Of a stretch of 64,000 nt of DNA, positions 1-64,000 are shown piece by piece. Both the position numbers and the translations under genes were made by a program. A model generated the notes under the pieces. It was not told the origin of the DNA, searched no databases, and saw only the letters and a list, made by a program, of their open reading frames with translations. Origin of the DNA: Anaerolineales bacterium (lineage in GTDB: Bacteria; Chloroflexota; Anaerolineae; Anaerolineales; UBA11579); the NCBI GenBank assembly GCA_035291465.1, contig DATDRZ010000129.1, positions 34,656 through 98,655 on the forward strand, given 5' to 3'. Numbering within the stretch: position 1 is the first letter of the stretch; the number at the start of each line of letters is the position of its first letter.

Positions 1-969
1 CAGGTAGCACGCTGGTCTCCTTCCCAGCTTATTCTCCTAGGCCATGGGGAAAACAGTATCTTTGAAATATTCGTAGAGCTACACAGCGATTATCCGGATT
101 TGGAACTCCAACCGGTAATTTCAGACATTCGGGATTTAGGCCGTTTATCAGCGGTGTTTAATCAATTCAAACCTGACATTGTTTTCCACACAGCCGCTCA
201 CAAACACGTTCCCTTGATGGAAGCAAATATTCCCGATGCGGTAACAAATAACATATTCGGAACAGAAAACGTGGTGGAATCGGCTCAAAAGGCAAAAGTT
301 CCTCGGCTTGTTATGGTTTCTACCGACAAGGCTGTGCAGCCGTCTAGCGTTTACGGTGCTACAAAACGCATCGCGGAATGGATTGTCCTTGATACTTCAA
401 ACCATGGGGCCTGGGCTTACTCTGTGGTTCGTTTTGGCAATGTGCTGGGCAGCCGGGGTAGCGTGGTGCCTCTATTCAAGCAGCAAATTGCAACAGGCGG
501 TCCGGTCACTATTACCCATCCAGAGATGGAACGTTACTTCATGACCATCCCGGAAGCTGTTCATTTAGTGCTGCAGGCTTCCGCCTTCGCTGAACAAGGC
601 AAACTTTATATGCTTGAGATGGGCAAACCTGTTCGGATCTTGGATTTAGCCAACGATCTGATTCGCCTTTCAGGGCTTGAGCCCGGCGAGGATATCCAGA
701 TTGAATTCAGCGGCCTGCGTCCCGGCGAGAAGCTTAGCGAGCAATTATTGGAGCAAGGCGCCGAATATAAGGACACCAGCCACCCGGACATTCGCCAGGT
801 TATCGAACCGGAGCAGTTAACCGGAGAGAAACTTCAAAGCGCGGTTTCCCAATTAATTGAAATGGCCGGGCGATCCAACGACAAGGAAATCATAAACCTT
901 CTAAATGAACTTTTGCCTGGTTCCGAAATTGGGAGTGCCCCTCCTCCGGACATTACCGCCATTGCATAG
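1..969 (+). CDS. Polysaccharide biosynthesis protein, CapD/PglF/WbpM-like NDP-sugar 4,6-dehydratase (C-terminal part; 5' end lies outside the window)
   Basis: Frame 1 is open from base 1 (QVARWSPSQLILLGHGENSIFEI...), so the listed TTG at 100 is internal. Carries the SDR catalytic region VSTDKAV...YGATKR and RFGNVLGSRGSV, both typical of the CapD family. Confidence 0.8.
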   Translation, partial: QVARWSPSQLILLGHGENSIFEIFVELHSDYPDLELQPVISDIRDLGRLSAVFNQFKPDIVFHTAAHKHVPLMEANIPDAVTNNIFGTENVVESAQKAKVPRLVMVSTDKAVQPSSVYGATKRIAEWIVLDTSNHGAWAYSVVRFGNVLGSRGSVVPLFKQQIATGGPVTITHPEMERYFMTIPEAVHLVLQASAFAEQGKLYMLEMGKPVRILDLANDLIRLSGLEPGEDIQIEFSGLRPGEKLSEQLLEQGAEYKDTSHPDIRQVIEPEQLTGEKLQSAVSQLIEMAGRSNDKEIINLLNELLPGSEIGSAPPPDITAIA

Positions 970-974
970 TCGGG

Positions 975-2099
975 ATGTATACAAGAATGCAAATAGAACC
1001 GAACAACTGGAATTCGCTGATCTCGCAGCTCCCGGACGCGCACCTTTTGCAAACCCGCGAATGGGCGGAGGCCAAAAAATTATTCGGCTGGGAAGCCCAT
1101 TACAAAACCTGGGAAGATTCCGAAGGCAACCTGACGGCCGCGGCCCAAATCCTTCAGCGTAGCTTTCGTATCCCCGGCACCGGGCGCAGAGTTTGCATGC
1201 TTTATTCGCCTAAAGGACCGCTACTGCGAGATTGGTCTGATCGTGACTTGCGCGTGCGAGTCCTTGCCGATCTGGCTGAGTTCGCTCTGTCAAAAGGCGC
1301 GTTTTTTATCAAAATCGACCCGGACGTCGATTTGGGCATTGAATTACCAAGCAAAATTGAGAGGGAGTCAACAGGTGCGTCATTGGTTAACGAGTTAAAT
1401 CAGAGTGGCTGGCGGTTTTCAAATGAGCAGGTGCAGATGCGCAACACTATGCTGATCGACTTGCGCAAATCGGAAGATGAACTGCTGGCTGCCATGAAGC
1501 AAAAGACCCGTTACAACCTGCGCCTGGCCGAGCGCAAAGGTGTCAAAATACGTAAAGGCGGCTCCCAGGATTTTTCACTCCTCTACCAAATGTACGCCGA
1601 GACCTCCGTGCGCGACGGCTTCGTCATACGTTCTGAGGCGTATTACCGCGCCGTCTGGGACCGCTTCTTCGCGGCCGGTATGTTGACTCCCCTGATTGCC
1701 GAAGTAGAAGGTGAGGGTGTCGCCGGCCTGATGCTCTTCATTTTCGGCGAGCAATCCTGGTATCTCTATGGGATGTCGCGCGACAAGGCTCGTGAATGGA
1801 TGCCCAACTATTTATTGCAGTGGGAGGCCATCAGAGCCAGTAAACAAGCCGGGTGCCACACTTACGATCTATGGGGAGCCCCGGATGAATTTAATGAAAG
1901 CGATCCCATGTGGGGTGTCTATCGTTTCAAAGTTGGCCTGGGAGCCTACGAGGCTCGTCGCATCGGCGCCTGGGACCTGCCTATCAGGCCCTTACTCTAC
2001 TCTATCTACACTCAGGTGTTGCCGCGTATCATTTCTGTCATGCAGTGGCGCGGCCGCCATGGAACCCGCCGTCAGGTTTTAGCTGGAGAACCAGGATGA
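975..2099 (+). CDS. FemAB-family peptidoglycan bridge-formation aminoacyltransferase (lipid II:amino acid transferase-like)
   Basis: 374 aa. Has HLLQTREWAEAKKLFGW and KQKTRYNLRLAERKGVKIR blocks typical of the FemA/FemB/FemX family. Confidence 0.8.
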   Translation: MYTRMQIEPNNWNSLISQLPDAHLLQTREWAEAKKLFGWEAHYKTWEDSEGNLTAAAQILQRSFRIPGTGRRVCMLYSPKGPLLRDWSDRDLRVRVLADLAEFALSKGAFFIKIDPDVDLGIELPSKIERESTGASLVNELNQSGWRFSNEQVQMRNTMLIDLRKSEDELLAAMKQKTRYNLRLAERKGVKIRKGGSQDFSLLYQMYAETSVRDGFVIRSEAYYRAVWDRFFAAGMLTPLIAEVEGEGVAGLMLFIFGEQSWYLYGMSRDKAREWMPNYLLQWEAIRASKQAGCHTYDLWGAPDEFNESDPMWGVYRFKVGLGAYEARRIGAWDLPIRPLLYSIYTQVLPRIISVMQWRGRHGTRRQVLAGEPG

Positions 2100-3070
2100 A
2101 GGCGATCCCGCGTGTCGGATTAGCCCAGTTACCCACTCCTGTGCACACAATGCCAAGGCTATCTGCTCACCTGGGGGGACCCGAGCTATGGATCAAGCGT
2201 GACGACCTTACGGGCCTGGCTTTCGGTGGCAATAAGACTCGCAAACTTGAGACTCTGTGCGCGGCCGCCCAGGCGGACAATGCCAACTTGTTGATCACTG
2301 CGGGAGCCATCCAATCCAATCATTGCCGACAAACAGCGGCTGCGGCTGCACGCTTAGGCCTCGGCTGCATGTTGGTCCTCGTGGGCCAACCGCCGGACAT
2401 GCCTTCGGCAAATCTATTGCTCGACCATCTGCTAGGTGCAGAGATTCGCTGGTCCACCAAAGCAACTCGAGACGAAATGCTTCATGCAGTCTTTGAGGAA
2501 ACAAAGGCTTCAGGGCGAAGGCCGTTTCTAATCCCTTATGGGGGATCAAACTCAACGGGGGCGGCTGCTTATGTATTAGCCTTGAAGGAATTAATTGACC
2601 AGGATGTCCGCCCAGATTGGATTGTCTTTGCAACCTCATCGGGCGGAACGCAGGCGGGGTTGCTGGCCGGTGCTAAACTCCTTGGCTACCAGGGCAATCT
2701 CCTTGGTATCAGTGTGGACGAACGGGCCAATGATCTGCGCCCGCGCATCGCTGAGCTGGCTGAAGAAACGATCACCGTCTTTGGAGAGCCGGCGGCGTTT
2801 TCAGAGAACGAGATCGCGGTGAATGACGATTATTTGGGCAACGGCTATGCCATTATGGGCGCGCCGGAACGCGAGGCCATCCAGCTGTTTGCCCAACAAG
2901 AGGGTATTTTTACCGACCCAGTGTACAGCGGTCGGGCTGCAGCGGGCTTGATCGATCTTGTTCTTAAGGGTCTCTTTAAAAACGACCACCGCGTGCTGTT
3001 CTGGCACACTGGCGGAACCCCTGCTTTGTTTACGGACACCTACCAAAAGGAATTAGGAGCTATTCGATAA
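2096..3070 (+). CDS. PLP-dependent D-cysteine desulfhydrase / ACC deaminase family protein
   Basis: Start taken at ATG 2096, overlapping the upstream stop (ATGA). WIKRDDLTGLAFGGNKTRKLE contains the PLP-lysine motif of the DcyD/AcdS family. The listed ORF start at 1910 is an N-terminal overextension. Confidence 0.8.
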   Translation: MKAIPRVGLAQLPTPVHTMPRLSAHLGGPELWIKRDDLTGLAFGGNKTRKLETLCAAAQADNANLLITAGAIQSNHCRQTAAAAARLGLGCMLVLVGQPPDMPSANLLLDHLLGAEIRWSTKATRDEMLHAVFEETKASGRRPFLIPYGGSNSTGAAAYVLALKELIDQDVRPDWIVFATSSGGTQAGLLAGAKLLGYQGNLLGISVDERANDLRPRIAELAEETITVFGEPAAFSENEIAVNDDYLGNGYAIMGAPEREAIQLFAQQEGIFTDPVYSGRAAAGLIDLVLKGLFKNDHRVLFWHTGGTPALFTDTYQKELGAIR

Positions 3071-3694
3071 TCCGCGGGTTGGGAAAAGCTGGCGATAGCG
3101 CCGGGCGATCGATCGAATCGCTTTATCGATTCGCTTGCGATTTTCGGGGACCTGGTGCCAGCGGCTGGCTCCTGAAGGATGCGGGAGCGGCACGATCCAA
3201 CGCCCATCCTGGTGCAATTCAGTTCCGATCAATTCCTCGAGTGAGTTATCGGTGCCAAAAAACCTTTCAATTGCTAACCGGCCAATCGGGATAATTAATT
3301 TTGGATTGATAAGCTTTAGCTCTTCTTCTAGAAAATGGCGACACAGCTCTTGTTCCGCACGTGAGGGCACTCGATCGCCCCCGCCGTTTTTCATCTTTCC
3401 CGGAAAGCATTTCGTCACCGCGGTCATATATTGCGTACTGCGAAACCAATCTTCATCGATCCCCGCCTTTCCCAACCATTGAAAAAGACGCTTACCGCTG
3501 CCCGCGTTGAATGGCCGGCCAGCTTCGACTTCTGTGATGCCAGGCGCCTGCCCGATGGTCATAATCTTCGCGCCCAGTTTTCCTTTCGTGATCGCAGGTG
3601 GCTGCACAAAATAGCCCGCTTGAAGGCAAACCCGGCAAGCTCGCATCTCACGCTGTAGCAACTCAAAGCGATTTTGGCGCAAGCTTGATTTCAA
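3053..3694 (-). CDS. Uracil-DNA glycosylase family protein (family 4/5-like)
   Basis: GQAPG...RPFNAGSGKRL near the N-terminus and LPHPSGASRW near the C-terminus match UDG superfamily motifs A and B. Confidence 0.75.
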   Translation of the reverse strand: MKSSLRQNRFELLQREMRACRVCLQAGYFVQPPAITKGKLGAKIMTIGQAPGITEVEAGRPFNAGSGKRLFQWLGKAGIDEDWFRSTQYMTAVTKCFPGKMKNGGGDRVPSRAEQELCRHFLEEELKLINPKLIIPIGRLAIERFFGTDNSLEELIGTELHQDGRWIVPLPHPSGASRWHQVPENRKRIDKAIRSIARRYRQLFPTRGLSNSS

Positions 3695-3712
3695 ACAAAC
3701 TCCGGTCTTAGC

Positions 3713-4102
3713 TTATTTCGACGAAAAAAACTCGGCGGCCCGCACCCAAAGCGGTGGGCCGAGCACTAGAATGCCGATCATGACTGCTGCGAGGGCAGCG
3801 ATTACGACAAAAGCGGCGCTTACGTCTTTAGCGACCTTGGCCAAAGAATGGTGATCTGGACTGACCAAATCGACTACGACTTCGATGGCTGTGTTAGCAA
3901 ATTCGGAGAGCCATACCATGGTCATTGCGAGCACAATCAGCGCCCAGCTACCAAAGTCCAAGTGCATCCATAACCCGGCGGCAATCACCACCAGGCTAAT
4001 CACTGCGTGGATTTTGGCATTAGGCTGCGTATGCCAAACATACCGGAAACCTTCAAGTGCAGGTCGGAACGAAGCCAGGCGACTGCGGAAGAAATTTCGC
4101 AT
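3713..4102 (-). CDS. dgkA: Diacylglycerol kinase family membrane protein
   Basis: 129 aa with 3 TM helices. Has the SEFANTAIEVVVD motif (ELLNSAIE-like) and the classic position after ybeY. Confidence 0.8.
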   Translation of the reverse strand: MRNFFRSRLASFRPALEGFRYVWHTQPNAKIHAVISLVVIAAGLWMHLDFGSWALIVLAMTMVWLSEFANTAIEVVVDLVSPDHHSLAKVAKDVSAAFVVIAALAAVMIGILVLGPPLWVRAAEFFSSK

Positions 4103-4104
4103 TG

Positions 4105-4575
4105 CTAAGAACTGGAACGAGCCGTTACGGCATTATCGACATCTATCCTCACCCCCAAATTGCGCAAAATCTCATCCTGCACCGCCCACATCTTTTTTTT
4201 CCTGTTCGGAGTGTCATGGTCATGCCCCAAAAGGTGGAGCACCCCGTGGACCACGAGTAACTGCAATTCATCGTTCAGTGAATGCCCGGCGGCGCTTGCC
4301 TGATGTCTTGCGCGGGGCAAGGAAATCACTATATCACCTAAGTACCCGGCTCCGTTCATCATGGGACTACCTGCAGGGAACGAGAGAACGTCCGTGGGTT
4401 GGTTAATCCCGCGAAACTGCTTGTTGAGGCGGCGCATTTTTTTGTCGCCCATTATCACAAGCGACAAATCACTCATTTCCTCCCCCAGGTAAGCCAGTGC
4501 AGCTTCTGCCGCACGGGTGAGCAGTTTTTCTATTTTAAGTTTGTTGTATCCCGACTCGGCCGAAAAATGAATCAT
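4105..4575 (-). CDS. ybeY: rRNA maturation RNase YbeY
   Basis: HGVLHLLGHDHD zinc-binding motif. Its start overlaps the upstream gene stop. Confidence 0.9.
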   Translation of the reverse strand: MIHFSAESGYNKLKIEKLLTRAAEAALAYLGEEMSDLSLVIMGDKKMRRLNKQFRGINQPTDVLSFPAGSPMMNGAGYLGDIVISLPRARHQASAAGHSLNDELQLLVVHGVLHLLGHDHDTPNRKKKMWAVQDEILRNLGVRIDVDNAVTARSSS

Positions 4576-6713
4576 GACTTTGGATTGGGGTTTTTCAACG
4601 CAGGTTGGGCATCCAACGCGCCCATGGTTTGTTCATCCAACTCAGGATAAATGAGTCGCGGATGGTAAACGCCTCGTAATCCGGAGACGTAGGATTCCAA
4701 TACCAGCTTCAAGTCGCGCATCGTTAAACCCGTGTCATCCAACTGACCCTGCGCCAGGCGATTATCGATGACGCTCTTAACCAAGTGGCGCAACTCTTCT
4801 CTCGTTTCGGGTCGCTCGGCGCGCGTGCGCGCTTCACTCCCATCGGCTAGCATGACCAATGCGGTCTCCCGAGATTGAGGGATCGGCCCCGGATATTGGA
4901 AGTCGACTTTATTAATCTTCTTCTCGTTTCCTCCAGCGGCTTCAAGCGCCCTGGCATACTGGTAACGAGTGATCAACGTGCCATGATGTTCGGCGATAAA
5001 GTCGGTAATACGCTTCGGCAGGCGATGCTTGGCCGCCAGTTCCAAGCCATCCGGTACGTGGCGTAAAATCATTTTGGCGCTTTCTTTGGGACTAAGAGAA
5101 TCATGTGGGTTGGTGCTGCCGTGTACCTGGTTCTCGATGAAATAATGTGGCTGCCGCGCCTTGCCAGTGTCGTGGTAGAGAGAGCCCACTCGAGTTAACA
5201 ACGCGTCTGCGCCGATGGCCTCCGCGGCCTGCTCCGACAAGTTGGCGATTAGGAGGCTGTGCTGGTAGGTGCCGGGTGCGTTGCGCAGGATGAATTGCAG
5301 CAGGGGATGATCGGGTCTGGCCAGTTCGAGTAATTGAATGGTTGTCGTAAGACCCAGCCAGTGCGCCAAAAACAATTGCAGGACGATAGTTAAACTCGCG
5401 GCGATCAACCCATTGAGTGCCGCTGCTCCAAGCAGGGTAAGCATCCCAAGCAAATCCGTCGAGGCCAACGGGAGCCGGTAAGCGATAATGACCGCCGCGC
5501 TGGCTACGCCCACGGCGGCGCCCGACCAGAAAAACGCCATCACACGCTGGGTGCGTCGGAGGAAAAGGACTCCAAACAACGTTCCCAGGAAGTAATACAA
5601 AGTCAGGTCGAACGCATTCGGCAAGTTGTAAGCAGCTAGCACGCTGAGAATAAATCCAAATACGATTGCAGCCTGCGTGCTGAACAGGCTTGCTACCAGC
5701 AGACCAAAGCTTGCAATCGGAAAGATGTATGGGATCACCGTTCGGTCGACAATTGTCAGACGAGCCGCGAATAGAAACACGACAAACAGTACGGCCGTTA
5801 ATACCAACCCGCGTAAATTCTCAACCAAGCCCGGCCGGTATAAAAGATAGAGGATGACCAACAAAAAGGCAGCCAGCGTAATGGCCCCAGCAGCAACATA
5901 ATCCTGCCAGCGCGCTTCGGGCTGGACTAATCCGAATTCCTGAAGAGCCTCCAGGTCTTCTTCGTTGATGACTTGGCCGCGCTGGACGATGATCTCGTCG
6001 CTCAAAAAGGTTCGTACCACGGGCTGGACTGCAGAGCGTGCTGCTTCGCGTGCAGCCTGTGTCAGGCTGTCTGAATAGAAGCTGTTGGGAATCACGAAAG
6101 CCGCGGCCAGTTCTGCAATCAGACGCGCCTGCTCTTGTGGTATCGAAAGACTTACCAACGCCGGGATGCTCTGCCTGGCTTCTTCAAGACGATTCTGACG
6201 AATTGTGTTACGCATCACTTGCTCCAGCACGACAATCGTCTCTTGCTGGATATTTTGCCAGGCGCTCTCGTCAAGCAGGAGGAGGGCTTGTGCGCTCTCC
6301 TGTCTCAGGTTCATGCTCTGTAAAGCCGAGAGGTCACTGATTTTCTGTTCCAGAGAAGCGAAACTATCCTGCCGCACCGTGTTGATGAAATTGAGTGCAA
6401 TGCGCAGGCGATCAAGTTGTTCGCGGGCCACATCGGCATCGGCAGGCCCGTAAACCGGCGCCACCGCATTTGCAGCTTCTTCGCGTTGTTGCAAAGTGAG
6501 AACTTCGCTCTGATAGCTGAGTGTTTGAGTGGCCAAAATATCCTGGCCGGCCACATCACCCACTTGCAGGCGCAGGCTGGCTTGCGTCGCAGTAAAGGGC
6601 AGGATCAGAACTGCAAACGACAGCGCAACACAAGCCAGCCACATCACAATCAGGAAAGTGCGGCGGCGGCTCGACCAGCGGGGTTCTCGCTGGAGACTGG
6701 TTTGATCAACCAT
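4572..6713 (-). CDS. 7TM-HD membrane phosphohydrolase (HDIG domain; PgpH/YqfF-like)
   Basis: 713 aa with an N-terminal extracellular region, about 7 TM helices, and a C-terminal HD domain (HSLLIANL...YHDTGK...HH). Conserved yqfF-ybeY-dgkA order. Confidence 0.85.
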   Translation of the reverse strand: MVDQTSLQREPRWSSRRRTFLIVMWLACVALSFAVLILPFTATQASLRLQVGDVAGQDILATQTLSYQSEVLTLQQREEAANAVAPVYGPADADVAREQLDRLRIALNFINTVRQDSFASLEQKISDLSALQSMNLRQESAQALLLLDESAWQNIQQETIVVLEQVMRNTIRQNRLEEARQSIPALVSLSIPQEQARLIAELAAAFVIPNSFYSDSLTQAAREAARSAVQPVVRTFLSDEIIVQRGQVINEEDLEALQEFGLVQPEARWQDYVAAGAITLAAFLLVILYLLYRPGLVENLRGLVLTAVLFVVFLFAARLTIVDRTVIPYIFPIASFGLLVASLFSTQAAIVFGFILSVLAAYNLPNAFDLTLYYFLGTLFGVLFLRRTQRVMAFFWSGAAVGVASAAVIIAYRLPLASTDLLGMLTLLGAAALNGLIAASLTIVLQLFLAHWLGLTTTIQLLELARPDHPLLQFILRNAPGTYQHSLLIANLSEQAAEAIGADALLTRVGSLYHDTGKARQPHYFIENQVHGSTNPHDSLSPKESAKMILRHVPDGLELAAKHRLPKRITDFIAEHHGTLITRYQYARALEAAGGNEKKINKVDFQYPGPIPQSRETALVMLADGSEARTRAERPETREELRHLVKSVIDNRLAQGQLDDTGLTMRDLKLVLESYVSGLRGVYHPRLIYPELDEQTMGALDAQPALKNPNPKS

Positions 6714-6727
6714 ACTTTGAAAACGAA

Positions 6728-7174
6728 TTAACCTTGCAGCCTGCTTCGAACGAGTTGGCTGACCTGTCCCCCATCCGCGCGGCCCTGCACCTTAGGCAGT
6801 ACCGCCTTCATCACTTTGCCCATATCCGCGGGTGTGCTGGCGCCTATTTCAGCGATGGCAGCCTGGACGATGGCCTCAAGCTCTTGCTCACTCAAACCTT
6901 TTGGCAAGAATCCTTCAAGGACCTTCATCTCTGCTTTGGCATTCTCCACCAGGTCCTGGCGGTTTGCCTTCTCGGCTTCGGCCAGCGCCTCCTGCCGAGC
7001 TCTGACTTCCTTCTGAAGGATTGCTAATATCGCGGGATCATCCAGTTCACCCATCTTTTGGACTTCGGCTTCTTTGATCGCAGTCAGCGCCACGCGCAAA
7101 GTGCTCTTGCGCACCGCGTCATTGGCGCGCATGGCGTCTTTAAGGGCAGCTTCTAAGTCTTTTTTTACCGCCAT
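6728..7174 (-). CDS. GatB/YqeY domain-containing protein
   Basis: 148 aa. LKDAMRANDAVRKSTLRVALTAIKEAEV and MGKVMKAVLPKVQGRADG are typical YqeY blocks. Confidence 0.85.
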   Translation of the reverse strand: MAVKKDLEAALKDAMRANDAVRKSTLRVALTAIKEAEVQKMGELDDPAILAILQKEVRARQEALAEAEKANRQDLVENAKAEMKVLEGFLPKGLSEQELEAIVQAAIAEIGASTPADMGKVMKAVLPKVQGRADGGQVSQLVRSRLQG

Positions 7175-7181
7175 GAAAGAA

Positions 7182-7187
7182 ATTATA
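7182..7187 (-). promoter_or_regulatory. -10 box (TATAAT on minus strand), 7 nt upstream of the yqeY ATG; predicts a leaderless mRNA
   Basis: Minus strand reads AGGTATAAT-TTCTTTC-ATG, with no SD possible. Confidence 0.5.
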
Positions 7188-7213
7188 CCTTGCGGACGGG
7201 TATCGCCCTTGAG

Positions 7214-7561
7214 TCAGCCCATAGGGTGTTTCATGCGGTGACCGCCCAGCAAATGCATATGCATATGCATCACCACCTGGTTGCCATCCGAGCCGGAATT
7301 CATAATCAACCGGTATCCGCTGTCAGCCACGCCTTCTTCCCTGGCAATTCCGGGCACTACGGTGAGCATTCGAGCAGCTACCGCGGCGTGCTCGGCATTG
7401 AGATCATTGGCGTTCACCAAATGTTCGTTCGGAACGATGAGAATATGTGTGGGCGCCAAGGGGTTAATGTCTCGAAAGGCGGTAACCAAATCATCACGGT
7501 ACACCTGATTGGAGGGCACCTCACCGCGGACAATTTTGCAGAATATGCATTCGTCAATCAT
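7214..7561 (-). CDS. HIT-family (histidine triad) nucleotide-binding protein
   Basis: CIFCKI...HMHMHLLGG histidine triad. ATG at 7561 is preceded by GGAG. The TTG at 7573 in the ORF track is less likely. Confidence 0.9.
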   Translation of the reverse strand: MIDECIFCKIVRGEVPSNQVYRDDLVTAFRDINPLAPTHILIVPNEHLVNANDLNAEHAAVAARMLTVVPGIAREEGVADSGYRLIMNSGSDGNQVVMHMHMHLLGGHRMKHPMG

Positions 7562-7653
7562 AAAGGTCTCCAAAAAAGGAAGGTATGCAAGCAGTGTGCA
7601 TAGCTTCCATCTTAGATTTTCATTTTGGAGACAGTCAACCCCCTGGCAGCGGC

Positions 7654-8277
7654 CTACGGTGCAGAGGCGACGAAATTGTCGAACAACACGTCTGTTCCGG
7701 CCAGATCAAAGGTGCCGGCATATAAACCCACGTCGCCGCTTGCGATCGTACTGTCACTTACTTCGCCCAGTAGTTCACCGTTCGCATACAAGGTCAATGT
7801 AGAACCTACGCAATCCAAGCGGATATGGTTGCTTTCGCTACCAAGGTGGATGGCTTCACTGGCTTGAAACTGGTCATAACCGATCATCTGCAGATCGTTG
7901 CCATCAGAACGGCGCCAAAACCCAAAGAACCCGTCGCTGCTGATTACTGCGGCGTAGTAGCTGCCGGGGTCGGCATGGCGGCAGATGACGCCGAATTCGT
8001 TGTCATCGGGACCGGCGACTTTCCTAACATCGACCTCAATGCTCACGTCCGCATAAGATCCTTTGTTGGGGTTAGCCCAAATCGAGTAGTTGGTTTCATC
8101 CACAAAGATGCGATAGCCGCCATCTTGATAATCAGTGGAACCTTCCACTTCGTTTACACGATCCCAACCACTATTGGGGTCAGAAAAATCGTCGCGCAAT
8201 GGAAGTCCTGTGGCCCCGCTACAAGCGGAGACAACTAAAACCAAAAAGGCGATTACTGCTACATTACGCGTTTGCAT
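7654..8277 (-). CDS. Hypothetical lipoprotein with a jelly-roll/LamG-like (DUF1080-like) domain
   Basis: Signal peptide plus lipobox (LVVSAC). SD GGAGAG lies upstream. The fold assignment is only a guess from composition. Confidence 0.55.
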   Translation of the reverse strand: MQTRNVAVIAFLVLVVSACSGATGLPLRDDFSDPNSGWDRVNEVEGSTDYQDGGYRIFVDETNYSIWANPNKGSYADVSIEVDVRKVAGPDDNEFGVICRHADPGSYYAAVISSDGFFGFWRRSDGNDLQMIGYDQFQASEAIHLGSESNHIRLDCVGSTLTLYANGELLGEVSDSTIASGDVGLYAGTFDLAGTDVLFDNFVASAP

Positions 8278-8332
8278 GTTCTCTCCAATCTGGAAAAGAA
8301 TAAAGTCATTCTAGCACGATAAAGGGGACACC

Positions 8333-9397
8333 CTAACGCGAATATCGGACGATCAGCTCACTGGCCAGTTTAGCTTCTTGACTGCCAGGCGATAACTCGA
8401 TCACTTTGTTCAAGTGGGCTAGAGCCTGGTCGGTTTCTTCATTGGCCAGCAGGAACAGGCCGAAATAGTAATGAGCGGGTCCGAATTCTGGATAAAGCTT
8501 CACCGCTTGTTCCAGGTAGACCCTGCCTGCGATTTTGTTGCCTAATGATGAATATGCTCGGCCTACCAGCACCATGGCCTCGGCATTTTCCGGTTGCTCG
8601 CGCAGCACTCGCAAGGCGGCTGACAGGCCAAGCTCTTCCACAAATAACTCTGACCCTATGGAAAATCGGGCTACATAAGTCCAAGTGCCCAGATCGTCCG
8701 GCGAAAGTTGGGCGGCTGCATCGAAGTGCTCCCGAGCTTCGTTGACGTCGCCCGCAAGCAATGCATTCTGCCCCCATTGGAGTTGTATCGAAGCATTATC
8801 TGGTTCATGGGAGGCGGCGCGGTGGTAGAGCAATCCTGCTCTCAGGTAATCCTGCTGCCGCTGCCAGTACAAAGCGGTAAACAGCAGAGCCGATAGGGAT
8901 TCGGGATTGAGGTCCAGCGATCTTCGAAGTGAAGGATACCCATCCTCGCCATTTTGTTGCTGAGCCTCTCCCAGATAAGCCCACGCTTCTGCGTATTCCG
9001 GATCAAGTTGCACCGCTTTTAGCAAGGCGTTCTGTGCAAGCTTCCATTCGCCGAAGGCGGCCAGCGCCTGACCGCTGGCAGTAAAGAGGTAGGCGCGGTC
9101 ATCGGCCAGGCGGGCAGATCGGATGGCTTGTGTCAGAGTACGCGCAGACTCGGCCAGGGGATGCGATGAGAAGGCTACTTCTTCCAGTAATGACAACGCT
9201 GCCAAAGGGTCGGTCGCCATAAGCTGCACTCCTTGCTGGTAACTCAAGTCCAAGGGATCTGCGGTTGGTACCAATGTTGGGGTTGGAATGGGCCCGGGAA
9301 CCGGAAGCCAGGTTCTCAGGAAGGTATTGGGGAGAAGGATCAAGATCATTCCAATCAGGATGCCGATCCACCCGTGGCGTTTTAGCATTTTCACCAT
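8333..9397 (-). CDS. Membrane-anchored TPR-repeat protein
   Basis: N-terminal TM helix followed by repeated A..Y..G/AW..LG TPR-like 34-mers. The start is ambiguous (ATG 9397, GTG 9394 or ATG 9385). Confidence 0.7.
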   Translation of the reverse strand: MVKMLKRHGWIGILIGMILILLPNTFLRTWLPVPGPIPTPTLVPTADPLDLSYQQGVQLMATDPLAALSLLEEVAFSSHPLAESARTLTQAIRSARLADDRAYLFTASGQALAAFGEWKLAQNALLKAVQLDPEYAEAWAYLGEAQQQNGEDGYPSLRRSLDLNPESLSALLFTALYWQRQQDYLRAGLLYHRAASHEPDNASIQLQWGQNALLAGDVNEAREHFDAAAQLSPDDLGTWTYVARFSIGSELFVEELGLSAALRVLREQPENAEAMVLVGRAYSSLGNKIAGRVYLEQAVKLYPEFGPAHYYFGLFLLANEETDQALAHLNKVIELSPGSQEAKLASELIVRYSR

Positions 9398-9401
9398 CGC
9401 G

Positions 9402-9407
9402 ATTATA
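9402..9407 (-). promoter_or_regulatory. -10 box (TATAAT, minus strand) 4-7 nt upstream of candidate starts of the TPR gene
   Basis: Minus strand reads TATAAT-CGCG-ATG-GTG. Confidence 0.4.
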
Positions 9408-9593
9408 CGAGTCGGGCAAACAAGATAATGTTACCTTTTCTGGCGGAGGCGGTCATCATCACTTGATAGGGGATGTTCTCACTTACTCCGTTTGCCTGCT
9501 TGATTAAAGCACAAGCTGCAAAGTTGTTCATTTCCTGATGATGTTTGACAAGTCGGTTGCACAGGGACGTGGAAGGGTTAAAAACCCTCGCGG

Positions 9594-9599
9594 TATAAT
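9594..9599 (+). promoter_or_regulatory. -10 box TATAAT upstream of the acyl-CoA dehydrogenase gene
   Basis: GGTATAATG lies 50 nt upstream of ATG 9650. SD AAGAGG is present. Confidence 0.4.
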
Positions 9600-9649
9600 G
9601 CCCCCGCTGTCCTACATTTTGCAAGCCGATAAGATCCCCAAGAGGTTTA

Positions 9650-10864
9650 ATGGATTTTCAATTAAGTGAAGAGCACCGCATGGTGCAAAAAATGGTGCGG
9701 GACTTTGCCCAGTCTGAGGTGGTTCCTGTAATCAAAGAATGGGACCGCAAACAAGAAATGGCCCCGTTCATTTTGCCGCGCATGGCGGAACTTGGCATTC
9801 TGGGCATCAATATCCCGGTGCGCTACGGTGGGCAAGGGTTCGATTACCTCGCGCTCGGATTGGTGTGCGAAGAGTTGGAAGCTGCGGATAGCACGCTACG
9901 CGTGGTAATGTCGGTGCACATGGGATTAAACAGCATGGCATTGCTACAATGGGCAACCGAGGAGCAGAAACAGAAATTCCTGACGCCGCAGGCCAAGGGC
10001 GAGAAGATCGGTTGTTTTGGACTGACCGAACCGGGTGCCGGCTCTGACGTTGCCGGGATGAAGGGCACCGCAAAAAAGGCCGGAGATGAATACGTGTTGA
10101 ACGGAGAAAAGATGTGGATCTCGCTGGCCACCAAGGCCCATCATGCTTTGGTGGTGATGCGCACGAATCCAGATGTCGCAGACTCGCATGAGGGGCTTTC
10201 CGCTTTCATCCTGGAGCTCGACCGAAAAGGGGTGAAGACCGGCGACATTCACGGAAAGCTGGGTATGCGCGCCGGCTCCACTGGCTGGATTTCTATGCAA
10301 GATGTGCGCATCCCTGCGGCTAATCTGCTAGGACAGGAAGGCGAAGGATTCAAGATCGCCATGTCCTGCCTGGATAACGGCCGTTACACAGTAGCCGCCG
10401 GCGCCACTGGACTCATCCGTGCAAGCCTGGATGCAAGCGTGAAGTACGCCCATGATCGCCGAGCCTTTAATCGTGAAATTGGGCAATTCCAATTAGTGCA
10501 GCAAAAAATCGCATATATGGTGCAGCAATATGAGGCTGCGAGGCTGCTTTACCTGCGCGCAGGTTGGATGAAGAACATGGGGCAGCGCAATACGCGCGAG
10601 ACCTCGCTGGCCAAATGGCACGCCACCGATGCCTCGTTTGATGCGGCTAACGAAGCTATCCAAGTTCACGGTGCATATGGTTATAGCGATGAGTATGATG
10701 TGGAACGATACCTGCGTAATTCGCGGGGCGCCATCATCTACGAGGGCACCAGCGAGATCCATCAATTGATGCAAGCGGGCTACGCACTCGGGTATCGCAA
10801 GGATGCGGAACTGCGTTGTGAACTGCCGGCGTATGACGTGGAATACTGGCAAGCAGAAAAATAG
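9650..10864 (+). CDS. Acyl-CoA dehydrogenase
   Basis: 404 aa. CFGLTEPGAGSD, YVLNGEKMWIS and IYEGTSEIHQL motifs. Followed by etfBA. Confidence 0.9.
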   Translation: MDFQLSEEHRMVQKMVRDFAQSEVVPVIKEWDRKQEMAPFILPRMAELGILGINIPVRYGGQGFDYLALGLVCEELEAADSTLRVVMSVHMGLNSMALLQWATEEQKQKFLTPQAKGEKIGCFGLTEPGAGSDVAGMKGTAKKAGDEYVLNGEKMWISLATKAHHALVVMRTNPDVADSHEGLSAFILELDRKGVKTGDIHGKLGMRAGSTGWISMQDVRIPAANLLGQEGEGFKIAMSCLDNGRYTVAAGATGLIRASLDASVKYAHDRRAFNREIGQFQLVQQKIAYMVQQYEAARLLYLRAGWMKNMGQRNTRETSLAKWHATDASFDAANEAIQVHGAYGYSDEYDVERYLRNSRGAIIYEGTSEIHQLMQAGYALGYRKDAELRCELPAYDVEYWQAEK

Positions 10865-10870
10865 GGAATC

Positions 10871-10905
10871 GAGACTAGAGACTTGAGACTTGAGACTTGA
10901 GACTG
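10871..10905. repeat. Heptanucleotide tandem repeat (GAGACTW x5)
   Basis: gagacta gagactt gagactt gagactt gagactg, located between the acd stop and the etfB SD. Confidence 0.9.
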
Positions 10906-10949
10906 ACACAAGTTATTTGTTATTGCTTTGAAACCGCAAAGGAGAGAGA

Positions 10950-11729
10950 TTGAAGATCGCAGTCTTTGTAAAACAAGTGCCCGATTCGGCAGCCAAGGTG
11001 GCGCTAGAAAATGGCGTAGTGTCCTGGGGTGATGCACCGCTGGTTATCAACCCTTGGGATGAGTATGCCGTAGAAGCCGCGCTATCGCTGACCGAGCAAC
11101 ATGGTGGCGAGGTGACCGCAATCAGCCTGGGCGACGAAAGTGCAAAGGAAGCGCTTAAGCACGCCCTAGCCATGGGCTGCGGCCATGCAATCCTGATCAG
11201 CGATCCAGCGCTCAAGGGGATCGATTCTGCCGGCGTGGCGCGCGTATGTGCCGCTGCCGTGCAGAAATTAGCGGATATAGACGTTGCAGTCTTCGGGAAG
11301 CAAGCTATCGACTCGGATACTGGACTGACTGCGGCCATGGCAGCCCGAATTCTCGGCTGGCCGGCGCTAACTCTAGTAGCTTCTATCGCGCAGCTGGACC
11401 CCGCTGCCAAGACGATCCGCGTTCAGCGCGGGATCGAAGAAGGCCGGCAAATCGTGGAAGGCAAGTTGCCCGCGGTGATCAGTATCGTAAAGGATTTCGG
11501 GGAGCCGCGTTATCCGTCTTTCATGGGCATACGCAAAGCTTCGAAGGCGGAGATTCCTAGCTTGACACTGGCTGAGCTGGGCACCCAGGCGCCTGAAGCC
11601 AAAATCACCTGGCCGGAACTGATCAGCCCGCCCAAGCGTAAAGTGACCAACGAAATGATCACCGGTGCCAGCGCGGATGAAATCGCAGCCAATCTTGCTG
11701 ACAAAATCATCGCCGAGGGAGTGCTTTGA
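10950..11729 (+). CDS. etfB: Electron transfer flavoprotein beta subunit
   Basis: TTG start after AAAGGAGAGAG. N-terminus is MKIAVFVKQVPDS. Confidence 0.9.
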   Translation: MKIAVFVKQVPDSAAKVALENGVVSWGDAPLVINPWDEYAVEAALSLTEQHGGEVTAISLGDESAKEALKHALAMGCGHAILISDPALKGIDSAGVARVCAAAVQKLADIDVAVFGKQAIDSDTGLTAAMAARILGWPALTLVASIAQLDPAAKTIRVQRGIEEGRQIVEGKLPAVISIVKDFGEPRYPSFMGIRKASKAEIPSLTLAELGTQAPEAKITWPELISPPKRKVTNEMITGASADEIAANLADKIIAEGVL

Positions 11730-12793
11730 TGGCTACCCGTCATTCGATGGGGGGCAAGATCTTCGTTTACGTCGACCATTTCAAGGGCAAGCCGCTCCCC
11801 GCATCTTGGGAAGTGGTGGGCGCGGCGCGTAAGATCGCCGGCGAAAACGGCATGTCGGTTAGTGCGCTGGTTTTGGGTCAGGGCGTCGAACGAATTGCTC
11901 AGCCCGCGTTCCAATATGGCGCAGGCGAGGTGTTGCTCGCGGATGATGCCAGCCTGGCCGATTATCGACCGGAGCCGTATGCCGCGCTGATCTCCAAGCT
12001 GGCGAAAGATTCCCAGCCCGAGGCGATATTTTTTCCCACCAGCACCCGCGGCCGGGAGCTGGCCGCGATGGCCGCCATAGATCTCGATACTGGCGTAATT
12101 CCAGATGTGATCGAGATCGAACACGAAGGCGGAAAGTTCACTGCGACCCGTCCCATCTACGCAGGCAAGCTACTCGCCAAAGTGACCTGTTCCGCCAAAC
12201 CCGCGTTGTTGACACTGCGCGTCCGTGCCTTTGGCAAGCCGGATAAGGACATCGGCCGTTCAGGTGACATCACGAAAGTTTCACCAGCTTTGAATGAAGA
12301 CCAGATAGCGACTAAAGTTGTGGATTATGCGCCCACGGAAGGCCGGGTGAGTCTTGGTGATGCCGCCGTGATCGTTTCCGGCGGGCGCGGGCTCTCAAAT
12401 AATCCCAGTCTGCAGCCACCGGCCGATATCACTGATGAGAAGCAGAAGGAGATCTGGCGCGCACAGCAAGGGTTCAAGATGTTGGGTGAACTAGCCGAGG
12501 TCTTGGGTGCAGCGGTGGGTGCCAGCCGAGCCGCCGTGGACGCAGGTTACATTCCCTACGCGCACCAGGTCGGACAGACCGGAAAAGTCGTTTCTCCTGA
12601 TCTCTACATTGCTTGCGGGATCTCGGGCGCCATCCAGCATTTGGCGGGCATGCGCACTGCCAAAGTAGTGGTGGCCATCAACAAAGACTCCGATGCCCCT
12701 ATTTTCAAACTGGCGCGCTTTGGAGTAGTGGGTGATTTATACGAAGTCATCCCCGCGCTAACCAAGGCTTTCAAAGAACGGCTACACAAGTAG
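11729..12793 (+). CDS. etfA: Electron transfer flavoprotein alpha subunit
   Basis: ATG overlaps the etfB stop (TGATG). C-terminal FAD-binding block [21 protein letters not shown]. Confidence 0.9.
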
Positions 12794-12815
12794 AAATGGC
12801 AGCAAACAACTAAAT

Positions 12816-12862
12816 AAAACACTTCGCAAGCATCAAACAAAAAGCTTGCGAAGTGTTTTTTA
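12816..12862 (+). terminator. Rho-independent terminator after etfA
   Basis: aaaacacttcgcaagc / gcttgcgaagtgtttt 16-bp stem with a 12-nt loop and a T-run. Confidence 0.8.
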
Positions 12863-12869
12863 TGCCACT

Positions 12870-14039
12870 ATGTCCAGAAAAACGGCGTTAATTGCTTATT
12901 TGGCATTCATCGCCTTCGGTATTTATGAAGGTATTTTAGGCGTGGTTTGGCCTTCAATCAGTCGTGACCTAGACATTCCCCTGGAATCGCTGGGCATCGT
13001 CTTGGTCATAAGTTTGATCGGGTTCGTACTAGTCAGTTTCACCAGCGGCTGGCTTATCCAAAGGAAATCTCTTTATTGGTTGCTGCTGGCCAGCGTTCTT
13101 TTACGACTCCTCGGGTTTGGGGGAGCCGCGCTTTCTTCAACATTCGTACTTTTGGTAATTTCCCTTATGGTTGCCAGCATGGGCGGTGGCGGACTGGATA
13201 GCGGAATGAACGGCTTTTTCTCCAGCCGCGGCAGCGCAAAGCAACTCAACTGGATGCACGCATCCTTTGGCATCGGGGCAACGCTGGGACCATTCCTGGT
13301 CAGCGGCCTGCAATTGCTGGGTGGAGACTGGAAATGGGCGTTTGCGGTTGTCGCTCTGGTGTTTGGTATCCAATCCATCCTGGTTCGATTAAACCCGAAT
13401 GTCTGGGAGCTCGATCCAGCGGCTGTAAAAGACGAATCGGAAATAACCAGCAAAGCTGGATTAGTAACAACGATGCGCCTCCCGGTAGTCTGGCTAAGCG
13501 TCCTGGTCTTCTTCCTCTACACCGGTACCGAGATCAGCACAGCACAGTGGAGTTTCACCTTGTTCACTTTAGCGCGTGGCGTTCCGGAACTAACCGCCAG
13601 CACCTGGATTGGAATCTATTGGGGGATTTTCACCCTGGGACGGATCTTTTTCGGATTGATCGCCAATAGGGTTCGTTTGGACCCCATTCTTCGCCTTGCT
13701 CTTGTGCTGGCAGCCCTTGGAGCTGCATTGCTTTGGTGGAATCCCGCCAATTGGGTCAGCTTTGGCGGCCTGGTGGTGATGGGATTGGCATTTGCGCCGA
13801 TCTTTCCGATATTGATCGCCACAACGGTGAACCGCGTCGGCCACGCACATTCGTCGAACGCCATCGGCTTCCAAATCGCGGCGGCCGGTCTGGGGGGAGC
13901 AGTGCTGACCGGATTGATCGGCGTCTTCGCGTCGGCAACCACCCTGGAAAATATTGGGCTCAGCATTTTATTGCTGGTGGGATTAACTTTTGCTACTTAT
14001 GTTTGGCTGGCGCGTACTGCTTCAAGCAATCCGCATTAA
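12870..14039 (+). CDS. MFS transporter
   Basis: About 12 TM helices. ATG 12870 was chosen because the TTG at 12846 lies inside the terminator stem. Confidence 0.8.
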   Translation: MSRKTALIAYLAFIAFGIYEGILGVVWPSISRDLDIPLESLGIVLVISLIGFVLVSFTSGWLIQRKSLYWLLLASVLLRLLGFGGAALSSTFVLLVISLMVASMGGGGLDSGMNGFFSSRGSAKQLNWMHASFGIGATLGPFLVSGLQLLGGDWKWAFAVVALVFGIQSILVRLNPNVWELDPAAVKDESEITSKAGLVTTMRLPVVWLSVLVFFLYTGTEISTAQWSFTLFTLARGVPELTASTWIGIYWGIFTLGRIFFGLIANRVRLDPILRLALVLAALGAALLWWNPANWVSFGGLVVMGLAFAPIFPILIATTVNRVGHAHSSNAIGFQIAAAGLGGAVLTGLIGVFASATTLENIGLSILLLVGLTFATYVWLARTASSNPH

Positions 14040-14043
14040 ACAA

Positions 14044-14430
14044 TCAGCTGCTAGCCAAAGCGATCTCACCAACGAGATTGCCGTTTAAATAGATCTGGTA
14101 ATTGCCATCAGGCTGCCCAGCCATGGGTATCTCTATCGTTTCCTCAAAGGAGTGCAGGCCTTGAATGCAGGTGGCTGCCGGGCTAATAGTGCTGTAAACC
14201 TCAACATCGATGCGCCCAATAGCCGGACCTTCGTATTCATAGTGGAATTCATGGCAGGCGGTGGGCAGATCTCCGGTGATGTGCAGAGAAATGGCCGGCG
14301 GATCAGTCAGCATCGCGGAGACTTCGACCTCACCGATGTAGACGGGCTCGCGCACCTGTGTGCCAGTCGGCGAGCAAGCCGCGATAGTCACAATAAGTAA
14401 TAAGGCGAAAATCGGATTGAGTATTTTCAT
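14044..14430 (-). CDS. Small lipoprotein, uncharacterized family (paralog 1)
   Basis: Lipobox TIAAC. Shares SLHITGDLPTxCHEF, CIQ, IPMxG and YLNGxLVGE with the adjacent gene. Confidence 0.65.
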   Translation of the reverse strand: MKILNPIFALLLIVTIAACSPTGTQVREPVYIGEVEVSAMLTDPPAISLHITGDLPTACHEFHYEYEGPAIGRIDVEVYSTISPAATCIQGLHSFEETIEIPMAGQPDGNYQIYLNGNLVGEIALASS

Positions 14431-14433
14431 TTT

Positions 14434-14820
14434 TTACGCCGGGTACCTAAATTCTCCAACCAATTCGCCGTTTAGATAAACGGGATAGGAAGCTTCTCCC
14501 GATCCTTCCATTGGGATTGGGATGCTTAAGTCAAATGGTTCCAACACCTGGATGCAAACTGTGTTTGGGTCGATCTCGCTCCAGGAGGTAACGAATATGC
14601 GATTCTGCTCATCGGGTCCAGCCACCTGCGAACGGAATTCATGGCATGGCGTTGGAAGTTCGCCAGAGATGTGCAGCGAGACCTGCACCGGGTAGCTTTC
14701 CATAATCAGCAGGTCTGAGCTGTTGATGTACACAGGGCCGCCGGTCGGTGTAGGCGTTATGGGCCCGCAAGCGGCAAGCAATAGTATTGCTCCAATAAGA
14801 AATCCGATTCGTTTCAACAT
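14434..14820 (-). CDS. Small lipoprotein, uncharacterized family (paralog 2)
   Basis: Lipobox LLAAC. Same 128-aa length and the same conserved blocks as 14044..14430. Confidence 0.65.
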   Translation of the reverse strand: MLKRIGFLIGAILLLAACGPITPTPTGGPVYINSSDLLIMESYPVQVSLHISGELPTPCHEFRSQVAGPDEQNRIFVTSWSEIDPNTVCIQVLEPFDLSIPIPMEGSGEASYPVYLNGELVGEFRYPA

Positions 14821-14988
14821 TATTCCTTTTAACGCCGCGGGGCTCGCCTATGTTCCCCACCAGTCAACATTCCGAAAAAAGGGAGGAGAAAGCGATTGTG
14901 TCAATTCCGTAGCTCCATAATGGGGGAATGCCACGCCCGCTTCGCGGGCTCGCAATGGTTTAACGCACGCTTCATGCCTCCCAGTTCC

Positions 14989-16440
14989 CTAACCTTTGAC
15001 TACTGCAACAGGCCTTAGTCGCGCCACTTTACGAGCGATGCCAGCTCTGGAAACGGTCTCCACGACTTCATCCACATCCTTGTAAGCCTGGGGAGCCTCT
15101 TCGGCAAGGCCGGGCAGCGACCCGGCTTGCACATGAATGCCGCGCGCTTCGAGCTCGGCGCGCAGTTCGCTGCCGCGCACGGTCTTCTTGGCCTTTGAAC
15201 GGCTCATGGTTCGCCCGGCGCCATGGCAGGTAGAGCCAAAGGAGCGGGCCATGCTGCCTTCCGTGCCAACCAGGACCCAGGATGCAGTGCCCATGCTGCC
15301 GGGCACCAGGACGGGCTGCCCGGTCTTTTGAAATTCGCTGGCCAGGCCGGGCGTTCCAGGGCCAAAGGCGCGAGTAGCGCCTTTGCGGTGCACGCAAACT
15401 TTGACGGTTTTGCCGTCAACTGTGTGGTTTTCCACCTTGCCCATGTTGTGGGCTATGTCATAGACCTGGTGCAGGCGCCAATTCTTCACGCGCCCGGCAA
15501 GCGATTCTTCGAAGGCCTGGCGCGCGTGATAGGCGAGCAATTGCCGATTGGCAAAGGCGAAATTGGCAGCCGCGTTCATTGCGCCTAGATAAGCTTTTCC
15601 CTCCGCGGAATCCATGGGCGCGCAAACCAACTCGCGGTCCGGCAATTCAATCTTGTAACGCTGGATTGTGCTTTGGAAATCGCGTACATAATCGGTGCAG
15701 ATCTGGTGGCCGAAGCCGCGTGAACCGCAGTGGATCATCAAAGTCAGGCAACCTTCGCGCAAGCCCATGACGTCGGCTGCCTCTTGATCAAATACCTTGT
15801 CGACCACTTCAACTTCAATGAAGTGGTTCCCCGCACCCAGCGTGCCGATCTGGTTGGAGCCACGCTGTTTGGCGCGTTGGCTGACCCTGGCCGGGTCCGC
15901 GCCGGGGATGCGACCGAATTCCTCGGTGCGCCCGAGATCGGATTCGCTGGCGAAACCTTTCTTCAGTGCCCACTGCGCACCCTCGCGCATCACCTGGTCC
16001 AGCTCTCTTTCGTTCAGGCGATAATGACCACCGACTCCCACTCCGCTGGGACAGTGTTTGTTCAATGAAATCGCCAAATCGTCGAGTTTAGCTGAAACTT
16101 TGTCCAATTCGATCTGGGACGCAAGCAGTCGAACGCCGCAGTTGATGTCGTATCCAATGGCACCAGGAGAAATCACGCCATCGGGGTACTGGGTGGCGGC
16201 TACACCGCCTATTGGGAAGCCGTACCCCTGGTGCATATCGGGCATCACCACCACGCGACCTACGAGTCCCGGCAGTGTGGTTGCGTTCACCGCCTGGTCC
16301 AGAGATTTGTCACCGGCGATGGCTTCCAGCAGTTCGCGGGTGGCGAAGATGGCTACAGGCACGCGCATATCACTGCGATACGTGGAGGGGATTTCCCATT
16401 CAACGTCGCTGATTTTTTTAAGGTCAGATAGTGTGACCAC
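14989..16440 (-). CDS. rtcB: RNA 3'-phosphate/2',3'-cyclic phosphate ligase RtcB
   Basis: 483 aa. DMHQGYG, GYDINCG, GAGNHF and GSRGFGHQ motifs. Confidence 0.95.
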
Positions 16441-16449
16441 GGTTCCCTT

Positions 16450-16860
16450 TTATACGTCGAAGACGATCTCCGCTTCCAAACCCTTGGATTTCTTTTCGAC
16501 CTTGAGATTATGGTAAGTCACTGCTTTGATCTCTTTCTTGCGTTCCGCTACCGGCGACCCCTGCATCGACGCCTGCAACACAGTTTCGGATACGGTCAGA
16601 TGGAAAGTATCGAAAACCAAACCCTCTTGGTCAACAAAATGCAACAACTCGGTAAGAAAATTCACCAGCAAGCCTTCGGCGTCGGTTGATTCCACTTTAA
16701 TGCTGCGCTTAACCCGGCCGCCTTCTTTTGCCGTAATCCCCGAGAGATCCGCCATTCCTTTGGCCGCCTGCTCGAGCAATCCGGCCAGATCAGGTGCCCA
16801 GACGTGCAGAGACCAATCCGCAGTGTGCTCGCGTTCCGCGTAACCTGCGTTTTCCGACAT
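16450..16860 (-). CDS. Archease (RtcB activator)
   Basis: EHTADW...IKAVTYH motifs. Immediately upstream of rtcB. The first ATG is at 16860. Confidence 0.9.
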   Translation of the reverse strand: MSENAGYAEREHTADWSLHVWAPDLAGLLEQAAKGMADLSGITAKEGGRVKRSIKVESTDAEGLLVNFLTELLHFVDQEGLVFDTFHLTVSETVLQASMQGSPVAERKKEIKAVTYHNLKVEKKSKGLEAEIVFDV

Positions 16861-16945
16861 GTTCAGACAAATATCCTTCAATCAGTATAACGAATTAACT
16901 GCGGATAAAAGTTATAAGCAATGGGCGCACAGAGGCGGAAAAAGA

Positions 16946-16951
16946 TACAAT
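16946..16951 (+). promoter_or_regulatory. -10 box TACAAT, 7 nt upstream of the fhaA-like ATG (leaderless)
   Basis: TACAAT-ACTTTTG-ATG. Confidence 0.45.
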
Positions 16952-16958
16952 ACTTTTG

Positions 16959-17732
16959 ATGAACTCCTCCCTCAGCCGCATTGAGGCCCGCATCCAGCGC
17001 ATTATTGAAGAGGGTACGGCCAGACTCTTCTCATCGCAGGACACCAAAAGCCACCTAGCCGCCAGCCTGATCGAAGCCATGCAGGCCGAAGTGCAATTTG
17101 CCGAGGGAGACAATCTAATTGCTCCGAGTATCTACACGATCCACGCGAACCCCGACCACGCCGCCTCACTGAAGGCCAATCGCCTGGTAATGGACGAGAT
17201 TAAAGACGCGCTGCTGCAAGCCGCTGCGCGGTCGGGTATTCAAATCCCCGGCGAGCTGGTCTTCCACCTGGTGCCAGAGGATGATCTTCCCGCAGGCGGA
17301 TTCCGCGTGCGCTGCTCTGGCGCCGGAAACAATATTGGACAAACCCAATCACTGCGTACGTTGCCGAAGCCTGCAGAGCACCAGGTGCCCTCAGCCGCCT
17401 TTCTCATTGTTGCTGGCACCGAAATCTTTCCATTAAATCTACCCATCGTAAATATCGGCCGCAAAAGCGATAACCACCTGGTCATCGAAAACCCACAGGT
17501 CTCGCGCCGACATGCCCAGTTGCGTGCCATTTCAGGGCATTACCATTTCTTCGACCTCGGATCGACGGGAGGGTCGAAGGTCAACAACCAAGAAGTGAAG
17601 ACTGCGGCCTTGCTGGCCGGGGATGTGATCAGCCTGGCTGGCATTCCCTTGATCTATGGGCAAGACGCGGCGCAGTCGGGCTCCCAAACCCAAGAATTTA
17701 GGCCAAGCCCAAACGGCAGCAGTCCATCCTGA
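16959..17732 (+). CDS. FhaA-like protein (DUF3662-like N-terminal domain plus C-terminal FHA domain)
   Basis: C-terminal IGRKSDNHLVIENPQVSRRHAQL...GSTGGSKVNNQ FHA signature. Confidence 0.75.
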   Translation: MNSSLSRIEARIQRIIEEGTARLFSSQDTKSHLAASLIEAMQAEVQFAEGDNLIAPSIYTIHANPDHAASLKANRLVMDEIKDALLQAAARSGIQIPGELVFHLVPEDDLPAGGFRVRCSGAGNNIGQTQSLRTLPKPAEHQVPSAAFLIVAGTEIFPLNLPIVNIGRKSDNHLVIENPQVSRRHAQLRAISGHYHFFDLGSTGGSKVNNQEVKTAALLAGDVISLAGIPLIYGQDAAQSGSQTQEFRPSPNGSSPS

Positions 17733-17738
17733 ATCCGG

Positions 17739-18194
17739 ATGGCGGATCTTAGCGCGACAATCCTGCTTGCCCTGCGCCTATTCATGGCCGTGGCCCTTTA
17801 CGCGTTTTTGGGGTGGAGCCTTCTGGTACTTTGGCGGGATTTGAAAAACCAAGCACAAACGATCGGCAACCGAAAGGTGCCCGCCCTTGACGTTAAGTAC
17901 CTAGGGGGAGGGTTATCTGAGGAGTTGCGTTTCACTTCTCCGGAAGTTGTTATCGGACGTCACCCCAGTTGCGAATGGGTGATCCCCAACGATACTGTGT
18001 CCTCTCGCCACGCGCGCATGGTATACCATCATGATCAATGGTGGCTGGAAGATCTTGGCTCGCGCAATGGAACCTTCCTGAATGAGGTCGCCTTGAGCGA
18101 CCCCGCAGTGCTTGCTGACCAGGATCAAGTGCGCTGCGGTCAAGTGAACTTCTCGGTCAGGTTAGATGACGGCTTGGTAGACGCGCTCAAATGA
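17739..18194 (+). CDS. FhaB/FipA-like membrane-anchored FHA-domain protein
   Basis: N-terminal TM helix followed by IGRHPSCEWVIPNDTVSSRHARM...GSRNGTFLN. Confidence 0.75.
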   Translation: MADLSATILLALRLFMAVALYAFLGWSLLVLWRDLKNQAQTIGNRKVPALDVKYLGGGLSEELRFTSPEVVIGRHPSCEWVIPNDTVSSRHARMVYHHDQWWLEDLGSRNGTFLNEVALSDPAVLADQDQVRCGQVNFSVRLDDGLVDALK

Positions 18195-19057
18195 AATCCA
18201 AACCCGAACTGGCCGTTATCGGGGGCTCGGGCCTCTATTCGATCCCTATTCTTAAAGACGTCAGCGTAAAGAACGTGACCACACCTTTCGGCGAACCCAG
18301 TTCGCCGGTGGTATTGGGCACGCTGGCCGGTCGTCGCGTCGCGTTTTTGGCGCGGCACGGAGTCAATCACAGCATCCCGCCGCACCGGGTGAACTACCGC
18401 GCCAACATCTACGCGCTTAAGTCGCTGGGCGTGCGGTTTGTGGCCGCAGTCAGCGCGTGCGGTTCGCTGCGCGAGGATTACGTGCCCAGCAACGTTGTCA
18501 TTCCGGACCAGCTTTTCGACTTCACACACGTCCGGGCACGCTCATTCTTCGATGAGCCCGGTTTGGTGACACACGTCAGTGTGGCGGAACCCTTCTGTAA
18601 CGCATTCGGCAAGCAGCTGTTCAAAGCATGCAAAACCGCCAAAGCCAAGGTGCACTATGGCGGCTCCTATATCACCGTGGAAGGTCCGCGATTCTCCACT
18701 CGATCTGAGTCCAACAATTTCCGTTCCTGGGGTCACTCCATCATTGGCATGACTACTTCACCTGAGGCGTTCCTGGCCCGCGAAGCAGAACTCTGCTATG
18801 CAGTGATGGCGCATGTCACGGATTACGATGTGTGGCACGAGGAACCCGTGAACGTGGAGATGGTCATGAAGACCATGGAAAAGAACCTTAAGCTGGCCCA
18901 AGAGGTCATTCGCCATCTCGCCGCAAAACTCGACACCAATCAGGATTGTGATTGCGACACCGCGCTCGCCGGCGCCATGGTGACCAGTGCAAAGCATATT
19001 TCGAAAGGGCAGCGCAAGAAATTGGGCATCTTGGTGGACAAGTATCTCAAGAAGTGA
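18191..19057 (+). CDS. mtnP: S-methyl-5'-thioadenosine phosphorylase
   Basis: VIGGSGLY...FLARHG..H.IPPH.VNYRANI...IIGMT motifs. The ATG overlaps the fhaB-like stop (ATGA). Confidence 0.9.
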   Translation: MKSKPELAVIGGSGLYSIPILKDVSVKNVTTPFGEPSSPVVLGTLAGRRVAFLARHGVNHSIPPHRVNYRANIYALKSLGVRFVAAVSACGSLREDYVPSNVVIPDQLFDFTHVRARSFFDEPGLVTHVSVAEPFCNAFGKQLFKACKTAKAKVHYGGSYITVEGPRFSTRSESNNFRSWGHSIIGMTTSPEAFLAREAELCYAVMAHVTDYDVWHEEPVNVEMVMKTMEKNLKLAQEVIRHLAAKLDTNQDCDCDTALAGAMVTSAKHISKGQRKKLGILVDKYLKK

Positions 19058-19075
19058 GGCGCCGATGTTTCTGAT

Positions 19076-21769
19076 ATGGATAGCTTGAGTAGGGAATTGC
19101 TCCATCAGCCGGAACGCGACCTGGGCGAGGAAAATCGTGTCCCCTCGCAACTTCGGAAAGCAGAATTTTCCCTGTCCGCCAATTTATTGAGACTGGCGAC
19201 TTTATTCCTGGGGGCGTACGCGTTGGCGCTCACCATCTCGCCTGCGGTCCGTGATGGATCCTTTGATGGCTTTGGCGAACTGCGTTGGGCGCACTGGCTT
19301 GGCGTTATTGTTTGGGCTGCAGCCTTCTTTTTTCTTGATTACCAGGCCCGTCGTAGACTGCCCGGCCGCGATCCCTATCTGGTCCCGTTGGCCGGCTTGC
19401 TTTCAGGTTGGGGGCTGCTCACCATTTGGCGGCTCACTACCTGGTTTGGGTTCCGCCAAACGCTCTGGTTAGCGCTGTGTGTGGCACTATTTGCACTGGT
19501 ATTGCGCTGGAAAGATCAGATCCTCCCCGTCTTGCGCGGTTACAAATATTTGTGGCTGTTTGCAGGTTTTCTGATCACTGCACTCACTTTTCTCTTCGGC
19601 ACGAATCCCTCGGGTATCGGGCCGCGGTTGTGGCTTGGTGGCAATGGAATCTACTTCCAACCGTCGGAGATACTTAAACTTCTGCTCATCGCGTATCTGG
19701 CAGCATACCTTTCCGAACGCCAACCGCTGATGCCGGGTCTGCTGCCATTAATGGCTCCCACCGCATTGATGACGGGATTGGCTTTGCTGTTGCTGTTGAT
19801 TCAGCGTGATCTGGGCACGGCCTGGGTGTTCATCTTCATCTATACCATTGTCATTTACGCGGCTGCAGGCAAGCGGCGAGTGTTACTGGCTGCGTTGATT
19901 ATCTTAATCCTCGCCCTGGTCTCAGGCTATGAACTGGTCGGCCTGGTGCATCAACGCGTGGAGGCCTGGCTCAACCCCTGGGCAGACCCTACGGGTAGTG
20001 CCTATCAGATCATCCAGGGTTTGCTGGCCGTTGCATCTGGAGGTGTCTTTGGCCGCGGACCCGGCATGGGGCTGCCAGAAGTGGTGCCGGTCAATCATAG
20101 CGATTTCATCTTTACATCCATCGTTGAGGAGACTGGATTGCTCGGCGCCATAGGCTTGATAGTCCTGATCACGTTCCTATGTTTGCGCGCCCTGCGCATT
20201 TCTTTGCAAGCTCGCGATGCCTACCAGCGCTACCTGGCCATCGGCCTCAGCGCATACCTTGCCAGCCAGAGCCTACTGATCATAGGCGGCAATATCCGAA
20301 TGCTGCCGCTCACCGGGGTTACCTTGCCATTCGTATCCTACGGCGGCTCTTCGATGCTGGCATCCTTCGTTGCAGTACTTCTGCTTAGCCTAGTTAGCAA
20401 TGAAAGCATTAAGCGCTCGGCGCCCGTGGTGAATTGGCGCCCAACCATGGTGGTGGCCAGCATCCTGATCGTCGCTTTTGGTCTTGCAGCGGTCATCACC
20501 GGATGGTGGAGCGTTGTGCGAGGCCCGGACCTGCTTACCCGAGCCGACAACGTCCGTCGTGCCCAATCGGACAGCTTCGTCCCGCGCGGCGCGTTGATGG
20601 ATCGAGAAGGTCGCAGTATCAACGAAACAGGTGGAGGGCCTGGGGACTATTCCAGGGAATATCTGTATCCACAACTCACCAACGTGATCGGTTATTCCCA
20701 CCCAAATCTCGGCCAGTCAGGGTTGGAAGACGGCCTGGACCCAATCCTGCGCGGCGAAGAGTTTCAGCCTGCTTTCACCCTTTGGCTGAATCATCTGCTA
20801 TATGGGCAGCCGGCACCGGGCTTAAGCGTGCGACTCACACTTGATCTTGCCCTTGAACTTCGAGCTGCTGAATTGCTCAACGGCGAGCGGGGCGCGGCCG
20901 TGGTGATGGATGCGGAAACCGGCGAATTGTTGGCGATGGCCTCTGGACCGTCATTCGATCCGGCAACTCTCGACGAAAACTGGGGAGAACTCTCGTCCGC
21001 TCCGGATTCCCCGCTGCTCAATCGCGCTGCACAAGGTTCCTACACGCCGGGCTCGGCATTGGGTCCTTTTCTGCTTGCGGCGGCCAGGATGTATCGTGTC
21101 GAGCCAGCCGTGCCAACCGACCTCGGCTTTGCGGTTGATGGCCGGCGCTACGAATGCTCGCTCGAATCAGTAGATGTGGAAAGTTGGGCTCAACTTATCA
21201 AGTTCGGTTGCCCGGGGGCCTTAGCGCAATTGGGTATCGGTTTAGGCGGGGAGCGCCTGCTTGGCCTGTTCACGGATCTTGGCTTCTACTCCACCTCTCT
21301 ATTGCCGCTGGATCTCCACGCGGAACCTGCCCCAACCAGTCTGGACCGCCCCGAGGCTGCTGCGATTGGGCAGGATGAATTAAGCGTAAGCCCGTTGCAG
21401 ATTGCGCGAGCTGCATGCTCGCTCAGTAACTATGGCCACGTAGTTGCGCCTCAGATCACGCTGGCAATGCAGCAATCCAGCGGCCAGTTAGAGAACCTGC
21501 TGCCAGAGCCATCGCGAATAGAAACTTTCAGCCAAGGCGCGGCGGCCTCGGTGGCACAGAGTCTGGCTGTTAGGAACCTGCCGATCTGGGAGCTGACCGG
21601 CCAGGCCAATGGCGAAGACGGGCAAACCGTTACCTGGTACTTGGCTGGAACACTTTCTGGATTGACCCAGGATGAAAACGCGAGGTGCACTGTGATTCTG
21701 CTGGAAAGTGACCAACCTGCGCTGGCGCGTTCGATTGGCAGGGAGCTGTTGTTAGCCGCTATTGAATGA
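19076..21769 (+). CDS. Fused SEDS glycosyltransferase (RodA/FtsW family) and class B PBP (PbpA-like) with degenerate transpeptidase motifs
   Basis: SEDS blocks FQPSE, IQRDLGT, NHSDFIF and LPLTGVTLPFVSYGGSS. These are followed by an extra TM helix and PbpA-like blocks RGALMDREGRSI, VVMDAETGELLAMASGPSFDP, LLNRAAQGSYTPGSALG and AIGQDELSVSPLQ. Confidence 0.85.
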   Translation: MDSLSRELLHQPERDLGEENRVPSQLRKAEFSLSANLLRLATLFLGAYALALTISPAVRDGSFDGFGELRWAHWLGVIVWAAAFFFLDYQARRRLPGRDPYLVPLAGLLSGWGLLTIWRLTTWFGFRQTLWLALCVALFALVLRWKDQILPVLRGYKYLWLFAGFLITALTFLFGTNPSGIGPRLWLGGNGIYFQPSEILKLLLIAYLAAYLSERQPLMPGLLPLMAPTALMTGLALLLLLIQRDLGTAWVFIFIYTIVIYAAAGKRRVLLAALIILILALVSGYELVGLVHQRVEAWLNPWADPTGSAYQIIQGLLAVASGGVFGRGPGMGLPEVVPVNHSDFIFTSIVEETGLLGAIGLIVLITFLCLRALRISLQARDAYQRYLAIGLSAYLASQSLLIIGGNIRMLPLTGVTLPFVSYGGSSMLASFVAVLLLSLVSNESIKRSAPVVNWRPTMVVASILIVAFGLAAVITGWWSVVRGPDLLTRADNVRRAQSDSFVPRGALMDREGRSINETGGGPGDYSREYLYPQLTNVIGYSHPNLGQSGLEDGLDPILRGEEFQPAFTLWLNHLLYGQPAPGLSVRLTLDLALELRAAELLNGERGAAVVMDAETGELLAMASGPSFDPATLDENWGELSSAPDSPLLNRAAQGSYTPGSALGPFLLAAARMYRVEPAVPTDLGFAVDGRRYECSLESVDVESWAQLIKFGCPGALAQLGIGLGGERLLGLFTDLGFYSTSLLPLDLHAEPAPTSLDRPEAAAIGQDELSVSPLQIARAACSLSNYGHVVAPQITLAMQQSSGQLENLLPEPSRIETFSQGAAASVAQSLAVRNLPIWELTGQANGEDGQTVTWYLAGTLSGLTQDENARCTVILLESDQPALARSIGRELLLAAIE

Positions 21770-21794
21770 AAAAGAACGAGTAAGTCGCTCTATT

Positions 21795-23009
21795 TCACAT
21801 CTCCACTCTTACGAATCTTCGCTTGCCCACTTGAAGGACCCCGGGGCCGGGGAAGGTCGCCACAGGATCTTCCAGGGTCTTGCCGTCCAGGCGCACCCCG
21901 CCTTGCTCGATCAGGCGGCGCGCTTCGCTTTTGCTCTTTACAAGTTTCGCCCCCATCAGTACATCCAAAACCGTGTGCTTTGCGCTCGCCTTGAACTCCG
22001 GCATCTCTTCTGGGACGTCGCCTTCCTGAAAGACACGGGCGAAGGTCTCCCGCGCTTCCTTTGCCGATTGATCTCCATAAAAGATCTCGGTGATCTCAGT
22101 GGCTAGCTCCACTTTCGCGTCACGGGGATGCAGGCTGTTATCAGCCAGCGCCTTTTCCTTGGCGGCGATCTGGCCGGCGGTCCAGCGCGTTGTAAGGCGC
22201 ATGTACGCGCCCATGGCGATGTCAGGCACGCTCATCACTTTGCCGAACATGTCGTTGGCATCGGTGTTAAGCGGAATGTGATTGCCCAGCGATTTGCTCA
22301 TGCGGATCACTCCATCAGTGCCGGGCAGGATGCCCATGATGATGCCGATGTTGGGTTTGGCGCCCAAAGCAGTCATCAGCTTGCGCCCGGCGGTAATGAT
22401 GTTGAAGAGTTGGTCGGTGCCACCCACCTGCACATCCGCCTTCAAAACGTAGGCATCGTAAGCTTGCATGATGGAGTAAAAAGTCTCGTGCAGGTAGATC
22501 GGATCACCTTTTTCCCAGCGCAGGTGGAAATTCTCGCGGGTGAGGAATTGCTGGATGGTGAAATTCGATGCGAATCTGATCAAGTCGGCAAACGTCACTT
22601 TGGAAAGCCATTCGCCGTTATAACGCACATCGGTCTTGTCACGTTCCAGCACGCGGAAAGCCTGCTCCGCATACGTTCGCGCGTTTTCCTCAACTTGTTC
22701 CTGGGAAAGCAGCGGGCGCAGCCTGTCTTGATCGGACGGATCTCCAATAAGAGATGTGTACGTTCCCACGACGAAAATAACGTGATGTCCGAGATCCTGG
22801 AACTGACGCAGCTTGCGCAATGGAATGGTGTGGCCCAGGTGCAAGTCTGTTGTGCGCGGGTCGATGCCCAGGTACACGCGCAGGTTGTTTCCGGTCTTCT
22901 CGGCTTCAAGCAACCGTGTACGCAGCTCCGCTTCCATGGCGCTGCGGAGTTGTTCGTCGCCGTATTCAGTGCCCTGCATCAACGTGGCTACTTGTGCATC
23001 GATATTCAT
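21795..23009 (-). CDS. tyrS: Tyrosine--tRNA ligase
   Basis: HLGH (HIGH) and RMSKS (KMSKS) motifs with a C-terminal S4 domain. ATG 23009 is preceded by GAGGAG. The TTG at 23021 lies inside the SD. Confidence 0.95.
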   Translation of the reverse strand: MNIDAQVATLMQGTEYGDEQLRSAMEAELRTRLLEAEKTGNNLRVYLGIDPRTTDLHLGHTIPLRKLRQFQDLGHHVIFVVGTYTSLIGDPSDQDRLRPLLSQEQVEENARTYAEQAFRVLERDKTDVRYNGEWLSKVTFADLIRFASNFTIQQFLTRENFHLRWEKGDPIYLHETFYSIMQAYDAYVLKADVQVGGTDQLFNIITAGRKLMTALGAKPNIGIIMGILPGTDGVIRMSKSLGNHIPLNTDANDMFGKVMSVPDIAMGAYMRLTTRWTAGQIAAKEKALADNSLHPRDAKVELATEITEIFYGDQSAKEARETFARVFQEGDVPEEMPEFKASAKHTVLDVLMGAKLVKSKSEARRLIEQGGVRLDGKTLEDPVATFPGPGVLQVGKRRFVRVEM

Positions 23010-23026
23010 ACGTCTCCTCAATCAGC

Positions 23027-23119
23027 AACCTTGCGAAGGGTTAATACAAAAGACTGATTGCAAGTCCGGCCCATCCCCCTTCGCGCGGCTTAAGGTCAGG
23101 GCAGGCTCATCGCAAGGTT
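23027..23119. repeat. Palindrome-flanked dispersed repeat, copy A (AACCTTGCGAAGG...TCGCAAGGTT) in the tyrS 5' leader
   Basis: Termini are reverse complements. The internal ...TCAGGGCAGGCTCaTCGCAAGGTT is shared with copy B at 58383..58467. Confidence 0.7.
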
Positions 23120-23124
23120 ATGTT

Positions 23125-23154
23125 AAACAACAGCGCCCTCGTGGGCGAGGGCGC
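23125..23154 (-). terminator. Intrinsic terminator-like hairpin inside the tyrS leader (attenuator candidate)
   Basis: Minus strand reads GCGCCCTCG-CCCA-CGAGGGCGC followed by TGTTGTTT. An upstream GCGAGGG (23211..23217) can pair alternatively with CCCTCGC of the 5' arm. Confidence 0.55.
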
Positions 23155-23182
23155 GCAACCAGACCGTCGCCAGAGGTTCGGT

Positions 23183-23224
23183 TCAGGTCTGATAATAAGA
23201 GGAAAGAAAACCCTCGCGCAACAT
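23183..23224 (-). CDS. Candidate leaderless leader peptide MLREGFLSSYYQT (tandem Tyr codons) upstream of tyrS
   Basis: ATG lies 8 nt downstream of a TGCTATAAT extended -10. Codons 10-11 are TAT TAT, stop is TGA, and the terminator hairpin starts about 30 nt downstream. Confidence 0.35.
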   Translation of the reverse strand: MLREGFLSSYYQT

Positions 23225-23232
23225 TAAACGGC

Positions 23233-23256
23233 ATTATAGCATGCGTATGCTATAAT
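23233..23256. promoter_or_regulatory. Palindromic divergent promoter core: two back-to-back extended -10 boxes (TGCTATAAT) for tyrS (minus) and HNH (plus)
   Basis: ATTATAGCAT-GCGT-ATGCTATAAT is a perfect 10-bp inverted repeat. Confidence 0.55.
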
Positions 23257-23292
23257 CTCGCCTGTTAATCAGGCGCCCGACGCGCCGACCTT

Positions 23293-23808
23293 ATGGAGAG
23301 CCATCTTAAGGAACCTGTCCTTGTCCTCAACGCGAATTACGAACCGCTGAACGTCTGCACCATCCGGCGAGCCGTGGGTTTGATCTTCGCCGATAAGGCC
23401 TCCATGCTAGTCAACGGCCGCGGGGAGATTCACACCGCCCACGCTATGTTCCCCGCCCCATCTGTCATCCGCCTGGAGCGCATGATCAAGCGCCCCCGCC
23501 CCAGTGTAAAGCTGAACAAGCAGGAAGTGTTCCGACGGGATAATTACACCTGCCAGTACTGCGGCCGCAGCGATCTAGACTTGACATTGGATCACCTAAT
23601 CCCCCGTCGCCTAGGCGGCAGGCATAGTTGGGACAATTTGGTGACCGCCTGCAGGGTCTGCAACCACCGTAAAGGGGGTCGCATGGCCGACAGCGCCGGA
23701 ATGAGGCTAATGAACTATCCTATGGCGCCAACCGCATCGGCACAGTATATATTCGGACGCTATCTAAATCAGAACCAAGACTGGGGAAACTACATCCAAG
23801 GTTGGTAA
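23293..23808 (+). CDS. HNH endonuclease
   Basis: CQYCGR...LTLDHLIPRRLGG...WDNLVTACRVCNHRKG HNH/zinc motif. Confidence 0.85.
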   Translation: MESHLKEPVLVLNANYEPLNVCTIRRAVGLIFADKASMLVNGRGEIHTAHAMFPAPSVIRLERMIKRPRPSVKLNKQEVFRRDNYTCQYCGRSDLDLTLDHLIPRRLGGRHSWDNLVTACRVCNHRKGGRMADSAGMRLMNYPMAPTASAQYIFGRYLNQNQDWGNYIQGW

Positions 23809-23832
23809 ATGCGCAAAGGGAAGCGCATTTTT
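23807..23832 (+). terminator. Rho-independent terminator after the HNH gene
   Basis: aaatgcgc-aaagggaa-gcgcattt followed by a T-run. Overlaps the stop codon. Confidence 0.7.
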
Positions 23833-23971
23833 AGGAGTTTCTAGAAGGTCAATCCGCTTGGGCAACTCCAGGGGGGAGCCTCTTTTGTCAGGGACGGGAA
23901 GATGGTTTGGTACAATCCTTTATCTAATTACCAACATCAGGGTTGCGGTCGATCCGAACCCGGAGGTGAGT

Positions 23972-24148
23972 ATGCCGCGTGGCGCCGAATGGATTGTTAT
24001 CTTGTTGATCGTGATCCTTATTTTTGGTGTGGGGCGTGTGAGCAAGATCGGCGAAGATCTGGGGAGGGGTATCCGGTCTTTCCGCCAGGGCCTGGCGGGG
24101 GAAGAAGAAAATAAGGATAAATCGGAAGAAACCGAAGACAAATCCTAG
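23972..24148 (+). CDS. tatA: Twin-arginine translocase subunit TatA/E
   Basis: 58 aa. SD GGAGGTGAG. IVILLIVILIFGVGRVSKIGEDLGRGIRSFRQG is a typical TatA TM helix plus amphipathic helix. Confidence 0.85.
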   Translation: MPRGAEWIVILLIVILIFGVGRVSKIGEDLGRGIRSFRQGLAGEEENKDKSEETEDKS

Positions 24149-24239
24149 CCATTTGATTTCCCATATTGATTTACTGCCAATTTTCGAGTAAATTATCACA
24201 AACCCATATCCTTTATTTCGCTTCCCTAAGGAGGAAGGA

Positions 24240-25085
24240 ATGAAGAAATCCAAACTGGTTTTGTTTGCCTTGGTTGCAAGCAGCTTGCTGCTGGCCGCGT
24301 GCGGTCCTACCGCAACGGCGGGCACCTGCCAGGAGGTTTCCGGCGGCGGTTACGACTGTGGCGGCGCCGAAATCACCGTGGCGGTCGAAAACGCCTATTT
24401 GCCCTTCAACTACATCGATGAGAATACCGGCGAAGCCGGCGGTTGGGACTATGACGCTTGGAATGAGATCTGCGACCGCATCAATTGCACCCCGGTTTTC
24501 ACCGAAGCTGCCTGGGAAGGCATGATCCAGGCTGTCGCCGATGGGCAGTATGACGCAGCCGCAGATGGCATCACCATCACAGCGGAACGCGATGAGCTCG
24601 TGGATTTCTCGATTGGCTATGTAGCCATCGAGCAGCGCCTGCTGGTTCGCATTGATGAGACACGGATCGAGAGCATCGAAGATATCGTAGCGGATGAAAG
24701 CCTGAAGCTGGGGACTCAGACGGGCACGACCAACTATGAAACCGCTCTGCAGTATCTGCCTGCCGAACGCATCGAGGCTTTTGAGCAGTTCCCGTTTGCC
24801 GTTCAGGCTCTGGTTGCCGGTGATATCGATGCAGTCATCATCGATGAGACCGCCGGCCAGGGTTACCTGGGCGCTAATGCAGAAGACTTGAAGTTAGTAG
24901 GACCCTCAATGTCCAGCGACCAATTGGGCTTTATCTTCCCGCCAGGTTCCGATTTGGTTGCACCCGTAAACTGGGCGCTGGAGCAAATGATGGCCGATGG
25001 CGCGCTCAATGCGCTGAATGCAATCTACTTCGGGGCCGACTTCAACTGCGATTACACTGACACCGGCATTACCTGCGGTGGGTAA
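24240..25085 (+). CDS. Polar amino-acid ABC transporter substrate-binding lipoprotein
   Basis: Lipobox LLAACG, family-3 SBP blocks (DAAADGITIT.ER...DFS), and a Cys-rich N- and C-terminus. Confidence 0.85.
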   Translation: MKKSKLVLFALVASSLLLAACGPTATAGTCQEVSGGGYDCGGAEITVAVENAYLPFNYIDENTGEAGGWDYDAWNEICDRINCTPVFTEAAWEGMIQAVADGQYDAAADGITITAERDELVDFSIGYVAIEQRLLVRIDETRIESIEDIVADESLKLGTQTGTTNYETALQYLPAERIEAFEQFPFAVQALVAGDIDAVIIDETAGQGYLGANAEDLKLVGPSMSSDQLGFIFPPGSDLVAPVNWALEQMMADGALNALNAIYFGADFNCDYTDTGITCGG

Positions 25086-25116
25086 AAACAGGTTCGCAAC
25101 CTAGAGTTCGAATCCG

Positions 25117-25155
25117 AGCGCAGTGCAGGTTCCTATCTGCACTGCGCTTCTATTC
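25117..25155 (+). terminator. Strong intra-operon hairpin after the SBP gene (partial terminator or mRNA stabilizer)
   Basis: agcgcagtgcag-gttcctat-ctgcactgcgct, a 12-bp perfect stem, followed by TCTATTC. Confidence 0.55.
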
Positions 25156-25172
25156 AAGTTAAGTGAGAGGAT

Positions 25173-25997
25173 ATGGCAGAACAAGAGTTGCTCGACAGCG
25201 CTCAACGTGACGCGATTTCTTTGGCGCGCCGTACGGATCCACTGACAGGGCGGTTGTCAGGATTTCCCTGGTGGCTGGTAACCATTATTTTTGTTTTGGT
25301 GGCAACCGTGTACTTTGTTTCCACAAATGAAACCTATCGCGAGGCTTATGAATTCATTATCCGGGGGATTTCCATCACGATACAAACCACTTTGTACGCG
25401 TATGCCATTGCCATCGTGATTGGTTTGATTATGGGGTTGGGCCGTGTTTCAAATAACGTCATCTTTCGCAATTTTGCCCGCTTTTACGTGGAAGTCGTGC
25501 GCGGCATCCCTATGTTGGTCTTGATTTTTTACATTGCCTTCGTCGCGGTGGTTGATCTGGCGGAAATGGTTGGCATACCGGGTCGCAATGTTCCTATGAA
25601 TTCCCGAGCAGTGATCGCCCTGGCGATCACCTACGGGGCTTTCTCGGCAGAGATCTTCCGCGCCGGTATCCAGTCGATTGGCCGCGGCCAAATGGAAGCA
25701 GCCCGATCACTGGGCATGAGCTATGCCCAGGCCATGCGCTACATCATTCTGCCTCAAGGGATCCGCAACGTATTACCCGCCTTGGGAAATGATTTCATTG
25801 CCATGCTGAAGGATTCTTCATTAGTATCCGTGCTTGCAGTTCGGGATATTACGCAGGTCGCCCGTCTTCATGCCGGGTCTACATTCCGCTTCCGCGAAGC
25901 CTACACGATCCTGGCCGTCTTATATCTCAGTATGACTCTGGTGCTTTCTGCGATTGTCCAATGGATGGAAAGGCGGTTGCATGTCAGTCACAAATAG
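25173..25997 (+). CDS. Amino-acid ABC transporter permease (His/Glu/Gln/Arg/opine family)
   Basis: [24 protein letters not shown] loop. Confidence 0.9.
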
Positions 25998-26727
25998 CGC
26001 CATCGTCGTTAAAAACCTATACAAGTATTTCGGTGATGTGGAGGCAGTGCGTGGGGTTGATCTCACCGTGGAACGTGGCAAGGTGGTGGTCATCTTCGGA
26101 CCCAGCGGGTCCGGGAAATCCACGCTGTTGCGTTGCATGAATCACCTGGAGGTGGAAACCGAGGGGGAGGTGTGGGTGAACGGAAAACGATTGGAAGAGC
26201 GGGCCGGCAACATTAACGAAATCCGCACCGAAATTGGAATGGTGTTCCAATTATTCAACCTGTTCCCGCATCTTTCGGCCGTAGAGAACATCGCCCTGGC
26301 GCAACGCGTGGTTCGTGGCCGCAGCAAACAGGAAGCGTTCGACGTGGCCATGCGCCAGTTGGTGCGCGTGGGCATCGGTGATAAGGCCCAAGTGCTCCCC
26401 GGGCAACTTTCCGGCGGCCAGCAGCAGCGCGTGGCCATTGCCCGCGCGCTGGCCATGGACCCCAAGATCATGCTTTTCGACGAGCCGACCAGCGCACTGG
26501 ACCCCGAAATGATCAAAGAGGTTCTCGACGTCATGCTCGATTTGGTCAAAGAAGGGATGACGATGGTCGTGGTGACCCACGAAATGGGTTTTGCCCGTGC
26601 GGCCGCTGATCTGGGTGTCTTTATGGATCAAGGCGTGATTGTGGAACAGGGAAGCTGGGAACAGTTGTTCAACAATCCAAAGGAACTGCGCACCAAGCAA
26701 TTTCTCTCGCAGATATTGAAGCATTAG
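25981..26727 (+). CDS. Amino-acid ABC transporter ATP-binding protein
   Basis: GPSGSGKST Walker [16 protein letters not shown] signature and [10 protein letters not shown] Walker B. ATG 25981 overlaps the permease end. Confidence 0.9.
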
Positions 26728-26877
26728 GCAAGTAAATAGGTAAACAAGGTCATTCCATAGGAGTCAATCGGAGGATGACTTTGTGAACAAGAAGCCTGGG
26801 TAAATAGTAAGTACTAAAGTTTATGTGTCGTTTTGCCTTGTCTGCTTGTTTACCGGACACCTGTGTACTATCACTGT

Positions 26878-26906
26878 TTGACCGGTTGAGTATCCCGTCT
26901 TATAAT
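26878..26906 (+). promoter_or_regulatory. Sigma-70-type promoter of the peptide ABC operon (TTGACC-17-TATAAT)
   Basis: Near-consensus hexamers with a 17-nt spacer, about 110 nt upstream of ATG 27016. Confidence 0.6.
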
Positions 26907-27015
26907 GAAATTTCCATTATTTCTATCATTTGAGCAAAGGAGGTGAAGCTCCCACAAAAGAGCATCTCGCGCCTAACAAACTTTTCGGACGGAGAAGTAA
27001 TAGGAGAATCTCACA

Positions 27016-28686
27016 ATGTCAAAAATGAAACTGATCAAATTAATAGGCCTGGTGGCAGTGGTCGGCCTGATCCTGGCTGCCTGCGCGCCCGCCCAGCCTG
27101 CCCCGGAACGCGGCGAATTTGGAGAACTGGCCGCCTTCGGTAACCTGAAGTTGGACGCCGGTAGCTGCGACTACGGCGGCCAGGTGCTTTCCGTCGAGGC
27201 CGTGGATGAATTGACGGTGGTGTTTACGCTCTGCCGCCCAGATCCGGCCTTCCTGGCCAAGGTGGCGTTTACTCCCTTTGGCATTCAGCCTGAGGAATAC
27301 ATCGCCTTCACCGGCGGCACTGGCGCAATGCTGGATGCCCCGGTTGGTACCGGTCCTTACATGGTGACCGAGTGGGTTCGCGGTGAGCAGGTCGTCTACA
27401 CTCGCTTCGACAACTACTGGGGCGAAAAGGCTCCTGCCCAAACGGCAGTGCTTCGCTTCCTGGTTGAACCTGCTGCCCGCTTACAAGAGCTGCAGGCTGG
27501 TACTGCTGACTATGTGACCAGCGTCAGCCCCGCCGACATGCCCACCGTTGAGGGAGATCCAAATCTTCAACTCATCCAACAGGATAACCCCAACATCTTG
27601 TACATCGGCTTTACCAATACCTTCCCTCCTTTTGACGATGTGCGTGTTCGCCAGGCCATTGCCATGGGCGTTGACCGCCAGCGCATCGTCGACAACTTCT
27701 ACCCCGCGGGATCGGAAGTAGCCTCTCACTTCACCCCGTGCTCCATCACCAACGGTTGTGAAGGTGATGCCTGGTACGACTTCGATCCAGAGGCCGCACG
27801 TGCTTTGTTGGCCGATGCCGGCTTCCCGGATGGATTTGAAACATCCATCTTTTATCGCGCGGCCTCTCGCCCGTACATCCTTGAACCCGGGCGTGTGGCC
27901 GTTGAGATCCAGACCCAACTTGCGGAGAATCTTGGTATCACTGCTGAAGTGGTCGAGATGGAATCAGGCGAATTCATCGACCAGTCCACCTCGGGTTTGC
28001 TGGATGGCATCCACCTGTTGGGCTGGGGTGCTGACTACCCGCACGTGACTAACTTCCTCGATTTCCACTTCGGCGAGGATAATCCGCAGTTCGGCAACGC
28101 ATATCCAGAGATCTTTGAACCTCTGCTAACTGCCTCCTCGATCGCTGATCCTGCTGAGTCTGCTCCGCTGTATGCTGAAGCCAACAATGCGATCCGCGAA
28201 CTGGTTCCGATGGTGCCGGTTGTTCATGGTGCTGTCTTCCATGCGGCTCGTGCCGATCTAGGTGGCGCTTACTATCCGCCTTATGGCGCCCCGCAGCTCT
28301 ACAAGATGGATCCGGGTGACGATGATCTGGTGTACATCCAGAACAACGAACCCATCAGCATGCTGTGCGCTGACGAAACCGACGGCGAATCGCTGACCGC
28401 TTGCCAGCAAGTCGTTGAGACTTTGTTGGAGTATGCAGATGACTCTGGCGACACGGTTCCCGAGCTGGCGACATCCTGCGATTCGAATGAAGATGCTACC
28501 GTTTGGACTTGCCATCTGCGTGACGGCGTCAAGTTCCACGATGGCTCCGACTTCGACGCGGACGACGTGGTGGCTTCATTTGCCTTTGGCCTGGATGCTG
28601 CCAACCCGTATCATGTCGGCAACACCGGCAGCTTCGACTACCCTGCCTACCTGTGGGGTGGTTTCATCAATGCACCGGCGGAGTAA
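27016..28686 (+). CDS. Peptide/nickel ABC transporter substrate-binding lipoprotein (family 5, OppA/DppA-like)
   Basis: Lipobox LILAAC, 556 aa, GTGPYMVTEW block. Confidence 0.9.
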   Translation: MSKMKLIKLIGLVAVVGLILAACAPAQPAPERGEFGELAAFGNLKLDAGSCDYGGQVLSVEAVDELTVVFTLCRPDPAFLAKVAFTPFGIQPEEYIAFTGGTGAMLDAPVGTGPYMVTEWVRGEQVVYTRFDNYWGEKAPAQTAVLRFLVEPAARLQELQAGTADYVTSVSPADMPTVEGDPNLQLIQQDNPNILYIGFTNTFPPFDDVRVRQAIAMGVDRQRIVDNFYPAGSEVASHFTPCSITNGCEGDAWYDFDPEAARALLADAGFPDGFETSIFYRAASRPYILEPGRVAVEIQTQLAENLGITAEVVEMESGEFIDQSTSGLLDGIHLLGWGADYPHVTNFLDFHFGEDNPQFGNAYPEIFEPLLTASSIADPAESAPLYAEANNAIRELVPMVPVVHGAVFHAARADLGGAYYPPYGAPQLYKMDPGDDDLVYIQNNEPISMLCADETDGESLTACQQVVETLLEYADDSGDTVPELATSCDSNEDATVWTCHLRDGVKFHDGSDFDADDVVASFAFGLDAANPYHVGNTGSFDYPAYLWGGFINAPAE

Positions 28687-28730
28687 TCTCAGATCCTGAG
28701 GTGAACCCCGAGGCTTAGAATTCAGTAAAA

Positions 28731-28778
28731 ACGCGGGATGGTGAGGCTGCATTGGCTGACCCATCCCGCGTCCTTTTA
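28731..28778 (+). terminator. Intra-operon hairpin after the SBP gene
   Basis: acgcgggatgg / ccatcccgcgt 11-bp stem followed by CCTTTTAT. Confidence 0.55.
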
Positions 28779-28788
28779 TAGGTCCTGA

Positions 28789-29868
28789 ATGTCGCAATAC
28801 ATTATCCGTCGCATTTTGCTGGCCATCCCGGTGGTGCTGGGGATCATGGTGGTTACCTTTATCATTGCCCGCGTCATTCCCGGTGACCCATGCCGCTCTG
28901 CGCTCGCCGAACATGCCACCGAGGCTGCCTGCGCCGCTTTTGCGGAGCGCTTTGGCTTGGATAAGCCGATCCTTGTGCAGCTGGGCATCTACATGGGCGA
29001 CGTTTTTACCGGTGATTTTGGAAATTCCATTCGCTTCCGTATTCCGGTCTCACAGTTATTGATTGAGCGATTACCGGTCACGCTTGAATTAGGTACTGCG
29101 GCGATGATCATCGCAGTGTTGATCGGCGTGCCGGCAGGCGTGATCTCTGCTGTGCGACGCAATTCCAGCGTCGATGTGGCTACCATGATCGGCGCCAACG
29201 TCGGCGTTTCTATGCCGGTGTATTGGCTGGGTTTAATGTTGGCATTCGTTTTTGCCATTCTGCTCAAGGACACTCCTTTTTGGCTCCCGCCTTCCGGGCG
29301 TTTGACGGCGGGTGTTTTACCGACTCCCTTTTATCAAGCCTGGGGCTTGCATCTGGTGAGCGGAACTCTGCTGTACACCATTTTCGATTTCATTTCCAAC
29401 TTTGCACTTTTCAATGCAATTATTACCTTCCAATGGAAGGTTTTGGGCGATGCCATCGTCCATTTGATTTTGCCTGCGGTTGCCCTCAGTACCATCCCCT
29501 TGTCGATCATTGCTCGTATTACTCGTTCCAGTATGCTGGATGTGCTGGGTCGAGAATATGTTCGCGCCGCGCGGGCCAAAGGGGTTCTTGAGAGCAAGGT
29601 CATACTCAAACACGCTCTGCGTAACGCATTGCTACCCGTAGTCACAGTCATTGGCCTGCAAACCGGAACCTTATTCGCAGGAGCAGTGTTGACCGAATCG
29701 ATTTTTGGTTTTTCCGGAGTTGGCCGCGCCTTGTTTGATGCCATAACCGGCCGAGATTATTACGTGATCCAGGCGTTCACCATCGTGATTGCCATTGGGT
29801 ACGTTTTCATCAATGCGGTGGTGGATATTTCTTATGCGTTCATCGATCCGCGCATCAAGTTGAGGTAA
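28789..29868 (+). CDS. Peptide ABC transporter permease (OppB/DppB-like)
   Basis: MSQYIIRRILLAIPVVLGIMVVTFII N-terminus and the EYVRAARAKG EAA motif. Confidence 0.9.
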   Translation: MSQYIIRRILLAIPVVLGIMVVTFIIARVIPGDPCRSALAEHATEAACAAFAERFGLDKPILVQLGIYMGDVFTGDFGNSIRFRIPVSQLLIERLPVTLELGTAAMIIAVLIGVPAGVISAVRRNSSVDVATMIGANVGVSMPVYWLGLMLAFVFAILLKDTPFWLPPSGRLTAGVLPTPFYQAWGLHLVSGTLLYTIFDFISNFALFNAIITFQWKVLGDAIVHLILPAVALSTIPLSIIARITRSSMLDVLGREYVRAARAKGVLESKVILKHALRNALLPVVTVIGLQTGTLFAGAVLTESIFGFSGVGRALFDAITGRDYYVIQAFTIVIAIGYVFINAVVDISYAFIDPRIKLR

Positions 29869-29871
29869 CGG

Positions 29872-30822
29872 TTGACAACTGGAACCGGCGTCATTCGTTC
29901 GGATACGGCAACCCAGGTTGTGCGCTCGCGCAGCCTGGCGGCTCTCACTCTGCGTAATCTGTTCAGGCAGCGCAATGCCATTATCGGCATGATCTTGTTG
30001 CTGCTGCTGGTCTTGATCGCAATTTTTGCGCCTGTGCTGGCTCCTTTTGATCCGATAATCAACTTTATTGGGGAGGAAGGCGTGGTGGATCGCCAGGCTC
30101 CCTGCATTCATTTACTGGGTTGCCCGGTCACCCAAACAGAGCATATTATGGGACTCGACGGAAATTTCCGCGATGAGTTCAGCCGGCTAATCTATGGCAC
30201 CCGTATCTCCCTGTATATTGGCTTTACAACCATCGGAATCGCGGTCATCGTGGGTGCATTCATCGGCGCCGTTTCCGGATATCTCGGTGGTTGGGCGGAC
30301 AATATAATTATGCGTTTCATGGATGTCATTTTGGCATTTCCCTCATTCTTGTTGGCGATCTTCATCATTACCATTCTGGGGCGAGGTCTGCAAAACGCTC
30401 TTTTGGCAATTGCCGTAGTCAATGTTCCTGTGTTTGCGCGCCTGGTGCGCGCCAGCGTGCTTTCATTAAAAGAACAGGAATTCGTGTCGGCCACCCGAGC
30501 ATTAGGCGCAAGTCACCTGCGCTTGCTTTTTGTTCGCATACTCCCCAATGCGTTGCCGACCCTGATCGTGCAAGCCACCCTTAGCATCGCGTCGGCAATT
30601 CTGGAAGCGGCTGCACTCTCATTTTTGGGCCTTGGGGCACAGGAACCGACCCCGGAGTGGGGGACCATGTTGGGCAGGGAACGCAACCAGGTGTTCACCG
30701 CGCCACATTTAGTCTTCTTCCCCGGCATCGCCATCATGATCACCGTGTTGTCCTTCAATTTGTTGGGCGACGGTTTACGCGACGCCATGGACCCGCGGCT
30801 GGGTCAAACTTCCAAAGCATAG
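29872..30822 (+). CDS. Peptide ABC transporter permease (OppC/DppC-like)
   Basis: TTG start 4 nt after GAGGT. EFVSATRALGAS EAA motif. Confidence 0.85.
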   Translation: MTTGTGVIRSDTATQVVRSRSLAALTLRNLFRQRNAIIGMILLLLLVLIAIFAPVLAPFDPIINFIGEEGVVDRQAPCIHLLGCPVTQTEHIMGLDGNFRDEFSRLIYGTRISLYIGFTTIGIAVIVGAFIGAVSGYLGGWADNIIMRFMDVILAFPSFLLAIFIITILGRGLQNALLAIAVVNVPVFARLVRASVLSLKEQEFVSATRALGASHLRLLFVRILPNALPTLIVQATLSIASAILEAAALSFLGLGAQEPTPEWGTMLGRERNQVFTAPHLVFFPGIAIMITVLSFNLLGDGLRDAMDPRLGQTSKA

Positions 30823-30845
30823 ACGCCCATTGAGCGACAGCACCG

Positions 30846-31853
30846 ATGCAAACACTGCTTGATGTCCGCGGCTTGAAAACATACTTCTACACCGAAGATG
30901 GCGTGTTGACTGCGGTGGATGGTGTGGATTTCACCGTGGGGAAAGGCGAGACCTTCGGGTTGGTAGGCGAGTCCGGCTGTGGCAAGAGTGTTTCCGCGCT
31001 CTCGGTTTTGCGGCTGGTTGATCCCCCCGGGAAGATCATCGGTGGGGAAGTGTTTCTTGAAGGAGATGACTTGTTCCTCAAGAAAGAACGCGAGATGGTG
31101 AAGATCCGCGGCCAACAAATCTCAATGATCTTCCAGCAGCCCAAGAGCAGCCTGAACCCGGTGTTCAGCATTGGTGACCAGATCGTGGAAGTTTTCCAGA
31201 TCCACGAAAAGATGGAAAAGGAAGAAGCCTGGAAGCACGCCGTGGACCTGTTGCGCCAGGTGGGCATTCCCGATGCGGAAAGCAAAGCGAGCGCGTATCC
31301 CCACGAGCTCTCCGGCGGCCAGGCGCAGCGCGTGATGATCGCCATGGCGCTGGCTTTGAAACCCAAACTGCTGATCGCCGATGAACCTACCACCGCACTG
31401 GATGTCACCATCCAGGCGCAGATCCTGGATCTCATTCGCCAGTTGAGCGCTCAGACCGGCACCTCAGTAATTTTGATCACCCACGATCTGGGCGTGATCG
31501 CCGAGATGGCGGACCGAGTTGCGGTGATGTATGCCGGACAAATTGTCGAAGAGACGGACACGAAAACCTTGTTCCGCAAACCGCTGCACCCATATACGCA
31601 AGGGTTGCACGATTCGATCCCCATCCTCGGCGAAGTAAAAGAACGCCTGGAAACCATTCACGGATCGGTGCCGAACCTGATCGGTCTTTCGAGGAATTGC
31701 CGCTTCGCCCCGCGCTGCAAGGCCCGAGAGCAATACAAGCTGGAGATTTGCTGGAACGTGGAGCCGAGCCTGATCGAGATCGAGCCCGAGCACAAGGTGC
31801 GCTGCTTCCTGTACGAATCTCATGGGGATCACAAAGCGCCGTTGCGACCATGA
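30846..31853 (+). CDS. Peptide ABC transporter ATP-binding protein (OppD/DppD-like)
   Basis: GESGCGKS, LSGGQAQRVMIAMAL and ADEPTTALD motifs, plus a C-terminal oligopeptide domain (CRFAPRC). Confidence 0.9.
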   Translation: MQTLLDVRGLKTYFYTEDGVLTAVDGVDFTVGKGETFGLVGESGCGKSVSALSVLRLVDPPGKIIGGEVFLEGDDLFLKKEREMVKIRGQQISMIFQQPKSSLNPVFSIGDQIVEVFQIHEKMEKEEAWKHAVDLLRQVGIPDAESKASAYPHELSGGQAQRVMIAMALALKPKLLIADEPTTALDVTIQAQILDLIRQLSAQTGTSVILITHDLGVIAEMADRVAVMYAGQIVEETDTKTLFRKPLHPYTQGLHDSIPILGEVKERLETIHGSVPNLIGLSRNCRFAPRCKAREQYKLEICWNVEPSLIEIEPEHKVRCFLYESHGDHKAPLRP

Positions 31854-31863
31854 ACGGACTTAT

Positions 31864-31998
31864 GTCATTTCGACGGAGCCGAAGGCTTAGGAGAAATCCC
31901 TTTGTTAACGGATTCCGGTTTCCGCGTCCCGGATCCAAAGGGATTCCTCTTCGGGCAACGCCGTTAAAAGCGGCGCTAAACGCCCTCATCGGAATGAC
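31864..31998. repeat. About 135-bp extended imperfect palindrome (REP/MITE-like) between oppD and oppF
   Basis: GTCATTTCGA...TCGGAATGAC termini. Nested arms AGGAGAAATCCCTTTG / CAAAGGGATTCCTCT and CGGATTCCGG / CCCGGATCC. Confidence 0.7.
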
Positions 31999-32032
31999 AA
32001 TGTCGCGTGGCAACCTGAGTTAATTATCGAAT

Positions 32033-33031
32033 ATGGCTGCGAACTCAAACTCACGCGAAAACATCATCGAGGTCAAAGATCTCGTCAAATACTTCCCCGT
32101 CTACGAAGGACTGCTGCGCCGTAAGGTGGCCGATGTCAAAGCCGTGGACGGCGTCAGCTTCGATATCAAAAAAGGGGAAACGTTGGGGTTGGTGGGCGAA
32201 TCGGGCTGCGGAAAGACCACGGTAGCCATGACCATGTTGCGCCTGGTCGAGCCGACGTCGGGCGAGGTGTTGTTCCGCGGGCAAGATGTCTTTGCAGCGC
32301 GAGGCAGCGAACTCAAAGATCTGCGTCGCAAAATCCAAATTGTGTTCCAGGATCCATACGCTTCGTTAGACCCGCGGTTGCCGGTGGGCGACGCGATCAC
32401 CGAGGGGCTGGTCATCCACAATATCGGCAATCGCAATGAGCGATACGAAAAACTCCTCGCCACACTGAAACTGGTAGGGCTCGAAGAGTACCACGCCAAT
32501 CGCTACCCCCATGAATTTTCCGGCGGCCAGCGCCAGCGCATCGGCATCGCCCGCGCCCTGATGCTGGATCCCGAGTTCCTGATCCTGGACGAGCCGGTTT
32601 CCGCGCTCGACGTTTCCATTCAGGCCCAGGTGTTGAACATCCTGAAAGATCTGCAGGAACAGCTAGGCTTGACTTACATGTTCGTGGCCCACAACCTGGC
32701 AGTGGTCGAGCACATCTCCGATCGTGTGGCCGTGATGTACCTGGGGCTCATCGCCGAGATCGCAACCCGTGAAGATTTGTTCAAGCAGCCGCTGCATCCG
32801 TATACGCAGGCGCTGCTCTCCGCCATCCCTATGCCCGACCCTGAGCGCGAGAAGCAGCGCACGATCCTCAGCGGCGATGTGCCCAGCCCGCTGAATCCGC
32901 CCTCGGGCTGCCGCTTTCACCCCCGCTGCCCTATTGCGCGCTTGTCGCACTGTTCCGTAGAAGGACCGCAACTGCGCGAACTGCGCCCAAACCACTGGGT
33001 CGCTTGCCATTATGCGGAAGATTATCTATAA
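32033..33031 (+). CDS. Peptide ABC transporter ATP-binding protein (OppF/DppF-like)
   Basis: [33 protein letters not shown] and CRFHPRC motifs. Confidence 0.9.
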
Positions 33032-33086
33032 GCTTAGCCACAGATAAACACGGATAACACAGATAAGCACTGCTAGTTCCTTGATA

Positions 33087-33141
33087 GGCGGCTGTTGTAC
33101 TGCCGCTATTTGTATTGAGCCCGACAGTACAACTGTCGGGC
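33087..33141 (+). terminator. Two adjacent hairpins after oppF (operon terminator candidates)
   Basis: gcggc-ctgttgtact-gccgc followed by TATTTGTATT, then gcccgacag-tacaa-ctgtcgggc (9-bp perfect stem). Confidence 0.5.
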
Positions 33142-33304
33142 ATCGAATGCGGCAATATATGACCCGCGGATCAACGCGACTAATATTGGATAGTAGTTGG
33201 GCTCTCGCTTTCCCTTCTTGAACTAAGCGTGCCTATCGCTTTTGAGTACTGTCCCTGTTTGGTAGCAAAACTCAACCCAGGATTTTGCGGGCGAAAGCGA
33301 ACAT

Positions 33305-33402
33305 GTACAGCGGGTGGTGGTGCCCAACCGATTGTATGTGTTGGATGGGACGACGGTTAATCTTATTTAGCCAAAATAGCTGGGCACTTGCACCCGCTGT
33401 AC
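33305..33402 (+). other. Long-range helix enclosing about 55 nt in the non-coding region upstream of the giant gene (unassigned structured element)
   Basis: GTACAGCGGGTG-gtgg-TGCCCA ... TGGGCA-cttg-CACCCGCTGTAC is 12+6 bp with a symmetric 4-nt internal loop. Confidence 0.3.
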
Positions 33403-33606
33403 CTTATCTAGAACGCGCAGCAATTGAACTGCAACGCGAATGCGTGAGATCCGCCGGTGCGACTGGCGGACTCACTGGGCCTCGGAGGAATTTCTATAAA
33501 TCACGTCAGGTAACCGCAAGCCTGGCGCCACCCTGCAAGGCGAAACTCGGGTAGTGATGCCTCTGGGTCCCGGAAAAAAGGACAGGTCAGGTTGGCCATT
33601 GCTACC

Positions 33607-33635
33607 TTGCAAATAAGTAAGGGATAAATTATAGT
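33607..33635 (+). promoter_or_regulatory. Candidate promoter of the giant beta-helix gene (TTGCAA-17-TATAGT)
   Basis: 17-nt spacer. About 75 nt upstream of ATG 33713, which has SD AGGAGGAG. Confidence 0.45.
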
Positions 33636-33712
33636 TTGTCCATGATGGGTGGAAAGCGACTCAAGCGGCAGTACAGATCACAAACATCAAATCCATAATC
33701 AGGAGGAGTGAA

Positions 33713-36700
33713 ATGAAAGCCTTGATGTCTGTTCGCGTTCTTTTAGGCAGTATGTTTTCCGCGCTTATTCTCAGCGCCATTTTGTCGTTTCCGGCCATGG
33801 CTGAAGGGGACGAGCCGCCTTCCGATCCCGTTCCTACTGCAGAATCGGATCATGCCGGCGAGCCGCTGACCGAGGAGGGAGAGGAAGTGCAAACAATGGA
33901 AACGGTTCCTGCCATTGTAGATAATCCTGGGGGAACAGGCGAATCTGGAACTGCAGGAGGTACGGAAAGTCAGGATGAAATAGGACCCGCGGGTGATTCC
34001 GGTGATACTCCCCTCCTGCCAGCAGAGATCCCGACGGACATGGGTTTGATAGTTGTGGCGGAGGATGGGACTCCCCTGCCCTTGGCCAGCGAGGAAGCCG
34101 CGGAACTCATAGAAGTCATCGATCCCCGCTGGTGCCCGGTGGGAGTGACGCCTGGTGGAGCGAGTTGCACAGCTCCTTACACCAGCCTGTGGCTGTTGAT
34201 CAAAGCTATCGCTGACGGCGATATTCCGGAGCCGTCTACCAACGGCGTGATCTGGATCCAGGCGGGCGAGGACCAGTCCAATTTCGATATTGTTATGGAT
34301 GGAAATGCCGCACATTTTACGAATTGGGCAAAATATCAATTAACTCTTAAAGGTGGCTGGAGCGGCGGAAACAATACCAGTATCAATATATCTAACCCAT
34401 CGGTATTCGATCAAAGCATCTCGATTCTCAATTGGGGCAATTATGTGGGTTTAAGTGATATTACTTTTGACGGTGGTGGGTTGGAGATCAGTACCACCGG
34501 CAAAGTAACCTTGACTCGTGTTCACGTAAAGAATGGCAGCGGCGCGGAGATCGACAATGATGCCGGAATCCAGGATGTCGTCATCACCTCCAGCGAATTT
34601 TCAGATAATACTGGGGCTGGTCTGACGGTTTTCTCAAAAGGAGCTATTACGCTCAATAATGTGAGCGCGATAAATAACGCAGGCGACGGCGCCAACCTCA
34701 ATAATGCAGGTGGCGTGGCAAAAGCCGTTACCCTGAACGGGACGAACATTTTTGCCGAGAATGAGGGATCTGGCTTGGTCATCCGCAGCAAAGGGGCAAT
34801 CACAATTAACAACCTGATCGCAAACGCCAATGGAGCCTATGGCGCCGATTTGGCGAATGACACAGCATCTACCGCGCAACCCGTGTACTTGAAATACAGC
34901 AATGAATTCAAATACAACGGCTCGACCGGCCTGCTGATCAACTCGGTAGGCACGGTCACTCTGACCAAAATCACCGCGATCCACAACAGCGGCGATGGAA
35001 CGCTCATCGATAACACCGGTCCCTTTTACGCCAACGTCACCATCAACGGCGTGAACCAGTTTAGTTACAACGGCACGGATGGGCTAGTGGTGTCCAGCTC
35101 CGGGAATATCACGCTATATAACGTGTCCGCTACCAACAACGGCCTTGGCGGAGTCTGCGGCTCGGGTGCCATCCTGGACAACTCGAGTGTTGCATTTCCG
35201 AAATCAGTGGTGCTGAAAGGGGCAAATACGTTCGGCCTGAACTTGGATGATGGTTTGGTTATTGATAGCTATGGGGCCATCACCATCAATAACCTCATTG
35301 CCAGCGGAATCGAAAACGGGTCCGGGGCGCTGCTGAATAACCGGATTCAGGCAACCAACCAGCAAAACGTAACACTTACCGGTCTGACAGTAGCAGATGA
35401 CAACGGAGGCTTTGGCCTGCAGATATCCAGCTTTGGGAATGTCAGCATCGGCAAGTTGGCCGCCAGCAGGAATGGTGAAACAGGGTTGGAAATTGTGAAC
35501 GACGCGGGTATCTACCCAAGGAATGTGTTGCTGGCTGGAGGAGCAATGCTGAATGAGAACAGTGGCACAGGGCTTGACGTGACCAGCGCAGGGGCGATTA
35601 CGGTCACCAGCCTACTGGCCAATGGCAATGGCCTGGCTGGCGCAAGCCTGGACAATTCACCTGGCAAGGCCCCAGTCACGATAAAGGGCATCAACGGCTT
35701 TTCCGGCAATCTGGGCGGGCGAGGGCTGGAGGTTTCCAGCCAGGGCAATATCACGCTCTACAATTTTGTAGCTAGCGACAATTCTGGAGACGGTGTTTAT
35801 TTGAACAATGGATTTTCTGGAGCTACGGGAAATGTAAGCATAGTTACCTCTGTAGCCAAATGGTGCAATGAAGCCAACTGGAATGCCGGGTCCGGCATCA
35901 GCATCAAAAGCAATGGGGCCGTGGCGGCAAGCAACCTTTGTGCCGAAGGGAATGGGAGCATCGCCACGCCGGGATACGGTGCCTTAATTGATAACCACAA
36001 CGCGCTGGGTATCAAATCGGTCACCCTTACAGGTGGCAATTCATTTACTCAGAATTACACAGGTGGGATAAAGATCCTGAGTGCGGGCGCGATGAAGCTC
36101 ACTAACATTACTGCCTCACAAAGCATCAAAGGCCCTGGAGCTGAGTTCAACAACACCCATAGCGGCGTGATTTCACCCCAGCTCATCAGTATTTCGGGGA
36201 CGAATTCCTTTTCGGCCAACTATGGGAACGGATTGACTATCCTCTCCTATGGCGCCATCAGCGCAAGCAACCTGAATGCAAGCAGCAACGGAGCCAACGA
36301 TGGCAGCGGCTATGGCGCACGGATTGACAATTGCGGCGCCGTCGAGGGCGCCTGCACGGCCCAGCTGGCCAGGCCGGTCACTTTGACTGGTCAAAATTCA
36401 TTCAACCTGAATTCGGAGTATGGGCTGACGCTAAGCAGCTTGGGCGCAATCACTGTCAATAAAGTTCGGGCTCAATTGAACGACGAAAGCGGTGCGGAAA
36501 TCAAGAATGATTTCCCAGGAGCCACCGCCGGGATCACAATTGTCGGATTCGCTATCTTTAATGAGAATGAAGTCAATGGATTGGAGATTGCCAGCCGGGG
36601 ATTCGTATCGCTAGCAAACCTTCAGGCTTCTGAGAACGGTGCCTTCGGGGCGACCGTAAGCAATTTGAACTCCCCGTTTTCCAAAGGGATTACCTTGCTG

Positions 36701-37963
36701 GGCGCGAATGTGTTTGAAGGGAACAACGATAATGGGCTGCTCATTGAATCCTTGGGCCCAATAACGGCGAGCAACCTGGCTGCCTCCCACAATGGCGGCT
36801 ATGGGGTTAGATTGGATAATGCAACCGGGATCGGGGCGATTGCTTTGACCGGCGCACAAAAATTTCAGCAGAATCAATCAAACGGGGTGGAGATTTATAG
36901 TAAAAGGGCCGTCACTATTAACAACCTGACATCCTCCCTCAATCTCCAGTACGGTGCCTTGATCGACAACAGCGCTTTCGGGCTTCCTTACGATGTGAAA
37001 CTCACCGGGACGAATTCGCTAAATGGAAATGGAGAATCAGGCCTGGAGCTGACCACATTAGGAGCAATCTATGTAAGTAATCTGACGGCCAGCGCTAACG
37101 GTCAGGATGTCGAAGCCGAATCTGGCTATGGCGCCTACCTTGATAACCAGACAGGCGCTTCCATCGCCAAGCCAATCACGATTGCAGGCATAAATACATT
37201 CAGCGATAACCGCTTGGACGGCCTGCGGGTTGTATCGCTTGGAATGATCAAGGCCAATTCGCTGACAGCGAATTGGAACAAGGGAATCGGCGTTTCGCTG
37301 AATAATGAGCCAGGCAGCAGTTCGGCGGGTGTTTACATTACGGGTAGCAATTACTTCGCAGGAAACACCGGCACGGGACTGAAGGTGGATAGCAAAGGCG
37401 TCATTGTTTTGGCTAATCTCACCGCGGAAGCGAACCTTGGCGGGGGTGTGAAGATCGACAATTCAACCTCCGACGCCTCCAACGGGGTGGCGATAACAGG
37501 CACCAGCAATTTCAATTTCAATGGGACGGCTGAGGCGGAAGGGTCCGGATTGGTGGTCGCCAGCCGGGGGAAGATTACGCTGAATAACGTGATGGCGAAT
37601 GAGAACTATGGGAAGGGAGTATTCCTTAACAATATGGGTTTCGCAATTGGCTCGCCTGGGGTTACTCTAACCGGCGTTAATACTTTTTCTGGTAATAGCG
37701 TTACAGGGTTGTTCATATTGTCGGCCGGCGACGTCAGTCTAAACAACGTTGCCGCAGATGGTAATACGGGCGACGGTGTGTACGTCGCCTCTCTGAAAAA
37801 TGTAACCCTGACGTGCGCCAGTATTACAACGAACGATGGCACTGGCTTGTTCATTTCGGCGCTTGTGGGCAAGGTTACTCTCAAGGGTGTCTTTGCCTAT
37901 GGCAATGATTATGAAAACAGGCACATATCCGCCGGGGATTTCGTAGAGGCGCGCAACTGTTAG
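33713..37963 (+). CDS. Secreted giant right-handed parallel beta-helix repeat protein (adhesin or surface-layer candidate)
   Basis: Signal peptide ...SFPAMA/EGDE, an acidic Pro-rich linker, a Cys-containing head domain, then about 21 tandem modules of roughly 50 aa matching G-L-x-[IV]-x-S-x-G-x-[IV]-T-[LI]-x-N-[LV]-x-A-x-x-N-x-x-x-G-A. Confidence 0.8.
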   Translation: MKALMSVRVLLGSMFSALILSAILSFPAMAEGDEPPSDPVPTAESDHAGEPLTEEGEEVQTMETVPAIVDNPGGTGESGTAGGTESQDEIGPAGDSGDTPLLPAEIPTDMGLIVVAEDGTPLPLASEEAAELIEVIDPRWCPVGVTPGGASCTAPYTSLWLLIKAIADGDIPEPSTNGVIWIQAGEDQSNFDIVMDGNAAHFTNWAKYQLTLKGGWSGGNNTSINISNPSVFDQSISILNWGNYVGLSDITFDGGGLEISTTGKVTLTRVHVKNGSGAEIDNDAGIQDVVITSSEFSDNTGAGLTVFSKGAITLNNVSAINNAGDGANLNNAGGVAKAVTLNGTNIFAENEGSGLVIRSKGAITINNLIANANGAYGADLANDTASTAQPVYLKYSNEFKYNGSTGLLINSVGTVTLTKITAIHNSGDGTLIDNTGPFYANVTINGVNQFSYNGTDGLVVSSSGNITLYNVSATNNGLGGVCGSGAILDNSSVAFPKSVVLKGANTFGLNLDDGLVIDSYGAITINNLIASGIENGSGALLNNRIQATNQQNVTLTGLTVADDNGGFGLQISSFGNVSIGKLAASRNGETGLEIVNDAGIYPRNVLLAGGAMLNENSGTGLDVTSAGAITVTSLLANGNGLAGASLDNSPGKAPVTIKGINGFSGNLGGRGLEVSSQGNITLYNFVASDNSGDGVYLNNGFSGATGNVSIVTSVAKWCNEANWNAGSGISIKSNGAVAASNLCAEGNGSIATPGYGALIDNHNALGIKSVTLTGGNSFTQNYTGGIKILSAGAMKLTNITASQSIKGPGAEFNNTHSGVISPQLISISGTNSFSANYGNGLTILSYGAISASNLNASSNGANDGSGYGARIDNCGAVEGACTAQLARPVTLTGQNSFNLNSEYGLTLSSLGAITVNKVRAQLNDESGAEIKNDFPGATAGITIVGFAIFNENEVNGLEIASRGFVSLANLQASENGAFGATVSNLNSPFSKGITLLGANVFEGNNDNGLLIESLGPITASNLAASHNGGYGVRLDNATGIGAIALTGAQKFQQNQSNGVEIYSKRAVTINNLTSSLNLQYGALIDNSAFGLPYDVKLTGTNSLNGNGESGLELTTLGAIYVSNLTASANGQDVEAESGYGAYLDNQTGASIAKPITIAGINTFSDNRLDGLRVVSLGMIKANSLTANWNKGIGVSLNNEPGSSSAGVYITGSNYFAGNTGTGLKVDSKGVIVLANLTAEANLGGGVKIDNSTSDASNGVAITGTSNFNFNGTAEAEGSGLVVASRGKITLNNVMANENYGKGVFLNNMGFAIGSPGVTLTGVNTFSGNSVTGLFILSAGDVSLNNVAADGNTGDGVYVASLKNVTLTCASITTNDGTGLFISALVGKVTLKGVFAYGNDYENRHISAGDFVEARNC
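34500..37900 (+). repeat. Degenerate tandem coding repeats (about 150 bp / 50 aa modules, about 21 copies) inside the giant gene
   Basis: Modules are readable in the translation (LTVFSKGAITLNNVSAINNAGDGANLNN..., LVIRSKGAITINNLIANANGAYGADLAN..., and so on). They are divergent at the DNA level. Confidence 0.7.
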
Positions 37964-37991
37964 GTTCTGCGCCGAAGCTTTGCTTGGGATA

Positions 37992-38024
37992 AATGGGGCG
38001 ACCGAAAAGGCGCCCCATTATTTC
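37992..38024. terminator. Bidirectional terminator between convergent genes
   Basis: aatggggcg-accgaaaagg-cgccccatt with A/T-rich flanks on both sides. Confidence 0.65.
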
Positions 38025-38080
38025 ACTACCTTGAAGATACAAGCGCTGAATATTCGCCCCTCGTGTTTGTTTAATGCGTA

Positions 38081-38485
38081 TCAACTTGCGATTGCTAATC
38101 CACGCCTCAATGCCAAAAGGGCTGCCAAACCCGCGCTTGCCCCCAATGCCAACAAAGGAGCCTGCCAGCCTTGCACAGCGGACCAGAGCAGGATCAGCAA
38201 CATGGCAAAGCTCGCGTAGGACCAGCTCAGGCCCGGCCGGAGCTGGTTTCTCGAGGCCCTTGATGCGGACAGGGTTGCCACGATAAAGCTGGCCAGCAGA
38301 ACCAGACCATTAACCCACACTGGCATTGGTAAGGCAAAAGTCGCCGTCAAATAAAGGATAGAGAAAAAAACCAGGAAAGCGCCTTCTACTAGAGTCTGAA
38401 CGCGGCTGGCCGCCCGGCCCAGCAGCCCGGCGAACCCGAAGTGAACAATCAGCAAAGCCAACAAAGAGATGGTGTCAGAGAACAC
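38081..38485 (-). CDS. Hypothetical 4-TM membrane protein
   Basis: GTG start preceded by GGAGG. 134 aa and strongly hydrophobic. Confidence 0.55.
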   Translation of the reverse strand: MFSDTISLLALLIVHFGFAGLLGRAASRVQTLVEGAFLVFFSILYLTATFALPMPVWVNGLVLLASFIVATLSASRASRNQLRPGLSWSYASFAMLLILLWSAVQGWQAPLLALGASAGLAALLALRRGLAIAS

Positions 38486-38562
38486 GGCATACCTCCAGCA
38501 TAGCAGGAACTTGCAGGATTTATGCCTGTTTCGTTAGATAGTTGGATCTCGGTCTTTGGTGG

Positions 38563-39069
38563 TTAAGACGTGCGGGCGATAGCGGTGAACACAAGGACCA
38601 GCAACGCCAGAAAAAGGTTAAGGCCGATGAATTGCTGCAAGCGGGCTTGCCAGTATTGCTCGGAACCATCGCGGATGCCGCGGGCCTGCTTGAGTGCCGA
38701 GCGCTGGACCTCAGGGGCTACTTTCCAGGTCACGTAGGCGGAAACCGCGATCATGCCAACGAAGACAATGTGCTTAAATAGAATTGCTTGCGACCAGGCA
38801 TTCGAAACCGCCAGGAGACCTACGTAGCTGGGATTGGCCTCCATTTGCACGAGACCAGTGAAGGTCAGCAAGCCCAGGCTGAACCACCCGATGGGGTCAA
38901 GCCGTTTGTTCAAGGTTGTAAGCCAGTTGGCAAAGACGCGCGGCTTCAGGCTGCGCCGCAGGGTTGGCAGCACGATGAGCGCCAGAGCTGCCAATCCGCC
39001 CACCCAGATCACCGTCGCCAGCATATGCAGCCAGAATGCCAGAGGCAGTGCCCAAGCGGGGAATGGCAT
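38563..39069 (-). CDS. Integral membrane protein, CopD-like/DUF-type
   Basis: WLHMLATVIWVGGLAALALIVLP resembles the first helix of the CopD family. 4 TM helices. The start abuts the upstream stop. Confidence 0.5.
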   Translation of the reverse strand: MPFPAWALPLAFWLHMLATVIWVGGLAALALIVLPTLRRSLKPRVFANWLTTLNKRLDPIGWFSLGLLTFTGLVQMEANPSYVGLLAVSNAWSQAILFKHIVFVGMIAVSAYVTWKVAPEVQRSALKQARGIRDGSEQYWQARLQQFIGLNLFLALLVLVFTAIARTS

Positions 39070-40164
39070 CTATGCGGGGGGTGTCGGTGTTTCTATTTGG
39101 CCCGGTTCTTCGGTCGCTTCACCACCCGAAGTATCTGAAGGACCTTGGCAAATTTCAATGTAATTGACCCACAGTGCTTGTGCCTCTGGGTCCAGCGGAC
39201 TGTAAGCGTTGGCCTGGTCCATCGCGTCGGCAGCCGCGCACCACTGTTTGTCGCGCGCGTAACGTTCAGCTTGCGCGATCAGCTCCAGGGAGAGACCGGC
39301 TCTGGCCTGCGTCAGGCGGTCTATTGCGCTGAAGAAACTGGTATCGTGCAATTGGGGAGCTGCGCCCGCCGGCCCGGCCAGATATTCGAAGTATTGGACC
39401 GCTTGGGTCCAATCCACTTCCCAGAAGCTGGTCCCAATGATGTACCACACCGCCCACTGGCGCACCTTCTCGGCCGTCTCGTCGAGCGGGCCGATTTGCT
39501 CAGCACGGTTGAGATCGAAGATGCCGCGCTCCAGGTCGCCAACTGGCGGCATGATGCGCTGGACGCCGCGGTTGCGATAAGCGATGTAGTAAAGGCGGTC
39601 TACTTCAATGGCGTGGAAATCGGGGAAATTCTTGCGCAGTGTATCCAGCGACGGCAAAAGGGCGTCCCAGTTTTGAGCACTGAGCAGAGTTTGCGCTTCC
39701 GCGAAGATCGTTTCTGCGTCGCGCAGATCCGGGGTTGGGGTCGGCCCTGCAGTAACCTCGGCGGCTTGCGTTGCGCCGGCATCTGCGCACAGCGAAGCCA
39801 GGATCAGTTGATCCTGGGCCTCGGGGTAATCTGGAACGAGTTGGATGACGTATACAAAGCGATCGCGTGCACGCGTGCAAAAGCCTTTCTTCAGGTCTTC
39901 CACGCCTAGTTGGAACTGGAAGTTGGCCTCAACCGCACTTTGCAAGGCTTGTTGAGACTTGCGCGCCGAAACGGCCGTCTGATATCCACTCCAGGCGCCG
40001 AGGCCCAAAAGCAGCACAAACAAACCTAACCCCGCCAATATCCAGCGCCAGCGTTTTGGCCCCTTCGTTGACTCGACACGCTGAGTGGCTGCCAAATCCT
40101 GCGGCTTCTTATCCTTTTTTGGCGCAGCGGGGACTGTGCCTTCGATGGATTCCGGATTGGACAC
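39070..40164 (-). CDS. Single-pass membrane protein with a helical (TPR-like) extracytoplasmic domain
   Basis: Basic N-terminal tail, TM helix WILAGLGLFVLLLGLGAW, then about 300 aa that are helix-rich. GTG start. Confidence 0.55.
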   Translation of the reverse strand: MSNPESIEGTVPAAPKKDKKPQDLAATQRVESTKGPKRWRWILAGLGLFVLLLGLGAWSGYQTAVSARKSQQALQSAVEANFQFQLGVEDLKKGFCTRARDRFVYVIQLVPDYPEAQDQLILASLCADAGATQAAEVTAGPTPTPDLRDAETIFAEAQTLLSAQNWDALLPSLDTLRKNFPDFHAIEVDRLYYIAYRNRGVQRIMPPVGDLERGIFDLNRAEQIGPLDETAEKVRQWAVWYIIGTSFWEVDWTQAVQYFEYLAGPAGAAPQLHDTSFFSAIDRLTQARAGLSLELIAQAERYARDKQWCAAADAMDQANAYSPLDPEAQALWVNYIEICQGPSDTSGGEATEEPGQIETPTPPA

Positions 40165-40171
40165 GGCTGAA

Positions 40172-40177
40172 ATTATA
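40172..40177 (-). promoter_or_regulatory. -10 box TATAAT, 7 nt upstream of the GTG start (leaderless)
   Basis: Minus strand reads AGGTATAAT-TTCAGCC-GTG, the same context as the yqeY promoter. Confidence 0.45.
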
Positions 40178-40240
40178 CCTACCGCAGGCTTCTGACTTAG
40201 GGCGCCTATTAGCTGGAGATTAGAGATCGAAAAATGGCTA

Positions 40241-40474
40241 TTAAACTTCCTTCAGCGCGTCGAGCAAAGCTGCATATTCTTCGTTGCAGCTCTGGCAATT
40301 CTCCAGGTGCAGACGGACCAGCGGAAGCAAAGTGGCCGCATCCTCTCCCTGGGATTCCAACTCGGCGAGCAGACCCAATTCCTCGCAGCAGGTCTCGCAT
40401 CCTAATTCTTCGGGGCGCGTGGTCAGGATGCGGTGGAGTAAATTCGTTAAACTTTCGGCTTGGATCTCTGTCAT
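40241..40474 (-). CDS. Small soluble zinc-finger (ZAS, HxxxCxxC) anti-sigma factor
   Basis: 77 aa with HLENCQSC and an additional CETCC. No TM segment. Directly downstream of the ECF sigma gene. Confidence 0.65.
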   Translation of the reverse strand: MTEIQAESLTNLLHRILTTRPEELGCETCCEELGLLAELESQGEDAATLLPLVRLHLENCQSCNEEYAALLDALKEV

Positions 40475-40516
40475 CTCGTTACATCCTACTGACGCACATC
40501 TCGGTCAGCGTATTAC

Positions 40517-41176
40517 CTATGCTTCCTCGAAGAAAGACAACAGTTCCTGGGTGGAAAGCCCGGTCTTTTCTTCCAGGCGCCGTTTCAACTTCTGGCGGGC
40601 ATCGTGGAGCAATTTGTAGAGCGCATTAGGGTTGGTACCCATGCGCTCAGCGACGACAGGTAACGGGAAACCACCCTGGACGATGGACAAAAGGGCAGTG
40701 CGCTGCTTTTCGGTGAGGTCATTGAAGATCAGGCTTTCCACGTTATGGAGTAGATCAGCTCGAGCGGATAGAGCCTCGGGCGAGGAATTTGGCGAAGCGA
40801 GCAGCTCAGGAGTAAACTCGCCACCATCTTGTCTCCGGGTGAAGGTTTGGAGTGGGACATCCTTCCAGCGGCGGCGGCGGAGTTCCGAAAAGGCGACATG
40901 GACGGCGATGCGCTGCGCCCAGGTGGTGAAGCGGCTCTCCCCGCGAAACGTTTCCAGGCTGGCCAGGATTTTGAGCAATGCTTCTTGCGCAAAATCTTCG
41001 GCCAGCGCGTCCACGTCGCCGTTGACGCGAGCAGCCAGGGCCGCGCGCAAACCGCGCAATAGCAAGGCGCGTAGTTCTTCCAGCGCTTCCGGTGATGCAG
41101 GTTCACGCAGGGCCTGCAACCAATCCTGGTTCGTTCGCGTTTTTACGGTTTGCTGTTCCACGGGATGGGGAATCAT
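40517..41176 (-). CDS. ECF-type RNA polymerase sigma factor
   Basis: Region 2 (DFAQEALLKILASLETFRGESRFTTWAQRIAVHV) and a region 4 HTH (LTEKQRTALLSIVQGGFPLPVVAERMG). Confidence 0.9.
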   Translation of the reverse strand: MIPHPVEQQTVKTRTNQDWLQALREPASPEALEELRALLLRGLRAALAARVNGDVDALAEDFAQEALLKILASLETFRGESRFTTWAQRIAVHVAFSELRRRRWKDVPLQTFTRRQDGGEFTPELLASPNSSPEALSARADLLHNVESLIFNDLTEKQRTALLSIVQGGFPLPVVAERMGTNPNALYKLLHDARQKLKRRLEEKTGLSTQELLSFFEEA

Positions 41177-41203
41177 ACCATCCGGGCAAGCTTAGATTAG
41201 GCC

Positions 41204-42820
41204 TTAGTCCCAGGCGGGGCCAAAACAGGATAATTCTTCTCCTGAAAACGTGAAAGTATTTCCTTCCGTGATTTCGATTATTGGGAAACCTGGATCAGCT
41301 TTCAAAAAGTTCCATGAAGACAACGCGGCCTGCCGGGATCTGTTCCACGATTGCCAGGGAGTTTCACCCGGTTGGTTGACGATCTTGAAATGGCAAGTCA
41401 AAGTTGTCGCCAACTGCTGGGTTAACTGTGAGTCCTCATCAAGCCGAGATTGTCGATAAGCGGATTCTAAAGCCGGAACTGCGTCATCCGATAATGTGCC
41501 CAGATACGCATAGTCCAATTTTCCGGACCCGCTGCCCGGGTCGGACACGCTAAATTGCTGACCCGCGTGAATCAAGCCAATGTTTTGACGGACTATGAAG
41601 GCGTCCACGTTGAGCAAGGATAGGGTTGCTGAAAAGCCAACCGCCGCACTTAGTGTTGCAAGAGCAAATGCCCGCTGTCGGCCAAGGGCTTCCAGGATCA
41701 CAATCGCCAGGAGCAGCAACCCGAGCCAGATCATGAATACGTGCGGGTAGGTGCGCAGGCGGGTGAAGCCATAAACGCGTTCGTAGAGCAGCAAGCGTTC
41801 GAACGCTGAAGCCAAGATCACAGCCGCTAGTGCAAAAAGGGCAATGCCCAGTCCGGAAAACCATCGTCGCTGGCTGGCGGTATCACGTTTGCTGATCCCG
41901 CTCAGGGCAATGAAGAACACCAGGGAAGTGAGAGAGACGGCGACTAATTCCCAGAATCCACGCACGGCATATTCGGAGTAAGTGAATCCCGTAGGTGTGT
42001 CCACGATGTTGGTCGTGCCGCCGAAGAAGTAGTTGAACTGAAATACCACAAACGCAGCGAAAAGAATATTCACCGAGCTCAGCATCGTCGTAGATTCCCC
42101 GAAACCAAGAACAGGCGCGATAATTGGCTTCTCTTCTCCCAGTAGCACTTGCTTGTGACTCCGGTTGAATGCAAACATATACACCCCAGCTAACCCATAA
42201 GCCAGGATCAAGATATAGAAACCGCGGAATACATACTCAACTGCGTTGTCGATTTCGAGGAAACTGAATATAGAATCGAGCCAATCGGCAAAGGCAGGGT
42301 CGGCTGAGGCGAGCAATACTGCCAGGAACCACAACAATGGCAGGGCGAAGAGCAAGCCGCGGAATACCGGCGCCAGAGATCGAACACTGAACCGGTTCCC
42401 TTTTTGATTGGTTTCTTTTCCGGCCGTTTCCTTGAGCAAACCCAAACCGGAGGGAACCAGGCCCAGTATCTTGGCTATGTAATCCATAAAACCATAACGG
42501 ACCCATTGGCCGCCCAGGAAACTGAGGGCGAAAATAGCCAGAAGCACGAATACCAGGATTATGCTGGTCAAGCGGGTGAACGGCTCCAAACGCAGCGCAG
42601 GTACGAGGGAGAAAAAGGCGATGGGGGCCAGCAGCCAGACGGCACCGGGCGATGGCTTTAGCCCCGCCCGGCGAGCCATCCAGAGGCCGATGACAACCAT
42701 GAGAAATGTGAATATTGGCAGGGATATGCCCACTGCCTTCTGCCAGAAGAGGAAATCGAAAATCCAGCCTAATGCCAGGGAAATGAGCAAAAGGTTTTGC
42801 GGACGGACAGGCTTAGCCAT
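41204..42820 (-). CDS. Polytopic membrane protein (DUF4173/DUF4153-like)
   Basis: At least 10 TM helices. ATG 42820 is preceded by GGAGG-tatac. The listed start at 42865 is an overextension. Confidence 0.65.
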   Translation of the reverse strand: MAKPVRPQNLLLISLALGWIFDFLFWQKAVGISLPIFTFLMVVIGLWMARRAGLKPSPGAVWLLAPIAFFSLVPALRLEPFTRLTSIILVFVLLAIFALSFLGGQWVRYGFMDYIAKILGLVPSGLGLLKETAGKETNQKGNRFSVRSLAPVFRGLLFALPLLWFLAVLLASADPAFADWLDSIFSFLEIDNAVEYVFRGFYILILAYGLAGVYMFAFNRSHKQVLLGEEKPIIAPVLGFGESTTMLSSVNILFAAFVVFQFNYFFGGTTNIVDTPTGFTYSEYAVRGFWELVAVSLTSLVFFIALSGISKRDTASQRRWFSGLGIALFALAAVILASAFERLLLYERVYGFTRLRTYPHVFMIWLGLLLLAIVILEALGRQRAFALATLSAAVGFSATLSLLNVDAFIVRQNIGLIHAGQQFSVSDPGSGSGKLDYAYLGTLSDDAVPALESAYRQSRLDEDSQLTQQLATTLTCHFKIVNQPGETPWQSWNRSRQAALSSWNFLKADPGFPIIEITEGNTFTFSGEELSCFGPAWD

Positions 42821-42908
42821 GTATACCTCCGTGGGGCCGCCAAAGCGGTTGCCCGGGTTGGGCAATTTATTCCCCCATGGCCTGTCAAAAGCTATCAGGA
42901 ATTATCGA

Positions 42909-43016
42909 TTAGTAGCTGTAGATCGCGCCTAGGATCATGGTAGCGATCACAAGCAGCGCGATGGCAGCAAAGATAATTTGGCTGATGTTGGTTTTTTGTC
43001 GTTTGCCTTTTGCCAT
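42909..43016 (-). CDS. 35-aa single-TM small protein (MAKGKRQKTNISQIIFAAIALLVIATMILGAIYSY)
   Basis: Not in the ORF track (shorter than 60 aa). SD AGGTGA lies 4 nt upstream. Basic N-terminus followed by one hydrophobic helix. Confidence 0.45.
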   Translation of the reverse strand: MAKGKRQKTNISQIIFAAIALLVIATMILGAIYSY

Positions 43017-43042
43017 AAATTCACCTGAGGATGATGCAGAGT

Positions 43043-44905
43043 TTACTCTAAATGCGCTTTGATGGATTCGGCCAATGAGGGCGTCACGCCGGGAACCGTG
43101 GCGAGCTGCTCGATGGGGGCCAGGCGCAGACCATCAATGGACCCAAAGGCTTTGAGCAGCGCGCGCCGCCGCTTGGGACCAATTCCCGGGATCTCGTCCA
43201 ATTGCGAAGCGATGCCGCTCTTGGTTCGCCGTGCGCGGTGCGCGGTGATGGCGAAACGATGCGCTTCGTCACGGATGCGTTGGAGCAAAAAGAGCCCTTG
43301 CGACGAACGCGGCAGCAGGATGCCGCGTTCCTGCCCTGGCGTGAACAATTCCTCGCTATGTTTGGCGAGCGCGGCCAACGGCACTTTGTCTGTTAGCCCG
43401 AATTCCTTGAACACGACTTCGGCGCGGCCCAGCTGACCTTTGCCGCCATCGACGATAACTAGATCCGGCAACTTGGAGAACGCCGCATCTGGTTTCTTTC
43501 CAGGTACCGGGCTGCTTTCATCCGCAGCCTGCCAGCGTTTGAAGCGGCGCGTGAGCACCTCCTGCATGCTGGCGAAGTCGTCTGGGCCTACCACGCTTTT
43601 AATATTGAAGCGGCGGTAAAGCTTGTTGTTGGCCACACCGCGCTCGAAGACCACCATGCTGCCCACCGCGGCAGTGCCCTGTGTGTTCGAGATGTCATAG
43701 CATTCGATGCGCTCCGGCGCGCGCGGCAGCCTGAGCGCTTGCTGGATCTCAGCCAGTGCTTCGGTCTGGCGGTGTGTGTCCGCCTGCCATTGGGCTTGCA
43801 TTGCGGCGAGGGTCTCGGCCGCGTTTTCAGCCGCCATGTTGATCAATTCATGTTTTTGTCCGCTATGCGGGATCTTGATCTCCACGCCGCCGTCGCCGCG
43901 ACGTTTGCTGAGCCACTGGCGGATCACCTGCGCTTCTTCGACTTCATGAGGGAGCAACACTTCGGGCGGTACATTGGCTGCCTGGTCGTAATACTGCTTG
44001 ATGAACTCGGCCATCACATCTGCATCCGCAGTGTCGGCGGTGTTTTCCATCATGAAATATTCTCGTCCAATGAGCTTGCCGTTGCGGATAAAGAAAACTT
44101 GCACGCAGGCTTCACGATCCGAACGCGCCATGGCGATTACATCCGAGTCGGCGTAGTCGCTGGAGACGACGCGCTGGCGTTCAACAATGCTCTCGATCGC
44201 TTCCAGCTGATCGCGAATAGCTGCCGCCTTCTCGAACCGTAGCTCGGCGGAAGCTTGCTCCATCTCAGTATTCAGACGCGACACAATCGATTCAGTACGC
44301 CCATTGAGAAAATCGCACAGGTCGGAAATCATTTGACGATAGCTAGCCTGATCGATCTTGCCGATACAAGGCGCGGTGCACAGCTTGATGTCGTAGTACA
44401 AGCAGGCGCGCTCATCTTGGCCGGTGATCACACGATCGCAGGTGAGGTAAGGAAAGATGCGGCGCAGTAAATCCAGGGTCTTATGCACGGCCCAGACGCT
44501 GGTGTAGGGTCCGAAATAGCGAGAGCCATCGTCATCCATTCGGCGGGTCACGGTCACCTTAGGGAAAGGGTCGGCCCAGTGAACCTTGACGTATGGGTAG
44601 CGTTTGTCGTCTTTCAGGCGAATGTTGTAATGCGGACGGTGCTTCTTGATCAGATTCATTTCCAGAATGAGCGCCTCAAGTTCGGAGGCGACCACGATCC
44701 ATTCAATGTCCGTGATTTGCTGGACCAGGTGATAGGTCTTGGCATCCATCTCTGCCGCACTATGAAAATACGAGCGCACGCGACTGCGCAGGTTGACCGC
44801 CTTGCCGATATAGATCACCCGCCCACTGGCGTCCTTCATCAAATAGCAGCCGGTTTTATTTGGCAGCGTATCGAGTTGGGCTTGGATGTTCTCTGGAAGC
44901 ACCAT
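43043..44905 (-). CDS. uvrC: Excinuclease ABC subunit C
   Basis: GIY-YIG N-terminus (GCYLMKD...VIYIGKAVNLRSR), UVR domain and C-terminal HhH. Confidence 0.95.
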   Translation of the reverse strand: MVLPENIQAQLDTLPNKTGCYLMKDASGRVIYIGKAVNLRSRVRSYFHSAAEMDAKTYHLVQQITDIEWIVVASELEALILEMNLIKKHRPHYNIRLKDDKRYPYVKVHWADPFPKVTVTRRMDDDGSRYFGPYTSVWAVHKTLDLLRRIFPYLTCDRVITGQDERACLYYDIKLCTAPCIGKIDQASYRQMISDLCDFLNGRTESIVSRLNTEMEQASAELRFEKAAAIRDQLEAIESIVERQRVVSSDYADSDVIAMARSDREACVQVFFIRNGKLIGREYFMMENTADTADADVMAEFIKQYYDQAANVPPEVLLPHEVEEAQVIRQWLSKRRGDGGVEIKIPHSGQKHELINMAAENAAETLAAMQAQWQADTHRQTEALAEIQQALRLPRAPERIECYDISNTQGTAAVGSMVVFERGVANNKLYRRFNIKSVVGPDDFASMQEVLTRRFKRWQAADESSPVPGKKPDAAFSKLPDLVIVDGGKGQLGRAEVVFKEFGLTDKVPLAALAKHSEELFTPGQERGILLPRSSQGLFLLQRIRDEAHRFAITAHRARRTKSGIASQLDEIPGIGPKRRRALLKAFGSIDGLRLAPIEQLATVPGVTPSLAESIKAHLE

Positions 44906-44914
44906 CGCACAGAT

Positions 44915-44920
44915 ATTCTA
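44915..44920 (-). promoter_or_regulatory. -10 box TAGAAT, 9 nt upstream of the uvrC ATG (leaderless-type)
   Basis: Minus strand reads TTGCCA-15-TAGAAT-ATCTGTGCG-ATG. Confidence 0.4.
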
Positions 44921-44969
44921 TCAAAGAGAATGGATTGGCAAGTTACCCGTATAATCTCGGTTTAACCCT

Positions 44970-45458
44970 ATGGCAAAAGAATTGGAAGTAATAATTGGCG
45001 AGAAACTGCGTGCCCGCGGCTTGCGGTTGGCGGTGGCTGAATCCTGCACCGGTGGGTTAGTAGGCCACCGTATCACCAACGTGCCAGGTTCATCTACCTA
45101 TTACGTGGGGAGTGTCACTGTATATGCCTATGAAGCCAAAGTGCGGCTGCTGGGTGTCACGTGGGAAACTCTTGAGAACCACGGCGCGGTGAGTCCTGAA
45201 ACTGTGACGGAGATGGCCCGCGGCGTGCGCCGTGGTCTGGCTTCTGATGTTGGCATCGCCGTGAGCGGCATCGCCGGCCCGGGCGGGGGTACACCAGAAA
45301 AGCCCGTAGGGCTGGTCTGGATGGCGGTTTCCGCACCGGATGGGGCCTGGACGCGTCATTTCAACTTTAAAGGAGAGCGGCTGGCGGTGAAAGAGCAAGC
45401 GGCAGAGGAAGCGCTGCAATTAGGGATTGATTATTTAGATGGAAGGCTTACTCACTGA
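44970..45458 (+). CDS. pncC: CinA C-terminal domain protein / nicotinamide-nucleotide amidohydrolase PncC
   Basis: AESCTGGL...GSVTVYAYEAK...ISGIAGPGGG motifs. TATAAT at 44950..44955 lies 14 nt upstream. Confidence 0.9.
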   Translation: MAKELEVIIGEKLRARGLRLAVAESCTGGLVGHRITNVPGSSTYYVGSVTVYAYEAKVRLLGVTWETLENHGAVSPETVTEMARGVRRGLASDVGIAVSGIAGPGGGTPEKPVGLVWMAVSAPDGAWTRHFNFKGERLAVKEQAAEEALQLGIDYLDGRLTH

Positions 45459-45921
45459 TTTTTCCGCTCTTCGCATGCGTTAATTCGATAAGGCTCTGTG
45501 GGGTCATTGATAAGTTCAGTCCTCGCTGTCCTCCGGATAAATAGATCTTCTCAAAATTCAAGGCTGTTTCATCCAACACAACGTCAAACCCTTTGCCGAT
45601 CAACGCCAGTGGCGAGATACCGCCTACCTGCAGCCCGGTGAGCTTTTCCGCTTGGCCTTGCGAAGCCACCAGCAGCCTTTTGCCGCCCAATACGCGCCCT
45701 AATGCCTTTAAATCCAGTTGTGCCGGCGCAGGCACCAGGGCTAACACGGGCTTGCCACCATCCGGCCGCAGAGCCACGACAGTCTTGAACATTTGATGAG
45801 GATCGACGTTGAGGAGGGCGGCTGCTTCCAAGCCACCGAGCTTCTCATCGGGCAACCCATGAGCTTCGAAGGCAATGCCCTTGGTAGCCAGCATTCGGGT
45901 GATGTTGTTAGTGATTGGCAT
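45448..45921 (-). CDS. ybaK: Cys-tRNA(Pro)/Cys-tRNA(Cys) deacylase YbaK/EbsC family
   Basis: MPITNNITRMLATKGIAFEAH N-terminus and GGISPL motif. The start was chosen at ATG 45921. Confidence 0.8.
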   Translation of the reverse strand: MPITNNITRMLATKGIAFEAHGLPDEKLGGLEAAALLNVDPHQMFKTVVALRPDGGKPVLALVPAPAQLDLKALGRVLGGKRLLVASQGQAEKLTGLQVGGISPLALIGKGFDVVLDETALNFEKIYLSGGQRGLNLSMTPQSLIELTHAKSGKISE

Positions 45922-45984
45922 CGCAAACCCTATCGGGTACTCAGAATATCGCCGCACAAGAAGCGACGATCGGGCGCAGCATTC

Positions 45985-46014
45985 CTTCGCTCCGCTCAGG
46001 GACGGCTGCGCTCA
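45985..46014. repeat. Partial copy (D) of the dispersed repeat core (TTCGCTCCGCTCAGGGACGGCTGCGCTCAT)
   Basis: About 22 of 28 identities with the core of copy B (TTCGCTTCGCTCAGGGCAGGCTCTTCGC). Confidence 0.5.
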
Positions 46015-46075
46015 TACCCATCTCGTTGAGACCTTCATGTGTACTTGTCTACTTGTGTATTTACTACTTGCCTGC

Positions 46076-48124
46076 TTAATCTATCTCTTCATCCATGCCT
46101 GCAATGACGCGCATCTTCTCCCACGGCTTCAGATTTCCTTCTTCTGCCAGCAGCGTGCGTACCTCGTACAGCTGGTCGCGCAGCACTGCGGCTTGCTCGA
46201 ACTCCAGGTTTTTGGCCGCTGCGCGCATACGTTGTTCCAGCTCGCCGATCAACCGTTGCAGTTCTTTGCGCGGCAGGCGCATACCATCGGTCCGATATTC
46301 GGGGCGCTCTTCCGCCACCGCGCGCGCCTTGAGCTGATCGGTGAGGTCGCGCACTGCCTTCACTATACCTACGGGTTCGATGCCGTGAGCCTTGTTGTGG
46401 GCAAGCTGCTTATCGCGGCGCCGGTTGGTTTCGCGGATGGCGTAGTTCATCGAATCCGTCAACTTGTTGGCATACATGATGACACGGCCGTCCACGTGGC
46501 GCGCCGCCCGCCCAATGGTCTGGATCAGCGCGGTTTCCGATCTAAGGAAGCCCTGTTTGTCCGCGTCCAGGATGGCAACCAGTGAAACCTCGGGTAGGTC
46601 TAGTCCCTCGCGCAACAGGTTAATGCCTACCACGACGTCGAAGACGCCCAAGCGTAGATCGCGCAAAATACTGACGCGGTCCAGGGTCTCGACTTCGGAG
46701 TGCAGGTAATGCACTTTGACGCCCATTTCCATCAGATATTCGGAAAGATCCTCCGCCATGCGCTTGGTGAGCGTGGTCACAAGGACGCGTTCGCCGATCC
46801 CAACGCGCTTGTTGATCTCGCCGATCAAATCATCCACTTGGCCTTCAATGGGTCGCATTTCGACTTCCGGGTCGACCAAGCCGGTAGGCCGGATGATCTG
46901 TTCAACCACCTGTTCTGCTTTCTTCATTTCGTATTCAGCTGGGGTTGCAGACATATAAATCACCAGGCCAAGCCGGCGTTCAAATTCGTCGAAAGTCAGC
47001 GGGCGGTTGTCCACAGCAGACGGCAAACGGAACCCGTATTCAACGAGGATATCCTTGCGAGATCTATCGCCGAAGTACATGCCGCGTACCTGTGGAATGG
47101 TCATGTGAGACTCGTCGATGATCATGAGGAAATCCGCGGGGAAGTAATCGATAAGTGTCCAGGGCGGCGTGCCTGGGGCGCGTTGGTCCATGTGGCGCGA
47201 GTAGTTCTCGATGCCGGTGCAGTAACCTACCTGGCGCAGCATTTCCAAGTCGTAGCGTGTGCGCTGTTCCAGGCGCTGCGCCTCCAACAATTTGTCGTGG
47301 CCCTTGAGGAACTTGAGCCGCTCGATAAGTTCCTCTTCGATACCCTGGATGGCGGCCGCCATCTTCTCTTCGTCGGTGATGAAGTGCCGGGCAGGGTAAA
47401 TGGCGATGGTGCCTAACTCACGCACGATCTCCCCGGTTACGGTGTGGATCTCAACAATGCGCTCAACCTCATCGTCGAAAAACGTGATCCGATAGGCAAG
47501 TTTGTCCTGGTAGGCCGGAACCACTTCCAGCGTGTCGCCGCGTACTCGGAAAGCTCCGGGCATCAGGTCGCTTTCTTTACGCTCGTAATGGCTATCGACC
47601 AACTGCCGGAGCAGCGTTTCACGGCGGTATGGTTTGCCGGTGTCGAGATTGATGACAACCCGCCCGTAAGACTCCGGGTTTCCCAGACCATAAATGCACG
47701 AAACCGACGCCACGATGATCGTGTCTCGCCGGGCTAACAACGAAGTGGTGGCAGCAAGGCGCAGCCGCTCTATTTCCTCATTGATATCGGTTTCTTTTTC
47801 GATGTAGAGATCGTTGCGGGGAACGTAAGCTTCGGGCTGGTAGTAGTCATAATAAGACGTGAAGAATTCAACTGCGTTATCGGGGAAGAATTCTTTGAAC
47901 TCAGCATAGAGTTGGGCCACCAGAGTCTTGTTGTGGGCCAGCACCAAAGTGGGTTTTTGGATGGCTTCGATGACGTTGGCCATCGTATAAGTTTTGCCGG
48001 TTCCTGTAGCCCCCAAAAGGACTTGCTGCTTATAACCCTTTTTTATTCCCTGAATTAGTTGGGCAATTGCTTCTGGTTGATCTCCCGTTGGCTTGAAAGG
48101 AGCTTGAAGGTTGAACTGTGCCAT
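46076..48124 (-). CDS. uvrB: Excinuclease ABC subunit B
   Basis: GATGTGKT Walker A, DESH box and C-terminal UVR domain. ATG 48124 was chosen because the upstream ATG at 48145 overlaps the -10 box. Confidence 0.95.
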
Positions 48125-48133
48125 AGACGGATT

Positions 48134-48151
48134 ATTATAGAACATAAGTTT
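48134..48151 (-). promoter_or_regulatory. uvrB -10 box abutted by an SOS-box-like GAAC-N4-GTTT
   Basis: Minus strand reads AAAC-TTAT-GTTC-TATAAT-AATCCGTCT-ATG. 7 of 8 half-site positions match GAAC-N4-GTTC. Confidence 0.4.
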
Positions 48152-48188
48152 TGTGGCGTGAAGCGGGAACTGAATTTTCGGTGCCTGA

Positions 48189-48218
48189 TTGACGAATACT
48201 TTTGGGCAACGGTATAAT
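48189..48218 (+). promoter_or_regulatory. Candidate secG promoter (TTGACG-18-TATAAT)
   Basis: Divergent from the uvrB promoter. Confidence 0.5.
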
Positions 48219-48249
48219 CCGCCCGCTCCTAGAAAGGGTAACCAAGTCC

Positions 48250-48474
48250 ATGGAAAATCTCTTAGATATCGCCATGATCATTCTTTCAACCGCTCTTGTT
48301 TTCAGTATTATTTTGCAGAGCAAAGGCGCCGGCCTGGGCGGGCTAACGGGCGGTGATACCGGGGGCGTTTTTTCTGCTCGCCGTGGGGTGGAAAGAACCC
48401 TTTTTCGCATCACCATCGTTTTAAGTGTGCTCTTCTTCCTTCTTGCTGTTTATACGGTTTACGTATCTGGATAA
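48250..48474 (+). CDS. secG: Preprotein translocase subunit SecG
   Basis: 74 aa, two TM helices and a central Gly-rich [13 protein letters not shown] loop. Confidence 0.8.
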
Positions 48475-48480
48475 TTACGA

Positions 48481-48540
48481 ACGGTTTAAAGGTTTAAGGT
48501 TGTAGGTTCAGCGTTGAACCTTAAACATTCAACTTTCAAC
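48481..48540. repeat. 7-nt-phased repeat/hairpin region (NNNGGTT units; GTTTAAGGTT / AACCTTAAAC stem)
   Basis: acggttt aaaggtt taaggtt gtaggtt cagcgtt gaacctt aaacatt caacttt. Confidence 0.6.
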
Positions 48541-48553
48541 CGCCTCTAATTGA

Positions 48554-50284
48554 ATGAATAAACTGCGCTGGCAGCTCCTCCTCGTCGGACTGGCATTAGT
48601 TGCGATTGCCATTCTCCTGCTTGCCCAACAACCTGTACTCCAGACATTCACCGCCCAGCCTGAACGCGGCGGCATCTACATCGAGGGGTTGGTCGGGACT
48701 ATTGGTCGCCTGAATCCCTTATTAGATGATGCCAATCCAGCCGACCAGGACATCACCCGATTGCTGTTCAATGGTCTGGTGCGCTTCGATGGACGCGGCA
48801 ACCCACTACCAGATCTAGCTGAGACCTGGGGCGTTTCCCTGGACGGGTTGCAATACAACGTCAAGCTCCGTGAAGGGTTAATCTGGCATGATGGCGAACC
48901 TCTGACCACCGCAGATGTAGCCTATACCGTTGAATTGCTAAAAGATCCGAGCCTCCCGATCCGCGAAGACGTTCGTACTCTATGGGAATCGGTTGAGGTG
49001 TTTGTCTTCGACGATTTGCATATGCAGTTCTGGCTCCCGTCGGCTTACGCGCCGTTCATGGATTACCTGAGTTTCGGCGTGCTGCCTCAACACTTATTGG
49101 GGGAGATGGACGCCGCCACCCTGATGAACGCTCCGTATAACCTGGAACCTGTGGGTTCAGGACCCTATCGGTTCGGCGAATTACTGAATGAGAACAACCA
49201 GGTCACAGGCGTTGTACTCAATGCCTGGGACGGTTACTACGCTGGGCGTCCTTATATCGACCAGGTTGTATTCCATTATTACGAGACCGCGGAAGACGCG
49301 TATCAAGCCTATCAGGGAGGCGATTTGTTAGGCATCAACTATATTGATCCCCAGCTTCTTTCTACCGTTCTATCAGACCCAACGTTAAATGTCTACAGTA
49401 CCCGCCTGCCAAGTTTAAGTCTTGTGCTCCTCAACTTAAAAAACCCCGAGAAGCCGTTCTTTCAAGAAACGCAGGTGCGCCAGGCGTTGATGTATGGCAC
49501 TAATCGGCAATGGATCGTAGACCAATTTCTCGGGGGGCAAGGGATTGTTGCAGACAGCCCCATTCTGCCCGGTTCATGGGCTTACAACGAAGCTCAGCCG
49601 AGTATCCCCTATGACGCCGATATTGCCATCAGCCTGCTCAAACAGGCTGGCTACACCATCCCTGCGGAAGGCGGGCAAGTGCGCAGCAAAGAAGGCATCA
49701 GTTTGGAGCTTGAACTGGTTCACCCTGACGACGCCTTGCACACGCAAATTGCAGAAAGCATCCGCGACGACTGGGCCCAGATTGGCGTACAGGCGACTCT
49801 GTTGGCTGTTCCTTATGAGCAACTGATCAGCGATTACTTGGAGCCGCGCGCTTACCAGGCGGCTTTGGTTGATTTGGATTTCGCGCATGAACCAGACCCT
49901 GATCCTTACCCATTCTGGCACCAGGCCGAAGCCACGGGTGGGCAAAATTATTCAATGTGGGATGATCGTCGCGCCAGCGAATATCTGGAGCTAGCCCGCG
50001 CCTTCCCGGGTTTCTCCACTAATCAAAGCCAACGCGCCCGTTTGTATCACAATTTCCAAGCCCACTTCGCCCGCGAAATACCCGCTATTCTGTTGTATAT
50101 CCCGATTTACAACTATGCAATTTCGTCGCAGGTGCGCGGGGTTTCTGTTGGTCCTATCTTCCAGTCCAGTGACCGTTTCGCAACGATCAATGAATGGTTC
50201 CTGGTCGCCCGCAGCCAGGTTGAGGAGCTGGACCCAACTGCACAGCCCGAGATCGGGGATACAACGGCAACGGGCATGCCATAA
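48554..50284 (+). CDS. Orphan family-5 (peptide/nickel type) ABC substrate-binding protein, TM-anchored
   Basis: 576 aa with an N-terminal TM helix. No adjacent permease or ATPase genes. Confidence 0.85.
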   Translation: MNKLRWQLLLVGLALVAIAILLLAQQPVLQTFTAQPERGGIYIEGLVGTIGRLNPLLDDANPADQDITRLLFNGLVRFDGRGNPLPDLAETWGVSLDGLQYNVKLREGLIWHDGEPLTTADVAYTVELLKDPSLPIREDVRTLWESVEVFVFDDLHMQFWLPSAYAPFMDYLSFGVLPQHLLGEMDAATLMNAPYNLEPVGSGPYRFGELLNENNQVTGVVLNAWDGYYAGRPYIDQVVFHYYETAEDAYQAYQGGDLLGINYIDPQLLSTVLSDPTLNVYSTRLPSLSLVLLNLKNPEKPFFQETQVRQALMYGTNRQWIVDQFLGGQGIVADSPILPGSWAYNEAQPSIPYDADIAISLLKQAGYTIPAEGGQVRSKEGISLELELVHPDDALHTQIAESIRDDWAQIGVQATLLAVPYEQLISDYLEPRAYQAALVDLDFAHEPDPDPYPFWHQAEATGGQNYSMWDDRRASEYLELARAFPGFSTNQSQRARLYHNFQAHFAREIPAILLYIPIYNYAISSQVRGVSVGPIFQSSDRFATINEWFLVARSQVEELDPTAQPEIGDTTATGMP

Positions 50285-50286
50285 GC

Positions 50287-50310
50287 AAACGCCCGGATCG
50301 CCGGGCGTTT
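50287..50310. terminator. Bidirectional terminator
   Basis: aaacgcccgg-atcg-ccgggcgttt is a perfect 10-bp stem. It overlaps the stop codon of the convergent slt gene. Confidence 0.75.
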
Positions 50311-52757
50311 CATTGTTCCGTAGAATATAGATTGCTGTAAATCGTGAATAATTCGTAAACGCTGCGAATGTGATTGCGCGTCTCTGCAAATTGGATCACT
50401 TCTAAGAGCAAATCCTGATCCTCGCCTGCCAAACTTGTCCAATACGAAGCCCAACCAGGGCCTGCGTTGTAAGCTGCCAAGGTGGCATACAGGTCGTCGT
50501 TGAACGCATGTTTCTGCACGGCCAGGTAATCTGCACCCAGGCGGATGCTGACGATCGGGCGATACAGATCATCAGGCGTGAAATCGGGTGGCCAGCCGGC
50601 CAGCGTTGCTGCTTCTTGGCCCGTGCTTGGGATGATTTGCAGCAGTCCGCGGGCCCCGGCAGACGAAGTGACGAATCCTTCGAAGAGACTCTCCTGGCGC
50701 ATCATGCTGTAGAAAAACAGCGGGTCGAGGCCTTCGGCTCGGGTTTCCCTCTCGACCAGATCACGGAAATAGGTCCCAAATCGAATTCGGTTGAAATACG
50801 TGGGCGCATTCATGGTGGCAGCATCGCTCATACCGGCCATCGTCAGTACCTCACGGGCCGCAAAGATTCCCGTGCGATAGAGCCCAAGATCGATCAGATA
50901 ATTCGCCAGGCGGTAAGAGTTGGCCGGGTCGGCGATCAAGCTCAGGCGTAAGTCCTCGAATTCAGCGCGTGCCAGCTCGTATTCGCCCAGGCGCCACAAT
51001 TCAGCACCGCGCATGAAGCGCGGATCGCTAAACAACGGCCCCGGGTCGCTAAGGTCGATATCGGCTGGCAAATCAAAGGTGTCACGGATCCAGGCTTCGG
51101 CCTCCAGCCGCTCAGCGTCCACTTCGTAATCGAACCAGTACGAAGCCGGTGGCTGGAACGGTTCAAGGCCGGCCAGGATGTCGCTGGCCCTCTCGCTGTA
51201 ATAGCCAGTCGGGTCCACAGCAGCCGCTTGCTGCCAGGCATTTTGCGCGCCATCCTCGTTGCCCTGGGCTCGTAAGGCCTTAGCCACCCAAAACAATGCT
51301 TGCGATTGCTGCTCTGGACTTAGCGCAGTCTGATAGGCGCGCAGGAAAAGACTCTGCGCGCCGGAGTAATCTTTGAGGCGATAGGTGCTGATACCAGCGA
51401 GAAAAACGGAGTCATAGGCAAACTCGGATGAGGGATATTCGTCAGCCACGCGCGGCCAAATCTCGATCGAACGGGTCAGGCGGCCGCCGCGCTCTGCTAT
51501 CCGGCCTGCCTCGAAGAGGAACTCTGCAGATGCAGGTTGGCTTGGAGTGGCTGCCACGAAACCTAGTAAGGTATTGATGGCGCCTTCGTAATTCTCTTGA
51601 TTGAACCACTGAGTGGCCGCTTTTTCGGAGAATGCGTCCACCCAATGCTCATCGAATCCATGTTTGGAAATGATGTGGTCGAACTCTTGGATTGCGCCGA
51701 AGTAATCTCTGATTTCGCGCAAAGCCAGCCCGCGGTAATAATGCGCCGTATCGGTGTGATTATCTGGGTTGGAAGCCAGGTAGCGATCGAAGGCGGCAAT
51801 AGCTACACCGTAAAGCTCCTGTTGGTTCCCCTCGTCGGTCGTTAGGGTTGCAGTGTTGTAGTCAATCAGCCCACGCTGCAATTCGTCAACTGCTACCCCT
51901 GCATTTACGAGTTCCACTAACGCGGCGTAACTTGAATAGGCCAGGGGATAGTTGACCACCGCGTGCAGATAATAGGTATGGGCTTGTACTGTTTCGCCCA
52001 ACTCCAAGTAACCGCGCCCGATCAGCAGATCCATATCGGCCTTCAGGTAATCATTGGTCGTGCTGTTCAAAATCGCTTGGTAGGTTGCGATTGCCGCTGC
52101 AAAATCGCCTGCTCGGAATTGCGCGTTGCCGATCTTGACTTTTAAAATCGAATTATCACCCCGGCGGTCGGCCTCCAACCCTGCTTCGTACGCTGCGATC
52201 GCCGCGTCATATTCAGAGGCGGCAAGCAATTGGTCGCCGCGCAATTCCTGTACATAGGAATCAAGTCGGCCGGGGCGCAATTCCAGATAGCGCTGATAGG
52301 CTTCAGCCGCAGCTTGCGAGTCATTGAATTCCTCGTACACAGAGGCCAGTGCGTAGTATGTACTGGCCAACGCTTCGGCACCAGGGAAAGTGTCTACCAA
52401 TCCCTCCAATGTTTGACGCGCCCGCGAATAATTCCCCATTGCCGCGTGGGTACGACCGATACCCAACGTGGCCGCGGCGCGTAATTCCTCATCCTGACTT
52501 TCGGAAAGTACTCGTTGATATTCGTCCAAGGCGCCATCCCAATCGCCGTAGAAGAAGGCCAGGTCGCCGGCTGCGACGCGCGCCTCGTTAGTCAATGTGG
52601 GGGCTGATGTCGGGATCGGCGTCGGGCTGGAAGTTGTCGTTGGGTTGGATGGGGAGGTCGAGGTGGGCAGCGAAGGATCGAGCACTCGCTGCAGATTGCA
52701 GGCCTGGCCTGCTAGCACCAAGGCGGCCAGCAGCAAAGGCCAGGCGTTGCGTCTCAT
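50310..52757 (-). CDS. TPR-repeat soluble lytic murein transglycosylase (Slt-like)
   Basis: Signal/lipobox-like N-terminus, long TPR region, and a C-terminal SLT domain (MRQESLFEGFVTSSAGARGLLQIIPSTG...AAYNAGPG). Confidence 0.85.
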   Translation of the reverse strand: MRRNAWPLLLAALVLAGQACNLQRVLDPSLPTSTSPSNPTTTSSPTPIPTSAPTLTNEARVAAGDLAFFYGDWDGALDEYQRVLSESQDEELRAAATLGIGRTHAAMGNYSRARQTLEGLVDTFPGAEALASTYYALASVYEEFNDSQAAAEAYQRYLELRPGRLDSYVQELRGDQLLAASEYDAAIAAYEAGLEADRRGDNSILKVKIGNAQFRAGDFAAAIATYQAILNSTTNDYLKADMDLLIGRGYLELGETVQAHTYYLHAVVNYPLAYSSYAALVELVNAGVAVDELQRGLIDYNTATLTTDEGNQQELYGVAIAAFDRYLASNPDNHTDTAHYYRGLALREIRDYFGAIQEFDHIISKHGFDEHWVDAFSEKAATQWFNQENYEGAINTLLGFVAATPSQPASAEFLFEAGRIAERGGRLTRSIEIWPRVADEYPSSEFAYDSVFLAGISTYRLKDYSGAQSLFLRAYQTALSPEQQSQALFWVAKALRAQGNEDGAQNAWQQAAAVDPTGYYSERASDILAGLEPFQPPASYWFDYEVDAERLEAEAWIRDTFDLPADIDLSDPGPLFSDPRFMRGAELWRLGEYELARAEFEDLRLSLIADPANSYRLANYLIDLGLYRTGIFAAREVLTMAGMSDAATMNAPTYFNRIRFGTYFRDLVERETRAEGLDPLFFYSMMRQESLFEGFVTSSAGARGLLQIIPSTGQEAATLAGWPPDFTPDDLYRPIVSIRLGADYLAVQKHAFNDDLYATLAAYNAGPGWASYWTSLAGEDQDLLLEVIQFAETRNHIRSVYELFTIYSNLYSTEQ

Positions 52758-52763
52758 GGGGCG

Positions 52764-52792
52764 TTTATACCGTGCGCAAAATGGGGTGTCAA
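52764..52792 (-). promoter_or_regulatory. Consensus promoter TTGACA-17-TATAAA ending 6 nt before the slt ATG (leaderless)
   Basis: Minus strand reads TTGACA-ccccattttgcgcacgg-TATAAA-cgcccc-ATG. Confidence 0.65.
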
Positions 52793-52819
52793 TGAGGGCA
52801 ACCCCATCGCATGTTTATC

Positions 52820-52880
52820 AACCTTGCGAAGGATTGAATTTCCACTTCGGCAAGTTCCCGAGAGCAACCTTCGCAAGGTT
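52820..52880. repeat. Dispersed palindromic repeat, copy C (AACCTTGCGAAGG...AACCTTCGCAAGGTT)
   Basis: Same termini as copies A and B. Lies in the slt/radC divergent region. Confidence 0.65.
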
Positions 52881-52907
52881 TTTGCAACTCGTATGGCATG
52901 TTTCTTG

Positions 52908-52913
52908 TAGACT
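52908..52913 (+). promoter_or_regulatory. -10 box TAGACT, 7 nt upstream of the radC ATG (leaderless)
   Basis: TAGACT-ATTGTGC-ATG. Confidence 0.4.
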
Positions 52914-52920
52914 ATTGTGC

Positions 52921-53622
52921 ATGGTGGAAGAAAAAGGCAGCTATCGAATCGCGGATTTAGCACCCGATGAGCGACCGCGAGAGCGCTTGAAAAAAGTTGG
53001 CCCGGGTGCATTGAACACAGCGGAACTGCTGGCCGTGCTCCTGCGTACCGGATTGCGCGGCGAGAGTGCAGTGACGCTTGGGCAACGGTTGCTAAACACC
53101 TTTGGCGGCCTGACCGGGCTGCAGAGAGCCGACTATGCGGAAGTGGAGTCGTTGAAAGGGATGGGGGAAGCCAAAGCCACCGCGGTCAAGGCAGCGATTG
53201 AAATCGGCCAACGTCTGAGCGTGCAAAGCCCTGAATCCAGGCCCGCAATCAGCAGTCCGGCGGACGCCGCCGCCTTAGTTCAATACGAGATGAGCGGATT
53301 AGCCCAGGAACACTTACGCGAGCTTATCTTGGATACGCGCAACCGCGTCGTCGACATCGAGGAACTGTATAAGGGTTCGATCAATTTCACCTCCGCGCGG
53401 ATCGCAGAGATTTTCAAACCGGCTATCGTGCGAGAATCGGCTGCCATCATCCTGGTGCACAATCATCCCAGTGGTGATCCGACCCCGAGCCCCGACGACC
53501 TAGCCCTGACTAAGGCCGTGCGCGAGGCGGGGCAACTTCTCGACATTGAATTGCTTGATCATCTGATTATCGGGCAGGGTCGCTACATCTCGATGAAAGA
53601 ACGCAAATTGGGATTCGGGTAA
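52921..53622 (+). CDS. radC: RadC-family JAB/MPN domain protein
   Basis: ERPRERL, TAELLAVLLRTG HhH-like N-terminus and HNHPSGDPTPSPDD JAMM motif. The listed start at 52597 is an overextension. Confidence 0.9.
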   Translation: MVEEKGSYRIADLAPDERPRERLKKVGPGALNTAELLAVLLRTGLRGESAVTLGQRLLNTFGGLTGLQRADYAEVESLKGMGEAKATAVKAAIEIGQRLSVQSPESRPAISSPADAAALVQYEMSGLAQEHLRELILDTRNRVVDIEELYKGSINFTSARIAEIFKPAIVRESAAIILVHNHPSGDPTPSPDDLALTKAVREAGQLLDIELLDHLIIGQGRYISMKERKLGFG

Positions 53623-53625
53623 CCC

Positions 53626-54921
53626 ATGGACAAGAACATCTTGTTTGAAAAACAAGAACCCGTTCCGGGAGAAAAAAAGGCCGTCGGGCAAGTTCCGCAA
53701 ATAGTGGGAAGCCTTGGCAATCCCATTAATTTGAATTGGCCGACCGATTTTGTTGTCGTGACTCAACCGTTTGGAGCGAATCCGGAGCTTCATTTGGATC
53801 GCGGGCTTCCCGGGCATGAAGGTTTGGATATCCGCGCCACGATGAACAGCAAGATTTACGCGTGCGTCGATGGCATCGTTGAAACCGCGCACGTTCGCGC
53901 CGAAGATGGGAATCCCCATGGCCGCTATGCGACCATCTTGCACCGCGATGGTTATCGCACCCTATACGGACATCTTTCCAATATCACAGTTGCCAAAGGT
54001 CAAAACGTGAAAGCGGGTACCGTGATCGGCAACGCTGGGCCCACGGGCCAAACAACAGGAGGTCATATTCATCTTGGCTTGTTCCAGCAGGGCGCAACCG
54101 CTAAGGGGTTGACGCATTTCCCAGATGACATCATTGATCCCACTCCCTTCTTATCCTTCTCCGTAAAACCGAGTGATATCTCAGCCTACCCCTGGCCGCT
54201 GGGCCGCTGCTTGGCTGGCGTCCACGCCAGCGGTGAAGGATTATCCATTGATGCATCCGGCAAATATGCACCTGAGGCGGCGCTGCTTCGCATGGATGTC
54301 GGCAAGGAGACCATCGGCAGCTTGAGGAAGCACAATCCGACACTCTTTCTGATGACGCAATTATCTTTACCTGCTGTCAGAAAACCGATACCCGCGGCCG
54401 AATGGGCTGCCTGGGTGCGCCCTTCAGTCCAGCGGCATGTCGAAACCGGGGTCGGGTATTTCGCGGTGCTGCGCGCTCCAAACCTGACCAGTGGCGGTTG
54501 CGGATTGCATTGGCATTCCGGTCAAGATTTTGGCCGGTGGTGGATGGATGCAGTCGCCTCTTTGAGGTTGAGCTTCCCGATGGCGAAATTCGGCTTTCCG
54601 GGCTTGGCTCCCGGGCCGCAGATAACCGGCCAGCGACTGGACGCGGCCAACTTCATGGAGGGCGCGGATGAAGCCATGTTGCATGCCGACTGGATCGGCG
54701 CCATTTGCCTCTGGTATAGCCCCAAAGAAATGCTGGATGAGGACAAGGGCGGCTATTATCTCAGCCTGCGCCGCTACTATCCTGAACAATTGATTTTCAT
54801 CACCGAATGCGGGTCAGTGAACTACGCCCCTGATACAGCTTCGAAGGCCAGCGAAGCCGCGCGCTTTTACCAGATTGTGAAAGATCAGCCAGGGATCGGT
54901 GCTGCGTTTGCTTACGTCTAA
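53626..54921 (+). CDS. M23-family metallopeptidase fused to an uncharacterized (possibly TIM-barrel glycosidase-like) C-terminal domain; no signal peptide seen
   Basis: HEGLDI...LYGHLSNITVAKGQNVKAGTVIGNAGPTGQTTGGHIHLG (HxxxD / HxH). The C-terminal 250 aa include LIFITECGS. Confidence 0.75.
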   Translation: MDKNILFEKQEPVPGEKKAVGQVPQIVGSLGNPINLNWPTDFVVVTQPFGANPELHLDRGLPGHEGLDIRATMNSKIYACVDGIVETAHVRAEDGNPHGRYATILHRDGYRTLYGHLSNITVAKGQNVKAGTVIGNAGPTGQTTGGHIHLGLFQQGATAKGLTHFPDDIIDPTPFLSFSVKPSDISAYPWPLGRCLAGVHASGEGLSIDASGKYAPEAALLRMDVGKETIGSLRKHNPTLFLMTQLSLPAVRKPIPAAEWAAWVRPSVQRHVETGVGYFAVLRAPNLTSGGCGLHWHSGQDFGRWWMDAVASLRLSFPMAKFGFPGLAPGPQITGQRLDAANFMEGADEAMLHADWIGAICLWYSPKEMLDEDKGGYYLSLRRYYPEQLIFITECGSVNYAPDTASKASEAARFYQIVKDQPGIGAAFAYV

Positions 54922-55205
54922 AGGGTAGCTTGCACCGCAAAGCTGTCGAATTCCCCGCTGGCAATTCCCCACTCCACCCGCACATCGGTTACCTGGGAGC
55001 CCCTCGGTCCCACTCGAACGGTACTCAGAAACCTTTCCAAGTCCTCGCGTTTACCTTCAGCAACGAGTTCCACGCGGCCGTCGCGCAGGTTGCGCACCCA
55101 GCCGGTTAAGGGCAGCCTAGCCGCACTCTCGCGAACGAAATAGCGGAATCCGACCCCTTGAACATGCCCGTCGATCCAGGCGTGCAGTCTCTCCTTGCCA
55201 GTCAT
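54918..55205 (-). CDS. acyP: Acylphosphatase
   Basis: VQGVGFRYFV...GWVRNL.DGRVE motifs. ATG at 55205. Confidence 0.9.
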   Translation of the reverse strand: MTGKERLHAWIDGHVQGVGFRYFVRESAARLPLTGWVRNLRDGRVELVAEGKREDLERFLSTVRVGPRGSQVTDVRVEWGIASGEFDSFAVQATL

Positions 55206-55218
55206 ATCACCCCGCTCG

Positions 55219-56241
55219 TTATTCTTCGTCCGGGTCTTCGCTCTCCTCGGAGTTTCCATTGGGGTGGGCTATGTCTTCCAAGTCTTCAGGCGAGAGATCC
55301 ATCAGATTGAGTTCGCCCATTTCCTGGGTGAGGGCCAGATTCTCGATGGCGTTCTCGATCAGGTCGATCTCGTCTTCGTCATCGCTGCGCTCCAAAAGTT
55401 CCTCGAGCGCCTCGGCCACGCCGTTGCCGCCGATTTGCGAAAGCGACCAAGCGGCGGCCAACTTCAACTCTGAATCTTCATCCTGCAGCAGGTCGACCAG
55501 TGTCGGCAGCGCCTCGCTAAGCTCCAGCTCGCCGGCGGCGCGGGCTGCCTCACGGCTCAGCTCCACGCTGGAATCATTGAGGCGCTCAATCACCAGGGGC
55601 GCCCAGCGGTCATCCGCGGAGCGGCCCATGGCGAAAAGCGCACTGGTGATCCAATCATCGTCGTCGCTTTCGTAGGCTTCCTCGATCAAATCGGGTACCT
55701 CGGCGCGGCTTGAATAACCTAGCGATTCGAGCGCCCGCCTTTGGATTATTTCATCCTCATCGGACCCCATGATGTCCAGCAATCTCTCCTCGGTTTGCTT
55801 CAGGGTCGCTTCGGGGATTTTGCCGACCTCGCCCAGATAGATAAAGCGCCCCAGGGCTGCGGCAGCCTGGGCGCGGACCTCGGTGTTGTCGTCGTTATCC
55901 AGCAGATCGAGCAGCTTGGGCACCAGAGCCGGTTGCTCTGAAGGCCACAGCGAGCGCACCGCAGTGAAACGGACACGGGCGTCCTCGTCGCCCAGCGCAA
56001 CTCGGTTCACGGCGTCGAAGTGCATCACCATGTTGCTGTCTGCCAGCATCTCCATGTCTTCCAGCAAACCAAGCCTGCGATTGGTGGAAAGATCCGGCCA
56101 GACGCGGGTTAGCAGTCCCAACTCCTCGCCCTCCAGTCCCGAGAGGCGATAGAGATAGCGCGCCGGGAATGGATTCGATTCATCGCGCAGGGCGGTGATG
56201 ACTTCGTCAAACGACAGTTCGGAGGTCTCGGTATTTGGCAT
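55219..56241 (-). CDS. Acidic HEAT-repeat protein
   Basis: Repeated D..VR..AA.ALG HEAT units. The ATG lies 1 nt after the rseP stop (TAAGATG). Confidence 0.7.
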   Translation of the reverse strand: MPNTETSELSFDEVITALRDESNPFPARYLYRLSGLEGEELGLLTRVWPDLSTNRRLGLLEDMEMLADSNMVMHFDAVNRVALGDEDARVRFTAVRSLWPSEQPALVPKLLDLLDNDDNTEVRAQAAAALGRFIYLGEVGKIPEATLKQTEERLLDIMGSDEDEIIQRRALESLGYSSRAEVPDLIEEAYESDDDDWITSALFAMGRSADDRWAPLVIERLNDSSVELSREAARAAGELELSEALPTLVDLLQDEDSELKLAAAWSLSQIGGNGVAEALEELLERSDDEDEIDLIENAIENLALTQEMGELNLMDLSPEDLEDIAHPNGNSEESEDPDEE

Positions 56242-56242
56242 C

Positions 56243-57310
56243 TTATGGGATAACAACGGGGTTTAGGAAATCCTGCAGGTTTATGTAAACGATCAACAAC
56301 AAAAGCAAGGCGAGCCCAACGGCATTCACCACGTTTTCATAGGACTGGGGGATGCGTCGTTTGAAGAGGATTTCGGGAAGAGTAAACAAGATACGCCCGC
56401 CATCCAGGGCCGGGACTGGCAACAGGTTCAGCAGGCCCAGTGAGATCGAGATGGAAGCAAAGAAAGAAAGCGTATTAATGCCGGGGGGGAGCGGGCTATC
56501 CTGTGCGGCGTCGGCTTCGCGCACTTCGGTGTAAATATCGTACATGCCTTTGTATCCCACCAGACGACCTTCTTCAGCACTGACTTCTCCGCGGATCATG
56601 CGACCGGGTAACGCGATCAATGCACCAGCCTGCTCATAGATCGCCTGCCCGCCCACCACAAGGGCTTCGGCCGGATTGATCGGCACCAGAGGGTGGCCCA
56701 TGGCAATGCCGATGGCGCCGTCTGCCGGGGGCGGATCACGGGGAACCAGGGAGGTTGTAAAAGTCTCTCCCTGGCGGGCGTAAGTGAGATTAATTGAAGT
56801 GCCCAGGTTGGCATAGATCAGACTGCGCAATTCGTCTGTGCTGTCGATCTCTTCACCGTTCACACTCAACACAATATCGCCGGCGTCCAGGCCTGCGGCC
56901 TGCGCCGGGGAGTTGGCGGAAACATCCATGATTTGCACGCGGCTCAAATCAGGTTTTCCCAATTGGAGAAAGATGAAGGCGTAGATCAACAAAGCGGCCA
57001 GCAAATTCATGGCCGGGCCGGATATCAGGACGAAAATCCGCGCCCAGGGATTGGCGGCGGCCAGGCCACCGGCAACCTTGGGGTCATTTTCGCCTACGGG
57101 GCGGACGAACCCGCCCAGCGGGATCCAATTCAGCGTGAACTCCGTTTCACCCCACTTGAAGAGCCGCGCCAGCCGGGGCGGAAAACCGATGCCAAATTCC
57201 TTGACCTGAATCTTGCTGAGCTTGGCGGTGAAAAAGTGCCCCAGCTCATGCACTACGATGAGGGCAGCAATAGCGATGATGAACGGGATCAACGAAGATA
57301 ATAAGTCCAT
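56243..57310 (-). CDS. rseP: RIP metalloprotease RseP (site-2 protease, M50)
   Basis: HELGHFF HExxH, a PDZ segment and an LLPVPALDGG motif. GTG 57319 is an alternative start. Confidence 0.9.
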   Translation of the reverse strand: MDLLSSLIPFIIAIAALIVVHELGHFFTAKLSKIQVKEFGIGFPPRLARLFKWGETEFTLNWIPLGGFVRPVGENDPKVAGGLAAANPWARIFVLISGPAMNLLAALLIYAFIFLQLGKPDLSRVQIMDVSANSPAQAAGLDAGDIVLSVNGEEIDSTDELRSLIYANLGTSINLTYARQGETFTTSLVPRDPPPADGAIGIAMGHPLVPINPAEALVVGGQAIYEQAGALIALPGRMIRGEVSAEEGRLVGYKGMYDIYTEVREADAAQDSPLPPGINTLSFFASISISLGLLNLLPVPALDGGRILFTLPEILFKRRIPQSYENVVNAVGLALLLLLIVYINLQDFLNPVVIP

Positions 57311-57389
57311 TTTACTCACCTGTATTGAACGAATGAAGGAATTATATCGGATGGGTAAAAGCGGCTAGCGATAGCAATTCGTTAAGGCC

Positions 57390-58367
57390 TTAGCCGACTA
57401 AGTGGGCGGGTCCACCAGGTGCAGACAGGAGAACACGAATAACGCCTTCGATCTCTTGCAGCAGGCCTTCAACTTCGTCGGCAACATCCGCCTGACAAAG
57501 CACATGCACGTTAGGTCCCGCATCCAACGTATAGCAGACAGGCAGCCCTTCTGATCGCCACTCCCTGACCGCTTGCATAACGGTCAGCGAGGCCGGCAGC
57601 CAGTAATGCAGGGCAGGCTGAGAGGTCATCATCACAGCGTGCATCAAGTGGCAATCTAACTCGACCACCTGGGCCAGAGCTTCGAAATCGCGCTCCATCA
57701 CCGCAGACCGGCAAAGGTCCAGACGCCCGTCGGCGCTTTGCACGCGGGCAGCTTGCAGAGGGCTGGTGGCTGCCAGCCGGTGCCCTTCGGTTGACCCCAC
57801 GCTTTTGTGCTGCTCGCTGACGACGGCGATGCAGTCGGTCAACTCCCAATGATCGGCGGGCGCGATGGAGAACGCATAGCTGTCTTCGTCCTTATCGGCG
57901 GCTCGCCATTCCACGAAGCCGCCGGGCACCGAGCGGCTGGCGGAACCGGAGCCGCGGCGCGCCAGGCGCGAGAGGGTTTGCTCATCAAGGTTAAGGCCGG
58001 CGGCGGAACTGGCCGCGAGCGCCAGGGCGGCAAAAGCCGAGGAAGAGGATGCGATCCCCACTCCGCTAGGGAAGTTGTTTTCACTTTCGACGCGGGCGAA
58101 GGCGTCGGTTGCTGCCATCTGTCGCACGAGGTTAAGGAACTGTGAAACCCGTGCGGTTTGTTGTGCGTCAGCTTCTGCGCCATTCAGAATGACTTGGTCC
58201 ATGACCAGGCTGGAATCGAAGCGAACCGTTGTAGTGGTATGCAAAGCGCCCAAATTCATAGAAAGCGAGCTGTTGGCGGGAAGCCGCAAGGCTTCGTCGC
58301 GATTGCCCCAATACTTGATGAAAGCAATGTTGGGGTGGGCGCGCGCGGTGACTGGACCCTTGGTCAT
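57390..58367 (-). CDS. GHMP-family mevalonate-pathway decarboxylase (diphosphomevalonate or phosphomevalonate decarboxylase)
   Basis: NIAFIKYWGNRD, FPSGVGIASSSSAFAALA and RRGSGSASRS motifs. Confidence 0.85.
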   Translation of the reverse strand: MTKGPVTARAHPNIAFIKYWGNRDEALRLPANSSLSMNLGALHTTTTVRFDSSLVMDQVILNGAEADAQQTARVSQFLNLVRQMAATDAFARVESENNFPSGVGIASSSSAFAALALAASSAAGLNLDEQTLSRLARRGSGSASRSVPGGFVEWRAADKDEDSYAFSIAPADHWELTDCIAVVSEQHKSVGSTEGHRLAATSPLQAARVQSADGRLDLCRSAVMERDFEALAQVVELDCHLMHAVMMTSQPALHYWLPASLTVMQAVREWRSEGLPVCYTLDAGPNVHVLCQADVADEVEGLLQEIEGVIRVLLSAPGGPAHLVG

Positions 58368-58373
58368 GCGGCC

Positions 58374-58379
58374 ATTCTA
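58374..58379 (-). promoter_or_regulatory. -10 box TAGAAT, 6 nt upstream of the decarboxylase ATG (leaderless), directly flanked by the repeat B palindrome
   Basis: Minus strand reads AACCTTTCGCAAGGTT-cgg-TAGAAT-ggccgc-ATG. Confidence 0.45.
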
Positions 58380-58382
58380 CCG

Positions 58383-58467
58383 AACCTTGCGAAAGGTTGG
58401 ACTCGAAGAAACATCCCACCCAAATCCAACCCATTCGCTTCGCTCAGGGCAGGCTCTTCGCAAGGTT
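58383..58467. repeat. Dispersed palindromic repeat, copy B
   Basis: AACCTTGCGAAAGGTT...TTCGCTTCGCTCAGGGCAGGCTCTTCGCAAGGTT. Confidence 0.7.
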
Positions 58468-58482
58468 GTGGCGTATGAAGAT

Positions 58483-58878
58483 TCAGATCTTGATGACTTT
58501 GTGTGCCTTAAAGCGCATTACAACGATATCTGGTCCGGACCATTCGCGCACGTGTTGCTCAGCCAACTCAGGTGGTTCGTAGCGAAAAGTGATCTCGCGC
58601 AGCCAGCGGTTCTCAGGGTCCTCTTCGACGGAAAACTCGCCTTTTAGCAGATAGCCTTCGCTGCCGTATGGATCGCCGCCAATGGACATAGCCCCTTTTG
58701 GATTGGCTTGAGCATATGCAATCTTGCGCGCGCTCCGTGAGCTGAAGAACACCACCTCATCACCATCGCGCGCAAACCATATTGGAACTGTATGCGGGTA
58801 ACCGTCTGCATCGATGACCGAGATCCGCACGACCTCCGGTTTCTCCAATATCTTACGGACTGGTTCAGAAAGTTGCAT
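58483..58878 (-). CDS. Pyridoxamine 5'-phosphate oxidase-like FMN-binding split-barrel protein
   Basis: VVRISVIDADGYPHTVPIWFARDGDEVVFFS is typical of the family. ATG 58878 was chosen. The 41-aa N-terminal extension from GTG 59001 looks non-protein-like. Confidence 0.7.
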   Translation of the reverse strand: MQLSEPVRKILEKPEVVRISVIDADGYPHTVPIWFARDGDEVVFFSSRSARKIAYAQANPKGAMSIGGDPYGSEGYLLKGEFSVEEDPENRWLREITFRYEPPELAEQHVREWSGPDIVVMRFKAHKVIKI

Positions 58879-59007
58879 GATCGTGGCGTCGGCGCGCTGG
58901 TGGCCAGGCTGGGTCCCTCGGGGGCGCCGGTATTGTATCTCGATTGAGCGAGATGGTGAGACGCAGGGGACGACATCGAACAGGAATGTTTGTCGCGCCA
59001 CTCGTCT

Positions 59008-62000
59008 TTACCTTCTTATCCTTGTTATCTTGCTCGCTTTTAGCAACGGTTCCGGTGACTCGCTCTCAGATTCCAACCGGCCTTCTACAAGCAGGGGTGC
59101 CTTGCCAACCAATTCGGCGCGGTAGCGCATGTAAACTTCGTTAGCTATCACCACCCTAAGCGTTCCCTCGAAATCAGCCAAATCCATAAAGTAAAGAGTT
59201 CCACCGCTGACCTGTACTCTTCGCCAGGTTTGCTTCATGCCTGCCACGCTCACGTCTTGGCCAAAGCGACCAGCTGCCTCCAATGTTGTCAGGACGCCTT
59301 CATGGCGCAGTTGATCGGCGACCAGATCCAAAGGATGGGCCACTAGGTTGACCCCCAGGAGGGCTTCCTGTGCCGCGGCTTTCTCCTCAAGTGACCAATC
59401 CATCACTGGATCCTCGCCAGTCCTAAATAGGGGCATCTGGCCGCGTTTCCAGGTTCCTGTTTCTAATTCGTTGAGCAGATTGGGAATGCTTCCCAGGCCA
59501 TCCAGCCCTCCCACCATAATGAGGTTATGCGCTTCCATGCTCCGCGGAAAAGCCCGAGATAAGAAATCCCCAAGAGAACTGAACGGCCGAAATTGTTGAA
59601 TTCGCCGCTGGGTGTCGTGGGTCAAGTCCCGCAATTGATCCAGGCCCATAAAAAGGTGTGCATTGCCATCAATGGTTGTTACGCTAAATTGGGATTGGGA
59701 ATAGTTGATGTGCGGCGCGCGTATCTTCAAACCCAGTCGTCGTGCTTCCATAAGGTAGGTTTCCTGGCCGTAGTAGCCGCCCCAGTTCGCCATGACCGCG
59801 GCCATGAACGCGGCAGGATAATAGGTTTTACACCAGGCTGAGCGCCACGCAGTCAAAGCGTATGACGCGGAGTGAGCTTTTGGAAACCCGTAACCCGCGA
59901 AGGCAGCCATCATTTCCCAGATTCGTTCCGCCACATCTGGCGGAACCTGTTTGCGTTCACCCGCGCCATTGATGAATTTCTCCTTGAGCATCTGCATGCG
60001 CTTTCCGGGATCGAAGTGGCTCATTGCGCGGCGCAGCAAATCCGATTCAGCCAGACTGAAGCCGGCCAGTTCGTGAGCCACGCGCAGCACTTGTTCCTGG
60101 TAAAGGAAGACGCCATGCGTCTCCTCCAGTAATGGCGCCAGCGCAGGGTGGAGGTAGGCGACTTCCTCCTGACCCAGGTGGCGGCGAATGAAGGCATCTT
60201 TCAAGCCGCCGGTGAGCGGGCCCGGCCGGAATAGCGCTAGAGCGACCATCACGTTGTCTACACTGTCTGCCTGTACTTCTTTCAGAGTGGCGCGCATCCC
60301 CGGGCTTTCGATCTGGAAACAGCCGATCGTCTTTCCATTGCGCACCAGTTCGGCAACTTTGGAATCATGATCAGGAATTTGCTCCAGAATATCGAGGCGC
60401 GTTTTGCCCAGTTCAGGATGCTGTGCCTTGATTTGATCGGCAACATCGCCCAGCACAGAAAGACCCCGAATTCCCAACAGGTCCATCTTCACCAATCCTA
60501 ACTGCTGCACCCCTTCGAGGTCGTACTGTGTGATAGTAATGCCTTTGGTCGTGTATTGGGTGGGTACCAGATCATTGAGCGGTCCCGCGCTGATCACAAT
60601 CCCTCCGGGATGGATGGACAAGTGGTTAGGCATATCCAGGATGGCTTCGGCGTGGGAGAAGATCGATTTGTGCGTTACATCGTTGGAACGCGCTTCCAAT
60701 TCTGCGTATGGTCGATCCGTGTTTTCAGATGATGCGCGGGGAGGGCCCCAATAGCGATAGGGCAGCGACTCGACCATCGCCTTGATCTCAGCCGGAGACA
60801 AACCGTACACCTTGGCCACTTCGCGCAGAGCCGAACGGCGGCGAAAACGGTTGATGGTTGCCACCATGGCGACGCGGTCCCGGCCATATTTCTCGTATAC
60901 ATGGTTGATCACAATATCGCGGCGGCGAGAGCAGATATCCGTGTCTATATCCGGTGGACTGGGGCGCGCGGGATTCAGGAAGCGCTCAAAATATAGATTC
61001 AACCTGATCGGGTCAGGCGTTGTAATCCCCAAGCAGTGCGCCACCAGCGAAGCGGCGGCCGACCCGCGTGACGATAACGGTACGCCGGCTTGTCGGGCAA
61101 AGGAAACAATTTCCTCCATGATCAAGAAAAGTGTGGTGTAACCACTGTTGCCTATCCCTTCTAACTCGTGCTCGAGACGATGCGTAATTTCCACTGTCAT
61201 CTTGCTGTAGAGGTTGAGGGCGCCGGCGTAGGCTTTCTCTCGCAACATTTCGTTGGGTGTTTTCCCGCCGGGCAGCGATAATTCTGGAAAGATGGGTTTC
61301 CCGAGCGGCAATGCGAAATTGCAGCGTGAGGTGATTTCTTCGGTGGCCGCGATGGCTTCGGGAAATTTGGAGAATTGTGCTGCCCATTCCTCATTACCGG
61401 GAAAATGGCTTTTGGCCGGCGCTGCCGCAGAATCCGGCAGCCTATCCAACGTCGTATTCAATCGCATGGCCGCCAGCACTCTTTGCAGTTCGGCCTGCGC
61501 AGGGTGCATGGTATAGATCGGCCACACCGCCACAGCCGGAATGGTTAAATCCCTGGCAAGATCTGCGGCCCGGTTGACATTATGCGCGGGTAGCTGCATA
61601 TACATCCGATCGCCAAACGTGTCTTTCAGAGAGGCGAGTGTGGGTTTATTCGCGCTCGGGTAAACAAGCACGATCAAGCCCTTCTCGTTCGCAGCCAATT
61701 TTTCGAGCGCAAGCGGCCGCGCTTCACCATGTCCCTCGTGCAGCAACCAGGAACTTATGCGGCAAAGGCTGGACCAGCCGGCCGAATCCATTGCCAACAA
61801 GATCGATGGCAAACCCCGGCCATTGGGATTTACGAGTTTCACCTCAAGGCCCAGGATAGGCTTGATCCCTTCCGCCCGGCACGCCAATGTGAATTCAATG
61901 GCTCCAGTCAGCCGGTTGTGGTCTGTGAGGGCCAGGGCTGATTGCCCGGCTTTTGCAGCGGCCGAGGCCAGCTCGCTGGGCTTGGGGATACCATTGAGCA

Positions 62001-62037
62001 ATGAGAAGTAAGAGTGGACAGAGAGGTGGGAAAACAT
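59008..62037 (-). CDS. dnaE: DNA polymerase III alpha-subunit family protein, short form (DnaE; DnaE2/ImuC-like architecture possible)
   Basis: PHP N-terminus (HLSVHSYFSLLNG...ALALTDHN), polymerase core, clamp-binding-like QMPLF, and an OB fold about 55 aa from the C-terminus. 1009 aa. Confidence 0.85.
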   Translation of the reverse strand: MFSHLSVHSYFSLLNGIPKPSELASAAAKAGQSALALTDHNRLTGAIEFTLACRAEGIKPILGLEVKLVNPNGRGLPSILLAMDSAGWSSLCRISSWLLHEGHGEARPLALEKLAANEKGLIVLVYPSANKPTLASLKDTFGDRMYMQLPAHNVNRAADLARDLTIPAVAVWPIYTMHPAQAELQRVLAAMRLNTTLDRLPDSAAAPAKSHFPGNEEWAAQFSKFPEAIAATEEITSRCNFALPLGKPIFPELSLPGGKTPNEMLREKAYAGALNLYSKMTVEITHRLEHELEGIGNSGYTTLFLIMEEIVSFARQAGVPLSSRGSAAASLVAHCLGITTPDPIRLNLYFERFLNPARPSPPDIDTDICSRRRDIVINHVYEKYGRDRVAMVATINRFRRRSALREVAKVYGLSPAEIKAMVESLPYRYWGPPRASSENTDRPYAELEARSNDVTHKSIFSHAEAILDMPNHLSIHPGGIVISAGPLNDLVPTQYTTKGITITQYDLEGVQQLGLVKMDLLGIRGLSVLGDVADQIKAQHPELGKTRLDILEQIPDHDSKVAELVRNGKTIGCFQIESPGMRATLKEVQADSVDNVMVALALFRPGPLTGGLKDAFIRRHLGQEEVAYLHPALAPLLEETHGVFLYQEQVLRVAHELAGFSLAESDLLRRAMSHFDPGKRMQMLKEKFINGAGERKQVPPDVAERIWEMMAAFAGYGFPKAHSASYALTAWRSAWCKTYYPAAFMAAVMANWGGYYGQETYLMEARRLGLKIRAPHINYSQSQFSVTTIDGNAHLFMGLDQLRDLTHDTQRRIQQFRPFSSLGDFLSRAFPRSMEAHNLIMVGGLDGLGSIPNLLNELETGTWKRGQMPLFRTGEDPVMDWSLEEKAAAQEALLGVNLVAHPLDLVADQLRHEGVLTTLEAAGRFGQDVSVAGMKQTWRRVQVSGGTLYFMDLADFEGTLRVVIANEVYMRYRAELVGKAPLLVEGRLESESESPEPLLKASKITRIRR

Positions 62038-62038
62038 T

Positions 62039-62060
62039 TAGAACCTGCGTTCTAATTATA
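62039..62060 (-). promoter_or_regulatory. dnaE promoter: -10 TATAAT followed by a perfect GAAC-N4-GTTC (Gram-positive-type LexA/SOS box)
   Basis: Minus strand reads TATAAT-ta-GAAC-GCAG-GTTC-taa-ATG. The plus strand reads TAGAACCTGCGTTCTA, a 6+6 inverted repeat. Confidence 0.5.
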
Positions 62061-62128
62061 AATGGTTTCCTGTGTTTCCGGTTCTTGCACCTGGGACGCT
62101 GAGATGTTTTCTGTTACCATTTTTCACT

Positions 62129-62656
62129 ATGAAGGCGCTAAAGATGCAAAAGAGGGCAGCCTGGGAACTCGATGTTTTCAATAAGCTGCGCAAATCCGGC
62201 TCTTTGGGAGCTAAATCAGTTGATTACATCGCCAAGCGTAAGGTGAAGTTGTCTTTTGGGGCGCAGCCGACTGGGGCAAAATGGACGCTGAAGGGCATGC
62301 TCCTTGGCCCCCCAGAAGTTATCGTCAATTCCAAGCAAATGGCTGGGGTGAAGAGCGCAAAGGATAACTGGTCGCTCTCTGTGATCGCCCATGAGGTCAA
62401 GCATTACCAACAGGGAATGCTTGTGGCCCTATCTGTTTATGGCGAACTGGAGGCCTGGCAATTGCAGATGCGATTGCTCCGCGATTTGGGTTCGCCGCCA
62501 AAGAACCAGGCCCTCAAAGCGATCGAGAAATTGAAATTGAGTCACGACCCCAAAGTCCTGCGCGAAGCGGCGAGGTTGATGAAAGAGTATTCGCCGGAAT
62601 ATCGCGTCGATTTGCTGCCTTTGAACCCGATTACCTATTTCGGAAGAAAGCTATAA
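62129..62656 (+). CDS. Hypothetical protein with an HExxH motif (putative small metallopeptidase-like)
   Basis: SVIAHEVKHYQQG. Divergent from dnaE and shares the SOS-box intergenic region. The start is uncertain (ATG 62129 or 62144). Confidence 0.5.
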   Translation: MKALKMQKRAAWELDVFNKLRKSGSLGAKSVDYIAKRKVKLSFGAQPTGAKWTLKGMLLGPPEVIVNSKQMAGVKSAKDNWSLSVIAHEVKHYQQGMLVALSVYGELEAWQLQMRLLRDLGSPPKNQALKAIEKLKLSHDPKVLREAARLMKEYSPEYRVDLLPLNPITYFGRKL

Positions 62657-62674
62657 GCGCGGCTCAACGCCCGG

Positions 62675-63547
62675 TTAGATCTCCACGCCCAGGGCGGAGC
62701 GAATGAAATAACCCAGAACAAAACTCAATGCAGCCACCCCCAGACTGAGGAGCACCATTTCGAAAAACCTTTCTCGAAAGGGCTGATCTTTCGCCACGGA
62801 AACGTAATAATTGAACGCCGCGATGATCACTACCGCAGCCACCAGCGCCAAAAGCAAGCATAGGTAGTAATTTTCCAAAACCAAATAGGGCAGGATCAGA
62901 ATCATTACCGTGAAGATATAAGCGACCCCGGTGTAGAAGGCAGCCTTGAGCGGATCTTTGCCGGTTTCTTCCGATCGCGTGGACAGGTATTCCGATGTGG
63001 CCATAGAAAGCGCCGCGGCGATCCCGGTAATCAGCCCGCTCAATGCGATCAGTCGCGTGTTTTGAAAGGCCAGAGTCAAACCGGCCAGCGCGCCGGTCAA
63101 TTCCACCAAGGCGTCGTTCAAACCCAGCACCACCGAACCGGCGTACTGCAGGCTTTCCTCATCCAGGAGGCGGATCAAGGCTTGCTCGTGTGAATTTTCG
63201 TCAGCGATGAATGAATCGATCTCTTCGATCCTCCCCTTGAGTTCCGCGTAATGTGCCTGGGCGTCGACCTCACCGCGCTCCATCAATTTGATGCCGAAGG
63301 TCAACCCAAGTAAGCGGCTGACGAGCACGAAGAAGCGCACTTTGAACGGATCAGGAGACACATCCTGGCCGGTGTATTTCTTCCAGAGCTTATAGTGCTT
63401 GAGTTCGTCCGCGGCGATCCTATTCAACACCTCGCGGTTCTGCGCGGATTTGATGGAACCGGCCAGCCGTTCGTAGATGTGATGTTCAGTGATCTCATTT
63501 CGCTGAAACTGCCGTAACTGATCCCTTAGTTCAGAGGAAAGTTCCAT
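62675..63547 (-). CDS. Ferritin-like (erythrin) domain fused to a VIT1/CCC1 iron transporter
   Basis: N-terminal EITEHHIYERLA...ELKHY diiron-like motifs, with C-terminal VIT1 TM helices. Confidence 0.85.
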   Translation of the reverse strand: MELSSELRDQLRQFQRNEITEHHIYERLAGSIKSAQNREVLNRIAADELKHYKLWKKYTGQDVSPDPFKVRFFVLVSRLLGLTFGIKLMERGEVDAQAHYAELKGRIEEIDSFIADENSHEQALIRLLDEESLQYAGSVVLGLNDALVELTGALAGLTLAFQNTRLIALSGLITGIAAALSMATSEYLSTRSEETGKDPLKAAFYTGVAYIFTVMILILPYLVLENYYLCLLLALVAAVVIIAAFNYYVSVAKDQPFRERFFEMVLLSLGVAALSFVLGYFIRSALGVEI

Positions 63548-63582
63548 AACCCGTTCCCTTCAGATCGTTGTGAACTGAGATT

Positions 63583-63663
63583 GCGTTGTCACCGTTGTCG
63601 GTGTTGTCAGCATTGTCAATGTTGTCATTGTTGTCAGTGTCCTCACTATTGCCAGTATTGTGG
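63583..63663. repeat. Nonamer tandem array (NNGTTGTCA x about 9) upstream of the VIT gene
   Basis: gcgttgtca ccgttgtcg gtgttgtca gcattgtca atgttgtca ttgttgtca gtgtcctca ctattgcca gtattgtgg. Confidence 0.85.
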
Positions 63664-63749
63664 GCGTGTGCGGCGCGGAGCATCGGCGTCTTCGCTCCCA
63701 CTGGGAGCGCGGGAGGGGAATTCGCTCCTATGACTGGGCCATGGGTGTC

Positions 63750-63839
63750 GGGACTCGCGGGACTGGCGAGATAAGTGGGATTCGCGGGACATTGTTGTCG
63801 ATGTTGTAGGTCGTGTAGGTTGTGTCGATGATGTAACTG
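63750..63839. repeat. Second 9-bp-phased array (GGGAYTSGC units, then TTGTMGRTS units)
   Basis: gggactcgc gggactggc gagataagt gggattcgc gggacattg ttgtcgatg ttgtaggtc gtgtaggtt gtgtcgatg atgtaactg. Confidence 0.75.
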
Positions 63840-64000
63840 GTTTAGGGTATTGTGTGCCGCCGTCTGAATTGCGTAACTGAAAACCGCGAACCGTTTGCGT
63901 AATGGTTACTAGGGTGTGGGCAGGCAGCATGATTTCCTTCCCTGGCTGCTATATATACACCGTTTTGCGCGAAATAGGTGATTATGCATGGCTTTGTCAA

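Follow-up and report, generated by a model that had tools for sequence, protein, structure and literature searches.

Most bacteria build their cell wall with SEDS-bPBP pairs as core synthases, and these pairs are targets of beta-lactams. Whether a bPBP is essential for its chemistry or for its allosteric activation of the polymerase has been studied mainly by point mutants in a few model species. A locus of an uncultured soil Anaerolineae bacterium raises this question in a natural setting: what is the role of a bPBP that is covalently joined to its SEDS partner and has lost its active site? Here, we present a computational analysis of this locus within a 64-kb window, i.e. the whole stretch of DNA that was analysed.

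The gene is a single ORF of 897 aa with an ATG start and without internal stops. Its product comprises, in this order, a SEDS glycosyltransferase, a short cytoplasmic linker, an eleventh transmembrane (TM) helix, a PbpA-type pedestal and a transpeptidase fold. The AF2 model of the fusion reached a pLDDT of 90.8 and a pTM of 0.86. The ORF and the elements at its junction are:

19076..21769, + strand: SEDS-pseudoPbpA fusion ORF, whole, including the stop codon (ORF, Pfam, homologues, Logan contigs, AF2)
20405..20437, + strand: cytoplasmic linker, residues 444-454, from SEDS TM10 to the PBP anchor helix (gap between AF2 helices 424-444 and 455-481)
20438..20518, + strand: TM11, residues 455-481, which was the membrane anchor of the bPBP before fusion and has a conserved GWW at its end (AF2 helix 455-481)

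The uninterrupted SEDS-PbpA ORF described in an initial annotation of this DNA was thus borne out, including the motif strings quoted there and the extra TM helix. The linker occupies the site at which unfused relatives have the stop of the SEDS gene and the start of the PBP gene. Residues G476, W477 and W478 at the end of TM11 are invariant or nearly so in 83 homologues, and W478 is conserved in intact PbpA proteins too. Contacts of TM11 with the SEDS domain and of the pedestal with ECL4 are assumed from the high pTM of the model.

In Actinobacteria, genes of this type are arranged in the order fhaA-fhaB-pstP-rodA-pbpA-pknA-pknB. Upstream of the fusion, the window contains:

16956..17732, + strand: FhaA-like gene (FhaA_N and C-terminal FHA), first of the cluster (Pfam FhaA_N E=1.2e-12, FHA E=1.3e-14)
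17739..18194, + strand: FhaB/FipA-like gene (N-terminal TM helix and FHA; Pfam FHA E=1.6e-19, hydrophobic N-terminal helix in the translation)
18191..19057, + strand: S-methyl-5'-thioadenosine phosphorylase (MTAP) gene (NCBIfam TIGR01694, 298.8 bits, over the cut-off)

The FhaB-like gene scored 80.6 bits against NCBIfam FhaB_Rv0019c, which is under the cut-off of 125. The initial annotation had placed the fusion behind the two FHA genes; the order holds, but the MTAP gene lies in between, overlapping the fhaB stop by 4 nt and ending 18 nt before the fusion. The order fhaA-fhaB-MTAP-fusion was found in all 15 related loci with enough flanking sequence. MTAP is a conserved member of the cluster and also adjoins unfused rodA-pbpA genes at three further loci (L025, L020 and L022). 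The proposed echo of the actinobacterial cluster without phosphatase or kinase holds as well: fhaA and fhaB are present, and neither pstP nor pknA/B was found. No Pkinase or PP2C domain was detected among the scanned predicted ORFs (nearly all) of the window or among the called genes of two related loci (L001 and L002). Likewise, no other transpeptidase was found, either in the window or within the sequence (up to 10 kb) on each side of 26 fetched loci.

A fusion seen in an assembled genome could be an assembly or frameshift artefact, or its PBP half a functionless, decaying relic carried along by an essential SEDS gene. Logan contigs, assembled from four independent runs on soil or sediment metagenomes, span the region 19000-21850 with no gaps and few SNPs, and more than 100 full-length homologues in Anaerolineales MAGs have the same architecture. 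As contigs of four independent runs show no indels and so many homologues agree, the fusion is not an artefact. Together with the conserved synteny, these data establish a natural fusion, as the initial annotation had maintained. Among homologues that diverge to as low as about 35% identity, well over 100 retain the full-length reading frame.

Two MAGs deviate from this architecture. In one (L017) the orthologue lacks the whole ectodomain; if real, this truncation would mean that the pedestal is dispensable for the polymerase in some lineage. In the other (L013) the ectodomain is frameshifted, in an assembly of about 3x coverage.

The SEDS half is represented by the following features:

19445..20404, + strand: SEDS (FtsW/RodA/SpoVE) glycosyltransferase core, residues 124-443 (PF01098)
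20102..20104, + strand: Asp343 codon, counterpart of the essential SEDS catalytic Asp (6bar alignment)

The initial annotation had proposed a profile search for three Pfam domains, two of which, FTSW_RODA_SPOVE and Transpeptidase, exceeded their cut-offs. The match to PF01098 (FTSW_RODA_SPOVE) scored 236.7 bits against a cut-off of 26.4 (E=5e-70). With phmmer, the SEDS half matched FtsW (8p1u) and RodA (6bar/6pl5) with E-values of 1e-31 to 1e-29; HSD343F was aligned on HTD255F of T. thermophilus RodA and FQPSE198ILK201 on FQPLELAK of 6bar. The motifs FQPSE(198)ILK(201), QRD(245)LGT, NHSD(343)F and PLTGVTLPFVSYGGSS are invariant in the 83 homologues, and Asp343, itself invariant there, is present in 96 of 96 representatives. 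With Asp343, E198/K201 and the other motifs all in place, the SEDS half looks like an active, apparently intact polymerase. Both NCBIfam equivalogs stayed under their cut-offs (TIGR02614 ftsW 238 bits, cut-off 337.5; TIGR02210 rodA 207 bits, cut-off 336.7); the PbpA-type partner and the fhaA/fhaB context suggest a RodA-like identity.

The PBP half comprises the following elements:

20519..20875, + strand: juxtamembrane segment and PbpA-type pedestal (PBP_dimer_2-like), residues 482-600 (PF21922, conserved residues)
20876..21766, + strand: transpeptidase-fold lobe without catalytic residues, residues 601-897 (PF00905, Foldseek)
21053..21064, + strand: degenerate SxxK, S660-A-L-G663 (alignment)
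21155..21157, + strand: Cys694, partner of Cys712 in a putative structural disulfide to the beta-hairpin (invariance)
21206..21214, + strand: degenerate SxN, G711-C712-P713 (alignment on S-S-N / S-x-N)
21593..21601, + strand: degenerate KTG, L840-T841-G842 (alignment to 181 intact relatives)

The transpeptidase match (PF00905, residues 606-832) scored 63.5 bits against a cut-off of 22.1 (E=2e-17). The pedestal match (PF21922, residues 504-584) reached 21.2 bits, under the Pfam cut-off of 27 bits; the same family is a precomputed match in many close homologues, and the Foldseek alignment spans the pedestal region. Within residues 478-594, 19 residues are conserved in dead and intact proteins alike, W478 in the TM helix and the others in the pedestal. 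The top Foldseek matches were the transpeptidase domains 4mnr (Eggerthella) and 4jbf (Atopobium) and M. tuberculosis PbpA (3un7), with E-values of about 1e-20 and target-normalised TM-scores of 0.77-0.80 over about 430-450 columns. By the fold of the model, the PBP half is of the PbpA type, in line with the PbpA/PBP2-like assignment made earlier.

The catalytic motifs were located by residue-level alignment to solved PBPs (SxxK, SxN) and by alignment to 181 intact relatives (KTG). The sequence PGSALGP lies on PGSTFK / PGSTIKP, so that Ser660 is retained and the Lys is replaced by Gly663. This Lys is missing in all dead sequences examined (68+120+120), and the nucleophile position itself is variable (S/T/A/G/P/N). 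The SxN site is S-C-N in 100% of intact relatives and GCP here. At the KTG site, which reads LTG here, K840 and T841 occur in 100% of intact relatives, whereas in the dead clade the most frequent residue at either position reaches at most about 20%, with Lys absent clade-wide. No intact SxxK, SxN or KTG was found elsewhere in the transpeptidase domain, and the reported degeneracy of all three motifs is upheld. A survey of orthologues, also proposed in the initial annotation, found both the fusion and the motif loss conserved in more than 100 homologues; among the matches listed (46-100% identity), the motifs are lost in 120 of 120, nearly all full-length fusions with a few shorter fragments.

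A lobe with these replacements might still be enzymatic through non-canonical residues, for instance with Cys712 as nucleophile as in L,D-transpeptidases, or with Ser660 and another general base. Cys694 and Cys712 are invariant in the 83 homologues, Ser660 is present in the window protein and the lobe is under purifying selection, all of which would fit such an enzyme. However, many intact PbpA proteins of Chloroflexota, which are S-C-N enzymes, have this Cys pair too, and a matching disulfide from the SxN 'x' Cys to a beta-hairpin is reported for M. tuberculosis PBPa 3un7 (PMC9974482). Cys712 is the 'x' of the ancestral S-C-N and, together with Cys694, probably corresponds to this structural disulfide rather than to a new nucleophile. 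The variable nucleophile position across the clade, the loss of conservation at the oxyanion and beta3 strand residues K840, T841 and T843, and the absence of any newly conserved lobe position across the dead clade further make a non-canonical enzyme very improbable.

The distribution of the motif loss points to its history. Of 100 sampled motif-less PBP domains, 68 are fused and 32 unfused, the latter from Aggregatilineales-type genomes, and all form one clade, sister to the stand-alone PbpA proteins of Chloroflexota, which are fully intact. Among the relatives, 21 fused and 160 stand-alone proteins have all three motifs intact, and no intermediates were found. The motif loss has a single origin, with all dead domains in one clade. 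Because this clade also holds unfused dead PbpA genes, which adjoin a separate SEDS gene, the loss is peculiar neither to the window gene nor to the fused state.

The positions that lost conservation are all active-site positions (S660, K663, T666, S711, N713, F716, K840, T841, T843, H852, G880 and P886). At a SEDS identity of 0.4-0.5, transpeptidase identity is 27% in dead versus 42% in intact fusions, and pedestal identity is 38% versus 35%. The dN/dS values for the pair L008 and L009 are 0.05 for the SEDS half, 0.11 for the pedestal and 0.27 for the transpeptidase lobe, which ranges from 0.09 to 0.27 overall. The lobe is thus relaxed yet under purifying selection. Compared with the SEDS half, its evolution is about 3-5 times faster, and this rate, like the truncated and the frameshifted MAG, is what decay of a functionless relic would predict. 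On the other hand, dN/dS is well under 1, the frame is kept over long divergence as described above, all 120 of 120 matches to unfused dead PbpA keep a length of 467-498 aa, and the frameshift lies in the low-coverage assembly. The relic or artefact explanation is largely refuted by these data, and we regard it as highly unlikely.

Selection on a dead lobe could also reflect repurposing for ligand binding or docking, either as a sensor of stem peptides or nascent strands that gates the polymerase, or by recruiting a transpeptidase through bPBP-bPBP pairing. Such pairing has been proposed for PBP2b and PBP3 of B. subtilis and for SpoVD and PBP3 of C. difficile, and inactive bPBPs that work with a second bPBP have a precedent in the literature (PMC12516126). 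Well over 300 of the sequences sampled retain the fold of about 300 aa, with dN/dS of 0.1-0.3, and where KTG once stood, the Aggregatilineales-type sub-clade shows a conserved motif of its own (I-D-I-G-G-H-A-x-L-A-Y-S). In the dead clade as a whole, however, comparison with intact proteins revealed no newly conserved residue of the lobe, on its surface or in its groove, which argues against one shared ligand; no linked partner gene for the dead lobe was found at the loci examined, and the L017 orthologue lacks the domain altogether. A repurposed lobe of this kind is therefore rather unlikely.

The fusion probably combines an active polymerase with a bPBP that acts non-catalytically, as a built-in activator or scaffold, and leaves cross-linking to another enzyme. 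Whereas the sequence data show the architecture, the motif loss from a single origin, the selection pattern and the synteny, we infer that the SEDS half polymerises, that the pedestal activates it, that cross-links are made in trans and that FHA proteins exert control. The fusion would act as a single-chain peptidoglycan synthase module, with its SEDS half as a functional lipid II glycan polymerase. The bPBP half would be a pseudoenzyme: its anchor helix should pack against the SEDS membrane domain, its retained PbpA-type pedestal may be the switch that turns the polymerase on, as in RodA-PBP2 and FtsW-FtsI complexes, and its folded, disulfide-stapled transpeptidase lobe would neither be acylated nor form 4-3 cross-links. 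This half would serve as a built-in activator or scaffold, and maybe as a docking or positioning element too, while the cross-links between glycan strands would come from a different enzyme, for example another bPBP, a class A PBP or an L,D-transpeptidase. RodA polymerisation is activated by PBP2, and the two proteins remain functional when they are fused by engineering (PMC6207328). Even with its catalysis inactivated, a bPBP can sustain its SEDS partner in B. subtilis and C. difficile if another bPBP is present, according to PMC12516126. The non-catalytic allosteric or scaffolding role put forward in the initial annotation fits the retention of TM and pedestal residues that active PbpA has as well, the active-site-only loss, the lack of newly conserved replacement residues and dN/dS below 1. 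Control through the phosphothreonine-binding FHA proteins, as in the actinobacterial cluster, is suggested because the fusion takes the last place in an fhaA-fhaB-mtnP(MTAP)-rodA::pbpA* cluster; because no kinase or phosphatase lies nearby, such control would be only an analogy.

It is conceivable, as a tentative proposal, that a large Anaerolineae clade (fused in Anaerolineales, unfused in Aggregatilineales-type genomes) has made RodA-type peptidoglycan by a SEDS protein with an obligate pseudoenzyme bPBP since a single ancient loss, with polymerisation and cross-linking permanently uncoupled and the transpeptidase lobe in a new non-catalytic job. If true, the lobe might monitor the condition of the wall or be the docking site of another cross-linking enzyme (e.g. 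an L,D-transpeptidase or a class A PBP), and the elongation machine would be intrinsically beta-lactam-insensitive. The clade would represent a natural, ancient knock-out of bPBP chemistry in which TM helix, pedestal and fold are kept, and evolution would in this way have tested the 'activator' role. As a SEDS complex on one chain that is blind to beta-lactams, the fusion may suit structural and biochemical work, and the clade points to an undescribed cross-linking arrangement in major, poorly studied filamentous soil and sludge bacteria. The public names of these proteins ('FtsW/RodA/SpoVE family cell cycle protein', 'penicillin-binding protein A', 'peptidoglycan glycosyltransferase') and the term 'bifunctional' (PMC12516126) would overstate function for the dead clade.

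Among known systems, the actinobacterial RodA-PbpA pair of M. tuberculosis (3lo7, 3un7) shares the PbpA-type pedestal, the transpeptidase fold, a putative disulfide of the SxN 'x' Cys, a SEDS gene immediately upstream and FhaA (FhaA_N and FHA) and FhaB (TM and FHA) genes in the cluster. In contrast, rodA and pbpA form one ORF here, SxxK, SxN and KTG are lost, and MTAP takes the position of pstP, while the scan of the 64-kb window yielded neither a Ser/Thr kinase nor a phosphatase. Stand-alone PbpA proteins of other Chloroflexota and Anaerolineae, the closest intact sister group, have the same Cys pair. One example is the MTAP-rodA-pbpA locus L025 (GCA_034431435.1), which looks orthologous to the fusion locus: MTAP is followed by a SEDS gene and then by pbpA with a 4-bp overlap. 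In this group the genes are separate, however, with PGS[TVI][FW]K, S-C-N and GKTGTA intact in 120 of 120 sampled.

A 2025 paper described SEDS-bPBP chimeras that occur naturally in Rhodococcus jostii, Senegalimassilia faecalis and others, with 117 InterPro entries, and named them putative 'bifunctional class B PG synthases' (PMC12516126). They also combine GTase, TM, pedestal and TPase, in the same order, in one polypeptide of about 900 aa, and in our survey 21 fusions have no motif lost. Two transpeptidase structures labelled 'peptidoglycan glycosyltransferase', from Eggerthella (4mnr) and Atopobium (4jbf), may belong to such chimeras, and 4jbf-type domains bind beta-lactams according to PDB titles. 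Whereas those chimeras keep their catalytic triads, the present clade has the SEDS centre only and, judged from its motifs, would be monofunctional at best. In the main text of PMC12516126 the terms 'active site', 'SxxK' and 'catalytic serine' are absent and both mentions of Chloroflexota are unrelated to fusions; we found no report in the literature of a naturally dead bPBP partner of a SEDS protein. The nearest functional parallels are B. subtilis PBP2b*, C. difficile SpoVD* and the engineered RodA-PBP2 and SpoVE-SpoVD fusions, in which support of the SEDS partner is likewise separable from transpeptidase chemistry and, in the engineered fusions, a covalent SEDS-bPBP link is functional. The inactivated bPBPs are laboratory constructs with single substitutions that need a known second bPBP, whereas the loss described here is natural, ancient, complete and fixed in a clade.

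The fusion occupies positions 19076..21769 (+) of the window as one uninterrupted ORF of 897 codons with zero internal stops, as the initial annotation had stated. Pfam profiles located three domains, given here with residue numbers of the fusion:

Residues 124-443, FTSW_RODA_SPOVE (E=5e-70)
Residues 504-584, PBP_dimer_2 (sub-threshold)
Residues 606-832, Transpeptidase (E=2e-17)

The FtsW and RodA equivalogs of NCBIfam both match the fusion strongly, yet under their cut-offs, so that the SEDS half is not assignable to FtsW or RodA by profile. In phmmer searches against PDB sequences this half matches FtsW (8p1u, 8bh1) and RodA (6bar, 6pl5, 8tj3), and the C-terminal half matches PbpA-type and other class B PBPs (bPBPs). 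D343, within the NHSDF motif, is aligned to D255 of T. thermophilus RodA. All 83 homologues examined share the E198/K201 pair, QRD245LGT and the C-terminal PLTG...YGGSS block. Judged from these alignments, the residues that matter appear to be kept in the SEDS half. An AlphaFold2 model of the fusion, calculated with 83 homologues as input, is confident throughout (pLDDT 90.8, pTM 0.86) and contains the extra transmembrane helix that had been claimed to follow the SEDS module (residues 455-481, here TM11). SEDS proteins have ten helices and a cytoplasmic C-terminus, and bPBPs have a single anchor helix; TM11 thus gives the topology expected when the one is joined to the other. It is followed by the PbpA-type juxtamembrane region (residues 482-600, here pedestal) and the transpeptidase fold (residues 601-897, here lobe). 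The top Foldseek groups (E ~1e-20, TM-score 0.77-0.80 normalised to the target) comprise the transpeptidase domain of an Eggerthella lenta ‘peptidoglycan glycosyltransferase’ (4mnr), its Atopobium parvulum equivalents (4jbf and related entries) and M. tuberculosis PbpA (3un7, 3lo7). The fusion belongs to the SEDS family and is, by fold and descent, also a PbpA-type bPBP. At the start of TM11 (Met458), an in-frame ATG-GTG-GTG at 20447-20455 could be a relic of an old pbpA start; there is no obvious Shine-Dalgarno sequence upstream of it.

An assembly or frameshift artefact is ruled out by gap-free contigs from four independent runs and by more than 100 homologues with the same ORF. Logan contigs of these soil and sediment metagenome runs span 19000-21850 with 0 gaps and a handful of SNPs. 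The best 120 database matches are 46-100% identical, nearly all of them full-length fusions of 850-909 aa, and nearly all originate from Anaerolineales, Anaerolineae or Chloroflexota MAGs. With one genome per GTDB species scanned, 19 Anaerolineae loci were detected, the closest two with 84% and 79% identity, which places the window in an uncultured Anaerolineaceae or Anaerolineales bacterium. In the first of these (L013:4324-6973, JAMCZK010000021.1) the fusion is present as two overlapping ORFs owing to a frameshift inside the lobe, which accounts for the 609-aa NCBI protein P0046 and which, given the ~3x coverage, is probably a sequencing error.

Both catalytic lysines as well as the Ser and Asn of the SxN motif had been described as missing, and residue-level alignments agree. 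P-G-S660-A-L-G663 is aligned on PGSTFK / PGSTIKP, G711-C712-P713 on S-x-N and, in the alignment to intact relatives (those with the SxxK, SxN and KTG motifs; PBP parts without them are termed dead), L840-T841-G842 on K-T-G. Ser660 is kept in the fusion, and among homologues S, T, A, G, P and N all occur at this site. The fusion thus lacks all three tested hallmarks of a D,D-transpeptidase or penicillin-binding enzyme, and its lobe is very probably non-catalytic. Cys712, the ‘x’ of an ancestral S-C-N, was considered as a new nucleophile, since it is invariant in 83 homologues together with Cys694. This reading was rejected, because intact relatives commonly carry S-C-N with the same partner cysteine and because in the structure of M. 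tuberculosis PBPa the x residue of SxN is disulfide-bonded to a beta-hairpin over the active site (PMC9974482). The best reading of Cys694-Cys712 is therefore a structural staple that has been retained, not a new catalytic centre.

Among 1.8 billion cluster representatives, scanned in full, 96 fusions of >=780 aa were found. The PBP part is complete in 89 of them, with all three motifs missing in 68, all intact in 21 (PGS[TA]FK, S-C-N, GKTGTA) and no intermediates. When the PBP part of an intact fusion was used as query, at least 120 stand-alone PbpA proteins of 441-534 aa were found in Chloroflexota, Anaerolineae and Caldilineae, and every one listed has all motifs intact. One intact locus (L025) has the order S-methyl-5'-thioadenosine phosphorylase (MTAP), SEDS (439 aa), PbpA (466 aa, 4-bp overlap) and is the unfused, active counterpart of the window arrangement. 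Three of the GTDB loci, L019, L020 (Aggregatilineales) and L022, have two genes, first SEDS and then a PbpA that is already dead, with GGTLQ / ACP / GGHA or GSTLE / GCP / HGQA at the motif positions. The L020 protein as query led to at least 120 further unfused homologues (467-498 aa), and 120/120 of those listed lack the SxxK Lys, the SxN Ser and Asn, and the KTG Lys.

Neighbour-joining trees of the PBP part unite all 100 dead sequences (68 fused, 32 unfused) in a single clade, the sister of which is the Chloroflexota stand-alone PbpA group, which suggests that the motifs were lost once and long ago. Inside this clade, genes have switched between fused and unfused at least once. The existence of unfused dead genes suggested that the motifs were lost before the fusion arose, but the tree places a few fused lineages basal to the unfused clade; fusion followed by fission or repeated fusion may have taken place, and the simple neighbour-joining tree supports the single loss alone. 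Representatives consisting of the PBP or the SEDS part only are probably fragments and not split genes, the one examined (P0247 from L003) beginning at a contig edge. The interpretation in the initial annotation is thereby supported and extended to a loss that is clade-wide, apparently of single origin and present in unfused genes too. The unfused dead PbpA proteins of Aggregatilineales type (P0401-P0520) have F-A-C-P-x at the SxN site and, on the old KTG strand, a conserved (I/V)-D-I-G-G-H-(A/S)-x-(L/V/I)-A-Y-S that is absent from the fused clade and may mark a lineage-specific new interaction.

Selection on the PBP half was analyzed by a column-by-column comparison of 68 dead with 61 intact PBP parts. 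Dead and intact proteins alike conserve 39 positions, 19 of which lie in the TM helix, the juxtamembrane segment and the pedestal (478-594). Examples of conserved residues in the pedestal are R504, G505 and D555. Those conserved in intact proteins alone are active-site positions (S660, K663, T666, S711, N713, F716, K840, T841, T843, H852, G880, P886), and no newly conserved position of the lobe was found among the 68 dead sequences. At a SEDS identity of 40-50%, lobe identity is 27% for dead fusions versus 42% for intact ones, and pedestal identity is 38% versus 35%; by these figures the constraint on the pedestal appears to be that of active enzymes. Nei-Gojobori dN/dS values for the least saturated pair (L008/L009) are 0.05 (SEDS), 0.11 (pedestal) and 0.27 (lobe), and in other pairs the lobe has 0.09-0.22. 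Taken together, the conservation, identity and dN/dS data indicate that catalytic constraint is gone from the lobe, yet that a folded domain is still selected.

The fusion is the last gene of a tightly packed four-gene set, in which it is preceded by:

16956..17732, fhaA-like gene (FhaA_N and FHA domains)
17739..18194, fhaB-like gene (TM helix and FHA domain)
18191..19057, MTAP gene

The fusion had been said to follow the FhaA-like and FhaB-like genes; both are upstream in the same cluster, but the MTAP gene lies in between. Archease and RtcB genes are located upstream in divergent direction, and a convergent TyrRS gene followed by an HNH gene is found downstream. The order fhaA-fhaB-MTAP-fusion is present in 15/15 related loci with enough flank, and TyrRS and HNH are downstream in most. 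No kinase or PP2C phosphatase was detected among the window ORFs scanned (nearly all of those predicted), as the initial annotation had noted, and in the actinobacterial cluster pstP takes the position held here by MTAP. Whether the lineage is fused-dead, unfused-dead or unfused-intact (window, L020, L022, L025), MTAP directly precedes the SEDS gene; this is a conserved tie of methionine / polyamine salvage to the rodA-pbpA cell-wall pair. A promoter and terminator scan of 16400-22200 gave three promoter-like sites, no more than chance, with 0 in the intergenic region upstream of fhaA; the sole terminator-like site after a gene end is on the minus strand (21791-21773), between the end of the fusion and that of the TyrRS gene which converges on it. 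Further genes of the window observed in this context are:

14044-14820 (-), two 128-aa ORFs in tandem, flanked by an MFS transporter gene and RtcB, with 0 Pfam matches; their syntenic pair in L001 has precomputed PF27154 (ORF11_beta) matches
14989-16881 (-), RtcB RNA ligase and archease cofactor genes, divergent from fhaA; the pair is beside the cluster in many loci, and the RtcB of L026 contains an intein (995 aa; RtcB, Intein_splicing, RtcB)
23293-23808 (+), small HNH endonuclease gene; its synteny is unusual for a nuclease of mobile-element type and suggests a housekeeping role
33713-37963 (+), 1416-aa protein with right-handed beta-helix repeats, probably secreted or surface-located, downstream of an Opp-type peptide ABC transporter operon; the syntenic L001 equivalent has 1514 aa

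A second transpeptidase was searched for at several levels. No further PBP is present among the scanned window ORFs or in the flanks of the fetched loci (<=10 kb per side), and an intact-PbpA HMM, applied to every ORF of the window and of 26 loci, returned known genes only. Among the best 120 matches per search, the lengths of the longest contigs with a dead fusion (5.37 Mb, ERZ25039495:contig_33090; 2.24 Mb, the record encoding QYK51624.1; and others) equal none of those with intact PbpA, and the NCBI protein accession blocks of 10 dead and 10 intact proteins are not close to one another. JAHCIJ01 (MCW5873938.1) and Aggregatilineales JBDNDP01 carry the dead gene as well. Two other cell-wall genes of the window do not encode transpeptidases:

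50310-52757 (-), 815-aa TPR-rich protein with a C-terminal SLT lytic transglycosylase domain
53626-54921 (+), M23 peptidase of 431 aa

In RodA-PBP2 and FtsW-FtsI, the TM helix and pedestal of the bPBP bind the SEDS protein and activate it, and the pedestal makes SEDS contacts in the structures of both complexes. PBP2 activates RodA, and an engineered RodA-PBP2 fusion is functional (PMC6207328). Catalytically inactivated bPBPs are reported to support division or sporulation in B. subtilis and C. difficile, given another bPBP (summarised in PMC12516126). The conservation pattern described here is the one predicted if activation and scaffolding are all that the partner is retained for, and this mechanism is proposed for the fusion. 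The fusion would be an active glycan polymerase whose PBP half serves as a built-in non-catalytic activator, acting through the pedestal by assumed inter-domain contacts, and cross-linking would take place in trans. The upstream FHA proteins may tie the fusion to Ser/Thr phosphorylation, as in actinobacteria. As a whole, we regard such an activator or scaffold mechanism as likely. One orthologue bears on it directly: in L017:10043-11533 (JBBDXR010000032.1, Anaerolineales MAG LejiaD_59_59) the protein has 496 aa, consisting of SEDS, TM11 and 27 unrelated residues before a stop, and the pedestal and transpeptidase ectodomain are missing whole (~1.2 kb) with the syntenic TyrRS directly after. The deletion may be genuine or an artefact of the MAG; if the assembly is correct, loss of the entire ectodomain is possible, which would count against the proposed mechanism.

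A paper of 2025 (PMC12516126) describes natural SEDS-bPBP chimeras as putative ‘bifunctional’ class B synthases and counts 117 InterPro entries, among them Rhodococcus jostii and Senegalimassilia. In its main text the terms ‘active site’, ‘SxxK’ and ‘catalytic serine’ do not occur, and Chloroflexota are mentioned twice, both times for other architectures. The literature searched contained neither a naturally dead bPBP that partners a SEDS protein nor a SEDS-PBP fusion from Chloroflexota, which is not proof of absence. In contrast to the reported chimeras, which are termed putatively ‘bifunctional’, the fusion presented here has no transpeptidase motifs and should not be given this name.

What the first reader, a model, noticed from the sequence alone, without database searches (positions are those of the whole stretch)
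23125..23238. Candidate ribosome-mediated attenuator for tyrS: leaderless 13-codon uORF with tandem Tyr codons plus intrinsic terminator
On the minus strand an extended -10 (TGCTATAAT, 23241..23233) is followed 8 nt later by an ATG at 23224. That ATG opens the uORF ATG TTG CGC GAG GGT TTT CTT TCC TCT TAT TAT CAG ACC TGA, which encodes MLREGFLSSYYQT.

About 30 nt after the stop lies a 9-bp GC hairpin with a U-rich tail (GCGCCCUCG-CCCA-CGAGGGCGC-UGUUGUUU, 23154..23125). GCGAGGG within uORF codons 3-5 can pair with CCCUCGC of the terminator 5' arm, forming an anti-terminator. AUCAGACC, which overlaps the second Tyr codon, pairs with GGUCUGGU just before the terminator.

The 8-nt spacing from -10 to ATG matches the leaderless architecture seen at other genes in this window. 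Amino-acid-specific leader peptides are classical for biosynthetic operons and for pheST. A Tyr-Tyr leader on a tyrosyl-tRNA synthetase in this lineage would be unusual, because these genes are normally expected to be T-box controlled. I cannot deduce from the sequence alone in which direction the switch acts.
Basis: partly seen in the sequence, partly recalled or inferred. Interest (0 to 1): 0.7.

Follow-up and report, generated by a model that had tools for sequence, protein, structure and literature searches.

The report
Tyrosine-codon attenuator upstream of tyrS
The tyrosyl-tRNA synthetase gene of this Anaerolineae (Chloroflexota) bacterium is preceded by a tiny tyrosine-rich reading frame and a terminator hairpin, apparently so that a ribosome slowed by lack of charged tyrosine tRNA lets transcription run on; the same design is found in about two thirds of related genomes but has not been tested experimentally.

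Summary
These are the extended -10 box (23241..23233, minus strand), the ATG 8 nt later (23224), the 13-codon uORF MLREGFLSSYYQT, and the 9-bp GC hairpin with a U tail (23154..23125).

The design recurs across Anaerolineae. About 54 of 81 tyrS leaders from genomes carry it, and a covariance model finds it in 51 of 80 independent metagenomic loci. The shared parts are:
- a -10 box,
- an ATG 5-9 nt later,
- a 9-22 codon ORF with 2-4 Tyr codons placed 2-4 codons before the stop,
- a terminator 17-28 nt after the stop.

No T-box is present.

It is the segment just after the uORF stop, which pairs with the terminator loop and the top of its 3' arm. This pairing covaries strongly.

The geometry gives the direction of the switch. 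A ribosome stalled at the Tyr codons leaves that segment free, so transcription reads through. A ribosome at the stop codon masks it, so transcription terminates.

In about a third of loci the Tyr sensor is instead the C-terminal tail of a full-length upstream gene.

This is a new member of a known kind, with no transcript or experimental evidence yet.

The parts
23233..23241 (-). Extended -10 promoter box TGCTATAAT for the leader transcript. The predicted transcription start lies at or 1-2 nt before the ATG.
   Evidence: Read directly. In 37 uORF-type leaders a TAnnnT box lies 5-9 nt before the start codon, and in 23 of them the spacing is 6 nt. No transcript data are available.
23183..23224 (-). 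Leaderless leader ORF of 13 codons plus stop, encoding MLREGFLSSYYQT.
   Evidence: Equivalent ORFs of 9-22 codons (median 14) are found in 36 genome loci and 30 metagenome loci.
23192..23197 (-). Tandem Tyr codons TAT TAT, the proposed sensor, two codons before the stop.
   Evidence: Tyr makes up 21.4% of leader residues versus 2.7% in TyrS. In-frame TAY triplets number 143, against 1 and 8 in the other two frames. The TAT codon is favoured: 71% in the sensor versus 42% in the tyrS coding sequence, p = 3e-10.
23186..23193 (-). Region 1: AUCAGACC, which pairs with GGUCUGGU (23165..23158) in untranslated RNA. This is a possible anti-antiterminator.
   Evidence: The helix is present in the minimum-free-energy fold of the naked leader. 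It is specific to this window. Across loci the own-versus-cross signal is weak (z = -3.2).
23159..23176 (-). Antiterminator strand (segment A): CCUCUGGCGACGGUCUGG. GGCGA pairs with UCGCC (end of the 5' arm plus loop, 23148..23144). CCUC pairs with GAGG (top of the 3' arm, 23140..23137).
   Evidence: Stepwise folds of the growing transcript give -13.0 and then -18.2 kcal/mol before the 3' arm is complete. The homologous segment covaries with the terminator loop and 3' arm in relatives.
23125..23154 (-). Intrinsic terminator: 9-bp stem GCGCCCUCG/CGAGGGCGC, loop CCCA, tail UGUUGUUU.
   Evidence: The isolated hairpin folds at -18.2 kcal/mol. In alignment A1 the stem is 93% paired with compensatory changes.
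23027..23119 (-). Additional stem AACCUUGCGA/UCGCAAGGUU enclosing 73 nt, lying between the terminator and the Shine-Dalgarno sequence. Role unknown.
   Evidence: the fold z-score is only -0.95. Locus L001 has a shorter related hairpin.
21795..23009 (-). tyrS, the regulated gene (404 aa), with Shine-Dalgarno sequence GAGGAG at 23019..23014.
   Evidence: tRNA-synt_1b, E = 8e-58.

Best explanation
This is a ribosome-mediated (leader-peptide) transcription attenuator that adjusts tyrS transcription to the supply of charged tRNA-Tyr.

**Proposed sequence of events:**
1. Transcription starts at, or 1-2 nt before, the AUG at 23224. A 70S ribosome translates the 13-codon leader close behind RNA polymerase.
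2. If Tyr-tRNA(Tyr) is scarce, the ribosome stalls with UAU UAU (23197..23192) in its A site. Its front edge then reaches only about the stop codon.
3. The segment after the stop (23176..23159) is therefore free. It pairs with the end of the terminator's 5' arm, the loop and the first bases of the 3' arm as they emerge.
4. The terminator hairpin cannot form, and polymerase reads on into tyrS.
5. If Tyr-tRNA is plentiful, the ribosome reaches the UGA and covers about 10-12 nt beyond it. These include the bases that would hold the 3' arm. The hairpin at 23154..23133 forms and transcription stops at the U tail.

**Shown:** the sequence elements, their conservation, the Tyr specificity, and the covariation of the two alternative helices.

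**Inferred:** the transcription start, translation of the leader, the direction of the switch, and actual termination.
For: **Anatomy.** All parts are confirmed in the window.

**Conservation.**
- Of 80 Anaerolineae tyrS loci plus the window, 37 have a -10 / ATG / short ORF / terminator leader with at least 2 Tyr codons near the stop.
- A further 17 have the same terminator module directly after a Tyr-rich gene tail.

**Tyr specificity.**
- Tyr accounts for 104 of 486 leader residues.
- A residue-blind scan of all loci gave 78 hits, of which 58 are Tyr-rich. No other residue is enriched.

**Antiterminator covariation.**
- Own-partner duplexes average -17.9 kcal/mol versus -14.1 kcal/mol for cross-species pairings (z = -8.5, 0 of 5000 permutations).
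- On an unfitted MAFFT alignment the helix is 76% paired, versus 38-57% when the partners are slid. The covariation score is 0.33 versus at most 0.20, and 0 of 500 shuffles reach it.
- On an independent metagenome set the helix is 83% paired, the score is 0.46, and 7 of 10 pairs show changes on both sides.
- L041 and L078 use an unrelated terminator sequence but keep the same logic, including a compensatory change.

**Specificity of location.** The covariance model hits once per locus, always just upstream of tyrS, across 0.86 Mb of sequence.

**Geometry.**
- The last Tyr codon lies a median of 3 codons before the stop.
- Segment A spans bases 5-18 counted from the first base of the stop codon, and sequesters a median of 5 bases of the 3' arm.

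**Switch simulation** (54 loci, folded when 4-5 nt of the 3' arm have emerged):

| Condition | 3' arm paired to segment A | 3' arm paired to the 5' arm |
|---|---|---|
| Segment A free | 31-33 loci | 4-5 loci |
| 10 nt after the stop masked | 3-5 loci | 14-26 loci |

With 10 nt after the stop masked, the complete terminator forms in 53 of 54 loci.

**No T-box at tyrS**.
Against: - **No transcript evidence.** No RNA run holds this organism, and metatranscriptome contigs for a relative were uninformative.
- **Equilibrium favours the terminator.** In the window it is more stable even with segment A free (-25.4 versus about -18 kcal/mol). The same holds in 41 of 54 loci. Antitermination must therefore be a kinetic trap, as it is in the E. 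coli trp leader (my own knowledge).
- **The window is a weak example.** It has the minimum of two Tyr codons, an 8-nt rather than 6-nt spacing from -10 to ATG, an interrupted U tract (UGUUGUUU), and 123 nt with an extra hairpin before tyrS.
- **Counts overstate independent events.** The sequences are phylogenetically related.
- **Not universal.** About 22 of 80 relatives lack the element and use a plain promoter with a Shine-Dalgarno sequence.
Confidence: 0.8

Rival explanations
1. The short ORF and hairpin form an unregulated unit: a small gene or spurious ORF with its own terminator. tyrS is transcribed from a separate promoter downstream of 23125, so nothing is sensed.
For: In the window, 123 nt separate the terminator from tyrS and contain an AT-rich stretch (TTGTATTAA) and a hairpin. 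Some relatives also have about 100 nt in this position.
Against: - The promoter scan finds no sigma-70-like site on the minus strand between 23125 and 23009.
- In most relatives only 20-50 nt lie between the terminator and the tyrS Shine-Dalgarno sequence.
- This reading does not explain why the ORF is enriched for Tyr and no other residue, why it always sits before tyrS, or why segment A covaries with the terminator.
Confidence: 0.06
2. The element is an untranslated RNA switch. The UAU/UAC triplets are read by tRNA-Tyr (T-box-like) or by a protein, not by a ribosome.
For: Tyr triplets lie upstream of a terminator/antiterminator pair, as in the Bacillus tyrS T-box. T-boxes do exist in this lineage, at ileS in L007 and L008.
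Against: - No T-box match is found even at E = 10.
- The leader is about 100 nt and has no Stem I or T-box sequence.
- The triplets are always in frame with an ATG placed at leaderless distance from a -10 box and with a stop at a fixed distance from segment A. Counts are 143 in frame versus 1 and 8 out of frame.
- TAT and TAC interchange as synonymous codons, and other codons interrupt the run (YAY, YSY, YGYY).
- In 17 loci the triplets are the last codons of a conserved protein-coding gene.
Confidence: 0.04
3. It is a ribosome-dependent attenuator, but either it has the opposite polarity (stalling favours termination) or it reports general translation capacity or growth rate rather than tyrosine.
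For: - The direction is inferred only from footprint geometry.
- The terminator is the equilibrium structure in most loci.
- In this design any slowing of the leading ribosome would also raise read-through.
Against: - Tyr codons sit where a stalled ribosome leaves segment A free.
- The stop codon sits where a terminating ribosome masks the half of segment A that holds the 3' arm.
- The exclusive Tyr enrichment before the Tyr-tRNA ligase gene argues for a specific signal.
- More synthetase when charging is low is the logic of the pheST attenuator and of T-boxes (established knowledge; PMC1262725).
Confidence: 0.07

Closest known systems
E. coli pheST attenuator (pheM leader peptide) and the classical trp/his/phe leader-peptide attenuators
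   Same: All have a short leader ORF rich in codons for the cognate amino acid, an intrinsic terminator, and a mutually exclusive antiterminator chosen by the position of the ribosome. pheST is the precedent for an aminoacyl-tRNA synthetase gene controlled in this way (cited in PMC1262725).
   Different: - The amino acid and gene differ: Tyr and tyrS.
- The leader start is leaderless, with no Shine-Dalgarno sequence.
- The antiterminator strand pairs mainly with the terminator loop and the top of the 3' arm, rather than only with the 5' arm.
- A region 1:2 helix is not generally conserved.
- No Rfam leader family matches.
Predicted attenuators of trpS and leuS in Streptomyces (Seliverstov et al. 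2005, PMC1262725)
   Same: These are comparative-genomics predictions of classical attenuators upstream of aminoacyl-tRNA synthetase genes outside the Proteobacteria.
   Different: They are in a different phylum and sense different amino acids. That study found no RNA element for tyrosine genes.
Leaderless leader peptides of Deinococcus deserti (de Groot et al. 2014, PMC4007540)
   Same: [quoted passage not shown] An example is cysS, with a 10-aa peptide containing two Cys. The authors propose these as transcription attenuators.
   Different: They are in a different phylum. The list of 14 cases (their Table S9) is not held, so I could not check whether tyrS is among them. No covariation analysis of an antiterminator is given in the text I read.
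Mycobacterial polycysteine leaderless short ORFs (Canestrari et al., bioRxiv 10.1101/834739)
   Same: These are leaderless sensory short ORFs in which ribosome stalling at a run of one codon type controls the downstream genes.
   Different: [quoted passage not shown] The element here carries an intrinsic transcription terminator with a U tract.
T-box riboswitch of Bacillus subtilis tyrS (RF00230)
   Same: The regulated gene, the physiological signal (tRNA-Tyr charging) and the output (terminator versus antiterminator) are the same.
   Different: In a T-box the sensor is direct binding of uncharged tRNA to an RNA of about 200 nt. No such RNA is present here. In this lineage a T-box was found at ileS, not at tyrS.

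Membership tests
Leader-peptide (ribosome-mediated) transcription attenuator | A short ORF with a usable translation start lies upstream of the regulated gene. | tested here: met
   The ATG lies 8 nt after the extended -10 box. The same architecture, with 5-9 nt spacing, occurs in 37 genome leaders and 30 metagenome leaders. Translation itself has not been shown.
Leader-peptide (ribosome-mediated) transcription attenuator | The leader ORF is enriched in codons for the amino acid related to the regulated gene. | tested here: met
   The window has YY. Across leaders, Tyr is 21.4% of residues versus 2.7% in TyrS. In a residue-blind scan Tyr is the only enriched residue, with 58 of 78 hits Tyr-rich.
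Leader-peptide (ribosome-mediated) transcription attenuator | An intrinsic terminator lies between the leader ORF and the structural gene. | tested here: met
   The window has a 9-bp GC stem with a U-rich tail. The stem is 93% paired, with compensatory changes, across relatives.
Leader-peptide (ribosome-mediated) transcription attenuator | An alternative antiterminator helix excludes the terminator and is placed so that the ribosome's position selects between them. | tested here: met
   Covariation of segment A with the terminator loop and 3' arm is shown. The window's own helix reaches -18.2 kcal/mol before the 3' arm is complete.
Leader-peptide (ribosome-mediated) transcription attenuator | A region 1:2 (pause or anti-antiterminator) helix ensures termination when the leader is not translated. 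| tested here: inconclusive
   The window has AUCAGACC/GGUCUGGU. Across loci the own-versus-cross signal is only weak (z = -3.2, mean -8.9 kcal/mol).
Leader-peptide (ribosome-mediated) transcription attenuator | Read-through responds to the supply of the amino acid or charged tRNA. | not testable with these tools
   No usable RNA data were found. Reporter assays or term-seq are needed.
T-box riboswitch (RF00230) | Stem I with a specifier loop, the conserved T-box sequence, and an antiterminator bulge that binds the tRNA acceptor end. | tested here: not met
   There is no Rfam match in the window at the gathering threshold, and none in 22900..23400 at E up to 10. In 20 relatives searched, T-boxes were found only at ileS in L007 and L008.
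Rfam leader-peptide families (Trp, His, Leu, Thr, Phe leaders) | Sequence and structure match to a curated covariance model. | tested here: not met
   No match to any of the 4227 families.
Leaderless sensory short ORFs (D. deserti leader peptides; mycobacterial polyCys short ORFs) | [quoted passage not shown] | not testable with these tools
   The only support is indirect. The spacing from -10 to ATG is 8 nt here and 6 nt in 23 of 37 relatives, and there is no room for a Shine-Dalgarno sequence.

The most novel reading that the evidence does not exclude
**The reading.** The tyrS attenuator module does not need a dedicated leader peptide. In about a third of Anaerolineae loci the sensor appears to be the last codons (..YY(Y)-A-R-x-stop) of a full-length gene. 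I call this gene X. It encodes a conserved membrane protein of about 165-185 aa and lies directly upstream of tyrS. The same covarying antiterminator/terminator pair follows it at the same distance.

**Implications if true:**
- The leading ribosome stays tightly coupled to RNA polymerase over about 500 nt in this lineage.
- Leaderless leader peptides such as the one in this window, whose relatives end YYY-[AVT]-[RHK]-x like gene X, may be relics of, or interchangeable with, that gene tail.

**Evidence so far:**
- Gene X ends with at least 2 Tyr in 16 of 17 loci where the terminator follows it directly.
- It ends with at least 2 Tyr in 0 of 6 loci where a separate uORF intervenes (Fisher p = 7e-5).
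- Antiterminator covariation holds within the gene X class alone (z = -5.2).
Probability: 0.5. Interest if true: 0.72.

Novelty: new member of a known kind. Interest (0 to 1): 0.6.

Why it matters
**A T-box-like function without a T-box.** An aminoacyl-tRNA synthetase gene in Chloroflexota is controlled by a translated Tyr-codon sensor, although T-boxes exist in the same lineage at ileS. I found no report of a Tyr/tyrS leader-peptide attenuator in the searched literature.

**A useful data set.** About 100 natural variants now have a covarying antiterminator. That gives a clean basis for:
- an Rfam-style family,
- annotating tiny unannotated ORFs in Anaerolineae genomes assembled from metagenomes,
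- studying leaderless translation and transcription-translation coupling in a barely cultivated phylum.

**An unusual variant.** If the gene-tail variant is functional, it would be a case in which the final codons of a real protein-coding gene serve as an amino acid sensor.

Tried and rejected
- **Rfam.** No family matches in the window or the leader. This excludes a T-box and the known leader families.
GCGAGGG in codons 3-5 paired with the 5' arm shows no cross-species signal (z = -0.1), so I rejected it as the conserved switch.
- **RNA evidence.** The window's organism appears only in soil and sediment DNA runs. No RNA run holds it. RNA runs for L053 and L004 share only 5-16% of sampled words with them, and their contigs come from relatives about 90% alike. 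They gave no 5' or 3' ends.
- **Close relatives.** A metagenome scan for closer relatives, which could have tested the window-specific CAGACC/GGUCUG helix, returned nothing above 78% TyrS identity. The set was used instead as an independent validation set.
- **Equilibrium folding alone does not show a switch.** The terminator is the minimum-free-energy structure in 41 of 54 loci even with segment A free. Truncated-transcript folds were needed to see the switch.
- **The extra hairpin at 23119..23027.** It folds no better than shuffled sequence (z = -0.95), so I assign it no role.
- **D. deserti Table S9.** The table of leader peptides is not held, so possible overlap with tyrS there is unknown.

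Full report
**Observation**

On the minus strand the window reads as follows:
- TGCTATAAT at 23241..23233;
- 8 nt of spacer, then ATG at 23224;
- the ORF ATG TTG CGC GAG GGT TTT CTT TCC TCT TAT TAT CAG ACC TGA, encoding MLREGFLSSYYQT, with its stop at 23185..23183;
- a 28-nt spacer;
- the hairpin GCGCCCTCG-CCCA-CGAGGGCGC at 23154..23133, followed by TGTTGTTT to 23125.

The terminator scan reports the hairpin independently, with 9 pairs of which 8 are G-C. tyrS (404 aa; tRNA-synt_1b plus an S4 domain) starts at 23009 behind a GAGGAG Shine-Dalgarno sequence. The next gene upstream is a divergent HNH endonuclease gene at 23293..23808 on the plus strand. The hairpin therefore sits inside the tyrS leader and is not the end of another gene. 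Rfam finds nothing in the whole window, and nothing in 22900..23400 even at E = 10, so there is no T-box or known leader family.

**Relatives**

TyrS places the window in the Anaerolineae (Chloroflexota). The best genome match is 78% identical. Reading the tyrS upstream regions of 80 species representatives showed the same design again and again. Examples of the leader peptides are:
- L001: MHAFCAYYYPAAH
- L013: MLLSGFHHAYYALN
- L016: MLDKKIYAYYYCNN
- L045: MSGFKSVNKYYYYTHT
- L053: MNTCTHAYYYLP

Each begins 5-9 nt after a TATAAT-like box and ends 17-28 nt before a GC hairpin with a U run.

Pooling two terminator finders, 37 leaders including the window are of this uORF type. Their properties are:

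| Property | Value |
|---|---|
| ORF length | median 14 codons, range 9-22 |
| Spacing from -10 to ATG | 6 nt in 23 of 37 |
| Tyr share of leader residues | 104 of 486 (21.4%), versus 2.7% in TyrS |
| TAY triplets in the 30 nt before the stop | 143 in frame, versus 1 and 8 in the other frames |

A scan that ignores residue identity (-10 box, start codon, 6-30 codon ORF, terminator) over all fetched loci gave 78 hits. Of these, 58 are Tyr-rich, and no other residue is enriched. In the window the same scan finds only this site convincingly. About 22 of the 80 genome loci have no such element and use a plain promoter with a Shine-Dalgarno sequence.

**The alternative helix**

The own-versus-cross-species duplex test gives z = -0.1.

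What is conserved is a segment I call segment A. It begins 2-5 nt after the stop codon and is complementary to the last base or bases of the terminator's 5' arm, the loop, and the first ~5 bases of the 3' arm. Examples:

| Locus | Segment A | Terminator partner |
|---|---|---|
| L053 | CCCGCUGCGG | CCGCAGCGGG |
| L013 | CUGCAGUGGAG | CUCCACGGCAG |
| L075 | GCGAUGGUG | CAUCAUCGC |
| L001 | UCGCUGG | CCAGCGA |
| Window | CCUC-U-GGCGA | UCGCC-CAC-GAGG |

The evidence that this helix is real:
- **Alignment-free test.** Each segment A pairs better with its own terminator than with those of other species: -17.9 versus -14.1 kcal/mol, z = -8.5, 0 of 5000 permutations. The result holds separately in both architectural classes (z = -7.5 and -5.2).
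- **Unfitted MAFFT alignment (A1).** The 10-bp helix is 76% paired, versus 38-57% when the partners are slid. Five pairs change on both sides, and 0 of 500 shuffles reach the covariation score. The terminator stem itself is 93% paired.
- **Covariance model.** A model built with this helix hits exactly once per locus, always just upstream of tyrS on the coding strand. It hits 49 of 80 genome loci plus the window.
- **Independent metagenome set.** The model hits 51 of 80 loci that were not used to build it. There the helix is 83% paired and 7 of 10 pairs show changes on both sides. Of the 51, 49 carry at least 2 Tyr codons before the stop.
- **Sequence turnover.** L041 and L078 have an unrelated terminator sequence (ACGCAUCAC...GUGAUGCGU). 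Segment A still matches the loop and 3' arm, including a G:C to A:U swap between the two loci.

**Direction of the switch**

Positions below count from the first base of the stop codon as 0.
- The paired part of segment A spans a median of positions 5-18, and the last Tyr codon lies a median of 3 codons before the stop, 2 in the window.
- From general knowledge, a bacterial ribosome covers roughly 12 nt beyond the first base of its A-site codon.
- A ribosome waiting at the last Tyr codon therefore reaches about the stop codon and leaves segment A free.
- A ribosome at the stop codon covers about positions 0-12. That is the half of segment A which holds the 3' arm.

Folding truncated transcripts supports this. 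When 4-5 nt of the 3' arm have emerged:

| Condition | 3' arm paired to segment A | 3' arm paired to the 5' arm |
|---|---|---|
| Segment A free | 31-33 of 54 loci | 4-5 of 54 loci |
| 10 nt after the stop masked | 3-5 of 54 loci | 14-26 of 54 loci |

With the mask, the complete terminator forms in 53 of 54 loci.

In the window the antiterminator reaches -13.0 and then -18.2 kcal/mol before the 3' arm is complete. At equilibrium the terminator wins in the window and in 41 of 54 loci. Read-through must therefore rely on the antiterminator forming first. This is also true of the classical trp leader (my own knowledge).

The inferred logic is that scarce Tyr-tRNA causes a stall, the stall allows read-through, and more TyrRS is made. 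This is the same logic as pheST attenuation and T-boxes.

**Window-specific features**
- The spacer between the stop and the terminator is 28 nt, versus about 20 in relatives. The extra bases (CGGUCUGG) extend the antiterminator onto the 5' arm.
- The same bases pair with AUCAGACC, which overlaps the second Tyr, Gln and Thr codons, in untranslated RNA. It would act as a region 1:2 anti-antiterminator, but across loci support for such a helix is weak (z = -3.2).
- Between the terminator and the Shine-Dalgarno sequence lie 123 nt with a 10-bp stem (23119..23110 with 23036..23027). Its fold is no better than shuffled sequence.

**The gene-tail variant**

In 17 genome loci, and about 19 metagenome hits, there is no uORF. 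Instead a conserved gene that I call gene X ends ..YY(Y)AR[DEQK]-stop at the usual distance from the same antiterminator/terminator module. Gene X encodes a protein of about 165-185 aa with two transmembrane helices and a weak bacterial PH-domain match.

Where gene X is followed by a separate uORF, it ends with a single Tyr. Tails with at least 2 Tyr occur in 16 of 17 loci of the first kind and 0 of 6 of the second (p = 7e-5). The tails of many uORFs (YYYVRP, YYYAHP, YYYYTRP, YYYARM) resemble the gene X tails.

**Comparison with what is known**

- Leader-peptide attenuators of synthetase genes are known or predicted for pheST in gamma-proteobacteria and for trpS and leuS in Streptomyces (PMC1262725).
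- Leaderless leader peptides before synthetase and amino acid genes were proposed in Deinococcus deserti (PMC4007540).
- Leaderless polyCys sensory ORFs in mycobacteria act on translation (10.1101/834739).
- Five full-text searches found no Tyr/tyrS leader-peptide attenuator and nothing for the Anaerolineae.
- T-boxes reported for Chloroflexi are at ileS and trp genes (PMC2494555). I found one at ileS in Thermanaerothrix.

The element meets every sequence-level defining feature of a leader-peptide attenuator. It fails the tests for a T-box and for the Rfam leader families. I file it as a new member of a known kind.

**Limits**

- No transcript or ribosome data exist for this organism or for close relatives.
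- The transcription start, translation of the leader, termination and the tyrosine response are all inferred.
- Counts across loci include shared ancestry.

Noticed in passing
L006:2348-2960, and likewise L011, L012, L023, L030, L031, L034, L041, L046, L049, L054, L056, L071, L077, L078: There is no leader ORF in these loci. A conserved gene of about 165-185 aa, which I call gene X, encodes a two-transmembrane-helix protein with a weak bPH_6 match. It ends ..YY(Y)AR[DEQK]-stop at the usual distance from the same covarying antiterminator/terminator module before tyrS. Where a separate uORF follows gene X, it ends with a single Tyr.
   Followed up: partly
L018:2990-3012: Gene X ends GYYYEH-stop, and its stop codon overlaps the tyrS start codon (TATTATTATGAACATTGA). 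No terminator lies between them, which suggests a translationally coupled arrangement with the Tyr run sitting on the tyrS start.
   Followed up: no
L041:790-860 and L078 (about 100 nt upstream of tyrS): The terminator has an unrelated sequence (ACGCAUCAC...GUGAUGCGU). An upstream segment is still complementary to its loop and 3' arm, with a compensatory G:C to A:U difference between the two loci. The architecture is conserved while the sequence has turned over.
   Followed up: partly
L008:1593-1856 (-) and L007:1628-1892 (-): A T-box leader (RF00230, 98 and 93 bits) precedes ileS, divergent from tyrS, in Thermanaerothrix. Those two genomes lack the tyrS attenuator.
   Followed up: partly
window 23233-23258: Two extended -10 boxes lie back to back and form a palindrome, ATTATAGCAT-ACGC-ATGCTATAAT. 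One faces the HNH gene and the other the tyrS leader. The pair is conserved, with variable spacing, in L001-L005.
   Followed up: no
window 23027-23119 (-): A 10-bp stem, AACCUUGCGA/UCGCAAGGUU, encloses 73 nt between the terminator and the tyrS Shine-Dalgarno sequence. L001 has a shorter related hairpin. The fold z-score is only -0.95 and the role is unknown.
   Followed up: partly
uORF-type leaders in L001-L080: The last sense codon of the leader is Pro in 10 of 37 leaders. Pro-stop is known to slow peptide release, so this could prolong masking of the antiterminator by the terminating ribosome. That is my inference and is untested.
   Followed up: no
sensor codons of 54 loci, including window 23192-23197: Sensor Tyr codons are 71% TAT, versus 42% TAT in the tyrS coding sequences of the same loci (Fisher p = 3e-10). 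In the window the leader has TAT TAT, while tyrS has 3 TAT and 8 TAC.
   Followed up: partly
window 19076-21769 (+): An 897-aa ORF fuses an FtsW/RodA/SpoVE domain to a penicillin-binding transpeptidase domain. It is convergent with tyrS.
   Followed up: no
window 48124 (-), 9394 (-), 40164 (-), 58367 (-), 44905 (-), 16959 (+): Several long ORFs have a TATAAT- or TAGAAT-like box 6-9 nt before a candidate start codon. Nine of 44 long ORFs show it, against a chance rate of about 1.4% per position.
   Followed up: partly
L009:2908-2980: A different upstream ORF, acidic and 82 aa long, ends ...EEDEY-stop. It is followed by the same antiterminator/terminator module before tyrS, with a single Tyr as its last codon.
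   Followed up: no
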